Positions 1 to 61,425 of a stretch of DNA of 61,425 nt are shown one piece after another. Under the pieces are notes generated by a model, which saw only the letters and a program-made list of their open reading frames with translations, was not told the origin of the DNA and made no database searches. Source of the DNA: an uncultured bacterium (GTDB lineage: Bacteria > UBA8481); the NCBI GenBank assembly GCA_964499705.1, contig CAZCME010000005.1, positions 186,001-247,425 on the forward strand. Reading direction: 5' to 3'. The position numbers and the translations under genes were made by a program. How positions within the stretch are numbered: the first letter of the stretch is position 1; each line of letters starts with the position of its first letter.

Positions 1-1
1 C

Positions 2-331
2 GGCCGTACCAAGTCCTATTCGCTCCCGAATTCGACCGCCGTAACGACATTCCCCAACCGCCCGCAGCGTTTCAATTCCGGCGGCATCCGGGCTCTCTAC
101 AGCATCTCCCAGTATGTCAAGATCAACGCGGGCTTTGGCGTGAATTTCCAGAATGACGAGGATCTCGAGGAGGGAGCGCTCTTCTTCCTCCGCGAAGGCC
201 TGGCCAGGGCCAGGCGCGGTTCCAATGCGGTCGCCGGCCCGATCACGCGTACCATGGACCAGGTGCTCTACGCCGAGGACATTCTCGCGAAAGAGCGAAG
301 ATTCGAATTGAATCTCGATGCCAGATTCTAG
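2..331 (+). CDS. 3' end of a probable outer-membrane beta-barrel protein (5'-truncated by window edge)
   Basis: Frame is open from position 2 (GRTKSYSLP...GIRALYSISQYVKINAGFGVNF...RRFELNLDARF*). It shows alternating amphipathic strands and a C-terminal Phe beta-signal. Confidence 0.6.
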   Translation, partial: GRTKSYSLPNSTAVTTFPNRPQRFNSGGIRALYSISQYVKINAGFGVNFQNDEDLEEGALFFLREGLARARRGSNAVAGPITRTMDQVLYAEDILAKERRFELNLDARF

Positions 332-344
332 AAGGAGGCTCATC

Positions 345-797
345 ATGATCCGTCGCTTGTTGCTGTTTTGCGCCGTTGGCCTGATATCAACGGGTTGCAC
401 CACCGTCGTCGCGGAACGGTTGGAATCCGCCAAGACCGTCGATGACGGCACCGGATACATCTTCATCTACGACGACATGTCCGCGACCGATGTCTATCTC
501 GCTGGCGAGATGAACCGTTGGGGTCCGAACGACGGTGGAAAAATCAGGAAGGGCGACAAGTACAACATCAAGTTCAAGCGGCGCGAGGACGGCATCTGGC
601 AGGCCGTGGTGCCCTATAAAGAACATGTGAAGCTTCCTCAATACGACACGCTCGATGACGAGGTCTACGTGGAGCACGGCAACCGGTATCGTTACAAGAT
701 CGTCATCGACGGCGATCGCTGGATCGCGGACCCGAACAACCGGAGCATTCTCCGGGATCCCGACGGGAACGAAAATTCCCTGCTTGTTGCACCCTGA
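345..797 (+). CDS. Lipoprotein with CBM48/AMPK-type glycogen-binding domain
   Basis: AAGGAGG RBS before ATG 345; lipobox ISTG-C; motifs VYLAGEMNRW, DGIWQAVVP and YRYKIVIDGDRWIADPNN are typical of CBM48/E-set domains. Confidence 0.8.
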   Translation: MIRRLLLFCAVGLISTGCTTVVAERLESAKTVDDGTGYIFIYDDMSATDVYLAGEMNRWGPNDGGKIRKGDKYNIKFKRREDGIWQAVVPYKEHVKLPQYDTLDDEVYVEHGNRYRYKIVIDGDRWIADPNNRSILRDPDGNENSLLVAP

Positions 798-821
798 GCC
801 GACCACAGGAATGATCACCGG

Positions 822-3095
822 ATGAACAACGCGACGCGGCGAAGCGCAGGGCTCATTATCCTAGGCGCGCTGCTTTTGTTCATCGTCAAGATGGATGCGC
901 AGACATCGCCCTCGACATATGTCGGTGGACAACTCGTCGTATTACCGCGCGACGGCAATGCTATCGCCAGCCTTCACGCCCTGGGATACACAAGTTTATC
1001 CGCCATCACAGGAACCGGTTATCGGGTCATGGGAATACGGCCTGGTCTTTCGGAGGCGGCGGCGCTGTCCGAGCTTCTGGGCCGCGGCGATATCATCTCG
1101 GCCGACTATAATCGCATAGCCCGCGCTTTTCTAACCCCGAACGATCCTTCTTTCGCTCTGCAATATCATCTCGCCATCACCCGATGCACCGAAGCGTGGG
1201 ATATTACTCAGGGTTCATCATCCGATACGATCGCTGTCGTCGATTCAGGAGGCGACACAAAACATCTCGATCTCGTGGGTCGCGTCGTCTTCGCGGCCGG
1301 CAGCGATATTCTTGACGGGGATAGTGATCCTTCAGAACCAACGACGGGTGGTGGTCACGCCACGCTAGTGTCCGGCACAGTCGCGGCCACCACCGACAAT
1401 GCCACGGATGTGTCCGGCGTGGATTGGAATTCCCGCCTGCTCTTCGTCCGAGTTCTCGGCACAAACGGCAGCGGTAGTTTTTCCAACATTGCTAATGGCA
1501 TCTTGAATGCGGTTTCGCACAAGGCCACGGTCATCAACCTGTCACTGGGCGATACGAACGTCGTTCCGGCCACCATCGATGTCGTGGAATACGCTCTCCT
1601 GGCCGCCCGCAACGCCGGCATCATCGTTTCCATCGCCACAGGAAACTCAGCTTCATCAGGTTTTGAGACGGTTGCATACCCGGGCAATTCACTGCATGCC
1701 ATCGGGGTCGGCGCGTCGACATCGGCCGATTTGAGAGCCACGTTTTCCGAATTCAAGAAGCCCGACAGCCTTAAGGGCGTCGATGTCGTCGCGCCCGGTC
1801 AAACGATCCTGACACTGAGTCCTGGGTTCGGCACCACGACCGTGGACGGCACATCCTTCTCGGCGCCCATCGTGTCCGGGTTGGCCACACTCTTGAAATC
1901 CATCAGGCGCGAGTACACACCGGCGAATTTTCTGACGCTGATTCGAGCCACGGCCAAAGACATCAACACGGCGGGATTCGACGCGGAAACAGGCCACGGC
2001 CGCGTCGATGCCCTGAACATGCTCCGCACAGCGCAGAACAACACCGTCTTTCCCTTCGCCAACGATTCCAACGCGTACCGCGTCGACCTCTTCAACGGGA
2101 CGCTCGGAGACGTCCGCACTGCCACCGCATCCACAACGACCGGACGCCAGGGACGCAGCGGCGTCGCGATTTCAGGCGACAATATCTTCGTGGGATATGA
2201 TTCCTCCGTAAACAAGGACACCGGCTCCGTAGAATTCTACGTCCGCTTCGATTCGGCTCAGCCGTCCGAAACGCGCTATATCCTCACGCAGCATGGTTCG
2301 GCCGCCAAACCGAAAGGCAGCCTCGATCTCATCCTCACTTCCGACTCGAAGCTCCAGTTCAGTCTCCAGGATTCCGGCGTCATCACGTCGCAGACGACGT
2401 TGCGCCCGGGGCAGTGGTACCATGTCGGGCTTACTTACGGACCCAAGGGCATGATTCTCCACGTCAACGGCGAATCGGAAGCGTCGCGGCTCGTGACCGG
2501 AGGGCCGACACCCGCGGATACGATCTATGTCGGCGCGCCGACCGCCTTCGGAGGTGCCCGATCCGCCCGCTGCCAGGTCGATGCTCTGCGATTTTCCAAG
2601 ACACAACGCATCATCTTCGCAAGCGCCCTGGCGACGAAGATATGGAGCCTCTCCTCGCGCGCCATCAACGCCGTCAATGTCAGTTGGACGGCGCTTAAGA
2701 ACGATACGACGGGCGTCCTCGTCAATATTTACGCGGACATGGATTCGAGCGGCTATGACGGCGTGCTGCTTGCCTCCAACGTCGCCAACGACGGCCAGGA
2801 ATCGGTCGCTCTCGATCTGCTGGCGACCAACGGCGATCCGTTCTATATCTACGTGGAGGCGTACGACTCGTCCTTTCCATCCGAGCGGGCGCTCGCATAC
2901 TCTGATACCGCCTTCCAGGGCTTCTCTCCCCTGGCCGCGCTTCTTTCTTCCTCGGCACCCGCTACCGACCAATTCTGCCTCGTCTCCTCCTGGCACATTC
3001 CGAGAGTTCTTCCCTGGCTGCGGTTAGCCCGGGAATACATTCTGGACAAGGAAATCGGTAGACTCTTCACGCGCCTCTATTATCTTCTCGGCTGA
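822..3095 (+). CDS. Exported S8 (subtilisin-like) serine peptidase with LamG-like domain and CFI-box-CTERM-like C-terminal tail
   Basis: Signal peptide; triad motifs VVDSG, GHAT and DGTSFSAP; LamG-type GQWYHVGLTY...LHVNG; tail FCLVSS...LRLAREYILDKEIGRLFTRLYY. Confidence 0.85.
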   Translation: MNNATRRSAGLIILGALLLFIVKMDAQTSPSTYVGGQLVVLPRDGNAIASLHALGYTSLSAITGTGYRVMGIRPGLSEAAALSELLGRGDIISADYNRIARAFLTPNDPSFALQYHLAITRCTEAWDITQGSSSDTIAVVDSGGDTKHLDLVGRVVFAAGSDILDGDSDPSEPTTGGGHATLVSGTVAATTDNATDVSGVDWNSRLLFVRVLGTNGSGSFSNIANGILNAVSHKATVINLSLGDTNVVPATIDVVEYALLAARNAGIIVSIATGNSASSGFETVAYPGNSLHAIGVGASTSADLRATFSEFKKPDSLKGVDVVAPGQTILTLSPGFGTTTVDGTSFSAPIVSGLATLLKSIRREYTPANFLTLIRATAKDINTAGFDAETGHGRVDALNMLRTAQNNTVFPFANDSNAYRVDLFNGTLGDVRTATASTTTGRQGRSGVAISGDNIFVGYDSSVNKDTGSVEFYVRFDSAQPSETRYILTQHGSAAKPKGSLDLILTSDSKLQFSLQDSGVITSQTTLRPGQWYHVGLTYGPKGMILHVNGESEASRLVTGGPTPADTIYVGAPTAFGGARSARCQVDALRFSKTQRIIFASALATKIWSLSSRAINAVNVSWTALKNDTTGVLVNIYADMDSSGYDGVLLASNVANDGQESVALDLLATNGDPFYIYVEAYDSSFPSERALAYSDTAFQGFSPLAALLSSSAPATDQFCLVSSWHIPRVLPWLRLAREYILDKEIGRLFTRLYYLLG

Positions 3096-3097
3096 CG

Positions 3098-4468
3098 ATG
3101 AATTCCAAACCTCAATCTTCACTAACGAATCGTGCGTCAGGTCGTGTATTCCGCCCCGGAAGGGAGCTCGTCTACCAGATCTTCCCCGACCGGTGGAAGA
3201 ACGCCCGGCCCGACCGGAATCCCGCGGACGGGTCGTGGAACTGGAAGAAGGAGCCCGTTCGCTTCACGACCGATCATTCGCTCCTGACCGGTCAGCGCAC
3301 CGATCAGTACCACTTCTTCGGCGGCGATCTCGAAGGCGTGAGAGAGAGTCTGCCGTATCTCCAGGATCTCGGCGTCACCGCCGTCTACATGACGCCGATC
3401 TTCCAGGCACGATCGACGCATCGATACGACGCGGTCGATTACATGACCATCGATCCTGCGCTTGGCACGAGGGAGGATTTCGAAGCGCTCGCCGGGGATC
3501 TGCGGAAACGAAAGATGAAGCTCGTCCTCGACGGTGTCCTGAATCACACCTCGGAGGAACACCCATGGCATACGGATCCGGATATGAGGAAGGAGCATTA
3601 CATCATGAAGGCGGACGGACAGCCGATGTCGTGGCTCAATCACGGCAGCCTCCCTAAGCTCGATCCGCAGAATCCGCAGGTGGCGAAAAAACTTCTGGAA
3701 GTTCTCGACGCATGGCCGGAAGCCGACCTCTGGAGACTCGACGCGGCGCATCTCCTGCCGCAGGAATTCCTCCGGCAACTGCGCTCGCACGTCGCGCCGA
3801 GGCCGATTCTCATCGAGGACTGGAGCTACTGCCCGCACTATTTCCGGAAGAATATCGCGGACGCCGTCACGAATTTTCTCTTCCGCGACGCGGTCCGCAC
3901 GTTCTTCATCCAGGACGCCTCGCCGGAAACGCTTCTCGAACGGCTCGAAATCTGGATCCGGACTTATCCGCGCCGGAACCTCGGCCTCTCGTGGAACTTC
4001 CTCGACAACCATGACACCGAGCGTTTCATCTCCCTCGCCGGTCGAGACAGCCTGATGCGAGCGCTGGTTCTCCTCTTCACGCTCCCCGGCACTCCCATGC
4101 TCTATCACGGTTGCGAGGTCGGAATGAAGGGAAAGACGACCGGCGAGTCGCGCGCTCCGATGGAATGGGATGAATCGAAATGGGATCGCGGGATCTTCGA
4201 CCACGTGAAGTCGCTTGCGAAACTCCGCCGCGAGCATCCCGTACTAGCAACCGGCGGATTCACACCCCTCTTCGCCGACAACCGGTCGCGAGCGTTCGCG
4301 TTCGAGCGGACGGACAGGGCGTCTCGCGCGGTCATCGCTCTGAATGACGGTTATCTTCCGGGATGTTTTCATGACCAGGGAACAGATTGGACCCTGGATC
4401 CAGGTTCATGGCGGATCGAGATTACCGAGAAACATCACCCGGTCACCGTTCTGGTGTTCAGCGCATAG
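3098..4468 (+). CDS. Cytoplasmic GH13 glycosidase (neopullulanase/cyclomaltodextrinase/maltodextrin glucosidase-like)
   Basis: Motifs YQIFPDR, GGDLEG, DGVLNH, WRLDAAH (nucleophile), IEDW (acid/base) and FLDNHDT; no signal peptide. Confidence 0.9.
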   Translation: MNSKPQSSLTNRASGRVFRPGRELVYQIFPDRWKNARPDRNPADGSWNWKKEPVRFTTDHSLLTGQRTDQYHFFGGDLEGVRESLPYLQDLGVTAVYMTPIFQARSTHRYDAVDYMTIDPALGTREDFEALAGDLRKRKMKLVLDGVLNHTSEEHPWHTDPDMRKEHYIMKADGQPMSWLNHGSLPKLDPQNPQVAKKLLEVLDAWPEADLWRLDAAHLLPQEFLRQLRSHVAPRPILIEDWSYCPHYFRKNIADAVTNFLFRDAVRTFFIQDASPETLLERLEIWIRTYPRRNLGLSWNFLDNHDTERFISLAGRDSLMRALVLLFTLPGTPMLYHGCEVGMKGKTTGESRAPMEWDESKWDRGIFDHVKSLAKLRREHPVLATGGFTPLFADNRSRAFAFERTDRASRAVIALNDGYLPGCFHDQGTDWTLDPGSWRIEITEKHHPVTVLVFSA

Positions 4469-4603
4469 CGGGCGACATGTTTTCAGATGTGAGGTTCTCG
4501 GCGGCCCAGCACCACCTGATCAGCCGTAATCAACCGTTCTAAATCTTGTATTTTCATAGGGGTAGCCCAAGTCGAATAGTTTAGTAAAAATGATTACATT
4601 GCA

Positions 4604-4633
4604 TTGCAAAATCTGAATATTTCTTGATATAAT
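4604..4633 (+). promoter_or_regulatory. Sigma70-type promoter for the giant GH13 gene
   Basis: TTGCAA-N18-TATAAT with extended -10 TG, in an AT-rich intergenic region; overlapped by the palindrome TTGCAnTGCAA (4599-4609). Confidence 0.65.
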
Positions 4634-4763
4634 TGCCCTCTCATGCGACCAGATTTGCAATCAACTTGTCTTCGTGTTCATTTTGTCGTGAATGTTCACC
4701 TGGTCCCATGCAAATAGGTTCATTTTTTCCGTCTCAACGATCATCAAGGGTCAGAGAATTTTA

Positions 4764-7700
4764 ATGCGCAATTTCACTGCAAAGTTGTCACTGATTTCCC
4801 TCTCCGCCTTCACTCTCGCCTTGATTTTCCCCTCGCCCGCATCCGCGCTCGCCTCGATCCGTGTCACAGGATCCTTCAATGGTTTTTCGATTAACGATAC
4901 GGCCATGTCCACCGGAACCGGGCCCGATGCCGGGCGCTGGAAGTTGACCGCGCAGATTTTCTACACGTCGGCGGCTTCCGACACGGCATGGAAATTCGTC
5001 GCGCCCGTCGGATCATGGGCAACCGACCACTGGGGCGGTAATGGCGCGGGTGCTGACATCGCGATGCCGGCGTTCAACACGATCTTCGCCGCGAACCACA
5101 ACGGCGGAGCGGGCGCGGAATCTGGGAAATGGACCGGAGCCTGGGACTCGAACAAGTGGTATACATTCCGCTTCGCCGACGCGGGCTCCGCCAGCACGAA
5201 TGCAACGGTGATGCAGACGGACAATGCCCCCATCTCCATTTCCACCGTTACCCCGGCAACCACTCCCTATGCCTATATTCCCGCTCGCGTCAACGTCACG
5301 ATCTCCGGAGCAAAAAGCCAGCAGGAAAAAGTCATCGTCCGTTACACCGTCAACGGCTGGATCACTTCCGACACCGTGCTCTGCGATTCCACGGCCGCCA
5401 CCGCCTACTACGCCGATATTCCCGGCTTCGCCGCCGGCACAAAGGTCATCTACTACGTGCTCACTTCCACGGCCGCCACCTCCACGGACTGGGATCTCCA
5501 GACTCTTGCTTACAACACCAACGGCGGCTCCAATTACACCTACACGGTCCTTCCTCCCAACGTCACTCACCACACGGTCTATCCTCCCACGGGTGTCTAC
5601 GGCCGCTATGGAGGCGGATCCCAGTTCGCGGGCTCGGAACGCGTCCGCACAACGGCTGGTGCCACGGCCTACCTGACCTGGGACACCAACAACATCTATG
5701 CGGCCTTCACGGGCGGCACCGGAAATACTGACAGCTACATCGTCATGGTGGATACCAATCCGGGCATCGCGTCCGGCGCCTTGCCGACCGACACATACGC
5801 GGGCCGAGGCTATTGGGGCAACACCTTCCGACCGGATGTCGCGTTCACCGCGGCCTCTAGCGTCCTTCGGCGGCAAGCGGCCAACACGGCCGGAACCTGG
5901 CAGATTCCCACGGATGTCACGGCGTCCTGCACATCCTTATTCGGCTACGACTCCGGCGCGGGAGCGGCCGACTCCATCGTGATCGGGATCCCGCGCTCGC
6001 TCGTCGGACTCGCCAATCCGACCGATTCCGCCGCCTTCTGGATCTACGCCGTCTCTTCGCCGAGCACTGTCTGGGCCATCTTTGACAGCACCACCGACGG
6101 CAAGCTCTATACGACAGGCACCGATTCCGGGATGATTCTGTTTGAAACTTCGAGCATACCCTCGGCTCCGCCTTCTCCCATCGCTCCGACAGACGGCCAA
6201 ACCACCGTCGCGTCGCGCCGACCCACGATCTCGTGGAACGTCGCGACACCCGGCGATCCGGCGGATTCCATCATCGATTACTATTTCGAGATCGCGACCG
6301 ACTCGAACTTTTCAGATACCACAAGCTTCCCTCTCGAAGTCGGATGGCGCGGCGCCACGAATTCCATAACCTGCACGACAACCCTTGCGGCGAACACCTG
6401 GTATTACTGGCGCGTCAAGGCCAAGGAAACAGGCGGCGGCGTGGGGTCCTTCTCCTCGTCATGGAGCTTCAAGATCAACACCATCATCGCCGTCGACGGG
6501 TCTCTCACCGACTGGAATTCCACGGAGAAGTTTCCGACGTTGAACGCCAACGGCTTCTACCTCACGTGGGACTCCACCTACCTCTACGGCGCGTGGGACC
6601 GCGGAACCACTTTTGAGACGACGGATGTGGTCTTCATGTACATCGATACCGCCGCCGGCGGATCCTCATCGGCCATCAACTGGAACGGCGGCGGTTCCCA
6701 TCTTCTGCCGTTCAGCGCCGACATAGAGATCAACTATCGGCAGAGAAATCTCTCGCAGGACTTCGATTACCAGGTCTGGAACGGCGCCGGCTGGACCTTC
6801 AAAGACACCGCCGGCACGGAATACAAGAACGGCACCACCAATGTCCTGGAGTGGTCCGTCCCGTGGTCGATCATCGGGCCGGCGACAACGCAGTTCAAGG
6901 TCATCATGTATGTCGAGAATGAATACAATTCCAATTATATGTTTTCTCCCGCTCCCGCCACGAATCCGCAGGGCGCGGCGCCGCAGGAATTTTCCGCCTA
7001 CCTCCAGTTTGACCGCAGCACCATGAACTCCTCCTCGAACGACCGCTACTACTACCGCTCATCGCGAACCTGGCAGGCTGAAGCGCCGTCGCCGGCTTCC
7101 TTCAGTCCCATCGTGGACGGCATCAAGGATGCCGCATGGGGCAACACACCGTCGGCAACCTCCTCGTCTTATCGTCTTCCGGCGCCCGGATACGGGGACA
7201 CGAATCCTCCGATGACCGTCGCCGCGGGCGGGCTCTGCCGCGACGTGTATGTCACCAACGACGCGCAATGGCTGTATATCGGATGGCAGGCGACTGGTGA
7301 CGTATTCGCGCTCGATGAGCCGGGGCAGACCGCGCAGTCCGCTCACTACGGCTTCGCCATCACCGATACCAGTTCCTACGGTTCTCCCCAGGATCCGTGG
7401 AAATCGGGCGGGACCACTTTCGTTTCTGGTTACGGAGCCGATGTCTGGACCAACCTCTTCGCGAATTTCAACGTGACCACCTACAGCGACTGCAACCGCT
7501 ACACCACGCTGGGCGCCGCCTGGAACGTCAGCGCAATCACCGTCGCCAACCAGGATTACGGCGGCTACCTCCCTTCCATCGCTCAAGGATGGGGCGAGAT
7601 CCGGATCCCATTGTCCAACATCAGCCCGACTCTCAGGATCGGCGACTCCATCGCCATCATCCACTACAGCCGGCACAACGGTTCGAAGGGCGGGGCGGAC

Positions 7701-10700
7701 GACGCGACGCCGTTTATCTCATCCGGGACTAGCGACTGGGCCGTTTCGAATGCCCATCTTCAATTTCGCGACACCGCGGTGATCGTGTATGCCATCAAGC
7801 GGGGCGTGATCGATGCGTCGCACATTCCGGACACGACTCCCGTCCAGGGACTGCGCCTCATGCGCTACCCCGAAACTACGACCGTGGGTGTTCCGGCGAA
7901 TCTTCTCCTGAAAGCCAAGCCGACAGGGATCGTAACCAGTGCGACAGTGATTTATTCGACGGACTCCGGCGGCGCCTGGACCAGCGTGGCGCTGGCGGAG
8001 GAAGTCACCAGCGGTGAAGCGACGTATTGGTCCGGCTTCCTGCCCTCTTTTGTCAAGGATTCGATCGTTCTCTATTATTTCGCGATCAACTCTTCCCAGA
8101 TGACAACCTACCTCTATGGCGCGGACACCTGGTCCGTTCCCACCGCGTCCCAGGCGACCGCCATCGCCAATCCATTCCGATTTTCGATCAGCAACGCCGC
8201 GCCCACTCCGCCGACATCCGTTGATATCACGCCGCGCGTGCCGACCGGTAACGACACTCTGGTGGTCACGACATCCGGCGGAGCCGATTCCGATGCCGTC
8301 GATCTACTTCGCTACACCTTCTCGTGGTACAGAAACGGCGTCTTCCAATTCTCCTCCGTCGATTCCTATGCCCCCTACACCTCGGAGGTCTCTCCCGCCC
8401 TGACCTCCGCGGGCGACACCTGGTCCGTGCTGGTTACCTTGAGCGACGGTTGGGATACGACGGCGAGCGTTTCAGGACCGATCGTCAGGATATCCACGAT
8501 GGCGGTCTGGTCCGGAGCACTGCCGTCGGAAGCCAACCGGGCCACTCAATCCACGACCGGCGGCATCACTGAATGGATCTGGAGAGATCGGACCGGCGAA
8601 GCGTTTGGCGCCACGGACGCATACGATCTCCGCGAAGTTCGCGTTCAGGCGGACACCACATATATGTATTTCCTCTTCCGCATGGGATCGTACCCGCTGG
8701 ACGGCGTTCATGTGGCCGTGGCCATCGATACCACGAACGGTTCGCCGGGCGGCAATGAGATCGGCGACCAGACATCCACGCTGTTGGATTCCGGTATCCT
8801 CTCCCCGCCCATGCGATACGAGCGTCAGTTCATCGTTCACGCCGTGACCCCGGGATCCCTGAGCGTGGAACTTGACACGGCCGCCGGGGCCGGCAACAAC
8901 TGGATCAGCCCCCCCGGCGGAAGCGTGATCAGCGCGGATCCTGTCGCGGGTCTCGTCGAAGTGCGTCTCAGCCGAGCCGACCTCATGTTGAACGGCACCT
9001 GCACTCCCCGTTTCGCGTTCGCGACCTTTGGAAACTTTCTCGGGGCAGCCGCCACGGCGAACACTTCCGGATTTACCGGTTACAGTAATCCATCGGATGT
9101 CCTCGATGCCGTCTCCAGAACCAAAACGGGCCTCAACGATACCCGGCACTTCACGATTGGTTCGACGGAGGACTTCGACGACGCGGACCTCGACTTCGCT
9201 CCTCAGATCAATCTCTGGGACACCTCCGTCGCTCCGAATATGCCTCCCGGATCCACGCCGTTGGAACTTCCCGCGACGGGAGACACGGTCTACTCGAATC
9301 CGCCGACGCTCACGTGGAGCACTCCCGCTGACACGGATGCCGGCGACACGATCATCGCCTATATCGTTGAATTCGCCGACTCCGGAACCCCGCTGGACGG
9401 AAACGTCCTCTATCGCGTTTCCATCGCCGCCAGCGGCCTGACCTTGTATTCCATCCCTGACTTCATTCCGGACAGCATCTACTACACCTGGCGCGTTCGT
9501 CCCGTGGATCGCGCGGGCAACATCGGCGAGGGCGCCCCCCAGACGTTCTTTCTGCATGACGCCACCAGCATCCTCGTCAACTCGCCGACCGACCTGCAGA
9601 ACATGAACAACATGCGCCGCATGAACGGAGATGAAGTGGCGGGCACGACGATCCGCTGGAACTGGGTGGGCGCGACGCACTCCGACAGCGCCCCGATAAC
9701 CGCGTACGTGATCCAGATCGATACGTCGACGAGCTTCACGAGCCCGATCGACTCCCGCACGCTTCCCAATACGGCCCGTCTCTATACCTGGACAAGCGCT
9801 CAGCGGGGCTACACGTATTACGCCCGCATCCTCGCCTACGACACGGGAACAGGAATCGGGACGTCCCCGACTTCGGACGGCATCTACGTCTCGCGCCGGG
9901 AAGTCAACGGGGATTCGTCGGACTGGGCTCCCACGGGAGGCTACGCCTTCCTGTCAGCCAATCTGAACGCCTCCTACGCGGAGGGGATCTGGACGGACTC
10001 CAACGGCGACCAGAGAGGCGACGTCGCGAACTCCACGTCGCGCGACATCGTTCAGTTTCAAGTCACCGCTGATCCCTATAACCTGTATTTCCTCGTTCCG
10101 ACCACCGCCTTCGTCGACGGCGCCACGCTCGGACAGATCGCCATCTCGTACGAAAACTCCTCGGACGTGCGCGCCTTCCAGGGAAACGGCACATACTCGG
10201 AAGACTCCTTCACCACCACAAAATGGGCGTGGGAGAATCTCGTCCGCTGGCGAACAGGAAACGACGACTGTTTCGCGATGAACACGTATTACACCGCGAC
10301 GCCGGCTCGCTACACGGAAAACACATCGTCGAAATACGTGGAACTCTGTGTTCCTTTCTCGGCGATCGGCGGAAGCGATAATATCCTCGGACGCCAGGTG
10401 GCCTTTACTGTAGCTTCGTTCTACAACAACGGCGGCGCCGTCGGAACCAATGGCGCGGGAAACTCAAATGTCGTGGACGCCGTTTCCTCCGGATTGTCCA
10501 CCTGGCCGGATGAGGTCAACGGTTCGGATCCCATTGTCAACTACACGCTCCTGACCACCTTCGACACCGGTGGCCGCGTCACGGCTTTCTCCGGCGGTCT
10601 CGAGACCGCTTCGTATACTCCGAATCTGCCGACTCAAAACGGCGACCCGGTACAGTCTCAGCTGGATCTCATCATGTACAACGTCTTCATCGATCGCTTC

Positions 10701-13700
10701 GTCTCGGGCAGAAACGACAATCCGCCCCCTGATCCGAACATGATGGGCGGCGACTTGCAGGGGCTTATGGATTCCATGACCTATTTCAATACCATGGGAT
10801 TCAACTGCATCTACATGAGCCCGGTCTGCGACTTCGGCGGAGGCGCCTGGGGATATAACCAGAGCGACCTCTACGCGGTGCAATATTCGTTCGCCGATCC
10901 GAGCGCCAGGTGGCGCCGCCTGCAATCGGTCGTAGAGCTTGCCAAGAAGGCCAGGAATCACAATATCAGGCTCGCCATGGACTGGGTGCCCGGCCAGATC
11001 TACCAGGGGCGCACCACGACGAATCACCCCGACATCATCAACGGGAAGCGATTTGGCGGCGAGCGCGTGCGGGAGGACTGGGCATCCGCGCGACAATTCT
11101 TCGTCGACCATTCGCTCACGTGGGCCGCGCTCGGCATCGTGGCGCTTCGCGCCGACAACACGAAGTTCTATCAGCCGGACGATATTCCCAACAATGGACT
11201 GCCGTTCTACCGCTACATGAGGAAGAAGTGGAACGAGGTCTACCCCCAGATCTACGTCTTCGGTGAACAACCTGGAGGCGCTTCCGATCTCGCCGCGTAC
11301 GTCAATGACGGAGCGCGCATGAATGGGCAGCTCGATTTCCCCATCCGTGAAAACATCAATGCATGGGTGAATGGCGGCACCACGGCCAACCTGATCTCTG
11401 GATTCACCGGCAACGAGGCCACCTATGGCGCGAAGGCGCTGATGGCGGGCTTCATCGAAAACCATGACCACAGCCGTACCTATCACAACATGGGTGGCGG
11501 CGGGGATAATGACGGCTTCAAGAGCGGCGGCGTGATGTCGAATATCCGCGCCGGCTATATGTTCTGCGCGCTGAACTCGCAGCCGCCGGTCTTCTTCTAC
11601 GGCGATGAAGTGCCGATCACGGGATGGAACAGCGGGACGTATCCATTTCCGCCGGCCCAGTTCAACGTAGGAACCGAGCTGCAGGGGCAGACGCGCGTCA
11701 TGCCTTGGAACTGGCCGGACGGCACGTGGTTGCGCGACGCCATCGCGGACTACTACACGGCGCGCTGCGTCTTCCCGGAGATGCGCGGATCGAACGCGAA
11801 CCGCAACCTGAGTCAGGCGCCGGTTGACGATCGGTTCATGCGCTATCGCCGTGGAACAGGCGATCAGCAGCGCGTGGTCGGCTATGTTAATAAGTCAGGT
11901 GGTTCCGTCGCCGGCATCACGATCGACCTCGAAAACGGATCCACATTCAGGGACTGGCTGTATCCGACCGACGCCGTCGTCGGAGCAACCCCCACCACTA
12001 GCATTTCGGACAAAGGGCGCCTCTGGATCCAGGCCGGCTTCGGGCGTTACGCGATCAACATTAATGCGGGCGAGCCTGGCGTCATCTGTTCCATCGACAA
12101 CAACACCGCATGGACCAGTATCACCGGCACCGATGGCAAGTGCTGGCTCACTCGCGTGATGACTGCGGAGTTCGGCGGTGCCGGCGTGGAGAACCGCACG
12201 CTCTACTGGTGGAAACCCGGCTACACCGTTCATTCGCGCGTCATACACCTTCCGACAGGCGGCGGCGATCTCGGAACCCTCGGCGGCGGCGAAACCACGG
12301 TTTCCTTCGTTACTCCCGATGTCAACGGACCGCCGATCCCCACGGGCCTTTCAGCGGTAACACGCGATCGAGCGATCTGGTTGAAATGGGAACCCGTGAC
12401 CGACTACACGTCAGAAGATCCTCAGAATCATGTGACGTATCGCGTCTATAGATCGCGCACCTCGAACGATGCCAACGCCGAATGGATCATTGAAACTCTC
12501 CAGCCCTGGTATTACGACAGCAACAACGACGATTTCCTCACGAACGGCGACACCTATTACTATCGCATCAGGGCCGTGGACCGGAACGGCAACCTCTCCG
12601 GCTGGTCGCCCGAGGCCGTGGCTGTCCCGAATCTCTGCACCGTGAAGTTCTACTTCACGACCGAGGGCGCATGGACTGGCACTCCGTCCTCGGTGAAGAT
12701 TGCCGGCAATCTTGCGGCTCTCGGCAACTGGGCTCCCATCACCATGACCATGCTCGACACGAGCCTCTGGTATTTCGAGTGTCAGATGGATCCCACCATC
12801 ATGCCGGAATACAAGTTCCTGATCAACGACGGCTGGGAGTGGGATAACATCTTCTACTCGAACGATGTCAGCTACGATCGTCACGGCCGGCCGCGCCTCA
12901 TCAAGATCGTGGACCATACCGGCAACCGCGTTGCGGTCTTCACGAACAAGTACAACGTCGATGGTGACGTCGCGCCGCGGAAGGTCAAGAACGCGGTGGC
13001 CACCGCCAATGACACGTTTATCTCGGTCGGTTGGACTCCGAATCTGGAAGCGGATGTCAACCGCTACATCATCCGACGCTCCCCGGATGGATCCACATGG
13101 ACCGAAATCGGGGACGCCGCCATTTCACAGAACACTTATACGGACACAGCGGTCACGCCGGGAACATGGTATTATCAGGTTCGCGCCGTCGACTGGTGGA
13201 ACCAGGGCGGCGACTGGTCCACGACCACCTCGGCCGCGCTCGTCTCATCTGACGTCACGCCTCCGTCACAGCCTCAAAGCCTGACGCTGGCTCCCGTGGA
13301 TACCGGCAGCATCTACATCACATGGGCCGCCAACTCCGAGGGGGATATGGCCGGATACTACCTCTTCCGCAGCAGCACAGACGCGACCGTCCCCATGACG
13401 CTGGCCAACCGTGTCAGCCCCTCGCTCATCGTCCCCTCTCTCTCTCCGACATTCACCGACACCGGAGTTACGTCCGGAGTTCAGTATTGGTATCGTCTGT
13501 CCGCCGTTGATTATTCGGGCAACATCTCCACTCCCTCCGACACGGTCGGCGCTTACATCGTCGCCCTGACCCTCTCGTGCGATCTGGCCAATATCTCCGG
13601 CAACATTGAATTAACGGGCAATGTTCGTTCATTCGGTCCTTCCCCCAATCTCGTGACCATGCCCGTTCTCAGCGGAACCGTTCGGCAGAAAACCTTCGGC

Positions 13701-14210
13701 GTCTTTGCCGGCCAGACTCTGCAGTATCGATATTCTTACGGCAACGGAGCCACGAGCGAGGGAGTCTTCAACACCGGATCCCAGAAGAGGGAATACGTGC
13801 CGGCTCAGATTCCGACCATTACGCTCAACCAGGACTGGGAGGATGCCCCCGCCGGAGTGCAGAATCCCGTGGGATTCGCCGGCCATCAATCGGCTTATCT
13901 GCAATGGACCAATGACTCGAGCGTGGACGTGGTGGGGTATTACGTCGAGCGCGCCAGTTCGACGGATACCGTCTATACGCGCATCACGCCCAATATCCTG
14001 ACCTCCGCCTACTACCTGGACTCAGGTCTCACCAATGGGGAAACCTATCACTACCTGGTCCGGTCCGTCGACGGCGGAAACATCCAGTTGCAGAGCCCGG
14101 TAACTCGCGCCATCCAGGTCACCCCCGTCGCGCCGATCTGGATCCGCTTCCGCGTGGATGCGGAACCCGTGGATCGACCCAGAATCGCGGCCCGGAGAAT
14201 CATCAGATGA
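4764..14210 (+). CDS. Giant (~3,150 aa) exported multidomain GH13 alpha-amylase/amylopullulanase-like protein with DOMON-like, FN3 and CBM20-like modules
   Basis: ATG 4764 gives a clean signal peptide (MRNFTAKLSLISLSAFTLALIFPSPASA). GH13 core at ~10670-11850 (YNVFIDRF, GGDLQG, LRADNTK, FGEQ, FIENHDH). Repeated YLTWD..LY-type DOMON-like modules; FN3 YYYRIRAVD motifs; CBM20-like VKIAGNLAALGNW...EYKF. Confidence 0.85.
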   Translation: MRNFTAKLSLISLSAFTLALIFPSPASALASIRVTGSFNGFSINDTAMSTGTGPDAGRWKLTAQIFYTSAASDTAWKFVAPVGSWATDHWGGNGAGADIAMPAFNTIFAANHNGGAGAESGKWTGAWDSNKWYTFRFADAGSASTNATVMQTDNAPISISTVTPATTPYAYIPARVNVTISGAKSQQEKVIVRYTVNGWITSDTVLCDSTAATAYYADIPGFAAGTKVIYYVLTSTAATSTDWDLQTLAYNTNGGSNYTYTVLPPNVTHHTVYPPTGVYGRYGGGSQFAGSERVRTTAGATAYLTWDTNNIYAAFTGGTGNTDSYIVMVDTNPGIASGALPTDTYAGRGYWGNTFRPDVAFTAASSVLRRQAANTAGTWQIPTDVTASCTSLFGYDSGAGAADSIVIGIPRSLVGLANPTDSAAFWIYAVSSPSTVWAIFDSTTDGKLYTTGTDSGMILFETSSIPSAPPSPIAPTDGQTTVASRRPTISWNVATPGDPADSIIDYYFEIATDSNFSDTTSFPLEVGWRGATNSITCTTTLAANTWYYWRVKAKETGGGVGSFSSSWSFKINTIIAVDGSLTDWNSTEKFPTLNANGFYLTWDSTYLYGAWDRGTTFETTDVVFMYIDTAAGGSSSAINWNGGGSHLLPFSADIEINYRQRNLSQDFDYQVWNGAGWTFKDTAGTEYKNGTTNVLEWSVPWSIIGPATTQFKVIMYVENEYNSNYMFSPAPATNPQGAAPQEFSAYLQFDRSTMNSSSNDRYYYRSSRTWQAEAPSPASFSPIVDGIKDAAWGNTPSATSSSYRLPAPGYGDTNPPMTVAAGGLCRDVYVTNDAQWLYIGWQATGDVFALDEPGQTAQSAHYGFAITDTSSYGSPQDPWKSGGTTFVSGYGADVWTNLFANFNVTTYSDCNRYTTLGAAWNVSAITVANQDYGGYLPSIAQGWGEIRIPLSNISPTLRIGDSIAIIHYSRHNGSKGGADDATPFISSGTSDWAVSNAHLQFRDTAVIVYAIKRGVIDASHIPDTTPVQGLRLMRYPETTTVGVPANLLLKAKPTGIVTSATVIYSTDSGGAWTSVALAEEVTSGEATYWSGFLPSFVKDSIVLYYFAINSSQMTTYLYGADTWSVPTASQATAIANPFRFSISNAAPTPPTSVDITPRVPTGNDTLVVTTSGGADSDAVDLLRYTFSWYRNGVFQFSSVDSYAPYTSEVSPALTSAGDTWSVLVTLSDGWDTTASVSGPIVRISTMAVWSGALPSEANRATQSTTGGITEWIWRDRTGEAFGATDAYDLREVRVQADTTYMYFLFRMGSYPLDGVHVAVAIDTTNGSPGGNEIGDQTSTLLDSGILSPPMRYERQFIVHAVTPGSLSVELDTAAGAGNNWISPPGGSVISADPVAGLVEVRLSRADLMLNGTCTPRFAFATFGNFLGAAATANTSGFTGYSNPSDVLDAVSRTKTGLNDTRHFTIGSTEDFDDADLDFAPQINLWDTSVAPNMPPGSTPLELPATGDTVYSNPPTLTWSTPADTDAGDTIIAYIVEFADSGTPLDGNVLYRVSIAASGLTLYSIPDFIPDSIYYTWRVRPVDRAGNIGEGAPQTFFLHDATSILVNSPTDLQNMNNMRRMNGDEVAGTTIRWNWVGATHSDSAPITAYVIQIDTSTSFTSPIDSRTLPNTARLYTWTSAQRGYTYYARILAYDTGTGIGTSPTSDGIYVSRREVNGDSSDWAPTGGYAFLSANLNASYAEGIWTDSNGDQRGDVANSTSRDIVQFQVTADPYNLYFLVPTTAFVDGATLGQIAISYENSSDVRAFQGNGTYSEDSFTTTKWAWENLVRWRTGNDDCFAMNTYYTATPARYTENTSSKYVELCVPFSAIGGSDNILGRQVAFTVASFYNNGGAVGTNGAGNSNVVDAVSSGLSTWPDEVNGSDPIVNYTLLTTFDTGGRVTAFSGGLETASYTPNLPTQNGDPVQSQLDLIMYNVFIDRFVSGRNDNPPPDPNMMGGDLQGLMDSMTYFNTMGFNCIYMSPVCDFGGGAWGYNQSDLYAVQYSFADPSARWRRLQSVVELAKKARNHNIRLAMDWVPGQIYQGRTTTNHPDIINGKRFGGERVREDWASARQFFVDHSLTWAALGIVALRADNTKFYQPDDIPNNGLPFYRYMRKKWNEVYPQIYVFGEQPGGASDLAAYVNDGARMNGQLDFPIRENINAWVNGGTTANLISGFTGNEATYGAKALMAGFIENHDHSRTYHNMGGGGDNDGFKSGGVMSNIRAGYMFCALNSQPPVFFYGDEVPITGWNSGTYPFPPAQFNVGTELQGQTRVMPWNWPDGTWLRDAIADYYTARCVFPEMRGSNANRNLSQAPVDDRFMRYRRGTGDQQRVVGYVNKSGGSVAGITIDLENGSTFRDWLYPTDAVVGATPTTSISDKGRLWIQAGFGRYAININAGEPGVICSIDNNTAWTSITGTDGKCWLTRVMTAEFGGAGVENRTLYWWKPGYTVHSRVIHLPTGGGDLGTLGGGETTVSFVTPDVNGPPIPTGLSAVTRDRAIWLKWEPVTDYTSEDPQNHVTYRVYRSRTSNDANAEWIIETLQPWYYDSNNDDFLTNGDTYYYRIRAVDRNGNLSGWSPEAVAVPNLCTVKFYFTTEGAWTGTPSSVKIAGNLAALGNWAPITMTMLDTSLWYFECQMDPTIMPEYKFLINDGWEWDNIFYSNDVSYDRHGRPRLIKIVDHTGNRVAVFTNKYNVDGDVAPRKVKNAVATANDTFISVGWTPNLEADVNRYIIRRSPDGSTWTEIGDAAISQNTYTDTAVTPGTWYYQVRAVDWWNQGGDWSTTTSAALVSSDVTPPSQPQSLTLAPVDTGSIYITWAANSEGDMAGYYLFRSSTDATVPMTLANRVSPSLIVPSLSPTFTDTGVTSGVQYWYRLSAVDYSGNISTPSDTVGAYIVALTLSCDLANISGNIELTGNVRSFGPSPNLVTMPVLSGTVRQKTFGVFAGQTLQYRYSYGNGATSEGVFNTGSQKREYVPAQIPTITLNQDWEDAPAGVQNPVGFAGHQSAYLQWTNDSSVDVVGYYVERASSTDTVYTRITPNILTSAYYLDSGLTNGETYHYLVRSVDGGNIQLQSPVTRAIQVTPVAPIWIRFRVDAEPVDRPRIAARRIIR

Positions 14211-15304
14211 TCCGTAAACCTCGAATCGCCATTCGCCACATCCGGAGCGCGATTCTCATCGTGTTTACTATCGCCGTCACCTGCCTCCCCGTTCTCGCCG
14301 AAACTCTCGTGGGCCGCGACAGCTGGGGCGTGGCCCCCAAATACATCGCCATCCAACCCGGTACGACCGTCTCGGTCTGGAGCACGGCGGACAGGGCGCA
14401 GATCACGGGCGGAGCCGTGGCGATGTCTCCTGTTGGGGATGGCACCTACGAATACATCGTCGGTCTCACCGCGGGACAATCCTACAACTACCTCTTCTAT
14501 ACCCGGCCCGGAGCCACAGCCATACAGGGGCTCCAGGCGGGAAACGAGTATTACGACATCGTTCCCACCATCGGGACCATCCGCTGTGGACGAAATGCTC
14601 CCCTGTATAATGACACTTCGGCCTATTATTCCTCCGTGAACTACGATGCGCGGCGCGTCCTGGCCGTCCCTTCCACCATGAATCCCGGAGAGACACTCTG
14701 GGTATTCAACAATTGGGGTGAAACTCCCGGAGTCATATCCGGTTTCACCGGCAATGGCGAAGGCGATACCAGCATTCGCCTCAACTGGACGGGCACCTAC
14801 GGCTTCTGGGGCACCGGCGGCGAGGCGTTCAAGTCGGCGGATGTCCTGGCCGGAGGTATGATCGAGATCTATCGATCCGCTTCACCGCTGACCGGCTACG
14901 CGCTTCGCGATACCGTCACGGGCGGTTCCACAACTTACCTCGATACGAATCTCGCGCCCGGAAGCTACTATTACATGGTGCGCGCGCTCGACGCCTATAA
15001 AGGTCTCGGATACGCAAGCGACTCCTACCGCACTTTGCGGGGCGGGTCCGACTCCCCCGTGGTCAATACCTACATTCAATGCACCACCGCCCTTTCGATC
15101 CGCAGTTTCTTCATCGTCCAGGGCGGTGACTGGGATTACATCAAGGATCATAACTACCGGGCGTGGTTTTCAGAGAGCACCGGCGATCCCTGGTGTGAAA
15201 AATTCCCGGCGACCATCGCCGTCGTCACTCTTCCGGATCGACGCAAAAACGGGACTGACGTTCCGACGAATCAGAACATCGCAAGTCTGAACCCGCAGCG
15301 TTAA
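14207..15304 (+). CDS. Exported protein with CBM-like N-terminal segment and FN3 domain, translationally coupled to the giant GH13
   Basis: ATGA overlap; signal peptide; MSPVGDGTYEYIVGLTAGQSYNYLF (CBM-like); IEIYRS...YLDTNL...YYYMVRALD (FN3). Confidence 0.7.
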   Translation: MIRKPRIAIRHIRSAILIVFTIAVTCLPVLAETLVGRDSWGVAPKYIAIQPGTTVSVWSTADRAQITGGAVAMSPVGDGTYEYIVGLTAGQSYNYLFYTRPGATAIQGLQAGNEYYDIVPTIGTIRCGRNAPLYNDTSAYYSSVNYDARRVLAVPSTMNPGETLWVFNNWGETPGVISGFTGNGEGDTSIRLNWTGTYGFWGTGGEAFKSADVLAGGMIEIYRSASPLTGYALRDTVTGGSTTYLDTNLAPGSYYYMVRALDAYKGLGYASDSYRTLRGGSDSPVVNTYIQCTTALSIRSFFIVQGGDWDYIKDHNYRAWFSESTGDPWCEKFPATIAVVTLPDRRKNGTDVPTNQNIASLNPQR

Positions 15305-15903
15305 CTTTTCTTCTGCTTCCTCACCGCCACCATGATCCTTGTTCCCAGCAGCACCGCGACAGCGCTCCCATACACCACCGGCTGCGTCACGTCGCTCTTC
15401 ATGCGCATGAAGAAATGCACCGCTCCCAGGATGACGATCACATACGCCAGCTTGTGAAGCTTCTGCCACCTTTTTCCCAATCGACGCACCCATCCTGATG
15501 TGGATGTCACCGCCAGCGGCACAAGCATGCAGAAAGCCAGAAAGCCGATGATGATGAAGGGCCGCGAGAACACATCCTCCACGATGACCGGGAGATCGAA
15601 GACCTGGTCGAGAGCCACGTATGTCAGAAGGTGCAGGCAGGCGTAGAAAAAACCGTACAGCCCCAGCATCTTCCGGAGCCGCAGCGGCCAGGTCCAGCCC
15701 GTCCAAGTCTTCACCGGTGTGCAGGCCAGTGATGCGATGAGAAAAATGAGCGCGACGAGACCGAACTGGTTCAGCGCGGTCGATATGGGATTGGCGCCGA
15801 GCGTTCCCGAAAGCCCGCGCCACGAGAGGACGACGAGCGGCGTCAGGGATCCCACGAATACGCCCGGCTTCAACCAGGTCAGGGGAACAGCCTTCTTAAT
15901 CAT
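15301..15903 (-). CDS. msrQ: Methionine sulfoxide reductase heme-binding membrane subunit
   Basis: Motifs LGANP, LACTP, RKMLGLYGFFYACLH, LAVTS and WQKLHKLAY; directly follows msrP. Confidence 0.93.
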   Translation of the reverse strand: MIKKAVPLTWLKPGVFVGSLTPLVVLSWRGLSGTLGANPISTALNQFGLVALIFLIASLACTPVKTWTGWTWPLRLRKMLGLYGFFYACLHLLTYVALDQVFDLPVIVEDVFSRPFIIIGFLAFCMLVPLAVTSTSGWVRRLGKRWQKLHKLAYVIVILGAVHFFMRMKSDVTQPVVYGSAVAVLLGTRIMVAVRKQKKS

Positions 15904-15906
15904 GAC

Positions 15907-16905
15907 TCAGTAATTAACCTTCAGATCCATCCCCGCATACATCGCCGCCACGTCCGCTCCATACCCGTTGAACGGCAGCGTCGCCCGGCGCGTCCACTCC
16001 CCGATCCGCCGCTCGCTCGCCTGGCTCCACCGCGGATGCGGGACGTCCGGATTCACGTTCGCGTAGAATCCATATTCGCGCGGCGCCGTCTTGTTCCACG
16101 TCGTCGGCGGCTGCTCTTCGGTGAACCGGATCGAGACGATCGACTTGATCCCCTTGAATCCGTATTTCCATGGAACGACCAGGCGAATCGGAGCTCCATT
16201 CTGGTTCGGCAGAACTTTGCCGTACAACCCTACCGCCAACAGTGTCAACGGGTTCATCGCCTCATCCAGTCGCAACCCTTCCACGTACGGCCAGTCCAGC
16301 GAGCCGCCCTTCTGACCCGGCATCTGATCGGGATCGTGGAGCGTCGTGAATGCGACATACTTCGCCCGAGAGGTCGGTTCCAGTTTCTTCAACAGGTCTC
16401 CTAGGGAATATCCCACCCATGGTATCACCATTGACCACGCTTCGACGCACCGCATCCGATACACGCGCTCCTCCAGCGGAAACCACTTTACTAGCTGATC
16501 GATGTCGATGACCTGGGGCTTTGCGCACTCCCCTTCCACGGTAATCGTCCACGGGCGCGGCTGCAGCGTCGATGCATAAGCCGCGGGATCGCTCTTGTCG
16601 ATCCCGAACTCGTAGAAATTGTTGTAAGCGGTTACATCCTTATAGGGAGTCTTATCCTCGCCTGGATCCCATTTCGTATTCTTGACAATATCTCCCATCA
16701 CATCGCCCGATCCCACCGCCGCTTCTTCCGGCGCATCGATGGAATTCGGTCCGATCTTCATAAGCCCCAGGAGCCCCGTGCCCGTCAGCGCCGCCGTCCC
16801 CGCCATCAAGGCCGCATTCTTCATGAACGCCCGGCGCGCCTGGTACACGCCTTCCGGCGTGATCTCGGATGAGGACGGAGGTTTCGTCTGGACAGGTTCA
16901 GCCAT
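15907..16905 (-). CDS. msrP: Periplasmic molybdo-enzyme methionine sulfoxide reductase catalytic subunit
   Basis: SEITPE N-terminus, Tat motif [38 protein letters not shown] and [10 protein letters not shown]. Confidence 0.96.
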
Positions 16906-16964
16906 GGTGTGTCATTTCAGTGGTCGCGCAACTGGTTCGGCTCTTACAAAGATCAAGAAGATCT

Positions 16965-17315
16965 TCACTCCATTTTCTTCACAGCGGACGACGCGGGGAT
17001 CTCAACGAGTATGCACCGCGACGTGGTGGACGGCATGGTCAGGATCCCGAAGGCTTCCGAGGATGTGATCCGCCGGCCATGAATGTCGGGCGACGTTATC
17101 GCATGAATGCTCAGCTTGCGGCCGGCCGTAGACTCCATTTCCGCTATCCGCACGCTTTCCGCGGGAACGGAATCAACAACACATATTGTCCGCGCCATCG
17201 CCAAGGCCATCTGAATCCTGTCCCACGTTCCGGCGGATGAATGCCTCGACCGAAATCGAAGCTTCTGCCGCGTCTTTTCGGCCTGGTAATCGGAAATGCG
17301 GCGGGCGATCGTCAT
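16965..17315 (-). CDS. Small hypothetical protein (116 aa)
   Basis: ATGA overlap with the upstream nucleotidyltransferase-like gene; fills the gap to msrP; no recognised motif. Confidence 0.55.
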   Translation of the reverse strand: MTIARRISDYQAEKTRQKLRFRSRHSSAGTWDRIQMALAMARTICVVDSVPAESVRIAEMESTAGRKLSIHAITSPDIHGRRITSSEAFGILTMPSTTSRCILVEIPASSAVKKME

Positions 17316-17992
17316 TCCAATTCAGCCAGAAAAGTCTTGAGCTCCGGAAGATCGCCTGGAAAATGAATGCGGTTCTGCTCGATCAGCAGTACGGCCTCGG
17401 CAAGCGTGATCCGTGCGTTGTACCGCCACTCCTCGCTCAATTTTTCGTAGATCGAGCGCGCTCCATTCAGCCGGGATGAAGCCAACGCAAGAACCAGAAC
17501 CTGCATATCTCGAAATCTCTTGATTCCCGTCCGTTCCGATACCATCTTTTCCACGGCAAAAGATTCCGAAGTCGCAACAGGCAGAACCAGGTCGTCCACG
17601 ATGATCCGCTCCGTCTGAATCAGGTTAAGTCCGCCGAAAATCACGTAGTTATCTCCAGAGTCCAGAACCGCATCCGGTTGTAAATCCTCCCGAATTCCAA
17701 GAAGATTGATTTCAAGATGCGTTTCCGGATCGCGAGGGGCCAGAATCGAAGGTTCGTCCCGCGATGCCTTCCATTGTGAGAGAGACCGGATGATGTCCGT
17801 ATCTCCTCGGCGAATGGCCGTATCGACATCCATGGTGACGAAGAGATCGCCCGGATCCCCTTTCGCCATGGCATGAATTCCCGGAACATTGGATCCGACA
17901 ATGACAATATCGTCGTTAAGAGCCGGCTGAAGGTCGCGAAGCGTATTCCTGAGTTTTTGAGCAAATGTTTCCCCGGAGCTCAGAACCGCCAC
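17312..17992 (-). CDS. Nucleotidyltransferase-fold protein (Pol-beta superfamily, AbiEii/GSU2403-like)
   Basis: IVIVGS...VTMDVD motif and a late EK....R...K..RD motif. Start is uncertain (GTG 17992, or CTG 17983 overlapping the upstream TGA). Confidence 0.6.
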   Translation of the reverse strand: MAVLSSGETFAQKLRNTLRDLQPALNDDIVIVGSNVPGIHAMAKGDPGDLFVTMDVDTAIRRGDTDIIRSLSQWKASRDEPSILAPRDPETHLEINLLGIREDLQPDAVLDSGDNYVIFGGLNLIQTERIIVDDLVLPVATSESFAVEKMVSERTGIKRFRDMQVLVLALASSRLNGARSIYEKLSEEWRYNARITLAEAVLLIEQNRIHFPGDLPELKTFLAELE

Positions 17993-20900
17993 TCCACCCG
18001 CGCGCCCGCGCCCACCGTGAAGTAATCGTTCTGCTTCTCCAGCAGGTCCTGCACCCATGCGCCGGTCGTCGACGCGGAGAGTTCCAGGTTCGTCGCTATC
18101 CTGTACCCGAGCGAGAGGTTCGTGCCGTACGTGTTCCGTTCCGACGTCGTCTTCTGTCCCTGCTCCGATTTCGCCAGGCTGGCGTTGGCGCCGCCGGAGA
18201 GCTGGATCCTGCGGTTGAGGTCGGCCACTTTTCCGATTCCCGGAAGCTGCAGCGATTCCGGCACCTTCAGGTCGAAGTAGGTCGTCCAGTTCATCGAAGG
18301 CGAGAGCGACTGGGACACGGTCTTCTGCTCCGGCGTGAACGTCGGTACATTCGTCGACCGGTTATAGCCGCAGGTGATCGTCATGTTGAAGGCGTCCGAC
18401 AACTGGAAGTTCCAGTTCAGGTTAGGAGCGATGCTGTTCGTCCGCGCCGCGGCGGCCTCGGTCCGGCCGTAGCTCACACCGCCCGTGATGTACGACGACT
18501 GGAACTTGATGAAGGACCGGGGAAACGCCTGGTTGTAGTCCATGCGCATGTTCAGGGATCCGTTAATGCCGTCCGTCAGGGAAAGCGTGGACTGCGATGC
18601 CACTTCGTTATGCGTGAAGCTCGTCGAATACGATGTCGAGAGCCAGTTCCAGGTCTTGATCTCTCCGCCCAGGTTATGCACGATGTTCGTCGATCCGCTC
18701 GACCGGTTCGCCGTGATCCCGTCCGTTCCCTGTCCGATCCTCTTGGAGCTTCCCCACGGGAAGATGCGCTCGCCGACATAGTCCCCGAAGACATCCGTGA
18801 TGCCCACCTTGGTGGAGAGCGGGCGCTCGGTCGTGCTCCGGTAGGACGCGTTCGACGAGAGCGAATACGAATATCGCGCCGTAAGCCAGGACAGAAGCCT
18901 CGTCCATCGGGACGGATCGACGCCCACGTTCAGGCGGAAATCTCCGCCGAGCGCCAGGTCCTTGTTGACCGTCAGGCCGAAGGTCGGGAGATTGAAATTC
19001 TCCGTGTAGTTTCCGGAGAAAGACACGCCCGGCGAAACTCCCCAGAACGACGGCAGTGAGAGCGCCGCGTTCGTCGTGTGGACGCGGTTCTGCACGCCCT
19101 TCCTCCGGTCGGAGGGAATGAGGCTCCGGTAATCGACGTACGCGGTCGAGAAATTATAGGAGAGCGTCAGGGGATCGAACGGCCGCGATGTCGCGGAGAA
19201 ATTCCCGCTTTGAGTGACCGATTTCGTGTTGGCGTCCTTCTCTCCGGACGCGACGGAATTATCGGACTTGCTGTGCGACTGCGAATAGTTGTAAGAGGAA
19301 TTCAACGAGAGAAATTGTCCCGTCGGGATGATGCCGAACAGCTTCCGGGGAAACGTGAAGGAATAGGCCGTGTTGCCGTTCAGGGTCGAGGAGAGATTCG
19401 TGCGGTCCTGGTTGCGGTAATCCGTGAGCGAGGTCGACCGGCCGTAGTTGAGGCTGATCGCGGGGAGCTTCCAGACCTGCAGCGTCGTGTTGTACGCCTG
19501 GTTCTCCGAGACGGTTTTTCCGAGGCTGGTGCTCAAGGCGTTCTCCACCCGATCCGGATCGATCTCCGTCACCGACTTGCTGTACGTCGCCGAAAGAGGG
19601 AGCACGATCTGCCAGGAGGAGGGCAGCAACCGATGCAGGGCTAGCGTGCCGGAGAGGCTCGTCGAATACTGCGACTGCTCCACGTGCGATGACGTCGCCG
19701 GGTCATTGAGAATACCCACGCCGCGATACTTGCCCGGCACGTCGCGCCAGGATCCTGATAGCGACCAGAGGTCTCCCCAGCCCGTCGCGAAATCCGCCTT
19801 CTGCGCCGTCGCGGACGCGTCGATCGGTTCCGCGGCGTAGATGTCGTCCAGCCAGAGCTCGCCGCCATCCGCGGCCGTGGAGTGCACCCTCAGCCAGATC
19901 TCGTTGATGTTCGTGAGGCTCGGCGCGCGGTTCTGGGAAAATTCTCCGACGATGATCGCCTCGTAATTGGTGTAGGAAATCACGACGGGCGAATCGACGC
20001 CGACGAGAATGGCCGTGATGGTCGATTGCCGGATCGGATCCAGGAGCACATCGATCCGCTCCCATACAGGCGCCGCCGCGCCGCCCAGCAGTCCGCCGAT
20101 GTCGCTGCCGGTCGTGACGCGTTTCCTGATCTCGATGTAATTCTTCGGATCCTGCACAAGAAAGAGCGAGAAGGTTTCGTTCCGGGCGTCGCCCGCCAGG
20201 AAATAGGAAAGCCTCCTGTAGTCGCCGAGATTCACTTTCCGGGCCGCGCCCACGGCGGAGTTGAAATTCTGGACGACCGTTGCGGAATCTCCGGCCGCCA
20301 GTTGCCATTTGACCGCAAGGGCCTGCTCCTTCGTCTTCGAGGCGTTCCCCTTGATCTCCGTCCGCGGAGGACTGGAATAATTCGGATCGTTCTCGTTGTT
20401 CCGGGGCAGAAGGACGACGCGTGAATCGGACGACGATCCCTTGAACTTATTGCCGCGAAAAGCCAGTTGGTCCATGAACAGGGTGACATTCGTGTCCTGG
20501 CCGTCCTGCCGGACGAAGACGAGCCGGATATGCTTGATGACCGAGGTGTCCGCGGAACCGAACGGCGTCCGGGTTCGCCAGGGTGCGCGGAAGACCGTCC
20601 AGGCGGAATTGTCCAGTCCCGCGAAATTCTTCCGCTCGATATCCGCCGCGAGATTCAATTCTCCCAACCTGAAGAACGCCTCGAGTTGATCGAGTTTGCC
20701 GTCGTTGTCCATGTCTTCCGTCGTCAGCGCGCCGTCGTTCACACCGTACCGGTACGGAGCCTGGACGGGATGATTGAAGACGATGCCGACATCCTCCCCG
20801 GTGTTCAATGTCCCGTTGTTTTCGCCCGCGTCGTTGGTCGCCGGATTTCCGTCCAGGCCGTTATCCTCGGTCTCGAAAACGCCGTCACCGTCGGCATCCT

Positions 20901-23900
20901 CCGATATGAGGCCCACATCGACATATGCCCGCATCGTCCCCGGCAGACCCGACGCATACAGCTCCATCGTCGTGATGTTCTGGAAACTGATCGCCGATGA
21001 TGAGAGCGGCTGCCGGATCGCGACCCATGTCTCGCCGGCGGCGAAGGAAAGATCGAGCTGAAGCGACTGCTGCCGCTCGTTGTTCGTGTTCTGTGCCTCG
21101 GTCCGGTGCCCGAAATTGTCCCGGATATTGAATCCGACAAGCCCCCGCGTGGCGTCGGTCGTGCCCGAGAGTTTCACCGCCGTGTCGCCCGGAGGCTTCG
21201 ATCCCGGCTGCCAGGAGGTCCGCGACATCCCGACACCCACGATCTCCTCGATCTCCTCGAAATCTTCCACCATCGCGGAGCCGAACGTATTCGGAGCGTG
21301 CGTCGTCCAGGCCCATTCGCCGCCGAGATCGAGCCGGAAATTCTGCTTGATCCTGTTCATGATCGCGCTCGACCCGTCCTTGTCCAGGAAGTCGTACAAG
21401 AGCGGTGCCAGCTGGAGCCGGGCGTCGATCTCCACGATCGTGTTCTGGTTCGGCGCGTCCTCCAGAATGCTCGGGATCTCCGTCGCCGCCGCGGAGACGT
21501 CGTACAGGAGCGTCGTGCCGAACGAGAGGCGCGGGTTGACGTTCACGTCGAGCCGCGTGCCCGCGACCGTACGTTCGAACTGCCCGCCAAACGGCAGGAA
21601 CTCGTAATCCACGCGGATCTTGGAATCGTTCTTGAGGATGGCCCGGTTCAGGAAGGTGATGATGCCGGCTTCGTAATCGATGAAGTAGTCGACATCGCGA
21701 GCCACTTTCACACCGTCGACATAGACGATGTCCGATCCCTTGATGATGTCGAAGCCGAGGGAGAAGATTTCGCTCGGCTGGTCGGAGAGATACGAGAGCT
21801 CATACGTGTATTTCTGGTCGGCGCTTGTGACGTCTTCCATCCTCTTCGTATAGATGGCGTTGTTGTCCGTGTCGGAATTGCCCGAGCGGGCGAAGGGCGC
21901 CGTCTCCGCGGGCTTTATGACACCGAAATCGTAATCGATGAGCTCCACGTCGACCTTGTCGTTCCCATCCCGGTCGAATCCGAACAGCTGCAGGTACGTG
22001 GTTGCGACGCCGTTCACCGTCGTCTGCGCCCGGCCGTCCCTGTCGAGGATCCGGAATATGAAGCCGGGATCGTCCTTCTTGATCCGGCGGCTCATCAGCC
22101 GGTAGCGGTTGCGGAGCTCATGCGCGCGCAGCAGGGGTTCCGCAGTGACGGAATCGCCGAGCCGGATGAGGCGCGGCGGCGTCGTCGAATTGCCGAAGGA
22201 ACCGCCTCCCGTCGCCAGGCTGTTATACGAAACCGCGATGGCGTCCTTCGTCGAGATCCCGGAGAGAAACTCGATTTCCGCGGTGACCTGGTTCACGATG
22301 AAGTCGGTTCCGGGAACGAGGACATTCCACTTGCCCGCATACGAAACGCCGGCCGCGGTTCCAGCGCTCTGCGCCGTGAACTCCACGGTGCCTCCGTCGT
22401 TCGTGGAGAGCTGGTCGTCCTTGTAGACGGTGATGGCCGAGATCGGCCAGAACCGCGAGTCTGGTTCGGCGGCAAAGTAGATATTCTTGGCGAAGTCGGC
22501 GTCCGTCAGGGGATTGGTCACCCGGTTCTGGAGGATGCGCTCGCCCGAGAGCGTGAATTCCTTCGACGCCGAAACGCCCTTGGTCTGCGATCCGAGGAGA
22601 ATGAGGTTCACGCGATCGGCCTTCAGGAAGCCGAGGTTCAGATCCGTCACCGAGAGATTCGCCTTCACGCCGAAGAGGCTCTTGTTGTAGAACGCGAATT
22701 CGCTGCCCGGGAGGCTCACCGAAATATCGCCGAACTCCGCGTCGTACTGATACGTCCCCCAGCTCGCCTTGTGCGGCACGCCGACGAAGTCGACGGAAAT
22801 GCTCCGGTTGTTCACGGAATTCACGCCACGCTGCGTGTCGTCGTACCGGATGTCGATCGTGATATGGTCCGTCGTTTCCTTGCCGACGCGGCCCGCCACC
22901 GTCACCTGCAGCTCCTGGTTCAGGTTGAAGCTCGACTGCGTGTTTCCGCCCACGCGCGTCGCGGACGGGTTGGTGTAATGCGTCACGTTGTAACTGACAT
23001 CCACCACCTTCCGGCCCTGGATGCGGAGCGTCGACGGGAGCGGGCCGCCGATCTCGAGATCGAAGAAGCCGCGCGACTTCTGCTCCTCCTCCGCTTCGGG
23101 AAGATCCGGCGGAGCGAGCGCGATGGCGTCGCCGGTGATGGAGGGAGGAAGCGGTTCGAGCTGCGCAGCGGCATCGAGCGTCCGGAGGATCTGCTCTTCC
23201 GAGCGCGGTTCCTCGCCAAGGGATTTCGAGATCTGCGCGGAGATTTCCGCTTCGCGCTTCGCATAGGAATTCCGGACGAATTCCTCCAGCTCGATCGCCT
23301 TCTCCAGTGCTTCCCGCGTCTTGGCAACCGCTTCCAGGGCCTGTTCCAGCTCGCCGGCGGCCAGGCGCGTCAGGGCCGTCTTTCTCCACGTCTCCGCTCC
23401 CTGCCGCCATGTCAGCGAATTCCGCTCCGCTTCCCGCTCGTCCTTCATCATCAGCCACGAAGGCGGCATCGTCTTTCGCGGCGGCAGCTCGGGGATCTCC
23501 ATCTGTTGCGCGGGCTCCGCGACCGGAGCAGGCTCGGTAACAGGCGGGACTTCCACCGTCTCGACAACGGGCTGGTCCATGACGGGCTCGGCGACAACCG
23601 CCTCTCCCGCTTCTTCCTCCACGATCTCCATGCCCGACTCTTCGCTCTGCGGATACGTTCTTCTCAGGAACCACGCCGTATCCAGGTCGGCCCTGATCTC
23701 CCTGATCCGCGCGCGCACTTCCTCCGCCTTGATCCGCGCCACCTGCGCCTTCGCGGGCTCGCCCGACTTGTCCCACGTCCGCGCCGTCTCCTCCCAGGAA
23801 ATCGCCACATCCGCCCAGCGATCGACGAGTTCCGTCTGGAGCTCGATGGAGACGGGTCTGTCGATGAGCGTGCTCCGCCGCGCGGAAAGCTGCGCCGATA

Positions 23901-24432
23901 ATTCATCCAGCCTCGGCTCCAGTTCCGCGACTTTCATGAGCGCCGCGCCCGATCGCTGCATCGCGAGCTGCTGCGCGGGCGAATCGCCTGCCAGGCCGTA
24001 CGTCTTCGCCGCCTCGCGCCATGCCACTGCGGTTCTCCTCCAGGAAGCCAGTTCCGCCGTCAGCGACTGGACAACCTGCTCCAGCTCGTTCAATCGCGCC
24101 GTCGGAAGCACCGCCGCCGTGGCGCGCGCCTTCCCGTCGCGTTCCCATGCGATCGCAGCTTGCGCCCAGGCCTGTCGCGCCGCGACCGTATCGCCCAGTT
24201 CCCTGAAGCGGCGCGCGGTCTCTTCCCATGACCGCGCCGTATCGGCCCAGGATGGAACGATCGCGGGGGAAGGGGTCGTCGATGCCGGTCGAGCCGCCAC
24301 AGGCGGGGGCGGCGGAGAACTTTCGGAGGATGTCGCGGGAGATTCGGAAGAAGGCGACTGAGCGGCGACGGGAAGCAGGATCGCCAGCGCGATCACGAAG
24401 AGCGCCGCGGAAATCCGTCTCAGATTAAGCAC
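17980..24432 (-). CDS. SprA-like very large outer-membrane beta-barrel (T9SS translocon homolog) with helical N-terminal extension
   Basis: AAGGAG RBS, GTG start and signal peptide. SprA-like motifs: FGDISVSLPGSEF...KSLFGVKA, GSDIVYVDGVKVARDVDYFIDYEAG, IRVDYE, VEDFE, DVGLISED, TEDMDNDG. Long beta-strand-rich C-terminal half ending VEWRF. Confidence 0.75.
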   Translation of the reverse strand: MLNLRRISAALFVIALAILLPVAAQSPSSESPATSSESSPPPPPVAARPASTTPSPAIVPSWADTARSWEETARRFRELGDTVAARQAWAQAAIAWERDGKARATAAVLPTARLNELEQVVQSLTAELASWRRTAVAWREAAKTYGLAGDSPAQQLAMQRSGAALMKVAELEPRLDELSAQLSARRSTLIDRPVSIELQTELVDRWADVAISWEETARTWDKSGEPAKAQVARIKAEEVRARIREIRADLDTAWFLRRTYPQSEESGMEIVEEEAGEAVVAEPVMDQPVVETVEVPPVTEPAPVAEPAQQMEIPELPPRKTMPPSWLMMKDEREAERNSLTWRQGAETWRKTALTRLAAGELEQALEAVAKTREALEKAIELEEFVRNSYAKREAEISAQISKSLGEEPRSEEQILRTLDAAAQLEPLPPSITGDAIALAPPDLPEAEEEQKSRGFFDLEIGGPLPSTLRIQGRKVVDVSYNVTHYTNPSATRVGGNTQSSFNLNQELQVTVAGRVGKETTDHITIDIRYDDTQRGVNSVNNRSISVDFVGVPHKASWGTYQYDAEFGDISVSLPGSEFAFYNKSLFGVKANLSVTDLNLGFLKADRVNLILLGSQTKGVSASKEFTLSGERILQNRVTNPLTDADFAKNIYFAAEPDSRFWPISAITVYKDDQLSTNDGGTVEFTAQSAGTAAGVSYAGKWNVLVPGTDFIVNQVTAEIEFLSGISTKDAIAVSYNSLATGGGSFGNSTTPPRLIRLGDSVTAEPLLRAHELRNRYRLMSRRIKKDDPGFIFRILDRDGRAQTTVNGVATTYLQLFGFDRDGNDKVDVELIDYDFGVIKPAETAPFARSGNSDTDNNAIYTKRMEDVTSADQKYTYELSYLSDQPSEIFSLGFDIIKGSDIVYVDGVKVARDVDYFIDYEAGIITFLNRAILKNDSKIRVDYEFLPFGGQFERTVAGTRLDVNVNPRLSFGTTLLYDVSAAATEIPSILEDAPNQNTIVEIDARLQLAPLLYDFLDKDGSSAIMNRIKQNFRLDLGGEWAWTTHAPNTFGSAMVEDFEEIEEIVGVGMSRTSWQPGSKPPGDTAVKLSGTTDATRGLVGFNIRDNFGHRTEAQNTNNERQQSLQLDLSFAAGETWVAIRQPLSSSAISFQNITTMELYASGLPGTMRAYVDVGLISEDADGDGVFETEDNGLDGNPATNDAGENNGTLNTGEDVGIVFNHPVQAPYRYGVNDGALTTEDMDNDGKLDQLEAFFRLGELNLAADIERKNFAGLDNSAWTVFRAPWRTRTPFGSADTSVIKHIRLVFVRQDGQDTNVTLFMDQLAFRGNKFKGSSSDSRVVLLPRNNENDPNYSSPPRTEIKGNASKTKEQALAVKWQLAAGDSATVVQNFNSAVGAARKVNLGDYRRLSYFLAGDARNETFSLFLVQDPKNYIEIRKRVTTGSDIGGLLGGAAAPVWERIDVLLDPIRQSTITAILVGVDSPVVISYTNYEAIIVGEFSQNRAPSLTNINEIWLRVHSTAADGGELWLDDIYAAEPIDASATAQKADFATGWGDLWSLSGSWRDVPGKYRGVGILNDPATSSHVEQSQYSTSLSGTLALHRLLPSSWQIVLPLSATYSKSVTEIDPDRVENALSTSLGKTVSENQAYNTTLQVWKLPAISLNYGRSTSLTDYRNQDRTNLSSTLNGNTAYSFTFPRKLFGIIPTGQFLSLNSSYNYSQSHSKSDNSVASGEKDANTKSVTQSGNFSATSRPFDPLTLSYNFSTAYVDYRSLIPSDRRKGVQNRVHTTNAALSLPSFWGVSPGVSFSGNYTENFNLPTFGLTVNKDLALGGDFRLNVGVDPSRWTRLLSWLTARYSYSLSSNASYRSTTERPLSTKVGITDVFGDYVGERIFPWGSSKRIGQGTDGITANRSSGSTNIVHNLGGEIKTWNWLSTSYSTSFTHNEVASQSTLSLTDGINGSLNMRMDYNQAFPRSFIKFQSSYITGGVSYGRTEAAAARTNSIAPNLNWNFQLSDAFNMTITCGYNRSTNVPTFTPEQKTVSQSLSPSMNWTTYFDLKVPESLQLPGIGKVADLNRRIQLSGGANASLAKSEQGQKTTSERNTYGTNLSLGYRIATNLELSASTTGAWVQDLLEKQNDYFTVGAGARVEWRF

Positions 24433-24539
24433 GAGTGTTCTCTCCTTGGCGCGTTCGGTTCCTTGTTCGCGACAACGCGGATTTCTTCATCCTTCATACT
24501 TCATTTTTTTCTGGCCTTTGCCGTGCTACGATTCCCATG

Positions 24540-25607
24540 ATGAAAATCATCGACCGGTATCTTCTGAAAATCCTGCTGCATGGATTTTCAGCGGCGCTGG
24601 GTATCGTCGCAGGACTCTTGATCCTGCAAAGACTCTATAAAATCATAGAACTGGCCATCACGAGATCGCTCGACGGCTTTCAGACCGTAAGCCTCATCCT
24701 CTGGACGCTGCCTCTGGTCTTCTTCTATTCTCTTCCGCTTGCCTCGATCGTCGGCACGCTGCTGACTTTCGGACGACTCTCGGGAGACTCCGAACTCCAC
24801 GCCGCGATGGCGGCGGGAATCAGCCGGAAACGACTCGCTCTCTACCCGACCGTATTCGCCGCGATTATAGCCATTCTGGCGCTCCTGAACAATATGGTAC
24901 TGATGCCTCTCGGATACGTCCGTTTCGACTCCATCGGCTTCGGCGTCGGCATCGATCCCATGCAGGCGCTCCGCCCCGGCATTGTCGAGCGCATCGCCGG
25001 ACGGCATGTTCTCGTCGGCGCCATCGATCCGGACAACAAGACCTTCCGTCAGCTCCTGACGGTCATTCCCTCCGAGGACGTCGGCCGGAAAGAAGGAGGC
25101 AGCCGTCTCGTCTGCCTCGCCCGCGAAGGTTCCTGGGAAATCGAAGGCGGCAGCATCAAGCTCTTCCTCGGCGCGGGCAGCATCCGGGAGCTGAACGACA
25201 CGGGCGGCCCCTGGCATGTCATGAAGTTCAGCGAATACTCGCTCCACCTGCCCCTCCCCCGCGACCGGTCCACCCATCCGAAACGCCTTACCGCGATGCA
25301 GCTCCTGACGCAACCGAAGCGCGAGCATGACATCGAATTCGCACGGCGCGCGCTCGAGGCAATTGCAATTCCGCTCCTCGTTCTCTGCGCCATTCCGCTC
25401 GCCATTCCGAGCGGCGCTTCTGCGGCTCGAAGCGGCGGGACACGCGGAGCCATCTTCGTGACGCTCCTGCTGTATTTTCTCTACTGGATCTTCAACTTCG
25501 GATCCGATTCCATCGTGGCGAAGTATTCGCTCTCTCCCCTGGCGCTCGCGATCCCTCATGTCCTTCTCGCCGTGCTCGCGGCCTCTCTCTGGAAACGGCG
25601 CCTGTGA
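24540..25607 (+). CDS. lptF: LptF/LptG family LPS export permease (LptF position)
   Basis: MKIIDRYLLK; GRLSGDSELHAAMAAGIS; 3 TM + periplasmic domain + 3 TM. Start at 24537 or 24540. Confidence 0.8.
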   Translation: MKIIDRYLLKILLHGFSAALGIVAGLLILQRLYKIIELAITRSLDGFQTVSLILWTLPLVFFYSLPLASIVGTLLTFGRLSGDSELHAAMAAGISRKRLALYPTVFAAIIAILALLNNMVLMPLGYVRFDSIGFGVGIDPMQALRPGIVERIAGRHVLVGAIDPDNKTFRQLLTVIPSEDVGRKEGGSRLVCLAREGSWEIEGGSIKLFLGAGSIRELNDTGGPWHVMKFSEYSLHLPLPRDRSTHPKRLTAMQLLTQPKREHDIEFARRALEAIAIPLLVLCAIPLAIPSGASAARSGGTRGAIFVTLLLYFLYWIFNFGSDSIVAKYSLSPLALAIPHVLLAVLAASLWKRRL

Positions 25608-26758
25608 AGACGCTCGATCGTTTCTTTCTCTTCCGGTTCGCCGCGTCCTTCTTCGTCTTCTTCCTCCTCTTCACATCCCTCTTCATTCTCGCCGAGCTCT
25701 TCGACCTGAAGGACAAGATCTCCCTCGGCGGCGATTCGTTTCCCCTTCTCATGTTCTATCTCGCGCTCCGTCTTCCCTTCCTCGCCTACGCGTCCGCCCC
25801 GATCTCCGTCATCCTCGCGACCATCTTCGTCTTTGCCTCGCGCGCGCATCTCTCGGAGGTCGTCGCGGTCCAGGCCGGAGGTATTTCCATCATCCGCCTG
25901 GCCGCTTCGATCCTCGCCGCCGCTTCCTGCCTGACGATACTTCTGCTCCTGGGAACGGAATTCAAAATCCCCCAATGGTCGGACAGGGCGGATTACATGC
26001 GCCGCGTCAATATTCAGAAGAAGCTTCCGCCGAAGACGGAATTCCGCGACCTCGTCTTTCAGGCCCGTGTCGCGAGCAAAGGCACGGTGGCAAGCGGCGC
26101 GGAGACGGCGAGCGCCTGTTTCATCATGACGGATCTTTTCGTGCCGCAGGAGCGGACCATGAAGAATGTGACGATCCTCTGGCCGGATGCGGAACAGACG
26201 GAGTTGTCGGAAGTCGAGTTCCACCGCGAGCTCCATTACACGCCCGGAGAAGGATGGAAAGCGCCGGGCGCGAAAGGTCGCGTCTATAGAAACCTGCCAG
26301 TGCCGAAGGTGATCGAGCTGATCGCGGCGTCGGGAGGAGTCAAGCTTCTCTCCGATAAACCGCTCGAAGCGGTCAGCATCTCGACCATGGCGAGGGAAAT
26401 CGCGGACCTGAAAAGCCTGGACGAAAATCGCACGTTCGAGAAACTGGACGATGAAATCTTCGAGCGTTACGTTCGCATCAGCGCGAAGCTCGCCTTTCCC
26501 TGTTCCGTCCCGTTCCTGGCGCTTCTGGGCGCGGGACTCGGAGCGCGCGTCGGGCGAAGAAGAGGGATCGGCGCCGCGATCGGCAACGCGCTTCTCTGCA
26601 CGCTCGGTTACATGATCCTCGTGCAGACGGCCCTGAGATTAAGCGAGCTCGCCGCTCATTCGCCCGCGCTGAGAACGGGCGCGATCTTCATCCCCTGGAT
26701 CGTTCCCGCGATTATTGGATCTCTATCGGGATATTACCTGAGGCTCCAGCGCTCCTGA
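25604..26758 (+). CDS. lptG: LptF/LptG family LPS export permease (LptG position)
   Basis: MKTLDRF; SEVVAVQAGGIS; KLAFP; GTGA overlap with lptF. Confidence 0.8.
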   Translation: MKTLDRFFLFRFAASFFVFFLLFTSLFILAELFDLKDKISLGGDSFPLLMFYLALRLPFLAYASAPISVILATIFVFASRAHLSEVVAVQAGGISIIRLAASILAAASCLTILLLLGTEFKIPQWSDRADYMRRVNIQKKLPPKTEFRDLVFQARVASKGTVASGAETASACFIMTDLFVPQERTMKNVTILWPDAEQTELSEVEFHRELHYTPGEGWKAPGAKGRVYRNLPVPKVIELIAASGGVKLLSDKPLEAVSISTMAREIADLKSLDENRTFEKLDDEIFERYVRISAKLAFPCSVPFLALLGAGLGARVGRRRGIGAAIGNALLCTLGYMILVQTALRLSELAAHSPALRTGAIFIPWIVPAIIGSLSGYYLRLQRS

Positions 26759-28115
26759 AGGTTGAACCGCCACGGGCGGAACTGACCCGGCCCGGCGCCG
26801 GCCTGCCGGCCGCCGCGAGAACCGCGCGAATCTCCGCAGGCGGAAGCGTCAACCGTTTCGCGATCTCCCGCAGGGGATGCCCCTTCGCGGACAGATCGAG
26901 AATCGCCTCCTGGTCGCTTTCCTTCAGAACCACGCGGCGCCGCGCGCGGGCGGGAGTGCCGGTCTCGGCAAACTGTTCTTCACGTTCCGCGGTCCTTCTC
27001 CGAATCTTCTGTTCCACCGCGTCATGAAAACCGGGATCTGAATTTTCGTGGTCGTCTTCCGCGAATCGGCCCGACCGAGGCGAAGCTTCCTTCCAGATCA
27101 GATCGTTCTCCATGGCACGGTCCCGGTCGGTCGTATACCTCCCGTTCACCGTCGCGGATGCCGCCATCGATCGTCCCGCGCGGCGCCCTCCGCCGTAGCC
27201 GCCGGCGGCCGCGTATCCAAGACCGCCGTCTTTCCGGGGAGGCAGCCAGCTTCCGACATAATCGAAGTCGTCCGTCTTCGTCTTCTGCTTGTGCCGGTAT
27301 CCAATGAGCCCGAGCGAAACGAGAAACAGTGCGCCTGCCGCCAGCTTGAAATATCCCGCGGCGGCGGCGGCGGCAAGACCGGTCGGAGCCAGAGCCGGTT
27401 GCGCGACATCGGGAACGACCGTCGTCTTCGGTTTTCCCAGGAGGTCCCGGCGCGAGACGAAGGGCTCTACTGCCTCTTCCGCGGCATCGCCGGCGGCGTT
27501 CATCTCCGCGGAGACTGGCTCCTCCGCGGTCACAGCGCCGCTGGCGCTCGCGGAAATCGGATCGAACTGGGGCGGGCCGATCGGCTCGGAGGAGATAGCC
27601 GCCAGCGAGGGTGTTGCAAGGTGCGGGCTCCGGAGATTCGGTTGGGGATCGGTTGCCGTCGCCGTTCGCGATGACGCGGTCGGATCGGATACGGTGGCTT
27701 CGGTTGCCGAAGAAGGCACGGCCACCGTTTGAGGCGCGGGCGCGGACGAAGCTTCCGTTCGAGCTGCGGCGGGAGTCACGCCCGCGAGATCCTGAACTCT
27801 GCGGATCGCCTGGGCCGGCGCAATGGAACGCTCGCTCGCGGGCGGAGCGGCCGAGACGCGGGGCTTCATCGGCTGAGCCGGACGCGCAATGACCGGGAGG
27901 GCGCGAACCGGCGCGGCGGGGCGAGCCGCTTCCGTCCGCGTCGCGGACGGCCAGATGGCGTCGTTAGCCGCGATGGAACCGGCTGACGCTTCCCCCGTCG
28001 GTTGTCCATAAGCCACACGCTTCACATTTTCCATCGACTCTTCCGCCCGGGCGCTCATTCCGCCCGCGCAAACCAGAATTACGATGGCCGCAAACCCTGC
28101 TGCTTTCTTCATCAT
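26712..28115 (-). CDS. Hypothetical bitopic protein: signal peptide, Pro/Ala-rich linker, TM helix, C-terminal HTH-like segment
   Basis: GGAGG RBS before ATG 28115; TM LAAGALFLVSLGLIGY; ILDLSAKGHPLREIAKRLTLPPAEIRAVL; 47-bp convergent overlap with lptG. Confidence 0.65.
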   Translation of the reverse strand: MMKKAAGFAAIVILVCAGGMSARAEESMENVKRVAYGQPTGEASAGSIAANDAIWPSATRTEAARPAAPVRALPVIARPAQPMKPRVSAAPPASERSIAPAQAIRRVQDLAGVTPAAARTEASSAPAPQTVAVPSSATEATVSDPTASSRTATATDPQPNLRSPHLATPSLAAISSEPIGPPQFDPISASASGAVTAEEPVSAEMNAAGDAAEEAVEPFVSRRDLLGKPKTTVVPDVAQPALAPTGLAAAAAAGYFKLAAGALFLVSLGLIGYRHKQKTKTDDFDYVGSWLPPRKDGGLGYAAAGGYGGGRRAGRSMAASATVNGRYTTDRDRAMENDLIWKEASPRSGRFAEDDHENSDPGFHDAVEQKIRRRTAEREEQFAETGTPARARRRVVLKESDQEAILDLSAKGHPLREIAKRLTLPPAEIRAVLAAAGRPAPGRVSSARGGSTFRSAGASGNIPIEIQ

Positions 28116-28127
28116 GTCACCGCCTCC

Positions 28128-28155
28128 CTCATCCTTCATCCTTCATCCCTCATCC
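28128..28155. repeat. Tandem heptamer repeat (YTCATCC)x4
   Basis: ctcatcc ttcatcc ttcatcc ctcatcc between the argS stop and the next RBS; a related 3-copy array cttcatc cttcata cttcatt lies at 24485-24505. Confidence 0.8.
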
Positions 28156-28164
28156 CCGCCTTTT

Positions 28165-29889
28165 TCACATCCGCTCCGGCGCGCTGATTCCCATCAACCC
28201 GAAGAGCACCTTCATCGCGCGACCCACGCGTTCCACAAGAAATAGACGCGCGGTCGTTGTCGCCGGATCTTCCGGCCTCACGATGCGGAGTGTGTCCTCG
28301 GATTTTCCCCGCGTCTGGTACCGGTGCAGAGTCTGCGCCAGGTCCATCGCCGCCTCCGGCACCCTGTGCGGCTCCAATCGCAATGCCGCCGCGCGCAGCG
28401 TTTCCGGCAGGACAATGAGCTTCCGCATGATCTCGATCTCCGATTCATGATCCAGCCTGTCGAGATGCTCGGCGGACGGCGTCAATCCGTGTTCCGCTCC
28501 CTTCGACAGGAGCTGGCACGTGCGCGCATGCGCATACTGGCAGTAGAAGACCGGATTGTCGCTCGACTGCTTGACGGCGAGATCGAGATCGAAATCGAGC
28601 TGAGAGTTGGGCGAGCGCGAAAGAAAGAAGAATCGCACGGCGTCCGATCCCACTTCCTCCGTCAATTCCGCGAGACTGACGGTCTGGCCGGTTCGCTTCG
28701 ACATCTTCACTTCCTGGCCGTTCCGTATGAGCCTGACCATCTGGCAGAGAACCACATCCAGCTTGTCCGGAGCCAGTCCCAGGGCATCCATGGCGGCCTT
28801 CATCCGTTTCACATGGCCGCCGTGATCCGCTCCCCAGATGTTGATGATCCTCGCGTACCCGCGCCGGTATTTTTCGCGGTGGTACGCGATATCGGTCGTG
28901 AAATAGGTGAAGGCTCCGTTGGCGCGCAGGATGATCCTGTCCGTTTCGTCGCCGAAGCGGCTCGTGCGGAGAAACGATCCGCCCTGCATGTCCTCGCGAT
29001 GCTGCGCCGCCTTCGATCCTTCCCGGCGAACCTGCTCCCCGGTGCCTTCCGCCTCCTCCGCTTCATACACAAGATTTTTTCCGCGAAGCTCGGTCATGAG
29101 TCCCGGAATCTTCTCTTCGAGCGCCGATTCGCGAACGATCGAATCGAAGGAAATTTCCAGCCTCCGAAGATCCTCGAGGATCCCTTCGAAGATTAGTTCC
29201 GAGGCATAATGAGCCGCCGCGCGAGCGGCCGTCGGATCTTCCGTTCGCGAAGGCAACGGGCGCTTCTCCTCGATGTAGCGCCGTGTAACTGCTTCCACGA
29301 CATCTCCCCCGTAGACCTTCTCGAAGCCTCCGTCGTCCATTTTCTTCATGACGCGGGCGATATGCAGGACGGATTCTCCCAGTAGCTCGATCTGCTTCCC
29401 AATGTTGTTGAGATAATATTCGCGCGTCACTGAAAATCCCGCGTTCGTCAGCAGCCGCGCGATGGCGTCTCCCAGGATCGCGCCCCTGCCGTGTCCGACG
29501 TGCAGCGGTCCCGTCGGATTCGCGGACACGTATTCGACGATGGTTTTCACCCCGGAACCGAGCGTGTCGCTCCCCCATCCCGGTTCGCCCAGGGCGACGA
29601 GATGTTCGCGAAGTGCAGACGGAGTGATCCGGAAATTCAGGAATCCCGCGCCGGCGGCTTCCGCAGTCGCGTCCCCTGAAATCCGGGGCGCCAGCGCGGA
29701 TGCGATCTCGGCGGGTTTCTTGCGGGCTGATCGGGCAAGTTGAAAAGCGATGTTGGATGAAAAATCCCCGTGAGAGGAATCCGAGGGGCGGCCCAGAATG
29801 ATTTCAGGATGTTCGGCGAACCCTGATTCCGCCAGGGCGCGTTTCAGCACGGACGTTATAGCATCGGAAATATTGCGCGTGCTCTGCAT
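28165..29889 (-). CDS. argS: Arginine--tRNA ligase
   Basis: VEYVSANPTGPLHVGHGRG (HIGH), WGADH, KMSKRTG, NPVFYCQYAHAR and C-terminal APERM. Confidence 0.98.
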   Translation of the reverse strand: MQSTRNISDAITSVLKRALAESGFAEHPEIILGRPSDSSHGDFSSNIAFQLARSARKKPAEIASALAPRISGDATAEAAGAGFLNFRITPSALREHLVALGEPGWGSDTLGSGVKTIVEYVSANPTGPLHVGHGRGAILGDAIARLLTNAGFSVTREYYLNNIGKQIELLGESVLHIARVMKKMDDGGFEKVYGGDVVEAVTRRYIEEKRPLPSRTEDPTAARAAAHYASELIFEGILEDLRRLEISFDSIVRESALEEKIPGLMTELRGKNLVYEAEEAEGTGEQVRREGSKAAQHREDMQGGSFLRTSRFGDETDRIILRANGAFTYFTTDIAYHREKYRRGYARIINIWGADHGGHVKRMKAAMDALGLAPDKLDVVLCQMVRLIRNGQEVKMSKRTGQTVSLAELTEEVGSDAVRFFFLSRSPNSQLDFDLDLAVKQSSDNPVFYCQYAHARTCQLLSKGAEHGLTPSAEHLDRLDHESEIEIMRKLIVLPETLRAAALRLEPHRVPEAAMDLAQTLHRYQTRGKSEDTLRIVRPEDPATTTARLFLVERVGRAMKVLFGLMGISAPERM

Positions 29890-29981
29890 CGTTCATTGCC
29901 TCGTACAATCTGCGTTCGTTTGCCTGTATCGGGCGCAACGCTCGATACTTCGATTCCATGGAGATTACAGCGTTTTCCTCA

Positions 29982-30986
29982 TCAATGGCAAGAACCTTTT
30001 GCATTTTTACCTATTTTTTCAAGGATCAGAACGAGGGCCTGGGTTACGGGAGCGATTTCATATTCGATCAGGTCTCCGATAAGCACGCGGTCGCGCCGTT
30101 CAAATGCCTCGATCAATTCCGAGAGGATCCCAGACAGGGCTTGATTTCGTTCCTCAAAGCTCTTGCCATCCATGACGAGTTCCTCATCCGGGATGGCGAG
30201 CTGCTTGCGACCTTTTTCCACGAAAAGAAACGCCTTCTCGAGGGCGCTGACCGCTTCGGCGAATTCCTGCATGCCCCGCGCCGAGTCGCCGATCGAGATC
30301 TTCACGGCAATCGCCTCCAGTCGCTCGGGAAGCTGCTGCAGCGAAGGCAGCAGTTCCTCCAGCTCTTCCTTCAATCCGTCGGTGGGATAGTTCAGCTCTC
30401 CCTTTTCCAGGATGATCGGGATCGCGCGAACCAGGGTATCGCAGAGAGGGCCGACGGAATCCCTGAGAAGGCCGCGGAGCGCCGCGTGGTTGCCTCCTTT
30501 GAAGGCGGCCCCGATGTGATCGCGGATATCTCCAAGCCGGAGAATCCTCTTGTGCAGTTTCTCGCCCTCGAACTCGATCTCCCGGAAGGACAGCCGCAGA
30601 ATCTCTTCCACGCGCTTGAAGACATCCTCGCACCACCAGAGTCCGTCGACGAGCTGTGTGACCGTCTCTTCCGTGATCTCCTTCTCCGTGAGTCCCGGAG
30701 CCAGGCGCGCGACACGGTCGAGATACTGTCCCAGCTCATTGACGGTTTCGATGACGAGAAGCCGCGCATTCTGCGATTCGAACTCGAGCTTGTGATGTTC
30801 CTTGATGGAAGTGGAACGGATTTCGGAATTTTCCAGCAGATCAAACGATTGCCCGTCCAGGCGTCCCGAAACAAGGACCGCTCCCTGCCCGAGGAGCCAC
30901 TTGGCGACATAATCGATGACCTGGCCTATCGTCGTTTCCGTCTCGATCTCGTATTCGACGGGCTTTCCATTGAGAAATATATCCAC
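29982..30986 (-). CDS. Hypothetical flagellin-locus protein (small N-terminal domain plus two helical repeats)
   Basis: 334-aa ORF with coding-like composition downstream of a flagellin; C-terminal AFERRDRVLIGDLIEYEIAP echoes the internal AFKGGNHAALRGLLRDSVGP. Confidence 0.75.
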   Translation of the reverse strand: MDIFLNGKPVEYEIETETTIGQVIDYVAKWLLGQGAVLVSGRLDGQSFDLLENSEIRSTSIKEHHKLEFESQNARLLVIETVNELGQYLDRVARLAPGLTEKEITEETVTQLVDGLWWCEDVFKRVEEILRLSFREIEFEGEKLHKRILRLGDIRDHIGAAFKGGNHAALRGLLRDSVGPLCDTLVRAIPIILEKGELNYPTDGLKEELEELLPSLQQLPERLEAIAVKISIGDSARGMQEFAEAVSALEKAFLFVEKGRKQLAIPDEELVMDGKSFEERNQALSGILSELIEAFERRDRVLIGDLIEYEIAPVTQALVLILEKIGKNAKGSCH

Positions 30987-31044
30987 GGGACAGCTTGATA
31001 CTAGATGACCTGTTCACGATATGCAACATCCTGCAGGACCACGG

Positions 31045-31070
31045 GCCGTCCCGTCATGAGGCGGGACGGC
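31045..31070 (-). terminator. GC-rich hairpin after flagellin 1
   Basis: gccgtcccgtc-atga-ggcgggacggc; no U-tract. Confidence 0.55.
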
Positions 31071-31078
31071 GTCGTGTC

Positions 31079-31945
31079 CTATTGCAGAAGTGAAAGAACG
31101 ATCTGCGGTCCCACATTGGCCTGCGACAGGGCGGAAATTCCCGTCTGTTGCAGGATCTGGTTCCGGGTGAACTCCGTGATTTCATGCGCGAAATCCGCGT
31201 CACGAATCCGCGATTCGGCCGCCGTGATGTTTTCAGTGCTCACTCCGACAAAGGAGATGACGTTTTCCAGCCTGTTCTGCAGAGCTCCAAGGTCGCCGCG
31301 CTGTTTCGAGACGAGGTCGACGGCCGTTTGAATCAGGTTGATGGCCGACTCCGCCGACAGTCGCGTCACGACTCCTCCCGAGGTGATGGTCGTCGTCGTG
31401 GCCGTTACCAGGCCCTTGATGCCGAGTCCGGTCGATGATATCGATGAAATATTGGCGACCAGCTTGTCGCCTTTGTTCGCGCCGACCTGGAACGTAAGCG
31501 AGCCTTTTCCGGCGGCGAACGTGCCGGTCAGGAGCACGCGTCCGTTGAAGCTCGTTGCCGAGGCCTGGCGGTCAATTTCCGCGATCAGCTGGTTCACTTC
31601 CACTTGTATGACACGGCGGTCGGCCGTGGAATAGGCGTCGTTCGATGATTGCACCGCGAGACTGCGGAGCCTCTGGAGAATGTCCGAGATCTGCGACAGT
31701 CCTCCTTCGGCGACCTGGATCATCGATACGCCGTCCTGCGAATTGCGCTTGGCCTGGTTGAGCCCGTTCACCTGGGTCCGCATGCGTTCTGAAATCGCGA
31801 ATCCGGCCGCGTCGTCAGACGCCCGGTTGATTCTCAATCCCGAAGAAAGTTTTTCGATGTTTTTTCCGAGCCGTCCCGTCGTGTCGTTTAGAAGACGCGA
31901 GGCGAACAGCGCGGGTATGTTGTTTCTGACTCGTAATCCTGACAT
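31079..31945 (-). CDS. fliC: Flagellin (288 aa)
   Basis: LSSGLRINRASDDAAG, QRLRSLAVQS, LGALQNRLE, ESRIRDADFA. Confidence 0.97.
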   Translation of the reverse strand: MSGLRVRNNIPALFASRLLNDTTGRLGKNIEKLSSGLRINRASDDAAGFAISERMRTQVNGLNQAKRNSQDGVSMIQVAEGGLSQISDILQRLRSLAVQSSNDAYSTADRRVIQVEVNQLIAEIDRQASATSFNGRVLLTGTFAAGKGSLTFQVGANKGDKLVANISSISSTGLGIKGLVTATTTTITSGGVVTRLSAESAINLIQTAVDLVSKQRGDLGALQNRLENVISFVGVSTENITAAESRIRDADFAHEITEFTRNQILQQTGISALSQANVGPQIVLSLLQ

Positions 31946-32045
31946 TTCACCCTCCTTGGTGAGTTATCAAGTAAGTATCAGTCCTCCGTCGCGCCTTCCT
32001 GCGGATCCTTCCATCGGAAAAACGCGACCCCTTGCCAATCCCTTG

Positions 32046-32082
32046 AAAAAAGCCGGACCGTCCCGCCCGGAGGCGGGACGGT
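32046..32082 (-). terminator. Intrinsic terminator after flagellin 2
   Basis: accgtcccgcc-N4-ggcgggacggt stem followed on the minus strand by TTTTTT. Confidence 0.75.
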
Positions 32083-32091
32083 ACCGGAGCC

Positions 32092-32958
32092 TTATTGGAG
32101 CAACGAAAGGACGATCTGCGGTCCGATGTTGGCCTGCGACAGAGCGGAAATACCCGTCTGCTGCAGGATCTGGTTTCTTGTAAATGCCGTGATCTCTTCC
32201 GCAAAGTCCGCGTCGCGGATCCGGGATTCGGCGGCCGTGATGTTCTCGGTGCTCACTCCGACGAAGGAGATGACATTCTCCAGCCGGTTCTGCAGAGCTC
32301 CAAGATCGCCTCGCTGTTTCGAAACGAGGTCGACAGCCGTTTGAATGAGATTGATGGCCGACTCCGCCGAAAGACGCGTTACAACGCCGCCGGACGTAAT
32401 CGTGGTCGTGGTCGCGGTCACGAGGCCCTTGATGCCCAGCCCCGTCGAAGATATGGATGCGATGTTCGCGACCAGCTTGTCGCCCTTGTTCGCTCCGACC
32501 TGGAACGTAAGCGAGCCTTTTCCGGATGCGAATGTCCCGGTCAGGAGAACACGTCCGTTAAAGCTCGTTGCCGAGGCCTGACGATCGATTTCCGCGATGA
32601 GTTGATTGACTTCGACCTGAATGACGCGGCGGTCAGCCGTGGAATACGCATCGTTCGAGGATTGCACCGCGAGACTGCGGAGCCTCTGGAGAATGTCCGA
32701 GATCTGCGACAGTCCTCCTTCGGCGACCTGGATCATCGATACGCCGTCCTGCGAATTGCGCTTGGCCTGGTTGAGACCGTTGACCTGGGTCCGCATGCGT
32801 TCTGAAATCGCGAACCCGGCGGCGTCGTCCGACGCCCGGTTGATTCTCAAACCGGATGAAAGCTTTTCGATATTTTTCCCGAGCCTGCCGGTCGTGTCGT
32901 TCAAAAGACGCGACGCGAACAGGGCGGGTATGTTGTTTCTAACCCGTAAACCTGCCAT
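32092..32958 (-). CDS. fliC: Flagellin (288 aa), near-identical paralog of 31079-31945
   Basis: Same conserved flagellin N- and C-terminal motifs. Confidence 0.97.
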   Translation of the reverse strand: MAGLRVRNNIPALFASRLLNDTTGRLGKNIEKLSSGLRINRASDDAAGFAISERMRTQVNGLNQAKRNSQDGVSMIQVAEGGLSQISDILQRLRSLAVQSSNDAYSTADRRVIQVEVNQLIAEIDRQASATSFNGRVLLTGTFASGKGSLTFQVGANKGDKLVANIASISSTGLGIKGLVTATTTTITSGGVVTRLSAESAINLIQTAVDLVSKQRGDLGALQNRLENVISFVGVSTENITAAESRIRDADFAEEITAFTRNQILQQTGISALSQANIGPQIVLSLLQ

Positions 32959-33021
32959 ATTTTCACCCTCCTTGGTGAGTGGAAAAGGTATTATCCATCA
33001 ACGCGGATCGCTCAACGTCCC

Positions 33022-33037
33022 GCGACATCCCTGTCAC
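33022..33037 (-). promoter_or_regulatory. CsrA-binding hairpin in flagellin 2 leader
   Basis: Minus strand GUGACAGGGAUGUCGC matches the ACARGGAUGU consensus; the RBS also sits in a CACC-AAGGAG-GGUG loop. Confidence 0.8.
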
Positions 33038-33119
33038 GTTGGTTGTTATTTCGCCATCAATCCGCGAAGCGACTCGGGAGCCACCCGATCGCTCGTCCTG
33101 TTACATTGCCCTGTCTGAC

Positions 33120-33485
33120 CTATGTTTCTGCGCTGTACAATAGGCCGACGAGGCTGCCTGCTGAATCGCCCGCTGCTGAAATCTCTTCAGGCGGAATGAC
33201 TCGAATCACTTCTCCGGTCGAGCTGTTGGTTACCTTGATTACAACGCGCCCGGTCTCCTCGTCCACGGAAAATTTCAAATCCCGATCAACGATGGATGCG
33301 GCGGTATTTAAACTGTCCGCGACACCCTGGAGAGCATTCTTGTCGACTCCACTCGATTCCTTCTCATTCGCAGCTTTTGATTCAGATTTTTCCACCGCCG
33401 GCCTGGGCCTAGGCGACGGTGTCTGTGTCTCTACACGAAAGGGACTGGTGATGCCCTGTGTGGAAAGATCAATGCTGCCGGCCAT
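33120..33485 (-). CDS. flaG: Flagellar protein FlaG
   Basis: LKFSVDEETGRVVIKVTNSSTGEVIRVIPPEE...GLL; AGGAGG RBS. Confidence 0.93.
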   Translation of the reverse strand: MAGSIDLSTQGITSPFRVETQTPSPRPRPAVEKSESKAANEKESSGVDKNALQGVADSLNTAASIVDRDLKFSVDEETGRVVIKVTNSSTGEVIRVIPPEEISAAGDSAGSLVGLLYSAET

Positions 33486-33685
33486 AATGGTTCACCTCCT
33501 TTCTCTGAATTACAAAGCTCACAGGCCGCACGAATCATGTATCTCGCGGACTGGCAAGGGAGGATAGAGCCCCGGTTGGAACCGGGGCGGGAAGGGTTTC
33601 TTAGGCGCTTCCTACCTCCATGTAGCCTTCGCCTTGTAGCAGTCTCCTCCGGTTCCGTCCGGAGTGCAGACGACCGCTATATCCT

Positions 33686-33712
33686 TTATCGGTTGAGGGA
33701 ATGGCAAACTTA
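33686..33712 (-). promoter_or_regulatory. Sigma28 (FliA) promoter for flaG-flagellin
   Basis: Minus strand TAAG-N15-ACCGATAA versus consensus TAAA-N15-GCCGATAA. Confidence 0.75.
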
Positions 33713-33830
33713 ACCTCTTTTTTCAATTATCTTTTATCTGTTCACGGAATTTCATTTTCTTCAATAATTGAGCATCATTCAGCGGTTACGCCTGATTGAC
33801 ACCCGGCTTTCCGTCTGTTGTCATGCTGGA

Positions 33831-35396
33831 ATGTCCCTCCTCATGGATCTCGGCCTCGCCGGCGCCGAAATTGTCTCTTCCCGATCCGGACTTCCGACGC
33901 TCATGCATGGAGGCCAGGCCATCCTGAGCACCTATGATCCGGCGCGGGAAGCGGCGCGCTTCGCCAAGGCGTACCCCCAATCCCGCATTCGGCTTGTCGG
34001 ATTGGGGCTGGGCTACCTGGCCCAGGCATTCAGCGGCCGCCTGGCGGGCATTCTCGCGATCGAAGGCGAAGAAGGGAGGCTGACCGCAAGCCGGCCGGAC
34101 GCGGCGGAAGCGCTCAGGAACTTGACCGTTTCCTACGGCTCGCTCCTGCATCTCGAGCGCGCCCTCGCCGGATGCTGTCATTCCGGTGAAACTCCCGTTC
34201 TCGATCCCTCCCTGGGGGTGTCGCCTGAATTGAAGGCGAGACTGGAAGATCTGATCGCCATGATCGCGAAACGCCCGCGCGTCACCGTGATTCATTTAAA
34301 GACCGCCGGTGACGTTCTGCGATGCCTTGCAGCGGTACAGGCCTACAAGAATAATTTCCCGCAGGTGGATCTCACATTCGTGACGGAAAAACCGTACGGA
34401 GAACTTGTGTCGCTCGCGACGGGAATCGATCGCATTGTCGAGGTTGATCCTGGTGCGCCATCAGTCATCGATCTGCCCCGGCCTTTTATCGCGTTTAATT
34501 TCGGCGGAGATCATGCCGCATGCGCGCTTATGAAATCAATGGAGCCGGTTTATTCCGCCGGATATGCGGAAACGGAATCCGGGATTCAACTGGTCGACGA
34601 CCGGCGAGCCGATCAGGGAGCCGAGCTGAATGAAATACGGAATCGAATGAACCGATACGCGCTCGCCCATGCCATCATGGGCCTGGCGCCGACATTAAAC
34701 CCTCCGTTCCTTAAAATCACCGCGAAGCAAAAGGATTATTCGGTGGTGCAGTTCGGAGCGGGAAGCGGCGCCGAAGTGTGGGATCCGAAACGTGTCGATC
34801 CCGGTATCATCGGGGAATGCTTGAGAGAGTTGGGAGGCAAATGGATCGCCGTGGGCTCTCAGGGTGAACGGGACAGGGCCCGCGACGGTGGTATCGCCGA
34901 GGACAACAATTTCTGCGGCCGAACCAGCTGGAGCGAACTCGCCGAACTTATCGCCGGCGCGCGGCTCTATATCGGTCACGACAGCGGCCCCACGCACCTG
35001 GCGGCCGCCCTCGGCGTGCCGACCGTGGCGCTCTTCGGTTTCACGTCGCCGATTCTCAACGCTCCGGTCGGACCGCGCACGATCATTCTCCAGGCGGACA
35101 TGCCGTGCGCCTATTTCGGCTGCCGCATTCCCTGTCCGGAAAGAACCTGCACACATCATTTCACCCCCCGCATCATCGGCGACGCCGTCGCGTTTCTGAA
35201 CGCGGACAGACCTCTCGATCGGTTGACTATCGCGGAACGGCTGCGATCGGCCGGTATGCGATATTGGACGTCCTGCCTGGATACGGATGATCCGGATCCA
35301 CTCCGTGCCCTCTTCGCGGGCGAACCCGAGATCGGTCCTCCCGGGATTCCCGCGCTCTCGCTCCTTCGCGAGTGGCTCCGGACCGGCTCCCGGTGA
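33831..35396 (+). CDS. GT9 (heptosyltransferase-like) glycosyltransferase with Maf-like N-terminal region
   Basis: LSTYDPAREAARF...VGLGLGYL N-terminus; LKTAGDVL, GRTSWSELAELIAGARLYIGHDSGPTHLAAALGVPTVALFG. Start is likely ATG 33831. Confidence 0.85.
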   Translation: MSLLMDLGLAGAEIVSSRSGLPTLMHGGQAILSTYDPAREAARFAKAYPQSRIRLVGLGLGYLAQAFSGRLAGILAIEGEEGRLTASRPDAAEALRNLTVSYGSLLHLERALAGCCHSGETPVLDPSLGVSPELKARLEDLIAMIAKRPRVTVIHLKTAGDVLRCLAAVQAYKNNFPQVDLTFVTEKPYGELVSLATGIDRIVEVDPGAPSVIDLPRPFIAFNFGGDHAACALMKSMEPVYSAGYAETESGIQLVDDRRADQGAELNEIRNRMNRYALAHAIMGLAPTLNPPFLKITAKQKDYSVVQFGAGSGAEVWDPKRVDPGIIGECLRELGGKWIAVGSQGERDRARDGGIAEDNNFCGRTSWSELAELIAGARLYIGHDSGPTHLAAALGVPTVALFGFTSPILNAPVGPRTIILQADMPCAYFGCRIPCPERTCTHHFTPRIIGDAVAFLNADRPLDRLTIAERLRSAGMRYWTSCLDTDDPDPLRALFAGEPEIGPPGIPALSLLREWLRTGSR

Positions 35397-35400
35397 ATTC

Positions 35401-36720
35401 ATGAAGACCCTGCTGGTCCTTCCCAACGCCATCGGTGACGTCATCTGCGGCGTGGGTATCGCCCGGCATTTCGCTCGCGACGGAGAACTGACATGGATTG
35501 TCAATGAGTCCGCGGCAGGGCTCGTGGATCATCTCGGCTTTCATGGCGTCACTCCCCCCTCCGATTCCGTGAGGCGTCGCGCCGGGCTGGGAGCCCCTAC
35601 GGAGACACTCTGGAGACAGACGCAGGACTTCCTGGATTCGCTCCATGCGACGGGCCCGTACGATCTCGTTTTGAATCCTCATCTATCGCGGCCGGCTTCG
35701 CTGATGGCGGGATCCGTGGATGCGGCGCAATTTCGCGGCCCCGCTCTGGGCTCAACGGTGATCTCCGACGCATGGTCAGACTTCTTCATGGCGTCCATTG
35801 TCCATGGATGCGCGCCGGAAGTATCCGCCGTGGCACGCTTCTCCTTGATTGCATGTTTGCAAGAACCGGCGTGGCCGCATTTCGATCGAAGACCGCATGC
35901 GGACCAGGGATCGATCCTCTTCATTCCCGCGGCCGGATGGCCCTCCAAGTCCCTGTCTCCGGAAGTCGCCGCTTCCGTGGCGGATCAGCTTGCGGATCTC
36001 GGCCCGGTCAGGTTCCTGGGTTCCTCGGGTGATGCGGAATTCATCATGCGGATCAGGGGGCTGATGAAGTCGACTCCCGAAGATTTTTCACCGGGCTCAA
36101 TGCAGGATGCCTTTGACAGCATTCTGGCCGCTCAACTGGTCGTCAGCGTCGACACGTGGGCGCTTCATGCGGCATCGGCCGCCGGAGTTCCCGTCTTCGG
36201 CATACTCGGGCCCACGCGCGTCTTTCCGCGGGCGCATTCAGCGGGAGAAAAAGCCGCCGCCATCTCGCCCCGGCAAAGTCCTTCATGGAAATCGCATGAC
36301 GACCGGACCCTGGATCAACTCTCCGCGGACGAAATCATCCGTGCGATTCTGGATTTTCATCGGGAGGAATCGTCGAATCCGGAGAAATGCATTTCCTGGG
36401 ATTGTCGTTCCGATTTTCCATTACCATCGAAATCCTTTGAAGGCGGACCGCAGCCGTTATTTGCGTGGGCCAGGGCCAGGGCTTTCTGTGACCTCGTGGA
36501 AATGCATCTGCCTGACCAGCCGACGCTCCGCTTGCGGCCACGCGAGGACATGAGAATCATGTATTCGGATCTTGATGATGCCAGGATGGAAGTGATGCGA
36601 ACTTATCTGGCGAAGGCTCAATTGTTTCCGCTCTTTGAAACCACTTTTCCCGGTCTTGATCCGGACAAGCTCCAGCGGAACTGGATCAGGGGCACTGCCG
36701 AATATGTGAGATGCCTGTAA
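35401..36720 (+). CDS. GT9 family glycosyltransferase
   Basis: NAIGDVI; PAAGWPSK; VVSVDTWALHAASAAGVPVFGILGPT. Confidence 0.85.
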   Translation: MKTLLVLPNAIGDVICGVGIARHFARDGELTWIVNESAAGLVDHLGFHGVTPPSDSVRRRAGLGAPTETLWRQTQDFLDSLHATGPYDLVLNPHLSRPASLMAGSVDAAQFRGPALGSTVISDAWSDFFMASIVHGCAPEVSAVARFSLIACLQEPAWPHFDRRPHADQGSILFIPAAGWPSKSLSPEVAASVADQLADLGPVRFLGSSGDAEFIMRIRGLMKSTPEDFSPGSMQDAFDSILAAQLVVSVDTWALHAASAAGVPVFGILGPTRVFPRAHSAGEKAAAISPRQSPSWKSHDDRTLDQLSADEIIRAILDFHREESSNPEKCISWDCRSDFPLPSKSFEGGPQPLFAWARARAFCDLVEMHLPDQPTLRLRPREDMRIMYSDLDDARMEVMRTYLAKAQLFPLFETTFPGLDPDKLQRNWIRGTAEYVRCL

Positions 36721-36802
36721 AATCATAAAGGAATATTCACCGTGAACGTCCGCACATCACGTCGCTGGAGATCCGGCATGCTTCAACTGTCCTTCCCCGG
36801 GA

Positions 36803-36828
36803 ACGGCCCCGCCCGATGGCGGGGCCGT
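36803..36828 (-). terminator. GC-rich hairpin after flagellin 3
   Basis: acggccccgcc-cgat-ggcggggccgt between convergent genes. Confidence 0.6.
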
Positions 36829-36848
36829 CCTTCCGAGTATGATACCGT

Positions 36849-37748
36849 TTACTGCAGGAGCTGTAGAACGCTCTGCGGCGAAACGTTCGCCTGGGCCAGG
36901 GCCGAGGTTCCCGCCTGCTGCAGAATCTGATTCTTGGTGAAGGCCACGATTTCATCCGCGAAATCGAGATCCCTGATCCGGGATTCCGCCGCCGCCTGGT
37001 TCTCCTGTTGAATCTCCACGAAGTTGAGCGTCCGTTCGAGCCGGTTCTGCACCGATCCGAGTTCCGCCCTCAATCCGTTGACCTTCGTGATCGCATTGCC
37101 GATGATCGTGATCGCCGACTCGGCGCTGGTTCGACCTACCACGCCGCCGCCCAGTGAAATGATCGAGCTGATGAGCGAGGTTGTGGCCGTCTGCGTGCCG
37201 TTAACTTTCAAGCCGTTGACCCCAAGTCCGCTCGTCGTCGCCGTGAAAAGCGTGACGCCGATGGACTCGGTCTTGTTGGCGCCGACCTGGAACACCAGGG
37301 AGGTGCCTCCTACCTTTGAATACGTGCCCTTCAGGAGAACTTTTGTGTTGAAGTTCACCGTCGAGGCCTGCCGGTCGATCTCGGAAAGGACCTGGTTGAA
37401 TTCCAGCTGGATAAGCGCCCTGTCGTTCGTCGTCAACGTATCGTTGGACGCCTGAACCGCCAGTGTGCGCAGTCTCTGAAGCTGGTCGCTGATCGACTCG
37501 ATGCCGCCTTCGGCTGTCTGAATCAGCGAGATCCCATCCTGAATATTCTTGCTCGATTGCTTCAATCCGTTGATCTGTGTGCGAAACCGCTCCGAAATAG
37601 CCAGTCCCGCCGCGTCGTCCGCCGCCTTGTTGATCCTCAAGCCGGAAGACAATCGCTCCAGGTTCGTCTGAAGCACCCGATTTGTAACGTTCAACTGCCG
37701 TTGAGCGAATATAGCTGGTATATTTGTATTGACTCTGAATCCTGACAT
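36849..37748 (-). CDS. fliC: Flagellin (299 aa)
   Basis: LERLSSGLRINKAADDAAGL, LGSVQNRLE, ESRIRDLDFA. Confidence 0.97.
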   Translation of the reverse strand: MSGFRVNTNIPAIFAQRQLNVTNRVLQTNLERLSSGLRINKAADDAAGLAISERFRTQINGLKQSSKNIQDGISLIQTAEGGIESISDQLQRLRTLAVQASNDTLTTNDRALIQLEFNQVLSEIDRQASTVNFNTKVLLKGTYSKVGGTSLVFQVGANKTESIGVTLFTATTSGLGVNGLKVNGTQTATTSLISSIISLGGGVVGRTSAESAITIIGNAITKVNGLRAELGSVQNRLERTLNFVEIQQENQAAAESRIRDLDFADEIVAFTKNQILQQAGTSALAQANVSPQSVLQLLQ

Positions 37749-37770
37749 ATGGGTTCCTCCTTGATAAATC

Positions 37771-37790
37771 CTCGAACATCCCTGTCCGAG
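37771..37790 (-). promoter_or_regulatory. CsrA-binding hairpin in flagellin 3 leader
   Basis: Minus strand CUCGGACAGGGAUGUUCGAG just upstream of the AAGGAGG RBS. Confidence 0.8.
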
Positions 37791-38034
37791 GTGCTAGGAA
37801 ACCCTCTACCCTCTCAACTGCTACGGAAAATATAAGTATGAAGCCGAGCCCGCCAGGCTCTTGTCTCAGTTACCGACTTGCCTCCTTCCCGGTTGCGGCG
37901 CCTGTAGGATAAACGTATGGTGGCTCCGCCTCCGTCGCGTTTGATTTTATTATTTCCATCTTCCTCTCATTTTTAAGGACACGTATCCCGTCACAGCGCG
38001 TCGGCTGCGCCCGCATTCCCGGTCGACGAACATC

Positions 38035-38157
38035 CACGCAGCCGGACTGGCTGGCCTGAGTCGGACCGCGCGTGGCCGGAAATCGGATTGGATCCAGCGC
38101 GCACGGGATCGATCGCGCACCCGATAAACCGGGCACGCAGCCGGACAGACTGGCCTG
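38035..38157. repeat. Imperfect ~24-bp direct repeat in the inter-flagellin spacer
   Basis: cacgcagccggactggctggcctg (~38035) and cacgcagccggacagactggcctg (~38134). Confidence 0.7.
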
Positions 38158-38941
38158 TCTCGTCGCGATGAACGCAACACCTCCTGATGGCGCGGACCGC
38201 GCGACAGCGTCGGGAACAATAATAATGTCCCGTTGTGAATCAACATGGTTCTCACCGGGCCGGCCGCGCATGCACCGCTCGATCCATCGACGGATCGAGC
38301 CATCGCGCAATAAGGGACTGGCAGGGTCACCACGACCGGTCAGCCCGCGGGAATACTTCGCGGTTCCGCCACGGAATCCGTGGGAACGGCCCATCTGCCC
38401 ATCATAGGCGTGGTTGCATGGATTATTTTCGTGGCTCAACGACAGGTCAGGATCGCCGCGCGAGCCCGAAGGGATCATGACGGCGCAATCCGACCGTGCC
38501 GTCGCCCCCCAGGGATGCGCGAAGGCGGCAATCGCCGTCCCGGCACGTCGAGCAAGTCCTGGGATGTGCGGGCTCTTTATGGTCGGAGCAGCCTCGGTGT
38601 CGGACCTGGCGCGGCAGATATGCTCCGCGGATCTTCGCATGTCGATTTTCCTTAACACCGGATGATCTCCTCTCTCCCGCCCGCATGTCTTGTCGGGAAC
38701 GTTTCACAATGAACCGGCGGTCCTGCGCCCTGGCGCCGTCGCATTTCACGAGGCACCACCAAGCGTTGTATCGCGGCCTGACTTGTCGTGTTTCGACATG
38801 TCACGACGCTGTGCTGTTCATTCTGGAACATTCCTGTCATCGTTTCCATTCTCGATTCCTATTCCTGTCAACGCTTCCTGCAACTTCCACTCCGGGAACC
38901 CGATCTCCAGCCCCGGAATAGCTTAAAGCTCCGCCGGGCCG

Positions 38942-38965
38942 GCGGCCCCGCCGATGCGGGGCCGC
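38942..38965 (-). terminator. GC-rich hairpin after flagellin 4
   Basis: gcggccccgc-cgat-gcggggccgc; no U-tract. Confidence 0.55.
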
Positions 38966-38985
38966 GGCCGATGGTGAGTATGTTC

Positions 38986-39906
38986 TTACTGGAGCAGCTG
39001 GAGAACGCTCTGGGGTGCGACGTTGGCCTGCGCCAGCGCCGATGTTCCGGCCTGTTGCAGGATCTGATTCTTCGTGAAGGAGATGATCTCGTCAGAGAAG
39101 TCCAGGTCCCGGATTCTCGACTCGGAAGCCGCCTGGTTCTGCATCTGTATCCCGACGAAGTTTAAAGTTCTCTCCAGACGATTCTGGATCGAACCGAATT
39201 CCGCGCGGAGTCCGTTGACTTCGTTGATGGCATTTCCCAGGATCGTGATCGCCGACTCGGCGCCCGTCCTCGAGACGACTCCCTGCGTGCCGGAACCCGC
39301 CGTTGTGGCCAGCGTGATGATCGAACTGATCAGGCTGGTGCTCTGCGTCTGCACGCCGTTGACCTTCAGACCGTTGATCCCCAGTCCCGCGTTCGAGGAC
39401 GTCAGGATGTTCAATCCGATCGTCTCGGTTTTGTTGGCGCCGACCTGCAAGGACAGGGATGTGCCCCCCACCTTCGAGAAGGTGCCGGTCAGGAGTAGCT
39501 TGCCGTTGAAATTGACGGTGGAAGCCTGGCGGTCGATTTCAGCGAGCACCTGGTTGAATTCGAGCTGAATGAGCGCGCGGTCATTGGTGGTGAGCGTATC
39601 GTTCGACGCCTGGACGGCGAGTGAACGGAGCCTCTGGAGCATATCCGAGATCGTCTCGATGCCGCCTTCGGCGGTTTGAATCATCGAGATGCCGTCCTGG
39701 ATGTTCTTCGATGCCTGCTTCAAACCGTTGATCTGCGTCCGGAATCGCTCCGAAACGGCAAGGCCCGCGGCATCGTCCGCGGCGCGGTTGATCCGGAGTC
39801 CCGAGGAGAGACGCTCCAGGTTCTGTTGAAGAAGGTTGTTGTTGATGCCCAGCTGACGCTGAGCGAATAAGGCCGGTATATTGGTATTGACTCGAAAGCC
39901 TGACAT
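38986..39906 (-). CDS. fliC: Flagellin (306 aa)
   Basis: Start placed at ATG 39906 (MSGFRVNTN, GGAGG RBS) by analogy with flagellin 3; conserved termini. Confidence 0.97.
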   Translation of the reverse strand: MSGFRVNTNIPALFAQRQLGINNNLLQQNLERLSSGLRINRAADDAAGLAVSERFRTQINGLKQASKNIQDGISMIQTAEGGIETISDMLQRLRSLAVQASNDTLTTNDRALIQLEFNQVLAEIDRQASTVNFNGKLLLTGTFSKVGGTSLSLQVGANKTETIGLNILTSSNAGLGINGLKVNGVQTQSTSLISSIITLATTAGSGTQGVVSRTGAESAITILGNAINEVNGLRAEFGSIQNRLERTLNFVGIQMQNQAASESRIRDLDFSDEIISFTKNQILQQAGTSALAQANVAPQSVLQLLQ

Positions 39907-39931
39907 ATAAGTTCCTCCATGAACTTTGGTT

Positions 39932-39949
39932 TCGGACATCCTTGTCCGA
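39932..39949 (-). promoter_or_regulatory. CsrA-binding hairpin in flagellin 4 leader
   Basis: Minus strand UCGGACAAGGAUGUCCGA, a perfect ACAAGGAUGU; the RBS lies in a second hairpin GUUC-AUGGAG-GAAC. Confidence 0.85.
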
Positions 39950-40153
39950 TCAGGAACTTTCAGACCCTCTGTTAGTTGGAAAAGATATTTCTTATCGGAC
40001 CCGCCCGGTCCGCCCCGCTATTCTGCAAACCTCCTTTTCGCGCCTCGCCGTTTTCATTATGAAAGTATCCGGACGTCGGCCGTGATTTCGTTCTACACTA
40101 CTCTTCGGATGAAGAGCCGAAATTATTAACTGAATTCTCGGAAGATATTATGT

Positions 40154-40408
40154 TCAGCTTCTGGGAGGTTCGGGCTTCTTGAGATGTTTTTTCAGCAATT
40201 CGGCGCCGGCCGTCGCATCGCCGCGCGCCTGCGCCGCCAGGAGATTTTCACGCTGGATTTCCTCGAAGACTTCTTTCCTGTGAACGGCGACGGATCGCGG
40301 GGCCTTGATGCCGAGCTTGACCTGGTCGTGCTGCACGGAGACGACGATGATCTCGATGTCGTCGCCGATCATGATCGACTCGTTCAGATGTCGGGCGAGG
40401 ACAAGCAT
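40154..40408 (-). CDS. csrA: Carbon storage regulator CsrA
   Basis: [18 protein letters not shown]...[18 protein letters not shown] with the long C-terminal tail typical of FliW-type CsrA. Confidence 0.97.
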
Positions 40409-40893
40409 CAGGCATTCCCCGTCAAGGCCGCCGCAGGATCGCCGAGAATGTAGTGCCTCACCTTGTGATTCACGGAGCGCGAGATCATCTGGCGCCCGGT
40501 TCGCGTCGCGACATTGATGATGACCGGCCCCTGCAGATTGGCCGTCATCCGGCGCGGATCGTCGGGGATCACGACGATCGCCAGAACGACCGCTTGAGCG
40601 ATGTCCGGAATCCCCAGCGACGCGATGTCTTCCGCGGAAAGATCGGGCACATAATCCGCCGCGAATAATCGCGGGTCGATCGTGATAAATGCCAGGTCGG
40701 GCTCGTCAAGCGATTGCAGAAGCAGGAACGGGCTGTCGTCTCCGCCATGCGGAATCAGGGCGTAGTTTTCAAGCCCGTCGAATCCGAGGAGCCCGTCCTT
40801 GACGAGGATGATGTTTTTTTCGGTGATCTCCACGTCGCGGCCGGTCTTGGTCCGGATGGTCCGTTTCTGCTCCGCGTTTTCCCTGTTCTCCAT
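40408..40893 (-). CDS. fliW: Flagellar assembly factor FliW
   Basis: [32 protein letters not shown]; coupled to csrA. Confidence 0.95.
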
Positions 40894-40911
40894 CGCCGCG
40901 AAGATACCCGA

Positions 40912-42552
40912 CTAGGAGAGGAAGTTCAATAGACTAAGGTTCAGGAGGTCGGAAATCGACTTCAGAGCGGCACTCTGGGCGGTCTGCTGCGTTTTAAGCT
41001 CGGATATGATTTCCGAGAGGTCCACATCTTCCAGGTCCGAAAGAACTTCCTTCTGATTCAAGACGATGCTCGTCAGTCGATCCTTCTGCGATTCGAGCTC
41101 ATTCGTCCGGACGCCCGCTTCGGAACGAGTCAGCGCCACCGCATCCAGCGCCGCATCGATCTCCGGCAGGTTCGCGTCGCGCACGCTCGCGGCATCTCCG
41201 CGCCGCAGGCTATCGCGCATCGCGATGAGCGATTGGAAGATGGAGCCTCCTCCGGTTTCGGCGGCGGCGGTCGTCAATCCCAGGTCGGCCGCAAGACTCC
41301 CGCTCGCGTCTTCGATCGTCATCGTCCCCGGCCGCTGGTTGGTCAGCTGAAGCGCATAATTCTGAAGGACGGTACCCGCCAGATTCGAGCCCGTGGGTTG
41401 CGAGGGAACCCGCGTAATGCCGGCGAGCTGCATGATGTTGCTGGATCCGACCGCGTTGTCACCGATCTCCACTCCGCCGGAAAGACGGAGCGTCAAGGGC
41501 GAGGTCGCGCCCGACAGGGCCGGTGTGCCGTCGACCAGTTGTCCGGCCGCATCGTAGATCTCCGCCGTCACTCCGGTCGACGACGTGAGCGCATTCAGCC
41601 GATCCGTGAACGTGAAGAGCGTATCGTTGCCGCTGACGCTCACGCTCTGCCCGTTCACCGAAATGGTCCCGGCCGTGAATCCCGCCAGGGCGGAAAGATT
41701 GCCGAGCGGCAGCGCGAAGGTGTTGTTGCCGCGCATGACTCCGGTCACGCTCGCTGTGACCCCCGCATTCGCGTCGTTGATCTTCCGGGACAGGTCAAGA
41801 AGGCTGTCTCCTTCCGCGGTCGTCGGATTGCCGTCCAGGTCGTATCCGACAAGTACATCGTTGATCCTCAACTGGCCTTCGGTCACCCCTGAACTGGGTA
41901 GAAACGCCGCGGCCATCTCCCGATCGGCGTATTCGGACGAGACGGTTCCGTCCCAGTTCGTCGACGTGCTCCGCAGGACGGAGGCTCCGGCCGCGAAAAC
42001 CCGGTCCCCCGGCCATGTCAGAGGAACATTGATGCCCGCTTCCAGCTCCAGCTCGACGGAATCCCCGGAGTAATTCACGGATGTGATCTCGCCGATGCCG
42101 TTGCGGATCGCCGTGAAGGCGTCGCTGTCCGTCTCCGCTCCCGCGAAGATGCTCCGGCCCCCGCTGCGGGAATTGGCGGTAGCCAGGAGGCTTTCGAGCT
42201 GCTGATTCACTTCCGACGCGATCACCTGCATGTCGCCGGTCGTGTAAGTGCCGTTCGCGGCCTGCAGGGCGAGCGTCCGCAGACGCTGGAGCTGCTCTAT
42301 GGCGGAGGTCATGTAGCTCTCGGCTTCCGCGATCATCCGTCCGTTCAGGTCGATACTCCGGATTCTCTGCTCATCGCGGCGGATCTTCGTGCTGATTCTC
42401 TGCGTCCGCGCGGCCAGTTCCGGATCTTCGCTCGCCCGCTCGATCTTCTTTCCCGTCGCGAGCTGCCTCTGCAGCAGGAAGAGCTTGTCGGTCTGGACGT
42501 TCGTCCGATCGACGGCGGATGAAATGAGATTGCCGAATGCGACGCGCGTCAT
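40912..42552 (-). CDS. flgL: Flagellar hook-associated protein 3
   Basis: QLATGKKIERASEDP, AANGTY, C-terminal DLEDVDL...LSLLNFL; follows flgK. Confidence 0.93.
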   Translation of the reverse strand: MTRVAFGNLISSAVDRTNVQTDKLFLLQRQLATGKKIERASEDPELAARTQRISTKIRRDEQRIRSIDLNGRMIAEAESYMTSAIEQLQRLRTLALQAANGTYTTGDMQVIASEVNQQLESLLATANSRSGGRSIFAGAETDSDAFTAIRNGIGEITSVNYSGDSVELELEAGINVPLTWPGDRVFAAGASVLRSTSTNWDGTVSSEYADREMAAAFLPSSGVTEGQLRINDVLVGYDLDGNPTTAEGDSLLDLSRKINDANAGVTASVTGVMRGNNTFALPLGNLSALAGFTAGTISVNGQSVSVSGNDTLFTFTDRLNALTSSTGVTAEIYDAAGQLVDGTPALSGATSPLTLRLSGGVEIGDNAVGSSNIMQLAGITRVPSQPTGSNLAGTVLQNYALQLTNQRPGTMTIEDASGSLAADLGLTTAAAETGGGSIFQSLIAMRDSLRRGDAASVRDANLPEIDAALDAVALTRSEAGVRTNELESQKDRLTSIVLNQKEVLSDLEDVDLSEIISELKTQQTAQSAALKSISDLLNLSLLNFLS

Positions 42553-42576
42553 GTCAGATGATCTCCCGCGTCATCG

Positions 42577-44445
42577 TCACTGTCCCAGCGCGATGAGCGT
42601 CTGGAGGACCTCGTCCATCGTGGAGATGATCCGCGAGGCGGCCTGGAATCCGCGCTGGTACTTGATCATGTTGATGAGCTCCTCGTCGAGCGAGACGCCC
42701 TGGATCTCCTCGCGGCGGCTCTTCAACTGGTCGATCTGTGCCTCAAGCCCCTCTTCCGTCCGCTTCGCCGCGCCGGCTTCGACGCCGATCGTGCCGAGCA
42801 TGCCCGCAATGTATTCGTTGTACGTCGACGTGTTGCCGCTCATGGTATCGGTTTCGCGGAGCCCGGCCAGAAGCAGCGCATTGGCGCCGTCTCCGGGGCC
42901 GCGCGAGCGATCTCCACGACCATCCGGCGGTGAAGAAAGATCGTCTCCCTTGGCCGCGGCGATCTTGCCGAGGTCGGCGATGATTTCGTCCGTGACGGCA
43001 AAGCGCCGCGCCGCATCGTCGGCAGGTCGAAGCGCGACCTCGCCTGTGAAAACAGAGGTCGGCGGATTCGCGCCGTTCGTCGGAGGATACGCCGAGGACG
43101 CGGGAAGAATTCCCATGCGCGACAGGAATGTGCCCTGGCTGTCGGACATGTTCGAGATCACGAAGTCCGCGCCGCGCCGCGCCGAAAGCAGCAGCCTGTT
43201 CTCCGGCGTTACCGTCGCGGTGACGTTCGCCGCGGAGTTGTTGATCCGATCGACGACGGTCTGGAGCGTGTCGGTGGAACCGTTGTAGGAGATTCCGATG
43301 CCGTTGATGACAAAGCTCCCTGTGCCGATCGGATTCGACTCGAAGTTTTCCGTCTGAACCGTCGTGGCGTCGCCATCCAGCGCGACATCGAGTCGCTCGA
43401 CGAAGGATGTGCCGAGAACGCTGTAGAGCCGGGATTCCGTGGATGGCGGCGTGCCGAGCGTAAAGAAGTCGACGCCGGTCGTTCCGTTCAGGCCGAATCC
43501 GGTGCTGTGGATCGTGTTGAAGCTCTCCGTCAGAGAGACGGCCAGTTCGTTCAGATCTCCGCGCAGGGTGGAGAGCGTCCCGTCCTGAAGATCCTGGAAG
43601 GCTCGAAGCTGGCCGGAAACAGGCTGCAGGATCGCGCGGAGCGAACCGCCGACCGCGAGCGAGGGCAGGAGATCCGGACCGTTGCTGACCGTGGACACAT
43701 CGAAGGACTGGAATCCCTGCACGATGACCTGGCTTCCCAGGAGAACATTCAACGAGGAGGCCGAGCCCGGCGTCGTCTGAACATCGCCCAGCTCGGAAAG
43801 CTGTTCCAGAAGTACTTGCCGGCGGTCTTCGAAGTCGTTCGGTTGGAGGTCGTTCGAGGTCATCGCCGAGGCCTGCTCGTTCAGCTTCGCAAGCTCGGCG
43901 GAAATGGAATTGATGAGCGTCGCCTTGTCCGCCATCTCCGAAGCCATGTCGACGCGGAGTTCTTCGACGCTCGTGGCCGCGATCTGGATCCGGTTGGCCA
44001 CTTCCACGCCACGCGAACGGACGACGGCGCGGATCGTCAGGGAATCCGGCGAGCCGGCGAGGTCATGAAGCGATGAGAAGAAATTGTCCAGGCTCTCCGC
44101 GATGTCGATCTCCCCGGCGAACAATGCCTCGACCTGGTCGAGTATCTGCCGGGTTTTCTCGCTGTCCTTGAAGTCCGATGTCAGGTCGCGGATCTTGTCG
44201 TTCAACAGGAGATCACGGACGGATTCGATGCGGGAGATTTCGACGCCGGTTCCCACCTGGGCCACCTGCGAAACGCCCTGAACGTCGGGAAGGTTGAGAG
44301 AGGTGGACGCCTGCATCGTCACGATCTTGCGGGTGTAGCCCTCCGTGTTCGCGTTCGCGATATTCTGGGATGTCACTTCCAGCGCGCGCTGGTGAGCGCC
44401 CAGCGCGGATCGTCCGATCGAAAGCCCCAGCATGCCGTTGGCCAT
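42577..44445 (-). CDS. flgK: Flagellar hook-associated protein 1
   Basis: TSQNIANANTEGYTR, GTGV, GVSLDEELINMIKYQRGFQAASR. Confidence 0.95.
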   Translation of the reverse strand: MANGMLGLSIGRSALGAHQRALEVTSQNIANANTEGYTRKIVTMQASTSLNLPDVQGVSQVAQVGTGVEISRIESVRDLLLNDKIRDLTSDFKDSEKTRQILDQVEALFAGEIDIAESLDNFFSSLHDLAGSPDSLTIRAVVRSRGVEVANRIQIAATSVEELRVDMASEMADKATLINSISAELAKLNEQASAMTSNDLQPNDFEDRRQVLLEQLSELGDVQTTPGSASSLNVLLGSQVIVQGFQSFDVSTVSNGPDLLPSLAVGGSLRAILQPVSGQLRAFQDLQDGTLSTLRGDLNELAVSLTESFNTIHSTGFGLNGTTGVDFFTLGTPPSTESRLYSVLGTSFVERLDVALDGDATTVQTENFESNPIGTGSFVINGIGISYNGSTDTLQTVVDRINNSAANVTATVTPENRLLLSARRGADFVISNMSDSQGTFLSRMGILPASSAYPPTNGANPPTSVFTGEVALRPADDAARRFAVTDEIIADLGKIAAAKGDDLSSPPDGRGDRSRGPGDGANALLLAGLRETDTMSGNTSTYNEYIAGMLGTIGVEAGAAKRTEEGLEAQIDQLKSRREEIQGVSLDEELINMIKYQRGFQAASRIISTMDEVLQTLIALGQ

Positions 44446-44927
44446 CAGGCGGTCCTGTCGATCATCTTCGAGGGCCGGGCCGGACCTCCATACCCCTTGT
44501 CCGATCCGTATCCGACTCCGCGCGCATCGATGCTTTCGAGCACCTTGATCGTCTGCTCGATCACATCGATATTCGCGGTCAGGATTCCTCCGACCTGAGC
44601 CGACAGGCGCGCCGTTTCGCTGACGAGAAGCCGCAGCGCGTCGATCTCCGCCGTGGGAACGTTCTTCGCATCGATCATGCTCAGCTTGAAATCCTGCGGA
44701 GCGACGTTATATCGCGGAGCGGTCTCCGCGATCAGCTCGATCATCCGCCGGTCCAGCGCCGCGGCATCCATCTGCGATTTCGTGAGCTGCGTGGAGAGTT
44801 CCAGCACAAGCGCGCTGTTCTTCTGCTTCGCCGCGTCGATGAGAGAATTAAGGATTTTCCTGATCGACTGAAAAAGCGTGGACTGCTCGGAAATCAGATT
44901 TGTGAAGGTATTTAGTTCCGCGGCCAT
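44445..44927 (-). CDS. flgN: Flagellar export chaperone FlgN (probable)
   Basis: 160-aa helical protein directly upstream of and coupled to flgK; C-terminal Y...MIDRTA pattern. Confidence 0.75.
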   Translation of the reverse strand: MAAELNTFTNLISEQSTLFQSIRKILNSLIDAAKQKNSALVLELSTQLTKSQMDAAALDRRMIELIAETAPRYNVAPQDFKLSMIDAKNVPTAEIDALRLLVSETARLSAQVGGILTANIDVIEQTIKVLESIDARGVGYGSDKGYGGPARPSKMIDRTA

Positions 44928-44934
44928 GATTCTT

Positions 44935-44961
44935 TTATCGGCCGGGAATCCTCAAATCTGA
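44935..44961 (-). promoter_or_regulatory. Sigma28 promoter for flgN-flgK-flgL-fliW-csrA
   Basis: Minus strand TCAG-N15-GCCGATAA, 7 nt before the ATG. Confidence 0.8.
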
Positions 44962-44967
44962 ACGGAC

Positions 44968-45321
44968 TTATTCTTTCTTTCGGGTCTTCAAAGTGTCGCT
45001 GACGCTCGAGAATCTGGATGCCAGTTTGTCACGGCACTTCTTGCAGAAGCGGCCACCCTCGATATCAGCGCCGCATTCCTCGCAACGGAGCTTCGCGGCG
45101 GGGGTATCCAGAAAAAGCCGGCCCGATCTGACGTAATTGACGATCGTTTCTCGGCCGATGCCGGAGATCGTCGCCAGGTCGTCTATCGTGGCGTTGGGCA
45201 TGTCCTGGGAGAGATGCTTCAGATTCTCGAGAACCTGGGTCTCCTTCTCCCAGCATTTCGGACAGATCGCAAACTTATCGCGCGAAAAGATATCCCCGCA
45301 TGCTGGACATTTGGCGAGCAT
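44968..45321 (-). CDS. YvyF/TIGR03826-like flagellar operon protein (zinc ribbon + HTH)
   Basis: CPACGDIF...CPKC, ATIDDLATISGI...VRSGRL, CEECGADIEGGRFCKKC. Confidence 0.85.
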   Translation of the reverse strand: MLAKCPACGDIFSRDKFAICPKCWEKETQVLENLKHLSQDMPNATIDDLATISGIGRETIVNYVRSGRLFLDTPAAKLRCEECGADIEGGRFCKKCRDKLASRFSSVSDTLKTRKKE

Positions 45322-46571
45322 CAGCTGGCTACAGTCCTGATGGAACTGATCTTCCAGATCTGCGGATCGCTCTTCGCAAACTCCGCGTAGGCCCTGCCCT
45401 TTTCCCGGGACACAGCGCCGTTCTTGCCGGTCACTTCGATGACGAAGTCGAACTTGGCGGCGCCGCCCGTCCGTCTCGGCTCCGTCTCGATCTTCGAGAT
45501 CTTGTAATCGATCCGCTTGGAATTGGCCCAGAGCTGATCGAGGTAGGCGAGATAGTCGCCTTTCGACCAGCCGCGCTCATCCTTGTAGCTGTCGGAGAGG
45601 GCCTTGTCGGCCTGTTCCTTGTTGCCGCGCACGACGGCGATCCGGAAATTCTCCAGGATCGACTGCATCTCGTCACCGCCCGGATAAATGGCATGCGGAA
45701 CCACGATGCTCCGAAAGGTCTCCACGCCGCGAAGGTTCGTCTGCGGCGGTGTGCCTCCCCAGACATCCTCGCGCGGTATCCGGGGTATCCAGCTCCGGAT
45801 ATGCTCCAGCCTGTCGCGCGTCAGCGGATGCGACCGGAAGAATTGCTCGGCCTTCCAGGGCTTCCGCTCCTCCAGCTCCAGGAGCCCTTCCATTGCTCCC
45901 AGCATGCCGTTGGGATCATATCCCGTCCGATACAGGTACTTGGCTCCGAGAATATCCGCCTGGTCTTCATCGCCGCGGGAATACCCGAGGTAAAAGAGCG
46001 TCACCGCCGCGTTGGCCGCCTGCATCATGTCGTCGTTGACCTTGTTGCCGAGAAGAAGGCCCGCGGCGACAAGGCCGATCGAGGCGATCGTGGAATTCTG
46101 CATCTGCTTGGCCGAATGACGCGCGGCCACATGCCCGATCTCGTGCCCGATGACGCCGGCCAGTTCCGCCTCGTCGTCGAAGACACCCATGATCCCCCGC
46201 GTGATATAGATGTGCCCTCCGGGCGTCGCGAAGGCGTTGGCGATGGGAGAATCGAGCACCTTGAACTTGTAGGCGATGTTCGGGCGGTCGGAATTCTTCG
46301 CGAGATTCTGGCCGATCTGGTCGACGTAGGCTCCCAGTTCCGCATCCTGGTAGACCGTGTATTCCTTCTCGACTTCCTTGGCGACTTCCTCGCCGATCGC
46401 AATTTCGCGCCGCTCCGAGACCAGCCAGACGTTCGATTGCCGCGGCGCCAGTTGATCCCGCTGGGAACAGGCGGGAGCAAGAATCACCAGGGCCATCAGG
46501 AGCCCGACCATTAATATGCTGGAACGTTTCAAAGCGGGGGCGGGAATCCTGTGATTTTCATCTGCAGTCAT
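45321..46571 (-). CDS. M48 family metalloprotease lipoprotein (BepA/YfgC-like) with C-terminal extra domain
   Basis: AAGGAG RBS before ATG 46571; lipobox LAPA-C; NAFATPGG, GHEIGH, YSRGDEDQAD, SHP. Confidence 0.9.
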   Translation of the reverse strand: MTADENHRIPAPALKRSSILMVGLLMALVILAPACSQRDQLAPRQSNVWLVSERREIAIGEEVAKEVEKEYTVYQDAELGAYVDQIGQNLAKNSDRPNIAYKFKVLDSPIANAFATPGGHIYITRGIMGVFDDEAELAGVIGHEIGHVAARHSAKQMQNSTIASIGLVAAGLLLGNKVNDDMMQAANAAVTLFYLGYSRGDEDQADILGAKYLYRTGYDPNGMLGAMEGLLELEERKPWKAEQFFRSHPLTRDRLEHIRSWIPRIPREDVWGGTPPQTNLRGVETFRSIVVPHAIYPGGDEMQSILENFRIAVVRGNKEQADKALSDSYKDERGWSKGDYLAYLDQLWANSKRIDYKISKIETEPRRTGGAAKFDFVIEVTGKNGAVSREKGRAYAEFAKSDPQIWKISSIRTVAS

Positions 46572-46719
46572 CTCTAACTCCTTGATTCGCAATTTCGAGC
46601 TTAGACCGCCGGGACGAACGGCGGGTTCCGAACGACGAATCAATCTTAGTAATCATATCCGGTTTACAACGGTGGAAAAGAGGAATCCTCCGCCCTCGCG
46701 GGCGCGCAACACGGCTGCT

Positions 46720-48612
46720 TCAGGCCTGGAAAATGATCAAAGCCCCCGTCCTGGACGACCGCCTGCTCCCGGATTCCAATTCCTTCTTCAGGCGGATCTT
46801 CAGATCGTCGAACCATACTTCCACCTGCGGGCATTCGGCGCGCGCCAGCGTGAAGTGACGATTGGCGCTCCGGAATTTCCCGAGAAACGCGCATGAAAAG
46901 CCCATGAGCCAGACGACGGCGCCGGCCGGATCGACGACAAGATCGCCTTCTCCCTTGCCCGCCATGAATTCCTCGTACGAGATGCAGTGATCCGCGACAC
47001 CCTGGATCAGCTTGTGAGCTTCGTCGAAGCGGGCCATGTGCATCAGGGTCTCCGCGAGATACATCTGAGCCTGCATGTGGCGCGGCAGGAGCGACAGGAC
47101 GCGGCGAAGGATATTTTCGGAGAGCGAAAACTTCTTCTGATTGAAACAGGAGAGGTGCAGGCCCAGCATGATCTCCTCGTCTTCCGAACCGGAGGACAAC
47201 GCCTTCTTGAACCACTTTTCCGCGCGACTCCAGTCCTCGTGCTCCAGGTAGTTCTTCCCGATCTCCTTCTTGTAGAACGCGTCGTGATCGAGCTGCGCGG
47301 CCTTCAGGAGATAGGTCATCCCCTGGTCGAACTGGCCTTCCAGGATGAGGAGGTTTCCCATCTCGAAGACAGCCTCCGGCATGAAGGGATTCGACTGCAG
47401 GACGGACGTGATGATCACGCGCGCCGGCGCGAACTGATCTCCGGCAATGAGGCGGCGGGCTTCGTAGATCCGGACAAAGGGATTGGTGGGATAAGCCTTC
47501 AGGGCTTCCTGGAAAAATGCGATCGCGGCCTTGTCGTACTCGCCGCCGCCTCCCAGCATCAGCTCTCCGTACAGGTACCCGATGATCTCGCAGTTTTCCT
47601 CGTCTTCCTCGCGGGGCAGGCCAAGCGCTTTCAACTGGAGAAAAAGCCGGAGCGCTTCGGGAAGCTCGCCGTCCTCCCAGGCCAGTTCCGCCAGGCGCGA
47701 CATCGCCTCCTTGTCGCGCGGATTGACCCGCAGCGCCGTTTCCCAGTGATCGACGGCCTCCTCCACGCGATTGGAATCCATCGAGATGTCGCCGAGAATG
47801 ATCCGGAGATTCGTCCGGAAGGGATCGCTGTCAAGAGCCTGGTCGAAGTGCCGGACGGCCGTTGCGGTATCGCCCTTGGCAAGAAGGGCGTGGCCGAGCA
47901 TTTCATGCGACTCCGCGTCGTCGGGATGAATCGAAAGAATCTCCCGCCACTTCGCCAGCCCCATCTCCGGATTTCCGGCGTGCGACGCGGAGTGAGCGAT
48001 GAGCCGCTTCAATGAAAGATCGTACGGCATGATCCATTCCGCGCGCCGGGCCCAGGGCAACGCCTTGGCGTGCGCTCCGCTCTGCGCCAGGTATTCCGCC
48101 AGCACCTTCGACGCGGCGGCGACGACCGGCGTGGCGCGCGCCGTGGAAAGCTGTTTCAACACCGGAACCATTTCCCTGGACATCTTCTTCCGCGTGACCG
48201 CCTGCAGCACCTGCCCCATGGCGGCCGCATCCGCATCGCTGCTGGCGGACCAGAGATCGGCGGCCCGACCGTATTGTCCCAGGGAGAAACATGCCCAAGC
48301 CAGGCGAAGCCGCGACGCCATGTCGTCCCGGTCTTTCAGGATCAGGACGGCTTCCGCCGGCACACCTCTAATGATGGCGAGATCGGCGAGATAAAGCGGC
48401 GCTTCATCGCCCAGAGCCCGCGCGGCGGACTCGGCCAGTTCAAACTCACGCTCCTCGAGAGCCTTGGCATAGACGGCCTTCCAGGCGACAGGATCGCCCG
48501 GAGTACGAAGCGCCTGCTTGTGCAGCAGGGACGCGGTGGGTGAAGTCGATGCGGCGGGGCGCGCGATGCGCGATACCAGGCGCGGCCGGACGGAGAACTT
48601 CAGAAGGCTCAT
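46720..48612 (-). CDS. Tetratricopeptide repeat protein
   Basis: Multiple TPR-like units (e.g. HEMLGHALLAKGDTATAVRHFDQALDSDP); ATGA overlap with the Trm112 gene. Confidence 0.85.
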   Translation of the reverse strand: MSLLKFSVRPRLVSRIARPAASTSPTASLLHKQALRTPGDPVAWKAVYAKALEEREFELAESAARALGDEAPLYLADLAIIRGVPAEAVLILKDRDDMASRLRLAWACFSLGQYGRAADLWSASSDADAAAMGQVLQAVTRKKMSREMVPVLKQLSTARATPVVAAASKVLAEYLAQSGAHAKALPWARRAEWIMPYDLSLKRLIAHSASHAGNPEMGLAKWREILSIHPDDAESHEMLGHALLAKGDTATAVRHFDQALDSDPFRTNLRIILGDISMDSNRVEEAVDHWETALRVNPRDKEAMSRLAELAWEDGELPEALRLFLQLKALGLPREEDEENCEIIGYLYGELMLGGGGEYDKAAIAFFQEALKAYPTNPFVRIYEARRLIAGDQFAPARVIITSVLQSNPFMPEAVFEMGNLLILEGQFDQGMTYLLKAAQLDHDAFYKKEIGKNYLEHEDWSRAEKWFKKALSSGSEDEEIMLGLHLSCFNQKKFSLSENILRRVLSLLPRHMQAQMYLAETLMHMARFDEAHKLIQGVADHCISYEEFMAGKGEGDLVVDPAGAVVWLMGFSCAFLGKFRSANRHFTLARAECPQVEVWFDDLKIRLKKELESGSRRSSRTGALIIFQA

Positions 48613-48806
48613 CGACTGCCGGACGCTCCTGCGGCTGGCAGTTCAGCCTCTTCGACGAGCATGACGGGAATTCCATCGCGGATCGGATATCGCCGTCCGC
48701 ATTCGGTGCACACAAGGCAGCTGCCCGCCTCATCCAGTTTAACAGGCGGCCGAGAATCACATGCGGGACAGGCCAGTATCTCCAACAGTTCAGGGTCGAT
48801 CATCAT
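48609..48806 (-). CDS. Trm112/YcaR family protein
   Basis: LLEILACPAC...LVCTECGRRYPIRDGIPVMLVEEA. Confidence 0.93.
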   Translation of the reverse strand: MMIDPELLEILACPACDSRPPVKLDEAGSCLVCTECGRRYPIRDGIPVMLVEEAELPAAGASGSR

Positions 48807-48820
48807 TACCTCCGGGAGGG

Positions 48821-48848
48821 ATTATAGCACAGCGACGCCGTCTCGCAA
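48821..48848 (-). promoter_or_regulatory. Sigma70 promoter for trm112-TPR
   Basis: Minus strand TTGCGA-N16-TATAAT with extended -10 TG. Confidence 0.7.
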
Positions 48849-48893
48849 TCGGGCTGCCCGATCCTCCGGAAACGACGGAACGGCAATCGAATT

Positions 48894-49910
48894 CTAAACC
48901 GCCTCCCTCAGGCGGGCCGCAGCATATTCGGGCAGCACCGGGTTGATATAGAAGCCCGTTCCCCACTCGAAACCCGCGAGGTTCGTCAGGCGAGGCATGA
49001 TCTCGAAATGCCAGTGGTAATGAACCATGCCACGTTCGAGCGTGGGCGCCGTATGGAGGACGAACGTGTAGGGAGGTTCCTGAAGAAGTCTGCTCAGGGA
49101 ACCCAGGGACGCGCGAAACGCCGCGGCAAGAGAGCTTACGCTTTCGGCGGTTATTTCCTCGAAATGAGAGGCATGTTCCAGGGGAAGGATCACCATTTCG
49201 TACGGCACGCGAGAAGCAAAGGGAGTCACGACCACGAATTCATCGTTTGTGAAGACGGTTCTCTCGCCGGATGTGTCGCTTTCGAGGATGTCGCAGAAAA
49301 CACAGCGTTCCTTCAACTGGAAATAAGAATAGGCCTGGGCGACTTCCTCCGAAATGCGACGGGGAATGATAGGCGTGGCGATCAACTGGGAGTGCGAATG
49401 CATGATCGCCGCTCCGGCCGCCAATCCCTTATTCGCGAAAAGCGTGATGTAGCGGATCAGCCTTCCTTCCTTCAGCACGCGGTAGCGGTCGCGCCAGAGG
49501 AGTATCAGCTCCGTAAGATCGTCATGCGGCATCGTGGCGATGGTCATCCCGTGATCGGGCGCATCGACGATCACTTCGTGAACGCCGTAGCCCGACATCA
49601 TGTCGAACATGCCTTCACCGCGCCGCATGAGCTCCTCGTCGTCAGAGACGACCGGAGCCGCCGAGCGGAAGACACGCTTTCTCCAGGGGGATTCTTTATC
49701 CGGCCGAACAGACAGGATTTCCGGAGGCGTCAGAGCCTCGCTTCCGGGGCAGAAGGGACACGCCGCCGCGTCCTCCCGCAAAGCCGCGTGAGGGAAATCC
49801 AGCGGTCTCTTGATGCGCTCGGTGGAAACGATCGTCCATCGCCCAATGACAGGATCGCGTCGAAGCTCGGGCGGCTCCGTCAGCGAGACCGGCGCGTGAG
49901 GACCCGTCAG
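48894..49910 (-). CDS. galT: Galactose-1-phosphate uridylyltransferase family (GalT/HIT-like); non-canonical start
   Basis: ELRRDPVIGRWTIVSTER.KRP lies in frame upstream of the ORF-track start. Also CPFCPG, GVHEVIV, HSHSQ, HWHFEIMPR and GFEWGTG. Start is CTG 49910 or CTG 49883. Confidence 0.88.
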   Translation of the reverse strand: MTGPHAPVSLTEPPELRRDPVIGRWTIVSTERIKRPLDFPHAALREDAAACPFCPGSEALTPPEILSVRPDKESPWRKRVFRSAAPVVSDDEELMRRGEGMFDMMSGYGVHEVIVDAPDHGMTIATMPHDDLTELILLWRDRYRVLKEGRLIRYITLFANKGLAAGAAIMHSHSQLIATPIIPRRISEEVAQAYSYFQLKERCVFCDILESDTSGERTVFTNDEFVVVTPFASRVPYEMVILPLEHASHFEEITAESVSSLAAAFRASLGSLSRLLQEPPYTFVLHTAPTLERGMVHYHWHFEIMPRLTNLAGFEWGTGFYINPVLPEYAAARLREAV

Positions 49911-51046
49911 ATCCAGATCTCGTTCCGGAGATACTGATCGATATAGATCTGTTCGCCCGCTTCGAGAAACTTGATGACCTGGGAGGCTTTTGGAGCAAGA
50001 ACATCGCCTGGATACCGCTCCACGAAACGGCGCAGGTATTTCAGTCCAGCCTCGTTATTTTTCTTCAGAAGGTGCGCCAGGCCGATGTGGAAATCAGCCT
50101 CGACATTCTGACCTTCATATTTCTGCAGCTGATCGAATGCCAACTGGCCTTCCTCGCCGTCGAGATCGAGCTTCAGGGCGCGGAGATATTCCGACATGGC
50201 GAATTCAGGCCAGCCGCGTTCGCGATACAGGTCGCCCATGCGGCGGCGCGGCCTGGCCCAGAGCCTGCTGTAACCGATCGCGGTCACATATTCCGTCATC
50301 GCGCGATCGAAGCATTGCTCCACGATGTACAGATCGTGAATCTTCTTCACGGTCGTCAGGAGATCGGGAAGCGCGGCGTAATACAGGCCGCTGTAATATT
50401 CTTCCGTGTGGGTCTGCAGAACGAGCGGCTTGCCTACCGTCGAGTTCAAACGGATCTCGATATTGGCCGCGCGGTTTCTGAGCCTGTCGAAGAGAAACTG
50501 GAACTGGCCGGGCTGATCCAGTTGATCGTCCTTCGTCATGTTCAGGACGAAATCGTCGATCTCGCGAATGTCTTTTTCGAGATCCTGCAGGCCATGGACA
50601 AGCGTTCTGTTCAACCGGCTGTTCGGATCGTAGGGATCTTCCGGGTTGTTCCGGCTCCACTCGAAATATGTTTCAACCAGCCTGTAGATCTTGTTCACCC
50701 TGACGTTCAATTCTTCGACGTCCTTGAAGGAGGCGGACGTGTCGGTTTTCAACTGCGCCGCGCGCGCCCAGTACGCATCCCCTCGTTCCATCGCCTTGGT
50801 GGAGACATAACGCGTGAACGGGACGTAAACTCCCCACATCGCGATGCAGACAAAAGCGAATATGGCCAGAAAGGCTCCGAGGATCCACTTGGGGCTCAGC
50901 CGGTCGGCGTCCCGGTCAACAGGCACAGGTCCTGATGAGGGTGCGGAAGAATCTGATTTGTCGGTCTTAGCCAAGAGCCTGCCTTTTCTTTCGAAACGTT
51001 TCCACGACGAGAAGCGTGGTGCCGGCTCAGTATATTGAAGTTTCAT
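49907..51046 (-). CDS. Membrane-anchored helical/TPR protein
   Basis: Single TM (WILGAFLAIFAFVCIAMWGVYV) and C-terminal TPRs. ATG 51046 is preferred because it avoids a head-to-head overlap. Confidence 0.7.
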   Translation of the reverse strand: MKLQYTEPAPRFSSWKRFERKGRLLAKTDKSDSSAPSSGPVPVDRDADRLSPKWILGAFLAIFAFVCIAMWGVYVPFTRYVSTKAMERGDAYWARAAQLKTDTSASFKDVEELNVRVNKIYRLVETYFEWSRNNPEDPYDPNSRLNRTLVHGLQDLEKDIREIDDFVLNMTKDDQLDQPGQFQFLFDRLRNRAANIEIRLNSTVGKPLVLQTHTEEYYSGLYYAALPDLLTTVKKIHDLYIVEQCFDRAMTEYVTAIGYSRLWARPRRRMGDLYRERGWPEFAMSEYLRALKLDLDGEEGQLAFDQLQKYEGQNVEADFHIGLAHLLKKNNEAGLKYLRRFVERYPGDVLAPKASQVIKFLEAGEQIYIDQYLRNEIWI

Positions 51047-51176
51047 CCCCGGAAGCAACAACGCTCTTTCCTTCCGTCGGTATCCTTCCGCCAGCGGTCG
51101 GCCCGAGATCTTCGTGTCCTGCGCTCCCCTGTGAAAAGCGCTCCCGCCTTGATTCAAGTCTGCTATATTCGCGGAT

Positions 51177-52163
51177 GTGAAGATCCTCTTCTTCATTCTC
51201 GTAATCCTTCTTTTACTCCAGCCCGCCCGGTCATTTGCCGAGCCGCTTCCTCCCTTATCACCGCGCGGTTCGGCAGGCCGGCGCATGCCTCCACCCGACC
51301 GCTCAGCGGAACGAGGCTTCCTCTCTTCCGTCACGGGCGTGCAGAGATGGAAGCAGATCGCCACGATTTCCGAACCGGGAAATTTCGCGCCGGGCGTGGT
51401 CGCGCGACGCGAGGGTGGATTCCGGATCTATTGGAATGCGGCGGGATTGGGAGGAATCGCAAGCGCGATTTCCAGCGACGGTCTGACGTGGAAACCGGAG
51501 CGCGGATTGCGACTCGCCAATGGCGGCGCCGGCACCGCCGACGCGATCGCCTCCCATCCCTGGGTGATCGCGCTCGATTCCGGATACCTCATGTACTACC
51601 AGGGCGATGCCGCCGCGCGCACGGACGGTGACCGGAGCGGCAAGGAGCCCGAGTTCAGGATCTTCAGAGCTTTTTCGCGGGATGGGCTCACGTTCCGCCG
51701 CGAGGGAGTCGTGATCGACATCGGATCCTCCACCGGGTTCCGCCAGGCGGCGCACGGCCGCATCATCCGTCTCGATGACGGAAGCTACCGCATGTTTTTT
51801 TCGGCGAACTTCATCGGGAAGAACGGGCCCGCGGATATCCTCGGAGCGTCTTCACCGGACGGGCGGAACTGGACCATGGATACGGCGCCGATCCTGGAAC
51901 GCGGCCACGATCCGACGGTCCTCAATGTCGACGACCGGATCGTTCTCTTCACGACGTTTCTTCGAGACAACTTCATCGTCATGGACTCGGCCGACGGCCG
52001 GAACTTTACTCCCGTCGCCTGGCTGGATTTCTACGATCCGGTCGGACAAAGAATCGAGCATTTTGGCGACGCGGAAGCGATGAAATTGCCCGACGGCCGG
52101 GTTGTCCTGATCGGCAGCGGCAAGGGATCCCGCGGACTCGGCGTCTTCACCCGGGAGGATTAG
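51177..52163 (+). CDS. Exported beta-propeller protein with Asp-box repeats (glycoside hydrolase-like)
   Basis: Signal peptide; four Asp-box motifs SSDGLTW, SRDGLTF, SPDGRNW and SADGRNF. Confidence 0.75.
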   Translation: MKILFFILVILLLLQPARSFAEPLPPLSPRGSAGRRMPPPDRSAERGFLSSVTGVQRWKQIATISEPGNFAPGVVARREGGFRIYWNAAGLGGIASAISSDGLTWKPERGLRLANGGAGTADAIASHPWVIALDSGYLMYYQGDAAARTDGDRSGKEPEFRIFRAFSRDGLTFRREGVVIDIGSSTGFRQAAHGRIIRLDDGSYRMFFSANFIGKNGPADILGASSPDGRNWTMDTAPILERGHDPTVLNVDDRIVLFTTFLRDNFIVMDSADGRNFTPVAWLDFYDPVGQRIEHFGDAEAMKLPDGRVVLIGSGKGSRGLGVFTRED

Positions 52164-52334
52164 CCGCAGCGTCAAACCGGGTGAACGGCAATGGTCCTCA
52201 TGCAGCGCTCGTCGCGGAAAATCCGAAGACCAGCGGGTCATGTTCACGCCGTCCGCGGACGCACCTATCGGGTGCGGGATGTGGAAAAAACCGCCTCATC
52301 GCAGTATAGTTGATTCGTGGGGAGGTGATTACGC

Positions 52335-52550
52335 ATGGAGATCACCTTGCTGGTGACGGGAACCTTCATCGCCCTCGTTTCGGCCCTGGCCGATTTCATC
52401 GGATATGGGGACGGCCTGGCATTCGGCGTCTACCAGATCATCGGGACCCTTCTGGGCATCGGCATCGCTCTTGCCGGAGCATGGATGAAGTGGGGCGAGC
52501 AGATGCATTTTCCGATTCATCCGAGTCACCCGAGGCCGAAGGCGACCTGA
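52335..52550 (+). CDS. Small two-TM membrane protein
   Basis: GGAGGTG RBS; two hydrophobic helices flanking ADFIGYGDGLAFGVYQ; followed by a terminator. Confidence 0.75.
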   Translation: MEITLLVTGTFIALVSALADFIGYGDGLAFGVYQIIGTLLGIGIALAGAWMKWGEQMHFPIHPSHPRPKAT

Positions 52551-52573
52551 TACACAAAGAGCAGCAGCCCATT

Positions 52574-52604
52574 CGCCCCGCACTGCGGCGGGGCGTTTTC
52601 TTTT
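52574..52604 (+). terminator. Intrinsic terminator
   Basis: cgccccgc-actgcg-gcggggcg-ttttctttt. Confidence 0.85.
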
Positions 52605-52700
52605 ACGGTTGATGGCGATACGGATCTTCGAATTAGAGAAGAATTCCTTCGGCAGATAAGAAGTTAAATCCGGGCACCCGATATGGTAGGTTGATAGACG

Positions 52701-55412
52701 ATGTCCTCCTCTCTCGCTCTCTGCCTGGTGCTGATTCTGGTGTCCGCCACCCCGCTTTCCGCGTCCACACCGTCGGATCTCAATAACGCCGGACTGGACG
52801 CCCTGAAGCGCGCGGATTACCCGGCGGCGCTTTCATCTTTTGAAGCTCTGGCCGAACTCCTGGTCCGGTCCGGCGCCGAAGGGACGAAGGACTATTCGAC
52901 GGCTCTTCACAACCTCGGTGTGGCTCACAGTAATCTCGGGAACCTGGAGCAATCTCTCGATTTCCTGCAGAAGTGCCACGCGCTCCGCGTCCGCTTGCTC
53001 GGACGGCGACACATCGATGTCGCTGGAGTGCTCGCCAATCTCGGCCTGACTCAATTGCGTTTGGGAGATTACACATCCGAGAGCAACTCGCTGGAGGAAT
53101 CGCTGAGCCAGTTCCGTTGGTTCCGCGGAGAGACGCATGCGCAAGTCGCGAACGGATGGCGGGAACTCGGGGTACTTCGCCTGGAGATGGGTGACTTGCC
53201 ACGGGCACGGGAGTGCCTCGATCGCGCGCTGGCGGTCGGCACGGAGATCGGCGAGCCGGTCATCGAAACATGCCGGACAAGATTCAACCTGGGTGAATTG
53301 AGTCGCTTCGAGGGCGATGCGGGCGAGGCCGAACAGATATGGCTCGCGACGCTCGCCGTCGCGGAGGAGCACGGGCTCGACGAGATCAGGGCGTCTCTTT
53401 ACGATGGACTCGGCGCGATCTGCTCCGACGACGGAAGGCATGACGCCGCGAGGAAATACCTGGAGCAGGCTCTCGAATTGAGACGGCGGATGAGCTCGAA
53501 GACGTACGAGGCCAATACCATGATGCTCCTCGGCGAGCTTGCTCTCCGCTCCTCACACTTCGACGACGGGAGATCATGGTTCGCGCAAAGCGCCGCGGCT
53601 ATGCGGGACGAGCAGGGGGCGCGAAGTCCCCGCGTGGCCCGGATCGAATGTTCGCGCGGTGAGCTCGAACTCTCGGCCGGAGAAACGCCCGCGGCCACGG
53701 CGGCGTTTCGACGCGCGCTGGACGCCATGCAGGTCGGCGATGTCCCGTGGCGGTCGGATTCGCGGCAGCTCAGGCCGCACTTCAACAGCGCCTTCGCGGC
53801 CGGCGGTCTCAGCCGGTGCCTGGCCACGCCGAAAGATGCGGACGAGCTTCTCGCGATGTGCGAGCTGACGCTCGAACTGCATGCCCGTTACCGTCGATCG
53901 CTTTCGCGCGCGGGTCGTGAGCGCGGCGACGCGTTCCTCGATACCGCCGTTCCCTATATCCTCGCTCTCCTCGCGCGGCGCGCCTCGATGGGGGACGGGC
54001 TCGATGGAGATCGAGTCTGCCGCATCGCGGACATGGCCAATGCGCTCGCGTTCCTGGAGCGCATGTCCGAGGCGCGTGTCGACTTCGCGGGGGCGCTGCC
54101 GAGTGCTTGGCAGATGGAGGAGGAGGAGATCCGGGAACGCCTGGAAAGGCCGGCTTCAGGAACCGGAGCCGATGCCGCCGCGACACTGCTGGCGGCCGAG
54201 CTTGATCTCCAGCGCTTCGCGGATCGTCTGCACATCGTGTATCCGCGTCTCGCCGCGCTCCGCTATCCACGACCGGCTACGCTCGGATCGATCCAGAGCG
54301 TGTTGTCCGATGATGAGGTCGTGCTCTCCTACCTTGTCTCCCCGCAGACTTCCTGGATCCTGGCAATCCGAGCCGATACGTTTTCGCTCCAGAAATTACC
54401 GGAGGAAGCCGTGCTCGCCGACGCGGTTCAGGCATTGCGCCACGCATTGCGGGACGGCACGGATGCCGCGCCGTCGATGCGCCGCCTGCATGAGATGCTG
54501 ATCGAACCGGTGCGCCTTGCGCGCTCCGCGCGACGCATTGCCCTGGTGGCATCGGGAATCCTGGAAGGTGTTCCCTTCGAAGGGTTGATCGACTCGGCAG
54601 GCGTGGTGTTGGGAGATCGAGTCTCGATATCCTACCAGCCCTCGCTGGCGATCTTGCGGCTCCTGCGCCTGACTCCGAACCGGAGGAACACCTCCGGCGG
54701 CACGACAAAGGACGACGAGCTGCTCGCCATTGGTAACGCGGTCTACGATTCCGCCGTGCAGGGTGTGCTTTCACGCAAGGCGGATGCGACCGCCCGCGCC
54801 GCTCTTCGCTATTCGGATTCCCTGCGCGCACGGTGGACTTCTTTGCCGGGAACGGAATACGAGATTCGATCGATCGCCGCGATCTTCCGCGGCAGTGCGA
54901 AGAGCGTGCTCCTGGGCGCCGATGCGACGGAGAAACGCCTGAACGAGGCCGACTGGAGCCGGTTCCGATACCTCCATTTCGCCTGTCATGGCGCCCTCGA
55001 GGACGGGCCGGGGCGCGCGCCCGCCCTCGTGCTTGGACTCGTCGGAAACGTTCCGCCGGACGACGGCTTTCTCATGATCGACGAAATCGTCTCGCGGCCG
55101 AACACCGCGCGCGTCGCGGTTCTCTCGGCATGCCAGACCGGGCTCTCCGCGCCGCGGCTTCCGCGAAACGGAGTCGCATCCATGGCGCGCGCTTTTCTGC
55201 TCTCCGGTTCGGACGCCGTGGTCGTCAGTCTCTGGCCCGTGTCGGATAACGCGACCGCGAAATTCATGGTCTCGTTCTATCGGGCCTTGATCGAGAAGAA
55301 GGAGAGTCCGGGAGAAGCGCTCCGAACAGCCCGGCGCGAACTCAGATCGGATCCGCGATGGTCGCATCCTTCCTTCTGGGCGCCGTTTGTTCTTGTGGGA
55401 TTGGATCGGTAG
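52701..55412 (+). CDS. Exported TPR + CHAT (caspase-like) domain protein
   Basis: Signal peptide; TPRs (ALHNLGVAHSNLG); CHAT dyad LHFACHG and VLSACQTG; VVSLWPVSD; HPSFWAPFVLVG. Confidence 0.92.
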   Translation: MSSSLALCLVLILVSATPLSASTPSDLNNAGLDALKRADYPAALSSFEALAELLVRSGAEGTKDYSTALHNLGVAHSNLGNLEQSLDFLQKCHALRVRLLGRRHIDVAGVLANLGLTQLRLGDYTSESNSLEESLSQFRWFRGETHAQVANGWRELGVLRLEMGDLPRARECLDRALAVGTEIGEPVIETCRTRFNLGELSRFEGDAGEAEQIWLATLAVAEEHGLDEIRASLYDGLGAICSDDGRHDAARKYLEQALELRRRMSSKTYEANTMMLLGELALRSSHFDDGRSWFAQSAAAMRDEQGARSPRVARIECSRGELELSAGETPAATAAFRRALDAMQVGDVPWRSDSRQLRPHFNSAFAAGGLSRCLATPKDADELLAMCELTLELHARYRRSLSRAGRERGDAFLDTAVPYILALLARRASMGDGLDGDRVCRIADMANALAFLERMSEARVDFAGALPSAWQMEEEEIRERLERPASGTGADAAATLLAAELDLQRFADRLHIVYPRLAALRYPRPATLGSIQSVLSDDEVVLSYLVSPQTSWILAIRADTFSLQKLPEEAVLADAVQALRHALRDGTDAAPSMRRLHEMLIEPVRLARSARRIALVASGILEGVPFEGLIDSAGVVLGDRVSISYQPSLAILRLLRLTPNRRNTSGGTTKDDELLAIGNAVYDSAVQGVLSRKADATARAALRYSDSLRARWTSLPGTEYEIRSIAAIFRGSAKSVLLGADATEKRLNEADWSRFRYLHFACHGALEDGPGRAPALVLGLVGNVPPDDGFLMIDEIVSRPNTARVAVLSACQTGLSAPRLPRNGVASMARAFLLSGSDAVVVSLWPVSDNATAKFMVSFYRALIEKKESPGEALRTARRELRSDPRWSHPSFWAPFVLVGLDR

Positions 55413-55416
55413 AGGA

Positions 55417-57729
55417 TTACGCGGAGGCGCCGACGCGGGCCGCCAGATATTCGCCGGTGACCGATTGCTCCGCATACACAAGCCCGGCGGGCGGTCCTTC
55501 AAAGATCACGCGGCCGCCATCGTGGCCTCCGCCCGGACCGAGATCGATCACCCAGTCGGCGCGGGCGATGACGTCGAGATTGTGCTCGATCACGATCACC
55601 GTGCATCCGTCGTCCACGAGGCGATCGAGGAGCGAGATCAGGTTGTCGACGTCGTTCATGTGGAGCCCCGATGTGGGCTCGTCGAGAACATACACCTGGC
55701 CCTCCTGCCGGCCCGATTTCCGGCCGTTCGTCATTTCGATGGCAAGCTTCAGGCGCTGGCGTTCACCGCCGGAAAGCGTGCTGAGCGCCTGCCCGAGGGT
55801 CATGTAGCCGAGTCCGACGTCGACCAATCCTTCGATCATCGGCCGGGTCGCCTTCTCCGTGAAAAATTCACGCGCTTCCACGGCGGTCATCGCGAACACC
55901 TCGGCGATATTCTTCCCGCGCAGCTTGAACTCCAGAACTTCCGCCGTGAAGCGCCTTCCCGCGCATTCCTCGCAGACGCTCGACACCGATCCCATGAAGG
56001 CCAGTTCGGTGTAGACGAGACCGAGCCCCTCGCAGCGCGGACAGGCTCCCTTCGAGTTCGCGCTGAAAAGGCCCGCGTCCACCTGGTTCGCCTTCGCGAA
56101 GGCTTTCCGGATCGCGTCGAGGATTCCGGTGTACGTCGCGGGATTCGATCGGCTCGATCCGCTGGTCAGCCTCTGGTCGATGAGAATAACGCCCTCGTGC
56201 TGGCGGGGAAAGACATGGCGGATCAGAGAACTTTTACCCGAGCCGGCGACTCCCGAGACGACAGTCAGGATTCCGACGGGCAGTTCTACAGTGACATCCC
56301 GCAGGTTATGAAGATTCGCGTTCTCGATCCGCAGGTATCCTTTCGCGGGCCGGCTCGAATTCTTGATCGACTGGTGCCTGCCGAGATGCCGGCCGGTGAG
56401 CGTGCCCGACGCGATGAGTCCTTCGACATTACCCTGGTAGACGATCCGTCCTCCGTCGGTTCCGGCATTCGGTCCCATGTCGACCACGTGATCGGCCAAC
56501 GTGATCATTTCCGCCTCGTGCTCGACCACGAGCACCGTGTTGCCCTTGTCGCGCAGCAAGAGGAGCAATTCACCTAGCCTGTTCACATCGTGCGGATGCA
56601 GACCGATGCTCGGCTCGTCGAAGACATACGTGAGATCGGTGAGCGCTGATCCGAAGTGCCGCACCATCTTCACGCGCTGCGACTCGCCTCCGGAGAGCGT
56701 CGATGATTCACGGTCGAGGCTCAGGTAACCGAGTCCGACGCGGGCGAGATTATCCAGAGAAGCGCAGAGACCGGCGATGATGGGTTCAGAACCCGGAGAA
56801 TCGATCTTCCGTACGAATGCGGCGAGATCGCTCACCTGCATCGCCGCGCACTCCGCGATGTTGCGGCCCTGCCCGCCGCCCACGGAAATCCGGGATGAAA
56901 GCGCGGCCTGGCTAAGCCTCGTGCCGCCGCACGCCGGGCAGGGCGCGTATGTGACCGCGCGTTCGACCGCGCGGCGAAAATGCGGCGCCATCGACTCCGG
57001 ATCCTTCGAAAAGTAGAGGCGCTTCATCTTCGGGATGAGCCCTTCGTATGTGGAATGGAACTTTCCGTTCCGGATCTTGACCTCGCCCGAATGAAGAAGT
57101 TTCTCCCACTCCTCTTCGGAATAATCGCGGAGCTTCCTGTCCGGGTCGAAAAATCCGGAATTGACGAAGATCGACCAGAACCACGAATCGACCGCGAACG
57201 TCGGAAACAGCAGCGCTCCCTCCTTCAGCGATTTCCCGCGATCGATGAGCGCATCGAGGTCGACCTTCGTCTCCCGGCCGATCCCTTCGCACGCCCTGCA
57301 CATACCTTCCGGGAGATTGAAGGAGAACGCGCCGGCGCCGCCGGCATGAGGTTGCCCCAGGCGCGAGAAGATGATGCGGAGCATGGTGTAGGCGTCGGTG
57401 GCGGTGCCGACCGTGGAGCGGGAATTCGCGCCCATCCGCTGCTGGTCGACGACGATCGCTGCCGAGAGATTGCGGAGCGAATCCACCTCGGGCCTGCCGA
57501 CCTGCGGCATGAACATCTGGACAAAGGCTGTGTATGTCTCGTTGATGAGGCGCTGCGATTCCGCCGCAATCGTATCGAAGACGAGCGAAGACTTGCCCGA
57601 ACCCGAGACGCCGGTGAAGACGGTCAGGCGCCGCTTCGGGATGTCGAGCGAAACATCCTTGAGATTATTCTCACGCGCGCCGCGAACCTCGATGGACCCG
57701 TAGGGCGACGATGATTCTTCCGAGGGCAT
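55417..57729 (-). CDS. UvrA-like ABC ATPase (class II, DrrC-like), not the canonical NER UvrA
   Basis: GARENNLK, GVSGSGKSS, two LSGGE motifs, DEPSIGLH and DEPTSGLH; at 770 aa it lacks the UvrB-binding domain. Confidence 0.9.
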   Translation of the reverse strand: MPSEESSSPYGSIEVRGARENNLKDVSLDIPKRRLTVFTGVSGSGKSSLVFDTIAAESQRLINETYTAFVQMFMPQVGRPEVDSLRNLSAAIVVDQQRMGANSRSTVGTATDAYTMLRIIFSRLGQPHAGGAGAFSFNLPEGMCRACEGIGRETKVDLDALIDRGKSLKEGALLFPTFAVDSWFWSIFVNSGFFDPDRKLRDYSEEEWEKLLHSGEVKIRNGKFHSTYEGLIPKMKRLYFSKDPESMAPHFRRAVERAVTYAPCPACGGTRLSQAALSSRISVGGGQGRNIAECAAMQVSDLAAFVRKIDSPGSEPIIAGLCASLDNLARVGLGYLSLDRESSTLSGGESQRVKMVRHFGSALTDLTYVFDEPSIGLHPHDVNRLGELLLLLRDKGNTVLVVEHEAEMITLADHVVDMGPNAGTDGGRIVYQGNVEGLIASGTLTGRHLGRHQSIKNSSRPAKGYLRIENANLHNLRDVTVELPVGILTVVSGVAGSGKSSLIRHVFPRQHEGVILIDQRLTSGSSRSNPATYTGILDAIRKAFAKANQVDAGLFSANSKGACPRCEGLGLVYTELAFMGSVSSVCEECAGRRFTAEVLEFKLRGKNIAEVFAMTAVEAREFFTEKATRPMIEGLVDVGLGYMTLGQALSTLSGGERQRLKLAIEMTNGRKSGRQEGQVYVLDEPTSGLHMNDVDNLISLLDRLVDDGCTVIVIEHNLDVIARADWVIDLGPGGGHDGGRVIFEGPPAGLVYAEQSVTGEYLAARVGASA

Positions 57730-57806
57730 CCGGAAATTTTATCGGAACGCGGCGGAGCCGTCGCGGGAAAAACCGGAAGGATGGATGATGTTACATTTCG
57801 TATGCC

Positions 57807-59171
57807 ATGTCATATCATGTCGCTCTCATGGTCGGCTCTTCTCCCCAACGCGCAACATTGGATGACTGGATCGCGCAGGACGCGATCCCGTTCTCCATCA
57901 CCGGTTCGCCTGAAAGCACGCATGCCCAGTTCGACAGGGTGATCGCGGCCATGGGGGATGGAGTGGAGCTGCTCGGATTCGGAGAAGCTCTTCACGGCGG
58001 CGAGGAGATTCTCATGCTGCGCAACCGGCTCTTCCAGCGGCTGGCGGAAGAGCACGGTTACAGCGCCATCGCCCTGGAGGGATGCAGCATGCCGGGCGTG
58101 AGCGTTCTGGACGACTACGTGGCCGGTCGGGATTCGATATCGTACGAGGCTGCGGCAAACTCCGGTTTCGGCCAGGGCTTTCGCGAGCTCGCGGCGAACC
58201 GCGAACTTGTGGAGTGGATGCGGCGCTACAATGCCGACCTTCCGCGCCGGGGCGATTCCCATCGCGTCCAGATCCGGTTTTACGGTTTTGATATTCCCAC
58301 GGCGGGATACTGCATCGCCAGTCCAAGCCGGGCGCTTCACGTTGTTCTCGATTACATCTCCTCGTCGGATACGGCCTCCTCCGATAAGGGAGAGGATCGT
58401 CGCAGGCGGATCGAAGAGCTGCTCGGCCCGGACTCCGACTGGGAAAATCCGGCGGCATACGCCGATCCGACAAAGTGGGTGGGGCTCTCCCCCCATGCCG
58501 CCGCGCTCCGCATCGAAACGGAGGATCTCATCTCCGAACTGCGTACGCGACGGCCCGAACTCGTGGCCCGAAGCGACGAGGAGCGATATCTGGAGGCGAT
58601 GCAGCATGCTTTCCTGGCGAGGCAGCTGTTGAACTATCACGCCGCGCTGGCGCGCAAATCGGACGCCGCCGTCCTTCTCGGCATCCGCGATGCGTTGATG
58701 GCGGACAACCTGGCGTACATCGTGAATCGTGAGCGTCCACGAGGAAAAGTGTTCGCCTTCGCGCACAACTCTCACCTGCAGCGCGGAAAGGCGATCCTGC
58801 CATGGTATTCCTTCTGGCCGGCGGGTTCTCATCTCAGGGAGATCTTCGGAAAGCGGTATGCCGTCATCGGTTCCGGAGTGGGTGTTTCCGATGAAAATGG
58901 CATAGGGGTTCCCGAGTCAGGCACGCTCGAAGCCCGGCTGACTTCGCGCGCGGAACCGGCGCTCCTCGTTCCAACGCGTGAAGGGGACGGCCTGCCGGTC
59001 GCGGAAATCGCCGCGCTGCCGACGCGATCGGGGAGCACGATGAATCCGAGCTATATGGCGCTCTCCCCGCAAAGCATCACGAATTTCGACTGGCTGGCTG
59101 TTCTGCACTCGACGGGATACAGCCGCGGTGGACCGCCGCTTCAGAAGCTGCCGGAAAGTAGAACGGCATAG
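57807..59171 (+). CDS. Erythromycin esterase (Ere/TIKI/ChaN-like) family protein
   Basis: GFGEALHG, IALE, LVEWMRRYN, FYGFD, RDALMADN and AHNSH. The start could instead be 57828. Confidence 0.85.
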   Translation: MSYHVALMVGSSPQRATLDDWIAQDAIPFSITGSPESTHAQFDRVIAAMGDGVELLGFGEALHGGEEILMLRNRLFQRLAEEHGYSAIALEGCSMPGVSVLDDYVAGRDSISYEAAANSGFGQGFRELAANRELVEWMRRYNADLPRRGDSHRVQIRFYGFDIPTAGYCIASPSRALHVVLDYISSSDTASSDKGEDRRRRIEELLGPDSDWENPAAYADPTKWVGLSPHAAALRIETEDLISELRTRRPELVARSDEERYLEAMQHAFLARQLLNYHAALARKSDAAVLLGIRDALMADNLAYIVNRERPRGKVFAFAHNSHLQRGKAILPWYSFWPAGSHLREIFGKRYAVIGSGVGVSDENGIGVPESGTLEARLTSRAEPALLVPTREGDGLPVAEIAALPTRSGSTMNPSYMALSPQSITNFDWLAVLHSTGYSRGGPPLQKLPESRTA

Positions 59172-59233
59172 AAAGGTTGCTGCCATTCAACGGGCCGGGT
59201 CAGTGAGAGAGGTATGGCGCGGTATGAAGCCAC

Positions 59234-60628
59234 TCAGTCTTCCGGTCGCTCACCGCTCCGCGCCATCTTGACGAGCCTCGGATCGAAACGCGCGCAGACC
59301 TCGACAAGGTCGTCCTGAGCGGCCATCACTGTGTGGATATCCTTGTAAGCCATGGGCACTTCGTCCAGTCCGGCTGACATCAGGGAAACATTTCGCTCGA
59401 TAAGATACCAGCGCACATCGTCCCAGCGGAATTTCGCCCGCGCGGCGGTCCGACTCATGGCGCGGCCCGCGCCATGAGAAGCCGAATCGAGCGAGCGCGG
59501 CTCGCCCTTGCCGCGCACGACGTATCCCGGGGAACCCATCGACCCGGGAATGATGCCGGGTACACCGCTTCCGGCGGGTGTCGCGCCCTTGCGATGTACC
59601 ACGACCTGGCGGCCGTCGTGATTCTCTTTCCACGCGAAGTTGTGATGGTTCTCGATATCGAGGAGCACTTCCGCGCCGAGATGCCTCGCGATATGTCCGT
59701 GTATCAATGCGTGATTCGCCGCGGCATATCGGCCCATCAGCTCCATCGCATGCCAGTATTCCTGGCCGTCCTCGCTGTCGAGCCCGAGCCACGCGAGGCG
59801 AGAAAGCTCCTGCGACAATTCCGCGTGAGCGGCTTTCGCCCGCTTGCTGTAATAATCCGCCACCTGCGCGCCCGCGCCTCGACTTCCGCTGTGCGTGAGG
59901 AGCGCGAGATAGATTCCGCTCTTCAATCCGAGCTCGTCCCGATCGAGCGTCAGCGTGCCGAACTCGACGAAATGATTTCCGCTCCCGCTCGTCCCGAGCT
60001 GGCTCCAGGCCTTGTCCTTCAGGCGGGATGTGACAGCAGTGCAATTCCAATCCTCATCCATGACACTGTGCTCGCGGCGATCACGAAACTCGGTGCCGAT
60101 ACCAAAGCGCGTCTCGGTCGTGATCGCATGGCGAAGCCGCTCCTGCGACGTGTCGAGGTGGGCCGTGGGAAGATCGAGCACCGTCAGTTTCATGCGACAG
60201 GCGATATCCACGCCCACCGCGTAGGGAATCACCGCGTTCTCGGCCGCGAGAACGCCACCGATCGGAAGCCCGTATCCAACATGAGCATCCGGCATCAATG
60301 CCCCGCGCCACGCGACGGGAAGTCTGCACGCGTTCTTCATCTGCTCGATGGCAGCCGGATCGATCCCGCTTCCCCAGGTTTCGAATCGCGCCGGCATCGC
60401 GCGTTCCCGGCTCGCCGACGACGGAACCGCAAGAGCGATGATCTTCTCCGCCAGAGCGCCGTATTCGTCGTGATCCGTGAAATCCTCCGGACAAGCCGCC
60501 ACCTGCGAAAGCGCTTCACTTATGGCGTTTACGGGTATCCCGCGGCCGGACATCCTCGCAACGATTTCGTGTGCGAGCGGCGCCGCGTCACGCGGAATTC
60601 CGCAAGATTCAAGTTGTCTGCGATTCAT
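59234..60628 (-). CDS. rtcB: RtcB family RNA ligase
   Basis: MPDAHVGYGLPIGG, VGVDIAC, GSGNHF, HSGSRG, HHN, HRKGAT, SHGAG. Confidence 0.95.
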   Translation of the reverse strand: MNRRQLESCGIPRDAAPLAHEIVARMSGRGIPVNAISEALSQVAACPEDFTDHDEYGALAEKIIALAVPSSASRERAMPARFETWGSGIDPAAIEQMKNACRLPVAWRGALMPDAHVGYGLPIGGVLAAENAVIPYAVGVDIACRMKLTVLDLPTAHLDTSQERLRHAITTETRFGIGTEFRDRREHSVMDEDWNCTAVTSRLKDKAWSQLGTSGSGNHFVEFGTLTLDRDELGLKSGIYLALLTHSGSRGAGAQVADYYSKRAKAAHAELSQELSRLAWLGLDSEDGQEYWHAMELMGRYAAANHALIHGHIARHLGAEVLLDIENHHNFAWKENHDGRQVVVHRKGATPAGSGVPGIIPGSMGSPGYVVRGKGEPRSLDSASHGAGRAMSRTAARAKFRWDDVRWYLIERNVSLMSAGLDEVPMAYKDIHTVMAAQDDLVEVCARFDPRLVKMARSGERPED

Positions 60629-60701
60629 CGCTGCGGCTCCTCATCAAATCATGTTATCATGAGTCCAGGTTCGGAAACGTTCCGGAGAGGATGGAGTGCT
60701 C

Positions 60702-61013
60702 ATGACCACAGACACCAGGGAAACCATCCCTGAAACTTCACAGGCGGCGAGGCCAGCGAGGCCGGGCCGCAATGAAACCTGCCATTGCGGATCGGGAAAG
60801 AAATACAAGAAGTGCCACCTCGAACAGGATGAGGCCGAGGAAAGAAAGCTGCACCAGTCGGCGTCAGCTCAAGCCGCGCTCGAAGCGGGGGCCGCGAAGA
60901 AAGAAACCTCCCCCGCCCATGATAAATCCTTCAGAAGCAAGCTTGTTCCTCCTGCCGCCAACAAGAGCGCGTATCACAAGTCCATGCACAACCGCAAGAC
61001 CGGGAGCAGCTGA
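60702..61013 (+). CDS. SEC-C metal-binding motif protein
   Basis: PGRNETCHCGSGKKYKKCH; GGAG RBS before ATG 60702. Confidence 0.88.
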   Translation: MTTDTRETIPETSQAARPARPGRNETCHCGSGKKYKKCHLEQDEAEERKLHQSASAQAALEAGAAKKETSPAHDKSFRSKLVPPAANKSAYHKSMHNRKTGSS

Positions 61014-61025
61014 TCGCGGTATTTT

Positions 61026-61173
61026 CGTAACTACTCAGGTGGCCCGCCCCGTCAAAGTGCTCCCTCCGAACCACGCATGGACACAACTAGACACGAATTG
61101 CCTTGCATATAAAAATATTTTGAACGAATCCTATTCGTGTCCATTCGTGGCTCGTACCTCCTGAGTAGTCACG
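61026..61173. repeat. MITE/REP-like element with nested inverted repeats
   Basis: Outer IR cgtaactactcagg (61026-61039) / cctgagtagtcacg (61160-61173, 1 mismatch); inner IR ccacgcatggacac...gacacgaat / attcgtgtccattcgtgg. Confidence 0.65.
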
Positions 61174-61369
61174 CATCTTCGACGAATCCTATGCGTGCTC
61201 ACTTGTCACGATGCATTCGTGAGCGCGCGAGGACCGTCGAAATGGATCGCTCCCATCGACTTGAAGTAGCATTGTAGTTGGGCAAAAGAATCTTGCGATT
61301 CGCGTTTCCGACCCGCCGATGCAGCGAGAATGGCATGATAAGCGCCGTTGGATTGTCAAACCTGAAAAC

Positions 61370-61425
61370 TGCCTGGGGACGGAATTGAACCGCCGACACG
61401 AGGATTTTCAGTCCTCTGCTCTACC
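61370..61425 (-). tRNA. tRNA-Phe(GAA), 5' part beyond window; CCA not encoded
   Basis: Reverse complement GGTAGAGCAGAGGACTGAAAATCCTCGTGTCGGCGGTTCAATTCCGTCCCCAGGCA shows a D-loop end, anticodon loop CTGAAAA and T-loop GTTCAATT. Confidence 0.95.

Follow-up and report, generated by a model that had tools for sequence, protein, structure and literature searches.

A Divergent SprA Homolog

The 61,425-nucleotide stretch of DNA analyzed here (the window) encodes, on its reverse strand at positions 17980..24432, a 2,150-residue protein that is almost certainly a true and divergent homolog of SprA/Sov, a giant β-barrel with cap domains whose homologous part is ~550 residues shorter than F. johnsoniae SprA. 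SprA (F. johnsoniae; 6H3I, 6H3J, 8GL6, and 8GL8) and Sov (P. gingivalis) are the outer membrane translocon of the T9SS, and our favored reading, which we hold with moderate confidence, is that the protein likewise acts as an outer membrane translocon, here for a reduced T9SS-like route that uses private carriers and may lack a motor.

The gene is an intact single ORF with a GTG start, as judged from the ORF list and translation, and is the only one of its kind in the 4.67-Mb genome, where all three matches of the profile TIGR04189 lie inside it and no second SprA-like ORF was found. The original prediction had placed the feature at 17980-23050, a range that captures the SprA-like part (~residues 461-2150) but stops short of the gene, which reaches 1.4 kb further, to 24432. 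Full-length homologs are present in other MAGs at 51-75% identity. Like SprA/Sov, the protein has a signal peptide and a terminal β-signal and is encoded in single copy, in a genome that also has PorV-family genes and type-A CTD cargo. Its Sec-type signal peptide (24361..24432, reverse strand; approximately residues 1-24) starts with a basic stretch followed by a hydrophobic core, with a putative cleavage site, judged by eye, between VAA and QS, and the AF2 model has a predicted helix at residues 2-19. The protein ends in the C-terminal aromatic β-signal that had been noted at the outset (...ARVEWRF), in which F2150 is nearly invariant in an alignment of 29 homologs.

TIGR04189 matched the protein in three collinear stretches (E 4.1e-46, 156.9 bits), in agreement with the earlier report of SprA-like motifs in order, and missed the curated cut-off of 200. 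The best stretch lies at 21175..22314 (protein 707-1086, profile 377-795), with further stretches at 22621-23034 (profile 97-220) and 19477-19956 (profile 1392-1548), all on the reverse strand. Two relatives in the same wider clade (L046 and L047) score over the cut-off, at 263.5 and 275.5 bits. A Pfam search with the whole protein returned no families at E ≤ 1, SprA_N (PF14349) included, and a single-sequence phmmer search of the PDB returned no SprA, only chance fn3 matches. Profiles built from the homologs extended the collinear match to nearly all of the SprA chain: profile A1 (29 sequences) matched F. johnsoniae SprA (6H3I_A) with an E-value of 1.8e-143 over SprA residues 125-2369, and profile A2, restricted to the subfamily (11 sequences), matched the same chain with an E-value of 1.8e-16.

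The predicted structures led to the same protein. In Foldseek searches with the C-terminal model (pLDDT 78.9), SprA chains were the top four matches (E 1.4e-46 to 1.3e-36), the next match being at 7e-7, and SprA chains were also the top four matches in the fold search with the N-terminal model (E 9e-14 to 1e-6). VIA aligned model residues 951-2150 with SprA residues 752-2399 at Z 16.4-18.9, with 1,021-1,068 residues aligned and an rmsd of 13-14 Å. SprA is reportedly a single giant 36-strand barrel with a lateral opening and a cap; ~38 long strands (8 + 4 + 26) are predicted here over two fragment models, which are open sheets with TM 0.2-0.4. The SprA-homologous region, with predicted barrel strands, cap domains and the terminal β-signal (...EWRF), occupies 17983..23034 on the reverse strand (residues 467-2150). 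The protein differs from SprA in having an identity of just ~12-16% (structural alignment) and a homologous part of ~1,690 aa vs. ~2,245 aa in SprA, and from SprA/Sov in its extra N-terminal TPR-like region of ~400 aa, its score below the TIGR04189 cut-off and its lack of a Pfam SprA_N match. The proposal of a divergent SprA homolog outside the Bacteroidota is upheld by TIGR04189, both profiles, Foldseek and VIA, which all point to SprA.

The N-Terminal TPR-Like Region

Between the signal peptide and the SprA-homologous region the AF2 model predicts two helical domains. The first (23659..24249, reverse strand; residues 62-258) is a TPR-like helical repeat domain, presumably periplasmic, with long helices at pLDDT ~96; in fold searches it weakly resembles consensus TPR proteins (E ~2e-3), profile A2 matches a designed CTPR in this domain with an E-value of 0.0023, and ≥90% of the 11 subfamily members share its W/E/R/A motifs. 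A Pro-rich linker at 23446..23658 (reverse strand; residues 259-329), taken to be disordered from its sequence and a pLDDT below 50, connects it to a second helical domain at 23164..23445 (reverse strand; residues 330-423), whose helices span residues 330-358, 362-405, and 412-423 at pLDDT ~95. The TPR-like region of ~400 residues is conserved in the close subfamily only, and no stand-alone copies of the N-terminal domain were found among 8,000 shorter candidates; the ESM Atlas scores, all ≤0.79, say nothing either way. As modeled, this periplasmic TPR-like domain of ~400 residues, fused to the N-terminus of the pore, is new in the clade of the SprA-like gene. We speculate that it may take over the role of a periplasmic partner of the translocon, SprE/PorW (a TPR lipoprotein) being one example.

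Host and Phyletic Distribution

The original prediction had tentatively assigned the DNA to a lineage outside the Bacteroidota, and the closest named relatives are indeed Candidatus Hydrogenedentes/Hydrogenedentota MAGs, although Candidatus Hydrogenedentota is itself placed in the FCB group (NCBI taxonomy). Some reviews already place the T9SS in the FCB superphylum. The setting is unlike that of SprA/Sov in that the host is flagellated, is labeled Hydrogenedentota and has no detected GldKLMN or PorU. The GTDB-based phylum of the host genome comprises five species only, and all five of its genomes have a SprA-like gene together with 14-24 PorV-family matches and 8-20 CTD matches. In a sample of 101 genomes, mostly one per family, the PorV family is present in 38 of the 39 genomes with a SprA match vs. 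10 of the 62 without one. The best SprA scorer (G011) belongs to a phylum of one genome.

CTD Cargo and PorV/PorQ-Family Carriers

No por or gld gene and no CTD had been seen in the window, and this holds on a larger scale, since the genome-specific CTD and PorV HMMs have no matches at E ≤ 10 in the whole 247-kb contig. The rest of the genome holds both. The type-A CTD profile TIGR04183 has 25 genome matches, 20 of them over the cut-off, at ORF ends, and a genome-specific CTD HMM identified 34 ORFs with a CTD at the extreme C-terminus. These ORFs total 121,007 aa, reach 11,530 aa and account for 7.8% of the genome; many appear to be giant surface enzymes or adhesins. The PorV/PorQ family (NF033709) has 24 genome matches, 22 over the cut-off, and when six carriers were scanned as proteins all six exceeded the cut-off (171-197 bits vs. 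90). The cut-off of the PorV equivalog NF033710 (250 bits) was not reached by any of them: the genome search peaked at 71 bits, and the six carriers scanned as proteins scored 76-92 bits. The genome search for PorP/SprF (TIGR03519) gave a single 21-bit match, and that for a type-B CTD gave none. The "different targeting signals" suggested in the original prediction find no support: with 34 ORFs carrying an ordinary type-A CTD, and with PorV/PorQ-family genes, all outside the window, the signals are ordinary.

A PorV-like gene lies directly downstream of the cargo gene in 20 of the 34 cases, and 14 cargo genes have no adjacent carrier. With a carrier encoded directly after 20 of 34 cargo genes, most cargoes would have a private carrier. 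The carriers often have a periplasmic tail, either TPR or a domain of ~110 aa. This arrangement is similar to that of the F. johnsoniae type-B CTD cargoes and their PorP/SprF-like shuttles (SprB-SprF and others; PMC12618676): in both, a cargo gene is followed directly by the gene of its own outer membrane carrier barrel, the surface cargoes are giant and the carrier probably sets their final location. Unlike SprB-SprF, it combines type-A tails (TIGR04183) with PorV/PorQ-family carriers (NF033709) in place of PorP/SprF. It also differs from the handling of type-A CTDs in F. johnsoniae, where a single PorV serves all of them (PMC12618676), whereas here most cargoes have their own PorV/PorQ-family carrier gene.

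In the route that we propose, the SprA-like pore would serve 34 Sec-exported type-A CTD proteins, each CTD being handed to a PorV/PorQ-family barrel, and the carrier would probably keep its cargo anchored in the outer membrane. That the pore serves these 34 cargoes, most with a private PorV/PorQ-family anchor, seems to us likely, judging from their co-occurrence and gene order. Such a system would explain the display of giant enzymes (7.8% of the genome) by an uncultured, flagellated, polymer-degrading bacterium.

Motor, Ring, and Sortase Components

Neither GldL nor GldM (TIGR03513 and TIGR03517) nor GldN had any match at E ≤ 0.1 in the five genomes of the phylum. For GldK, generic matches only were obtained in three of the five (G000, G003, and G004), at 34-50 bits vs. 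a cut-off of 350, with no match in the other two or in G005, and below-cut-off GldK matches were also obtained in the B. subtilis, Caulobacter, and Methanosarcina controls. The PorU sortase domain (NF033707) was not detected; the best score is 33 bits vs. a cut-off of 420, and the only part of the profile to match, positions 932-1094 of 1095, represents PorU's own CTD and matches at cargo ORF ends. The four phylum-mates were likewise without detectable GldK/L/M/N and PorU wherever these were searched, and GldL is also undetected in five further genomes that bear a SprA-like gene (G005-G009). The same 101 genomes in which SprA exceeds its cut-off 22 times have no match over cut-off for GldL or for Pfam GldM_1st (PF12081). 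With motor, ring and sortase undetected, the system looks like a stripped-down version of the T9SS, as had been suggested, and because these components were not found, neither was the complete canonical T9SS that the original prediction had named as the finding that would speak against it.

We consider it less likely, though plausible, that the protein belongs as translocon to a T9SS that is complete in its essentials, with PorL/M, PorK/N, and PorU present and too divergent for HMMs trained on Bacteroidota. The SprA-like protein (156.9 vs. 200 bits) and the PorV-like proteins (71 vs. 250 on the PorV equivalog) both fall under their equivalog cut-offs, so that all components would be strongly diverged, and the small motor proteins would be the first to be lost from view. 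The Gld models, moreover, were over cut-off in no genome searched, there being no T9SS in any of the 14 control genomes against which to gauge how sensitive the searches for motor, ring and sortase are. Without the motor, the F. johnsoniae translocon does not release the carrier-substrate complex (PMC10994853). Against a complete system stand the lack of GldL, GldM, and GldN matches across the phylum at E ≤ 0.1, the lack of over-cut-off GldL and GldM_1st matches in a sample with 22 genomes whose SprA exceeds its cut-off, the unmatched catalytic part of PorU and the lack of conserved unknown genes flanking the sprA-like, cargo or carrier genes in L046 and L047.

In our preferred reading, a reduced T9SS-like route would do without a GldLM/PorLM motor, a GldKN/PorKN ring or a PorU sortase. 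Carrier and cargo would then be released with no power source, or with cargo folding or some other energizer as the driving force, and the CTD would stay uncleaved, with no linkage to LPS. That the route may work without motor, ring and PorU is a proposition for which we see about equal chances either way, as it follows from negative HMM searches that lack a positive control. The current T9SS model has the motor free the carrier-substrate complex from SprA as its energy-requiring step (PMC10994853); since the motor is needed for release in F. johnsoniae, a motor-less system would need some other driving force. A lineage that retains the pore, its carriers and CTD cargoes by the dozen, the longest of 11,530 residues, yet has no detectable motor, ring or sortase would make it testable whether the pore-carrier core can work alone, and whether it predates the motor or the reverse. 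We put forward, with some doubt, the broader idea that an SprA pore, a PorV-type carrier and a CTD tag could constitute an autonomous export machine without GldLM, KN ring or PorU, delivering megadalton cargoes to private tailed carriers and using a TPR-like dock in place of SprE/PorW, with the motorized T9SS of the Bacteroidota being a later elaboration. With an uncultured organism, the finding is of limited practical value.

Genomic Neighborhood of the sprA-Like Gene

The sprA-like gene is divergent from lptF/lptG (24435-26758, forward strand), as had been reported. Four close relatives (L038-L041) have enough flanking sequence for comparison, and in each of them an lptG homolog is encoded upstream of the sprA-like gene and on the other strand, immediately next to it in L038 and with one or two short ORFs in between in L039-L041; among the four an lptF homolog was matched in L040 only. 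The lptFG pairing is lost in the more distant L046 and L047, in which the sprA-like gene instead precedes CTD and PorV-like genes: in L047 the order is SprA-like, CTD protein, PorV-like gene on one strand, and in L046 SprA-like, CTD protein. These two CTDs are recognized by the genome-specific HMM only and not by TIGR04183 at E ≤ 0.01. In L044 a PorV-like gene lies 1.4 kb downstream of the SprA-like gene. The other neighbors of the sprA-like gene in L046 and L047 were considered as motor candidates and rejected, being an M17 peptidase, an RHS-repeat protein, and an SNF transporter.

The large exoproteins noted nearby in the original prediction are present, namely an amylase of 3,172 aa (4692-14210) and an S8 protease (822-3095), and neither has a CTD. 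This could suggest that the SprA-based route uses non-CTD signals and exports these adjacent proteins, the more so as an amylase homolog lies near the sprA-like gene in two close relatives (L039 and L041) and the S8 protease shares its C-terminal 120 aa with the C-termini of three other proteins. We find this very improbable, because the 34 CTD cargoes and 24 PorV-family matches need a translocon and the genome has a sole SprA-like gene, because in distant relatives the gene lies in what looks like an operon together with CTD and PorV-like genes, and because the amylase tail is an fn3-type repeat common to the internal repeats of other giants, with no shared terminal signal. Also very improbable is a housekeeping envelope role tied to LPS export instead of protein secretion, for which the upstream lptG homologs and the attachment of type-A cargo to LPS in the canonical T9SS might be cited, but the lptFG synteny is confined to close relatives, and both homology and fold are specifically those of SprA, with LptD chains far below SprA in Foldseek (E ~1e-4 vs. 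1e-46).

Two further ORFs near the gene were examined and set aside. A 248-aa ORF downstream (17312-18058, reverse strand) has no family and no paralog and is not kept beside the gene in relatives. A 365-aa ORF at 14207-15304 overlaps the amylase stop in the way that carriers overlap cargo stops, but is not PorV-like and has no family. The flagellar operon described for this DNA was recovered in large part: the window encodes flgK, flgL, fliW, and csrA, as well as four flagellins, while flgN has a weak match only (E 6.4e-5, below cut-off). The ORF earlier called yvyF is a zinc-ribbon ORF.

The SprA-like pore protein and its gene

The sprA-like gene occupies one uninterrupted reading frame (window 17980-24432, minus strand) that starts with GTG and has 2,150 codons; the range originally predicted, 17980-23050, takes in the part that resembles SprA, but the gene extends 1.4 kb further upstream. 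Its product, P0001, has a Sec-type signal peptide at the N-terminus, as read from the sequence. Its C-terminal residues, ARVEWRF, form a beta-signal typical of outer-membrane proteins, with the final F nearly invariant in an alignment of 29 homologues.

P0001 is a true but strongly diverged homologue of SprA. It had no match in Pfam at E≤1, and phmmer with P0001 alone as the query did not retrieve SprA from the PDB. The NCBIfam model TIGR04189 (Sov/SprA) matched it in three collinear stretches (E 4.1e-46; 156.9 bits, under the 200-bit cut-off) and had no match elsewhere in the source genome, G000 (4.67 Mb, 96% complete). A search of 5.8 billion proteins returned 32 matches. Full-length relatives had 54-75% identity, the named ones coming from MAGs labelled Hydrogenedentota or Lindowbacteria, and a second tier (22-30% identity) carried the labels Elusimicrobiota or Coatesbacteria; the same search also retrieved SprA_N-bearing proteins and canonical SprA (E ~1e-10). 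A 29-sequence profile of the homologues matched Flavobacterium johnsoniae SprA (6H3I chain A) across SprA residues 125-2369 with an E-value of 1.8e-143, and a profile restricted to the 11 closest homologues still matched 6H3I at 1.8e-16. Across the homologous part P0001 is ~550 residues shorter than SprA.

The likeness to SprA extends to predicted structure. Two AlphaFold2 models were made, of residues 951-2150 (pLDDT 78.9) and 1-950 (pLDDT 78.4), and for each half-model four SprA chains ranked first in Foldseek (C-terminal model, E 1.4e-46 to 1.3e-36, next match 7e-7; N-terminal model, E 9e-14 to 1e-6). VIA-align superposed the 951-2150 model on SprA 752-2399 with Z-scores of 16.4-18.9 over 1,021-1,068 residues. 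The barrel of SprA has 36 strands, and the ~38 long strands predicted for P0001 (8 in residues 467-627, 4 in 954-1046 and 26 in 1522-2148) would be compatible with such a barrel, the fragment models themselves being open sheets.

Two parts of P0001 (residues 682-746 and 897-945, window ~21598-22389) gave weak local matches to models of phage tail tube and distal tail proteins (NF052337, E 0.0054; TIGR02217, E 3.2e-5). L046 and L047, two loci of more distant relatives, encode SprA-like proteins with these same matches, and the stretches are probably a shared beta-sandwich cap domain.

Ahead of the first barrel strand (residue 467) P0001 has an additional region that AlphaFold2 models as long helices at residues 62-258 and 330-423 (pLDDT about 95), with proline-rich disordered linkers between the two helical parts and before the barrel. 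The region is weakly similar to consensus TPR proteins (Foldseek E about 2e-3; profile E 0.0023), and its W/E/R/A motifs are kept in at least 90% of 11 close relatives. A 30%-identical relative aligns with P0001 from residue 459 onward only, and no stand-alone shorter homologue of the region was found among 8,000 candidates. Our interpretation is that the region is periplasmic and became fused to the pore in this lineage.

Cargo and carriers in the genome

The window holds neither a CTD nor a PorV-like gene, as originally noted, and genome-specific HMMs (E≤10) extended both statements to the whole 247-kb contig. In G000 overall, 25 matches to the type-A CTD model TIGR04183 were identified at ORF ends (20 over cut-off), and an HMM trained on 24 of these located a CTD exactly at the C-terminus of 34 ORFs, with a K-x-x-[IV]-[IV]-R-like motif at its end. 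The shortest of the cargo ORFs has 311 aa and the longest 11,530 aa; together they encode 121,007 aa and occupy 7.8% of the genome's bases. A crude ORF caller counted 52 ORFs of 1,500 aa or longer in the genome, the longest of 11,530 aa; examples of giant ORFs lie at 44568-79160 on contig C22, 40779-69761 on C1 and 31174-59637 on C8.

The PorV/PorQ family model NF033709 had 24 matches in G000, 22 of them over cut-off. All six carriers scanned scored 171-197 bits with this model (cut-off 90), and the same six scored 76-92 bits with the PorV equivalog, below its cut-off of 250. For 20 of the 34 cargoes the next gene on the same strand is PorV-like, and its start codon often overlaps the cargo stop; the pairing of cargo and carrier genes is genome-wide.

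A recurring periplasmic domain, of two kinds, follows the barrel in nine of 12 carrier tails inspected, with a Pro-rich stretch ahead of it in several carriers. Four have a TPR tail (C9:88399-90201, C28:10547-12190, C15:42355-43938 and C7:58075-59625), and five a tail of ~110 aa without an assigned family (C1:69758-71215, C1:5117-6616, C26:14893-16239, C26:37835-39274 and C2:474120-475433). Canonical PorV is not known to have such a periplasmic tail.

Motor, ring, sortase and type-B components

None of the five genomes of the phylum had a match to GldL, GldM or GldN at E≤0.1. The GldK model gave generic matches of 34-50 bits (cut-off 350) in three of the five (G000, G003 and G004), and matches under its cut-off also in the Bacillus subtilis, Caulobacter and Methanosarcina controls. 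The PorU model matched the ends of cargo proteins through positions 932-1094 of its 1095, which are PorU's own CTD, and had no match outside these positions. For type-B secretion there was one 21-bit match to the PorP/SprF model and no type-B CTD in G000. The Gld models exceeded their cut-offs in no genome searched, and none of these genomes is known to hold a T9SS, so the negatives have no positive control. The SprA-like system looks reduced, the apparent absence of a motor being read from HMM negatives of this kind. The original prediction of a minimal route with different targeting signals is partly supported: its first half holds, as no motor, ring or sortase was matched, but not its second, given the 34 ordinary CTD ORFs and the PorV-family genes.

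Distribution

Each of the five genomes of the GTDB-based phylum has a SprA-like gene, with 14-24 matches to the PorV family and 8-20 to the CTD. SprA-like, cargo and carrier genes sit together in more distant relatives. For instance, L047 has, in order, a SprA-like gene (275.5 bits, over the TIGR04189 cut-off), a CTD protein and a PorV-like gene, and L046 a SprA-like gene (263.5 bits) and a CTD protein; the CTDs of both loci were recognised by the genome-specific HMM alone.

Of 101 genomes sampled (G000, four phylum-mates and 96 other families), TIGR04189 matched 39 at E≤1e-10, 22 of them over cut-off. The PorV family was present in 38 of the 39 SprA-positive genomes versus 10 of the 62 SprA-negative ones (lists compared by hand), and neither GldL nor Pfam GldM_1st exceeded its cut-off in any of the 101. 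SprA-type ORFs of ~1,350-2,360 aa occurred in 34 of the 96 other families (22 over the TIGR04189 cut-off). By these profile searches, SprA with no detectable motor may be common outside Bacteroidia.

TXSScan is reported to have detected T9SS in Bacteroidetes alone, in 60 of the 97 genomes of that clade (PMC4793230), and several abstracts, including PMC10994853, call the system confined to Bacteroidetes/Bacteroidota. Some reviews state its range as the "FCB superphylum" (PMC11205867), and Candidatus Hydrogenedentota belongs to the FCB group in the NCBI taxonomy. A full-text literature search found nothing linking type IX secretion or T9SS with Hydrogenedentes/Hydrogenedentota. Among the matches listed, none on type IX secretion and SprA named Elusimicrobia and none described a motor-less T9SS outside Bacteroidetes.

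A possible secretion route

To the observed presence, number, arrangement and co-occurrence of CTD cargo and PorV-family genes, and the homology and fold of the pore, we add a proposed route. Cargo would pass the inner membrane by Sec; by analogy with the F. johnsoniae structures, its CTD would then enter the SprA-like pore and, at the lateral opening, bind to the loops of a barrel of PorV type, and the carrier-cargo pair would exit into the outer membrane. With private carriers and no detectable sortase, the cargo would probably remain attached to its carrier. The type-B CTD/PorP-SprF pairs described from F. johnsoniae (PMC12618676) are similar in that cargo has its own carrier, whereas here the tails are of type A and the carriers of PorV type. 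In F. johnsoniae the motor is reported to be needed for release of the carrier-substrate complex (PMC10994853); release here might be unpowered, driven by folding, or due to an unrecognised energiser.

Neighbouring genes in the window

As predicted, the sprA-like gene is back to back with, and divergently transcribed from, the lptF/lptG pair (24435-26758, plus strand). The called starts of lptF and the sprA-like gene are two bases apart and the Pfam match of lptF begins at residue 41, so the true lptF start is probably further downstream. An lptG homologue is upstream on the opposite strand in the four close-relative loci L038-L041, and lptF was matched only in L040; as the lptFG pairing is kept in all four and not in L046 or L047, we take it as lineage synteny.

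The large exoproteins noted nearby were confirmed: a 3,172-aa amylase with no CTD (4692-14210, plus strand) at 3.8 kb and an S8 protease (822-3095, plus strand) ~15 kb away. The last 120 aa of the amylase are an fn3-type repeat also found as internal repeats in other giants. A 365-aa ORF (14207-15304, plus strand) with a signal-peptide-like start overlaps the amylase stop by four bases; it is not PorV-like and had no family match. Three other ORFs in G000 (C7:52-2067, E 3.3e-15; C6:130061-131959; C6:188901-190799) share the final ~120 aa of the S8 protease, again at the C-terminus or close to it; this segment may be a further domain for C-terminal sorting or anchoring.

A TPR-CHAT protein (52701-55412, plus strand), a UvrA-like double ABC ATPase (55417-57729, minus strand) and an erythromycin-esterase-family protein (57807-59171, plus strand) are unrelated to the sprA-like gene. 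The flagellar set was recovered as flgK, flgL, fliW and csrA, with flgN a weak match only. The window also carries four flagellin genes, paralogues of 288-317 aa inside 9 kb (31079-39939); the Flagellin_N score is the same for two of them (31079-31945 and 32092-32958).
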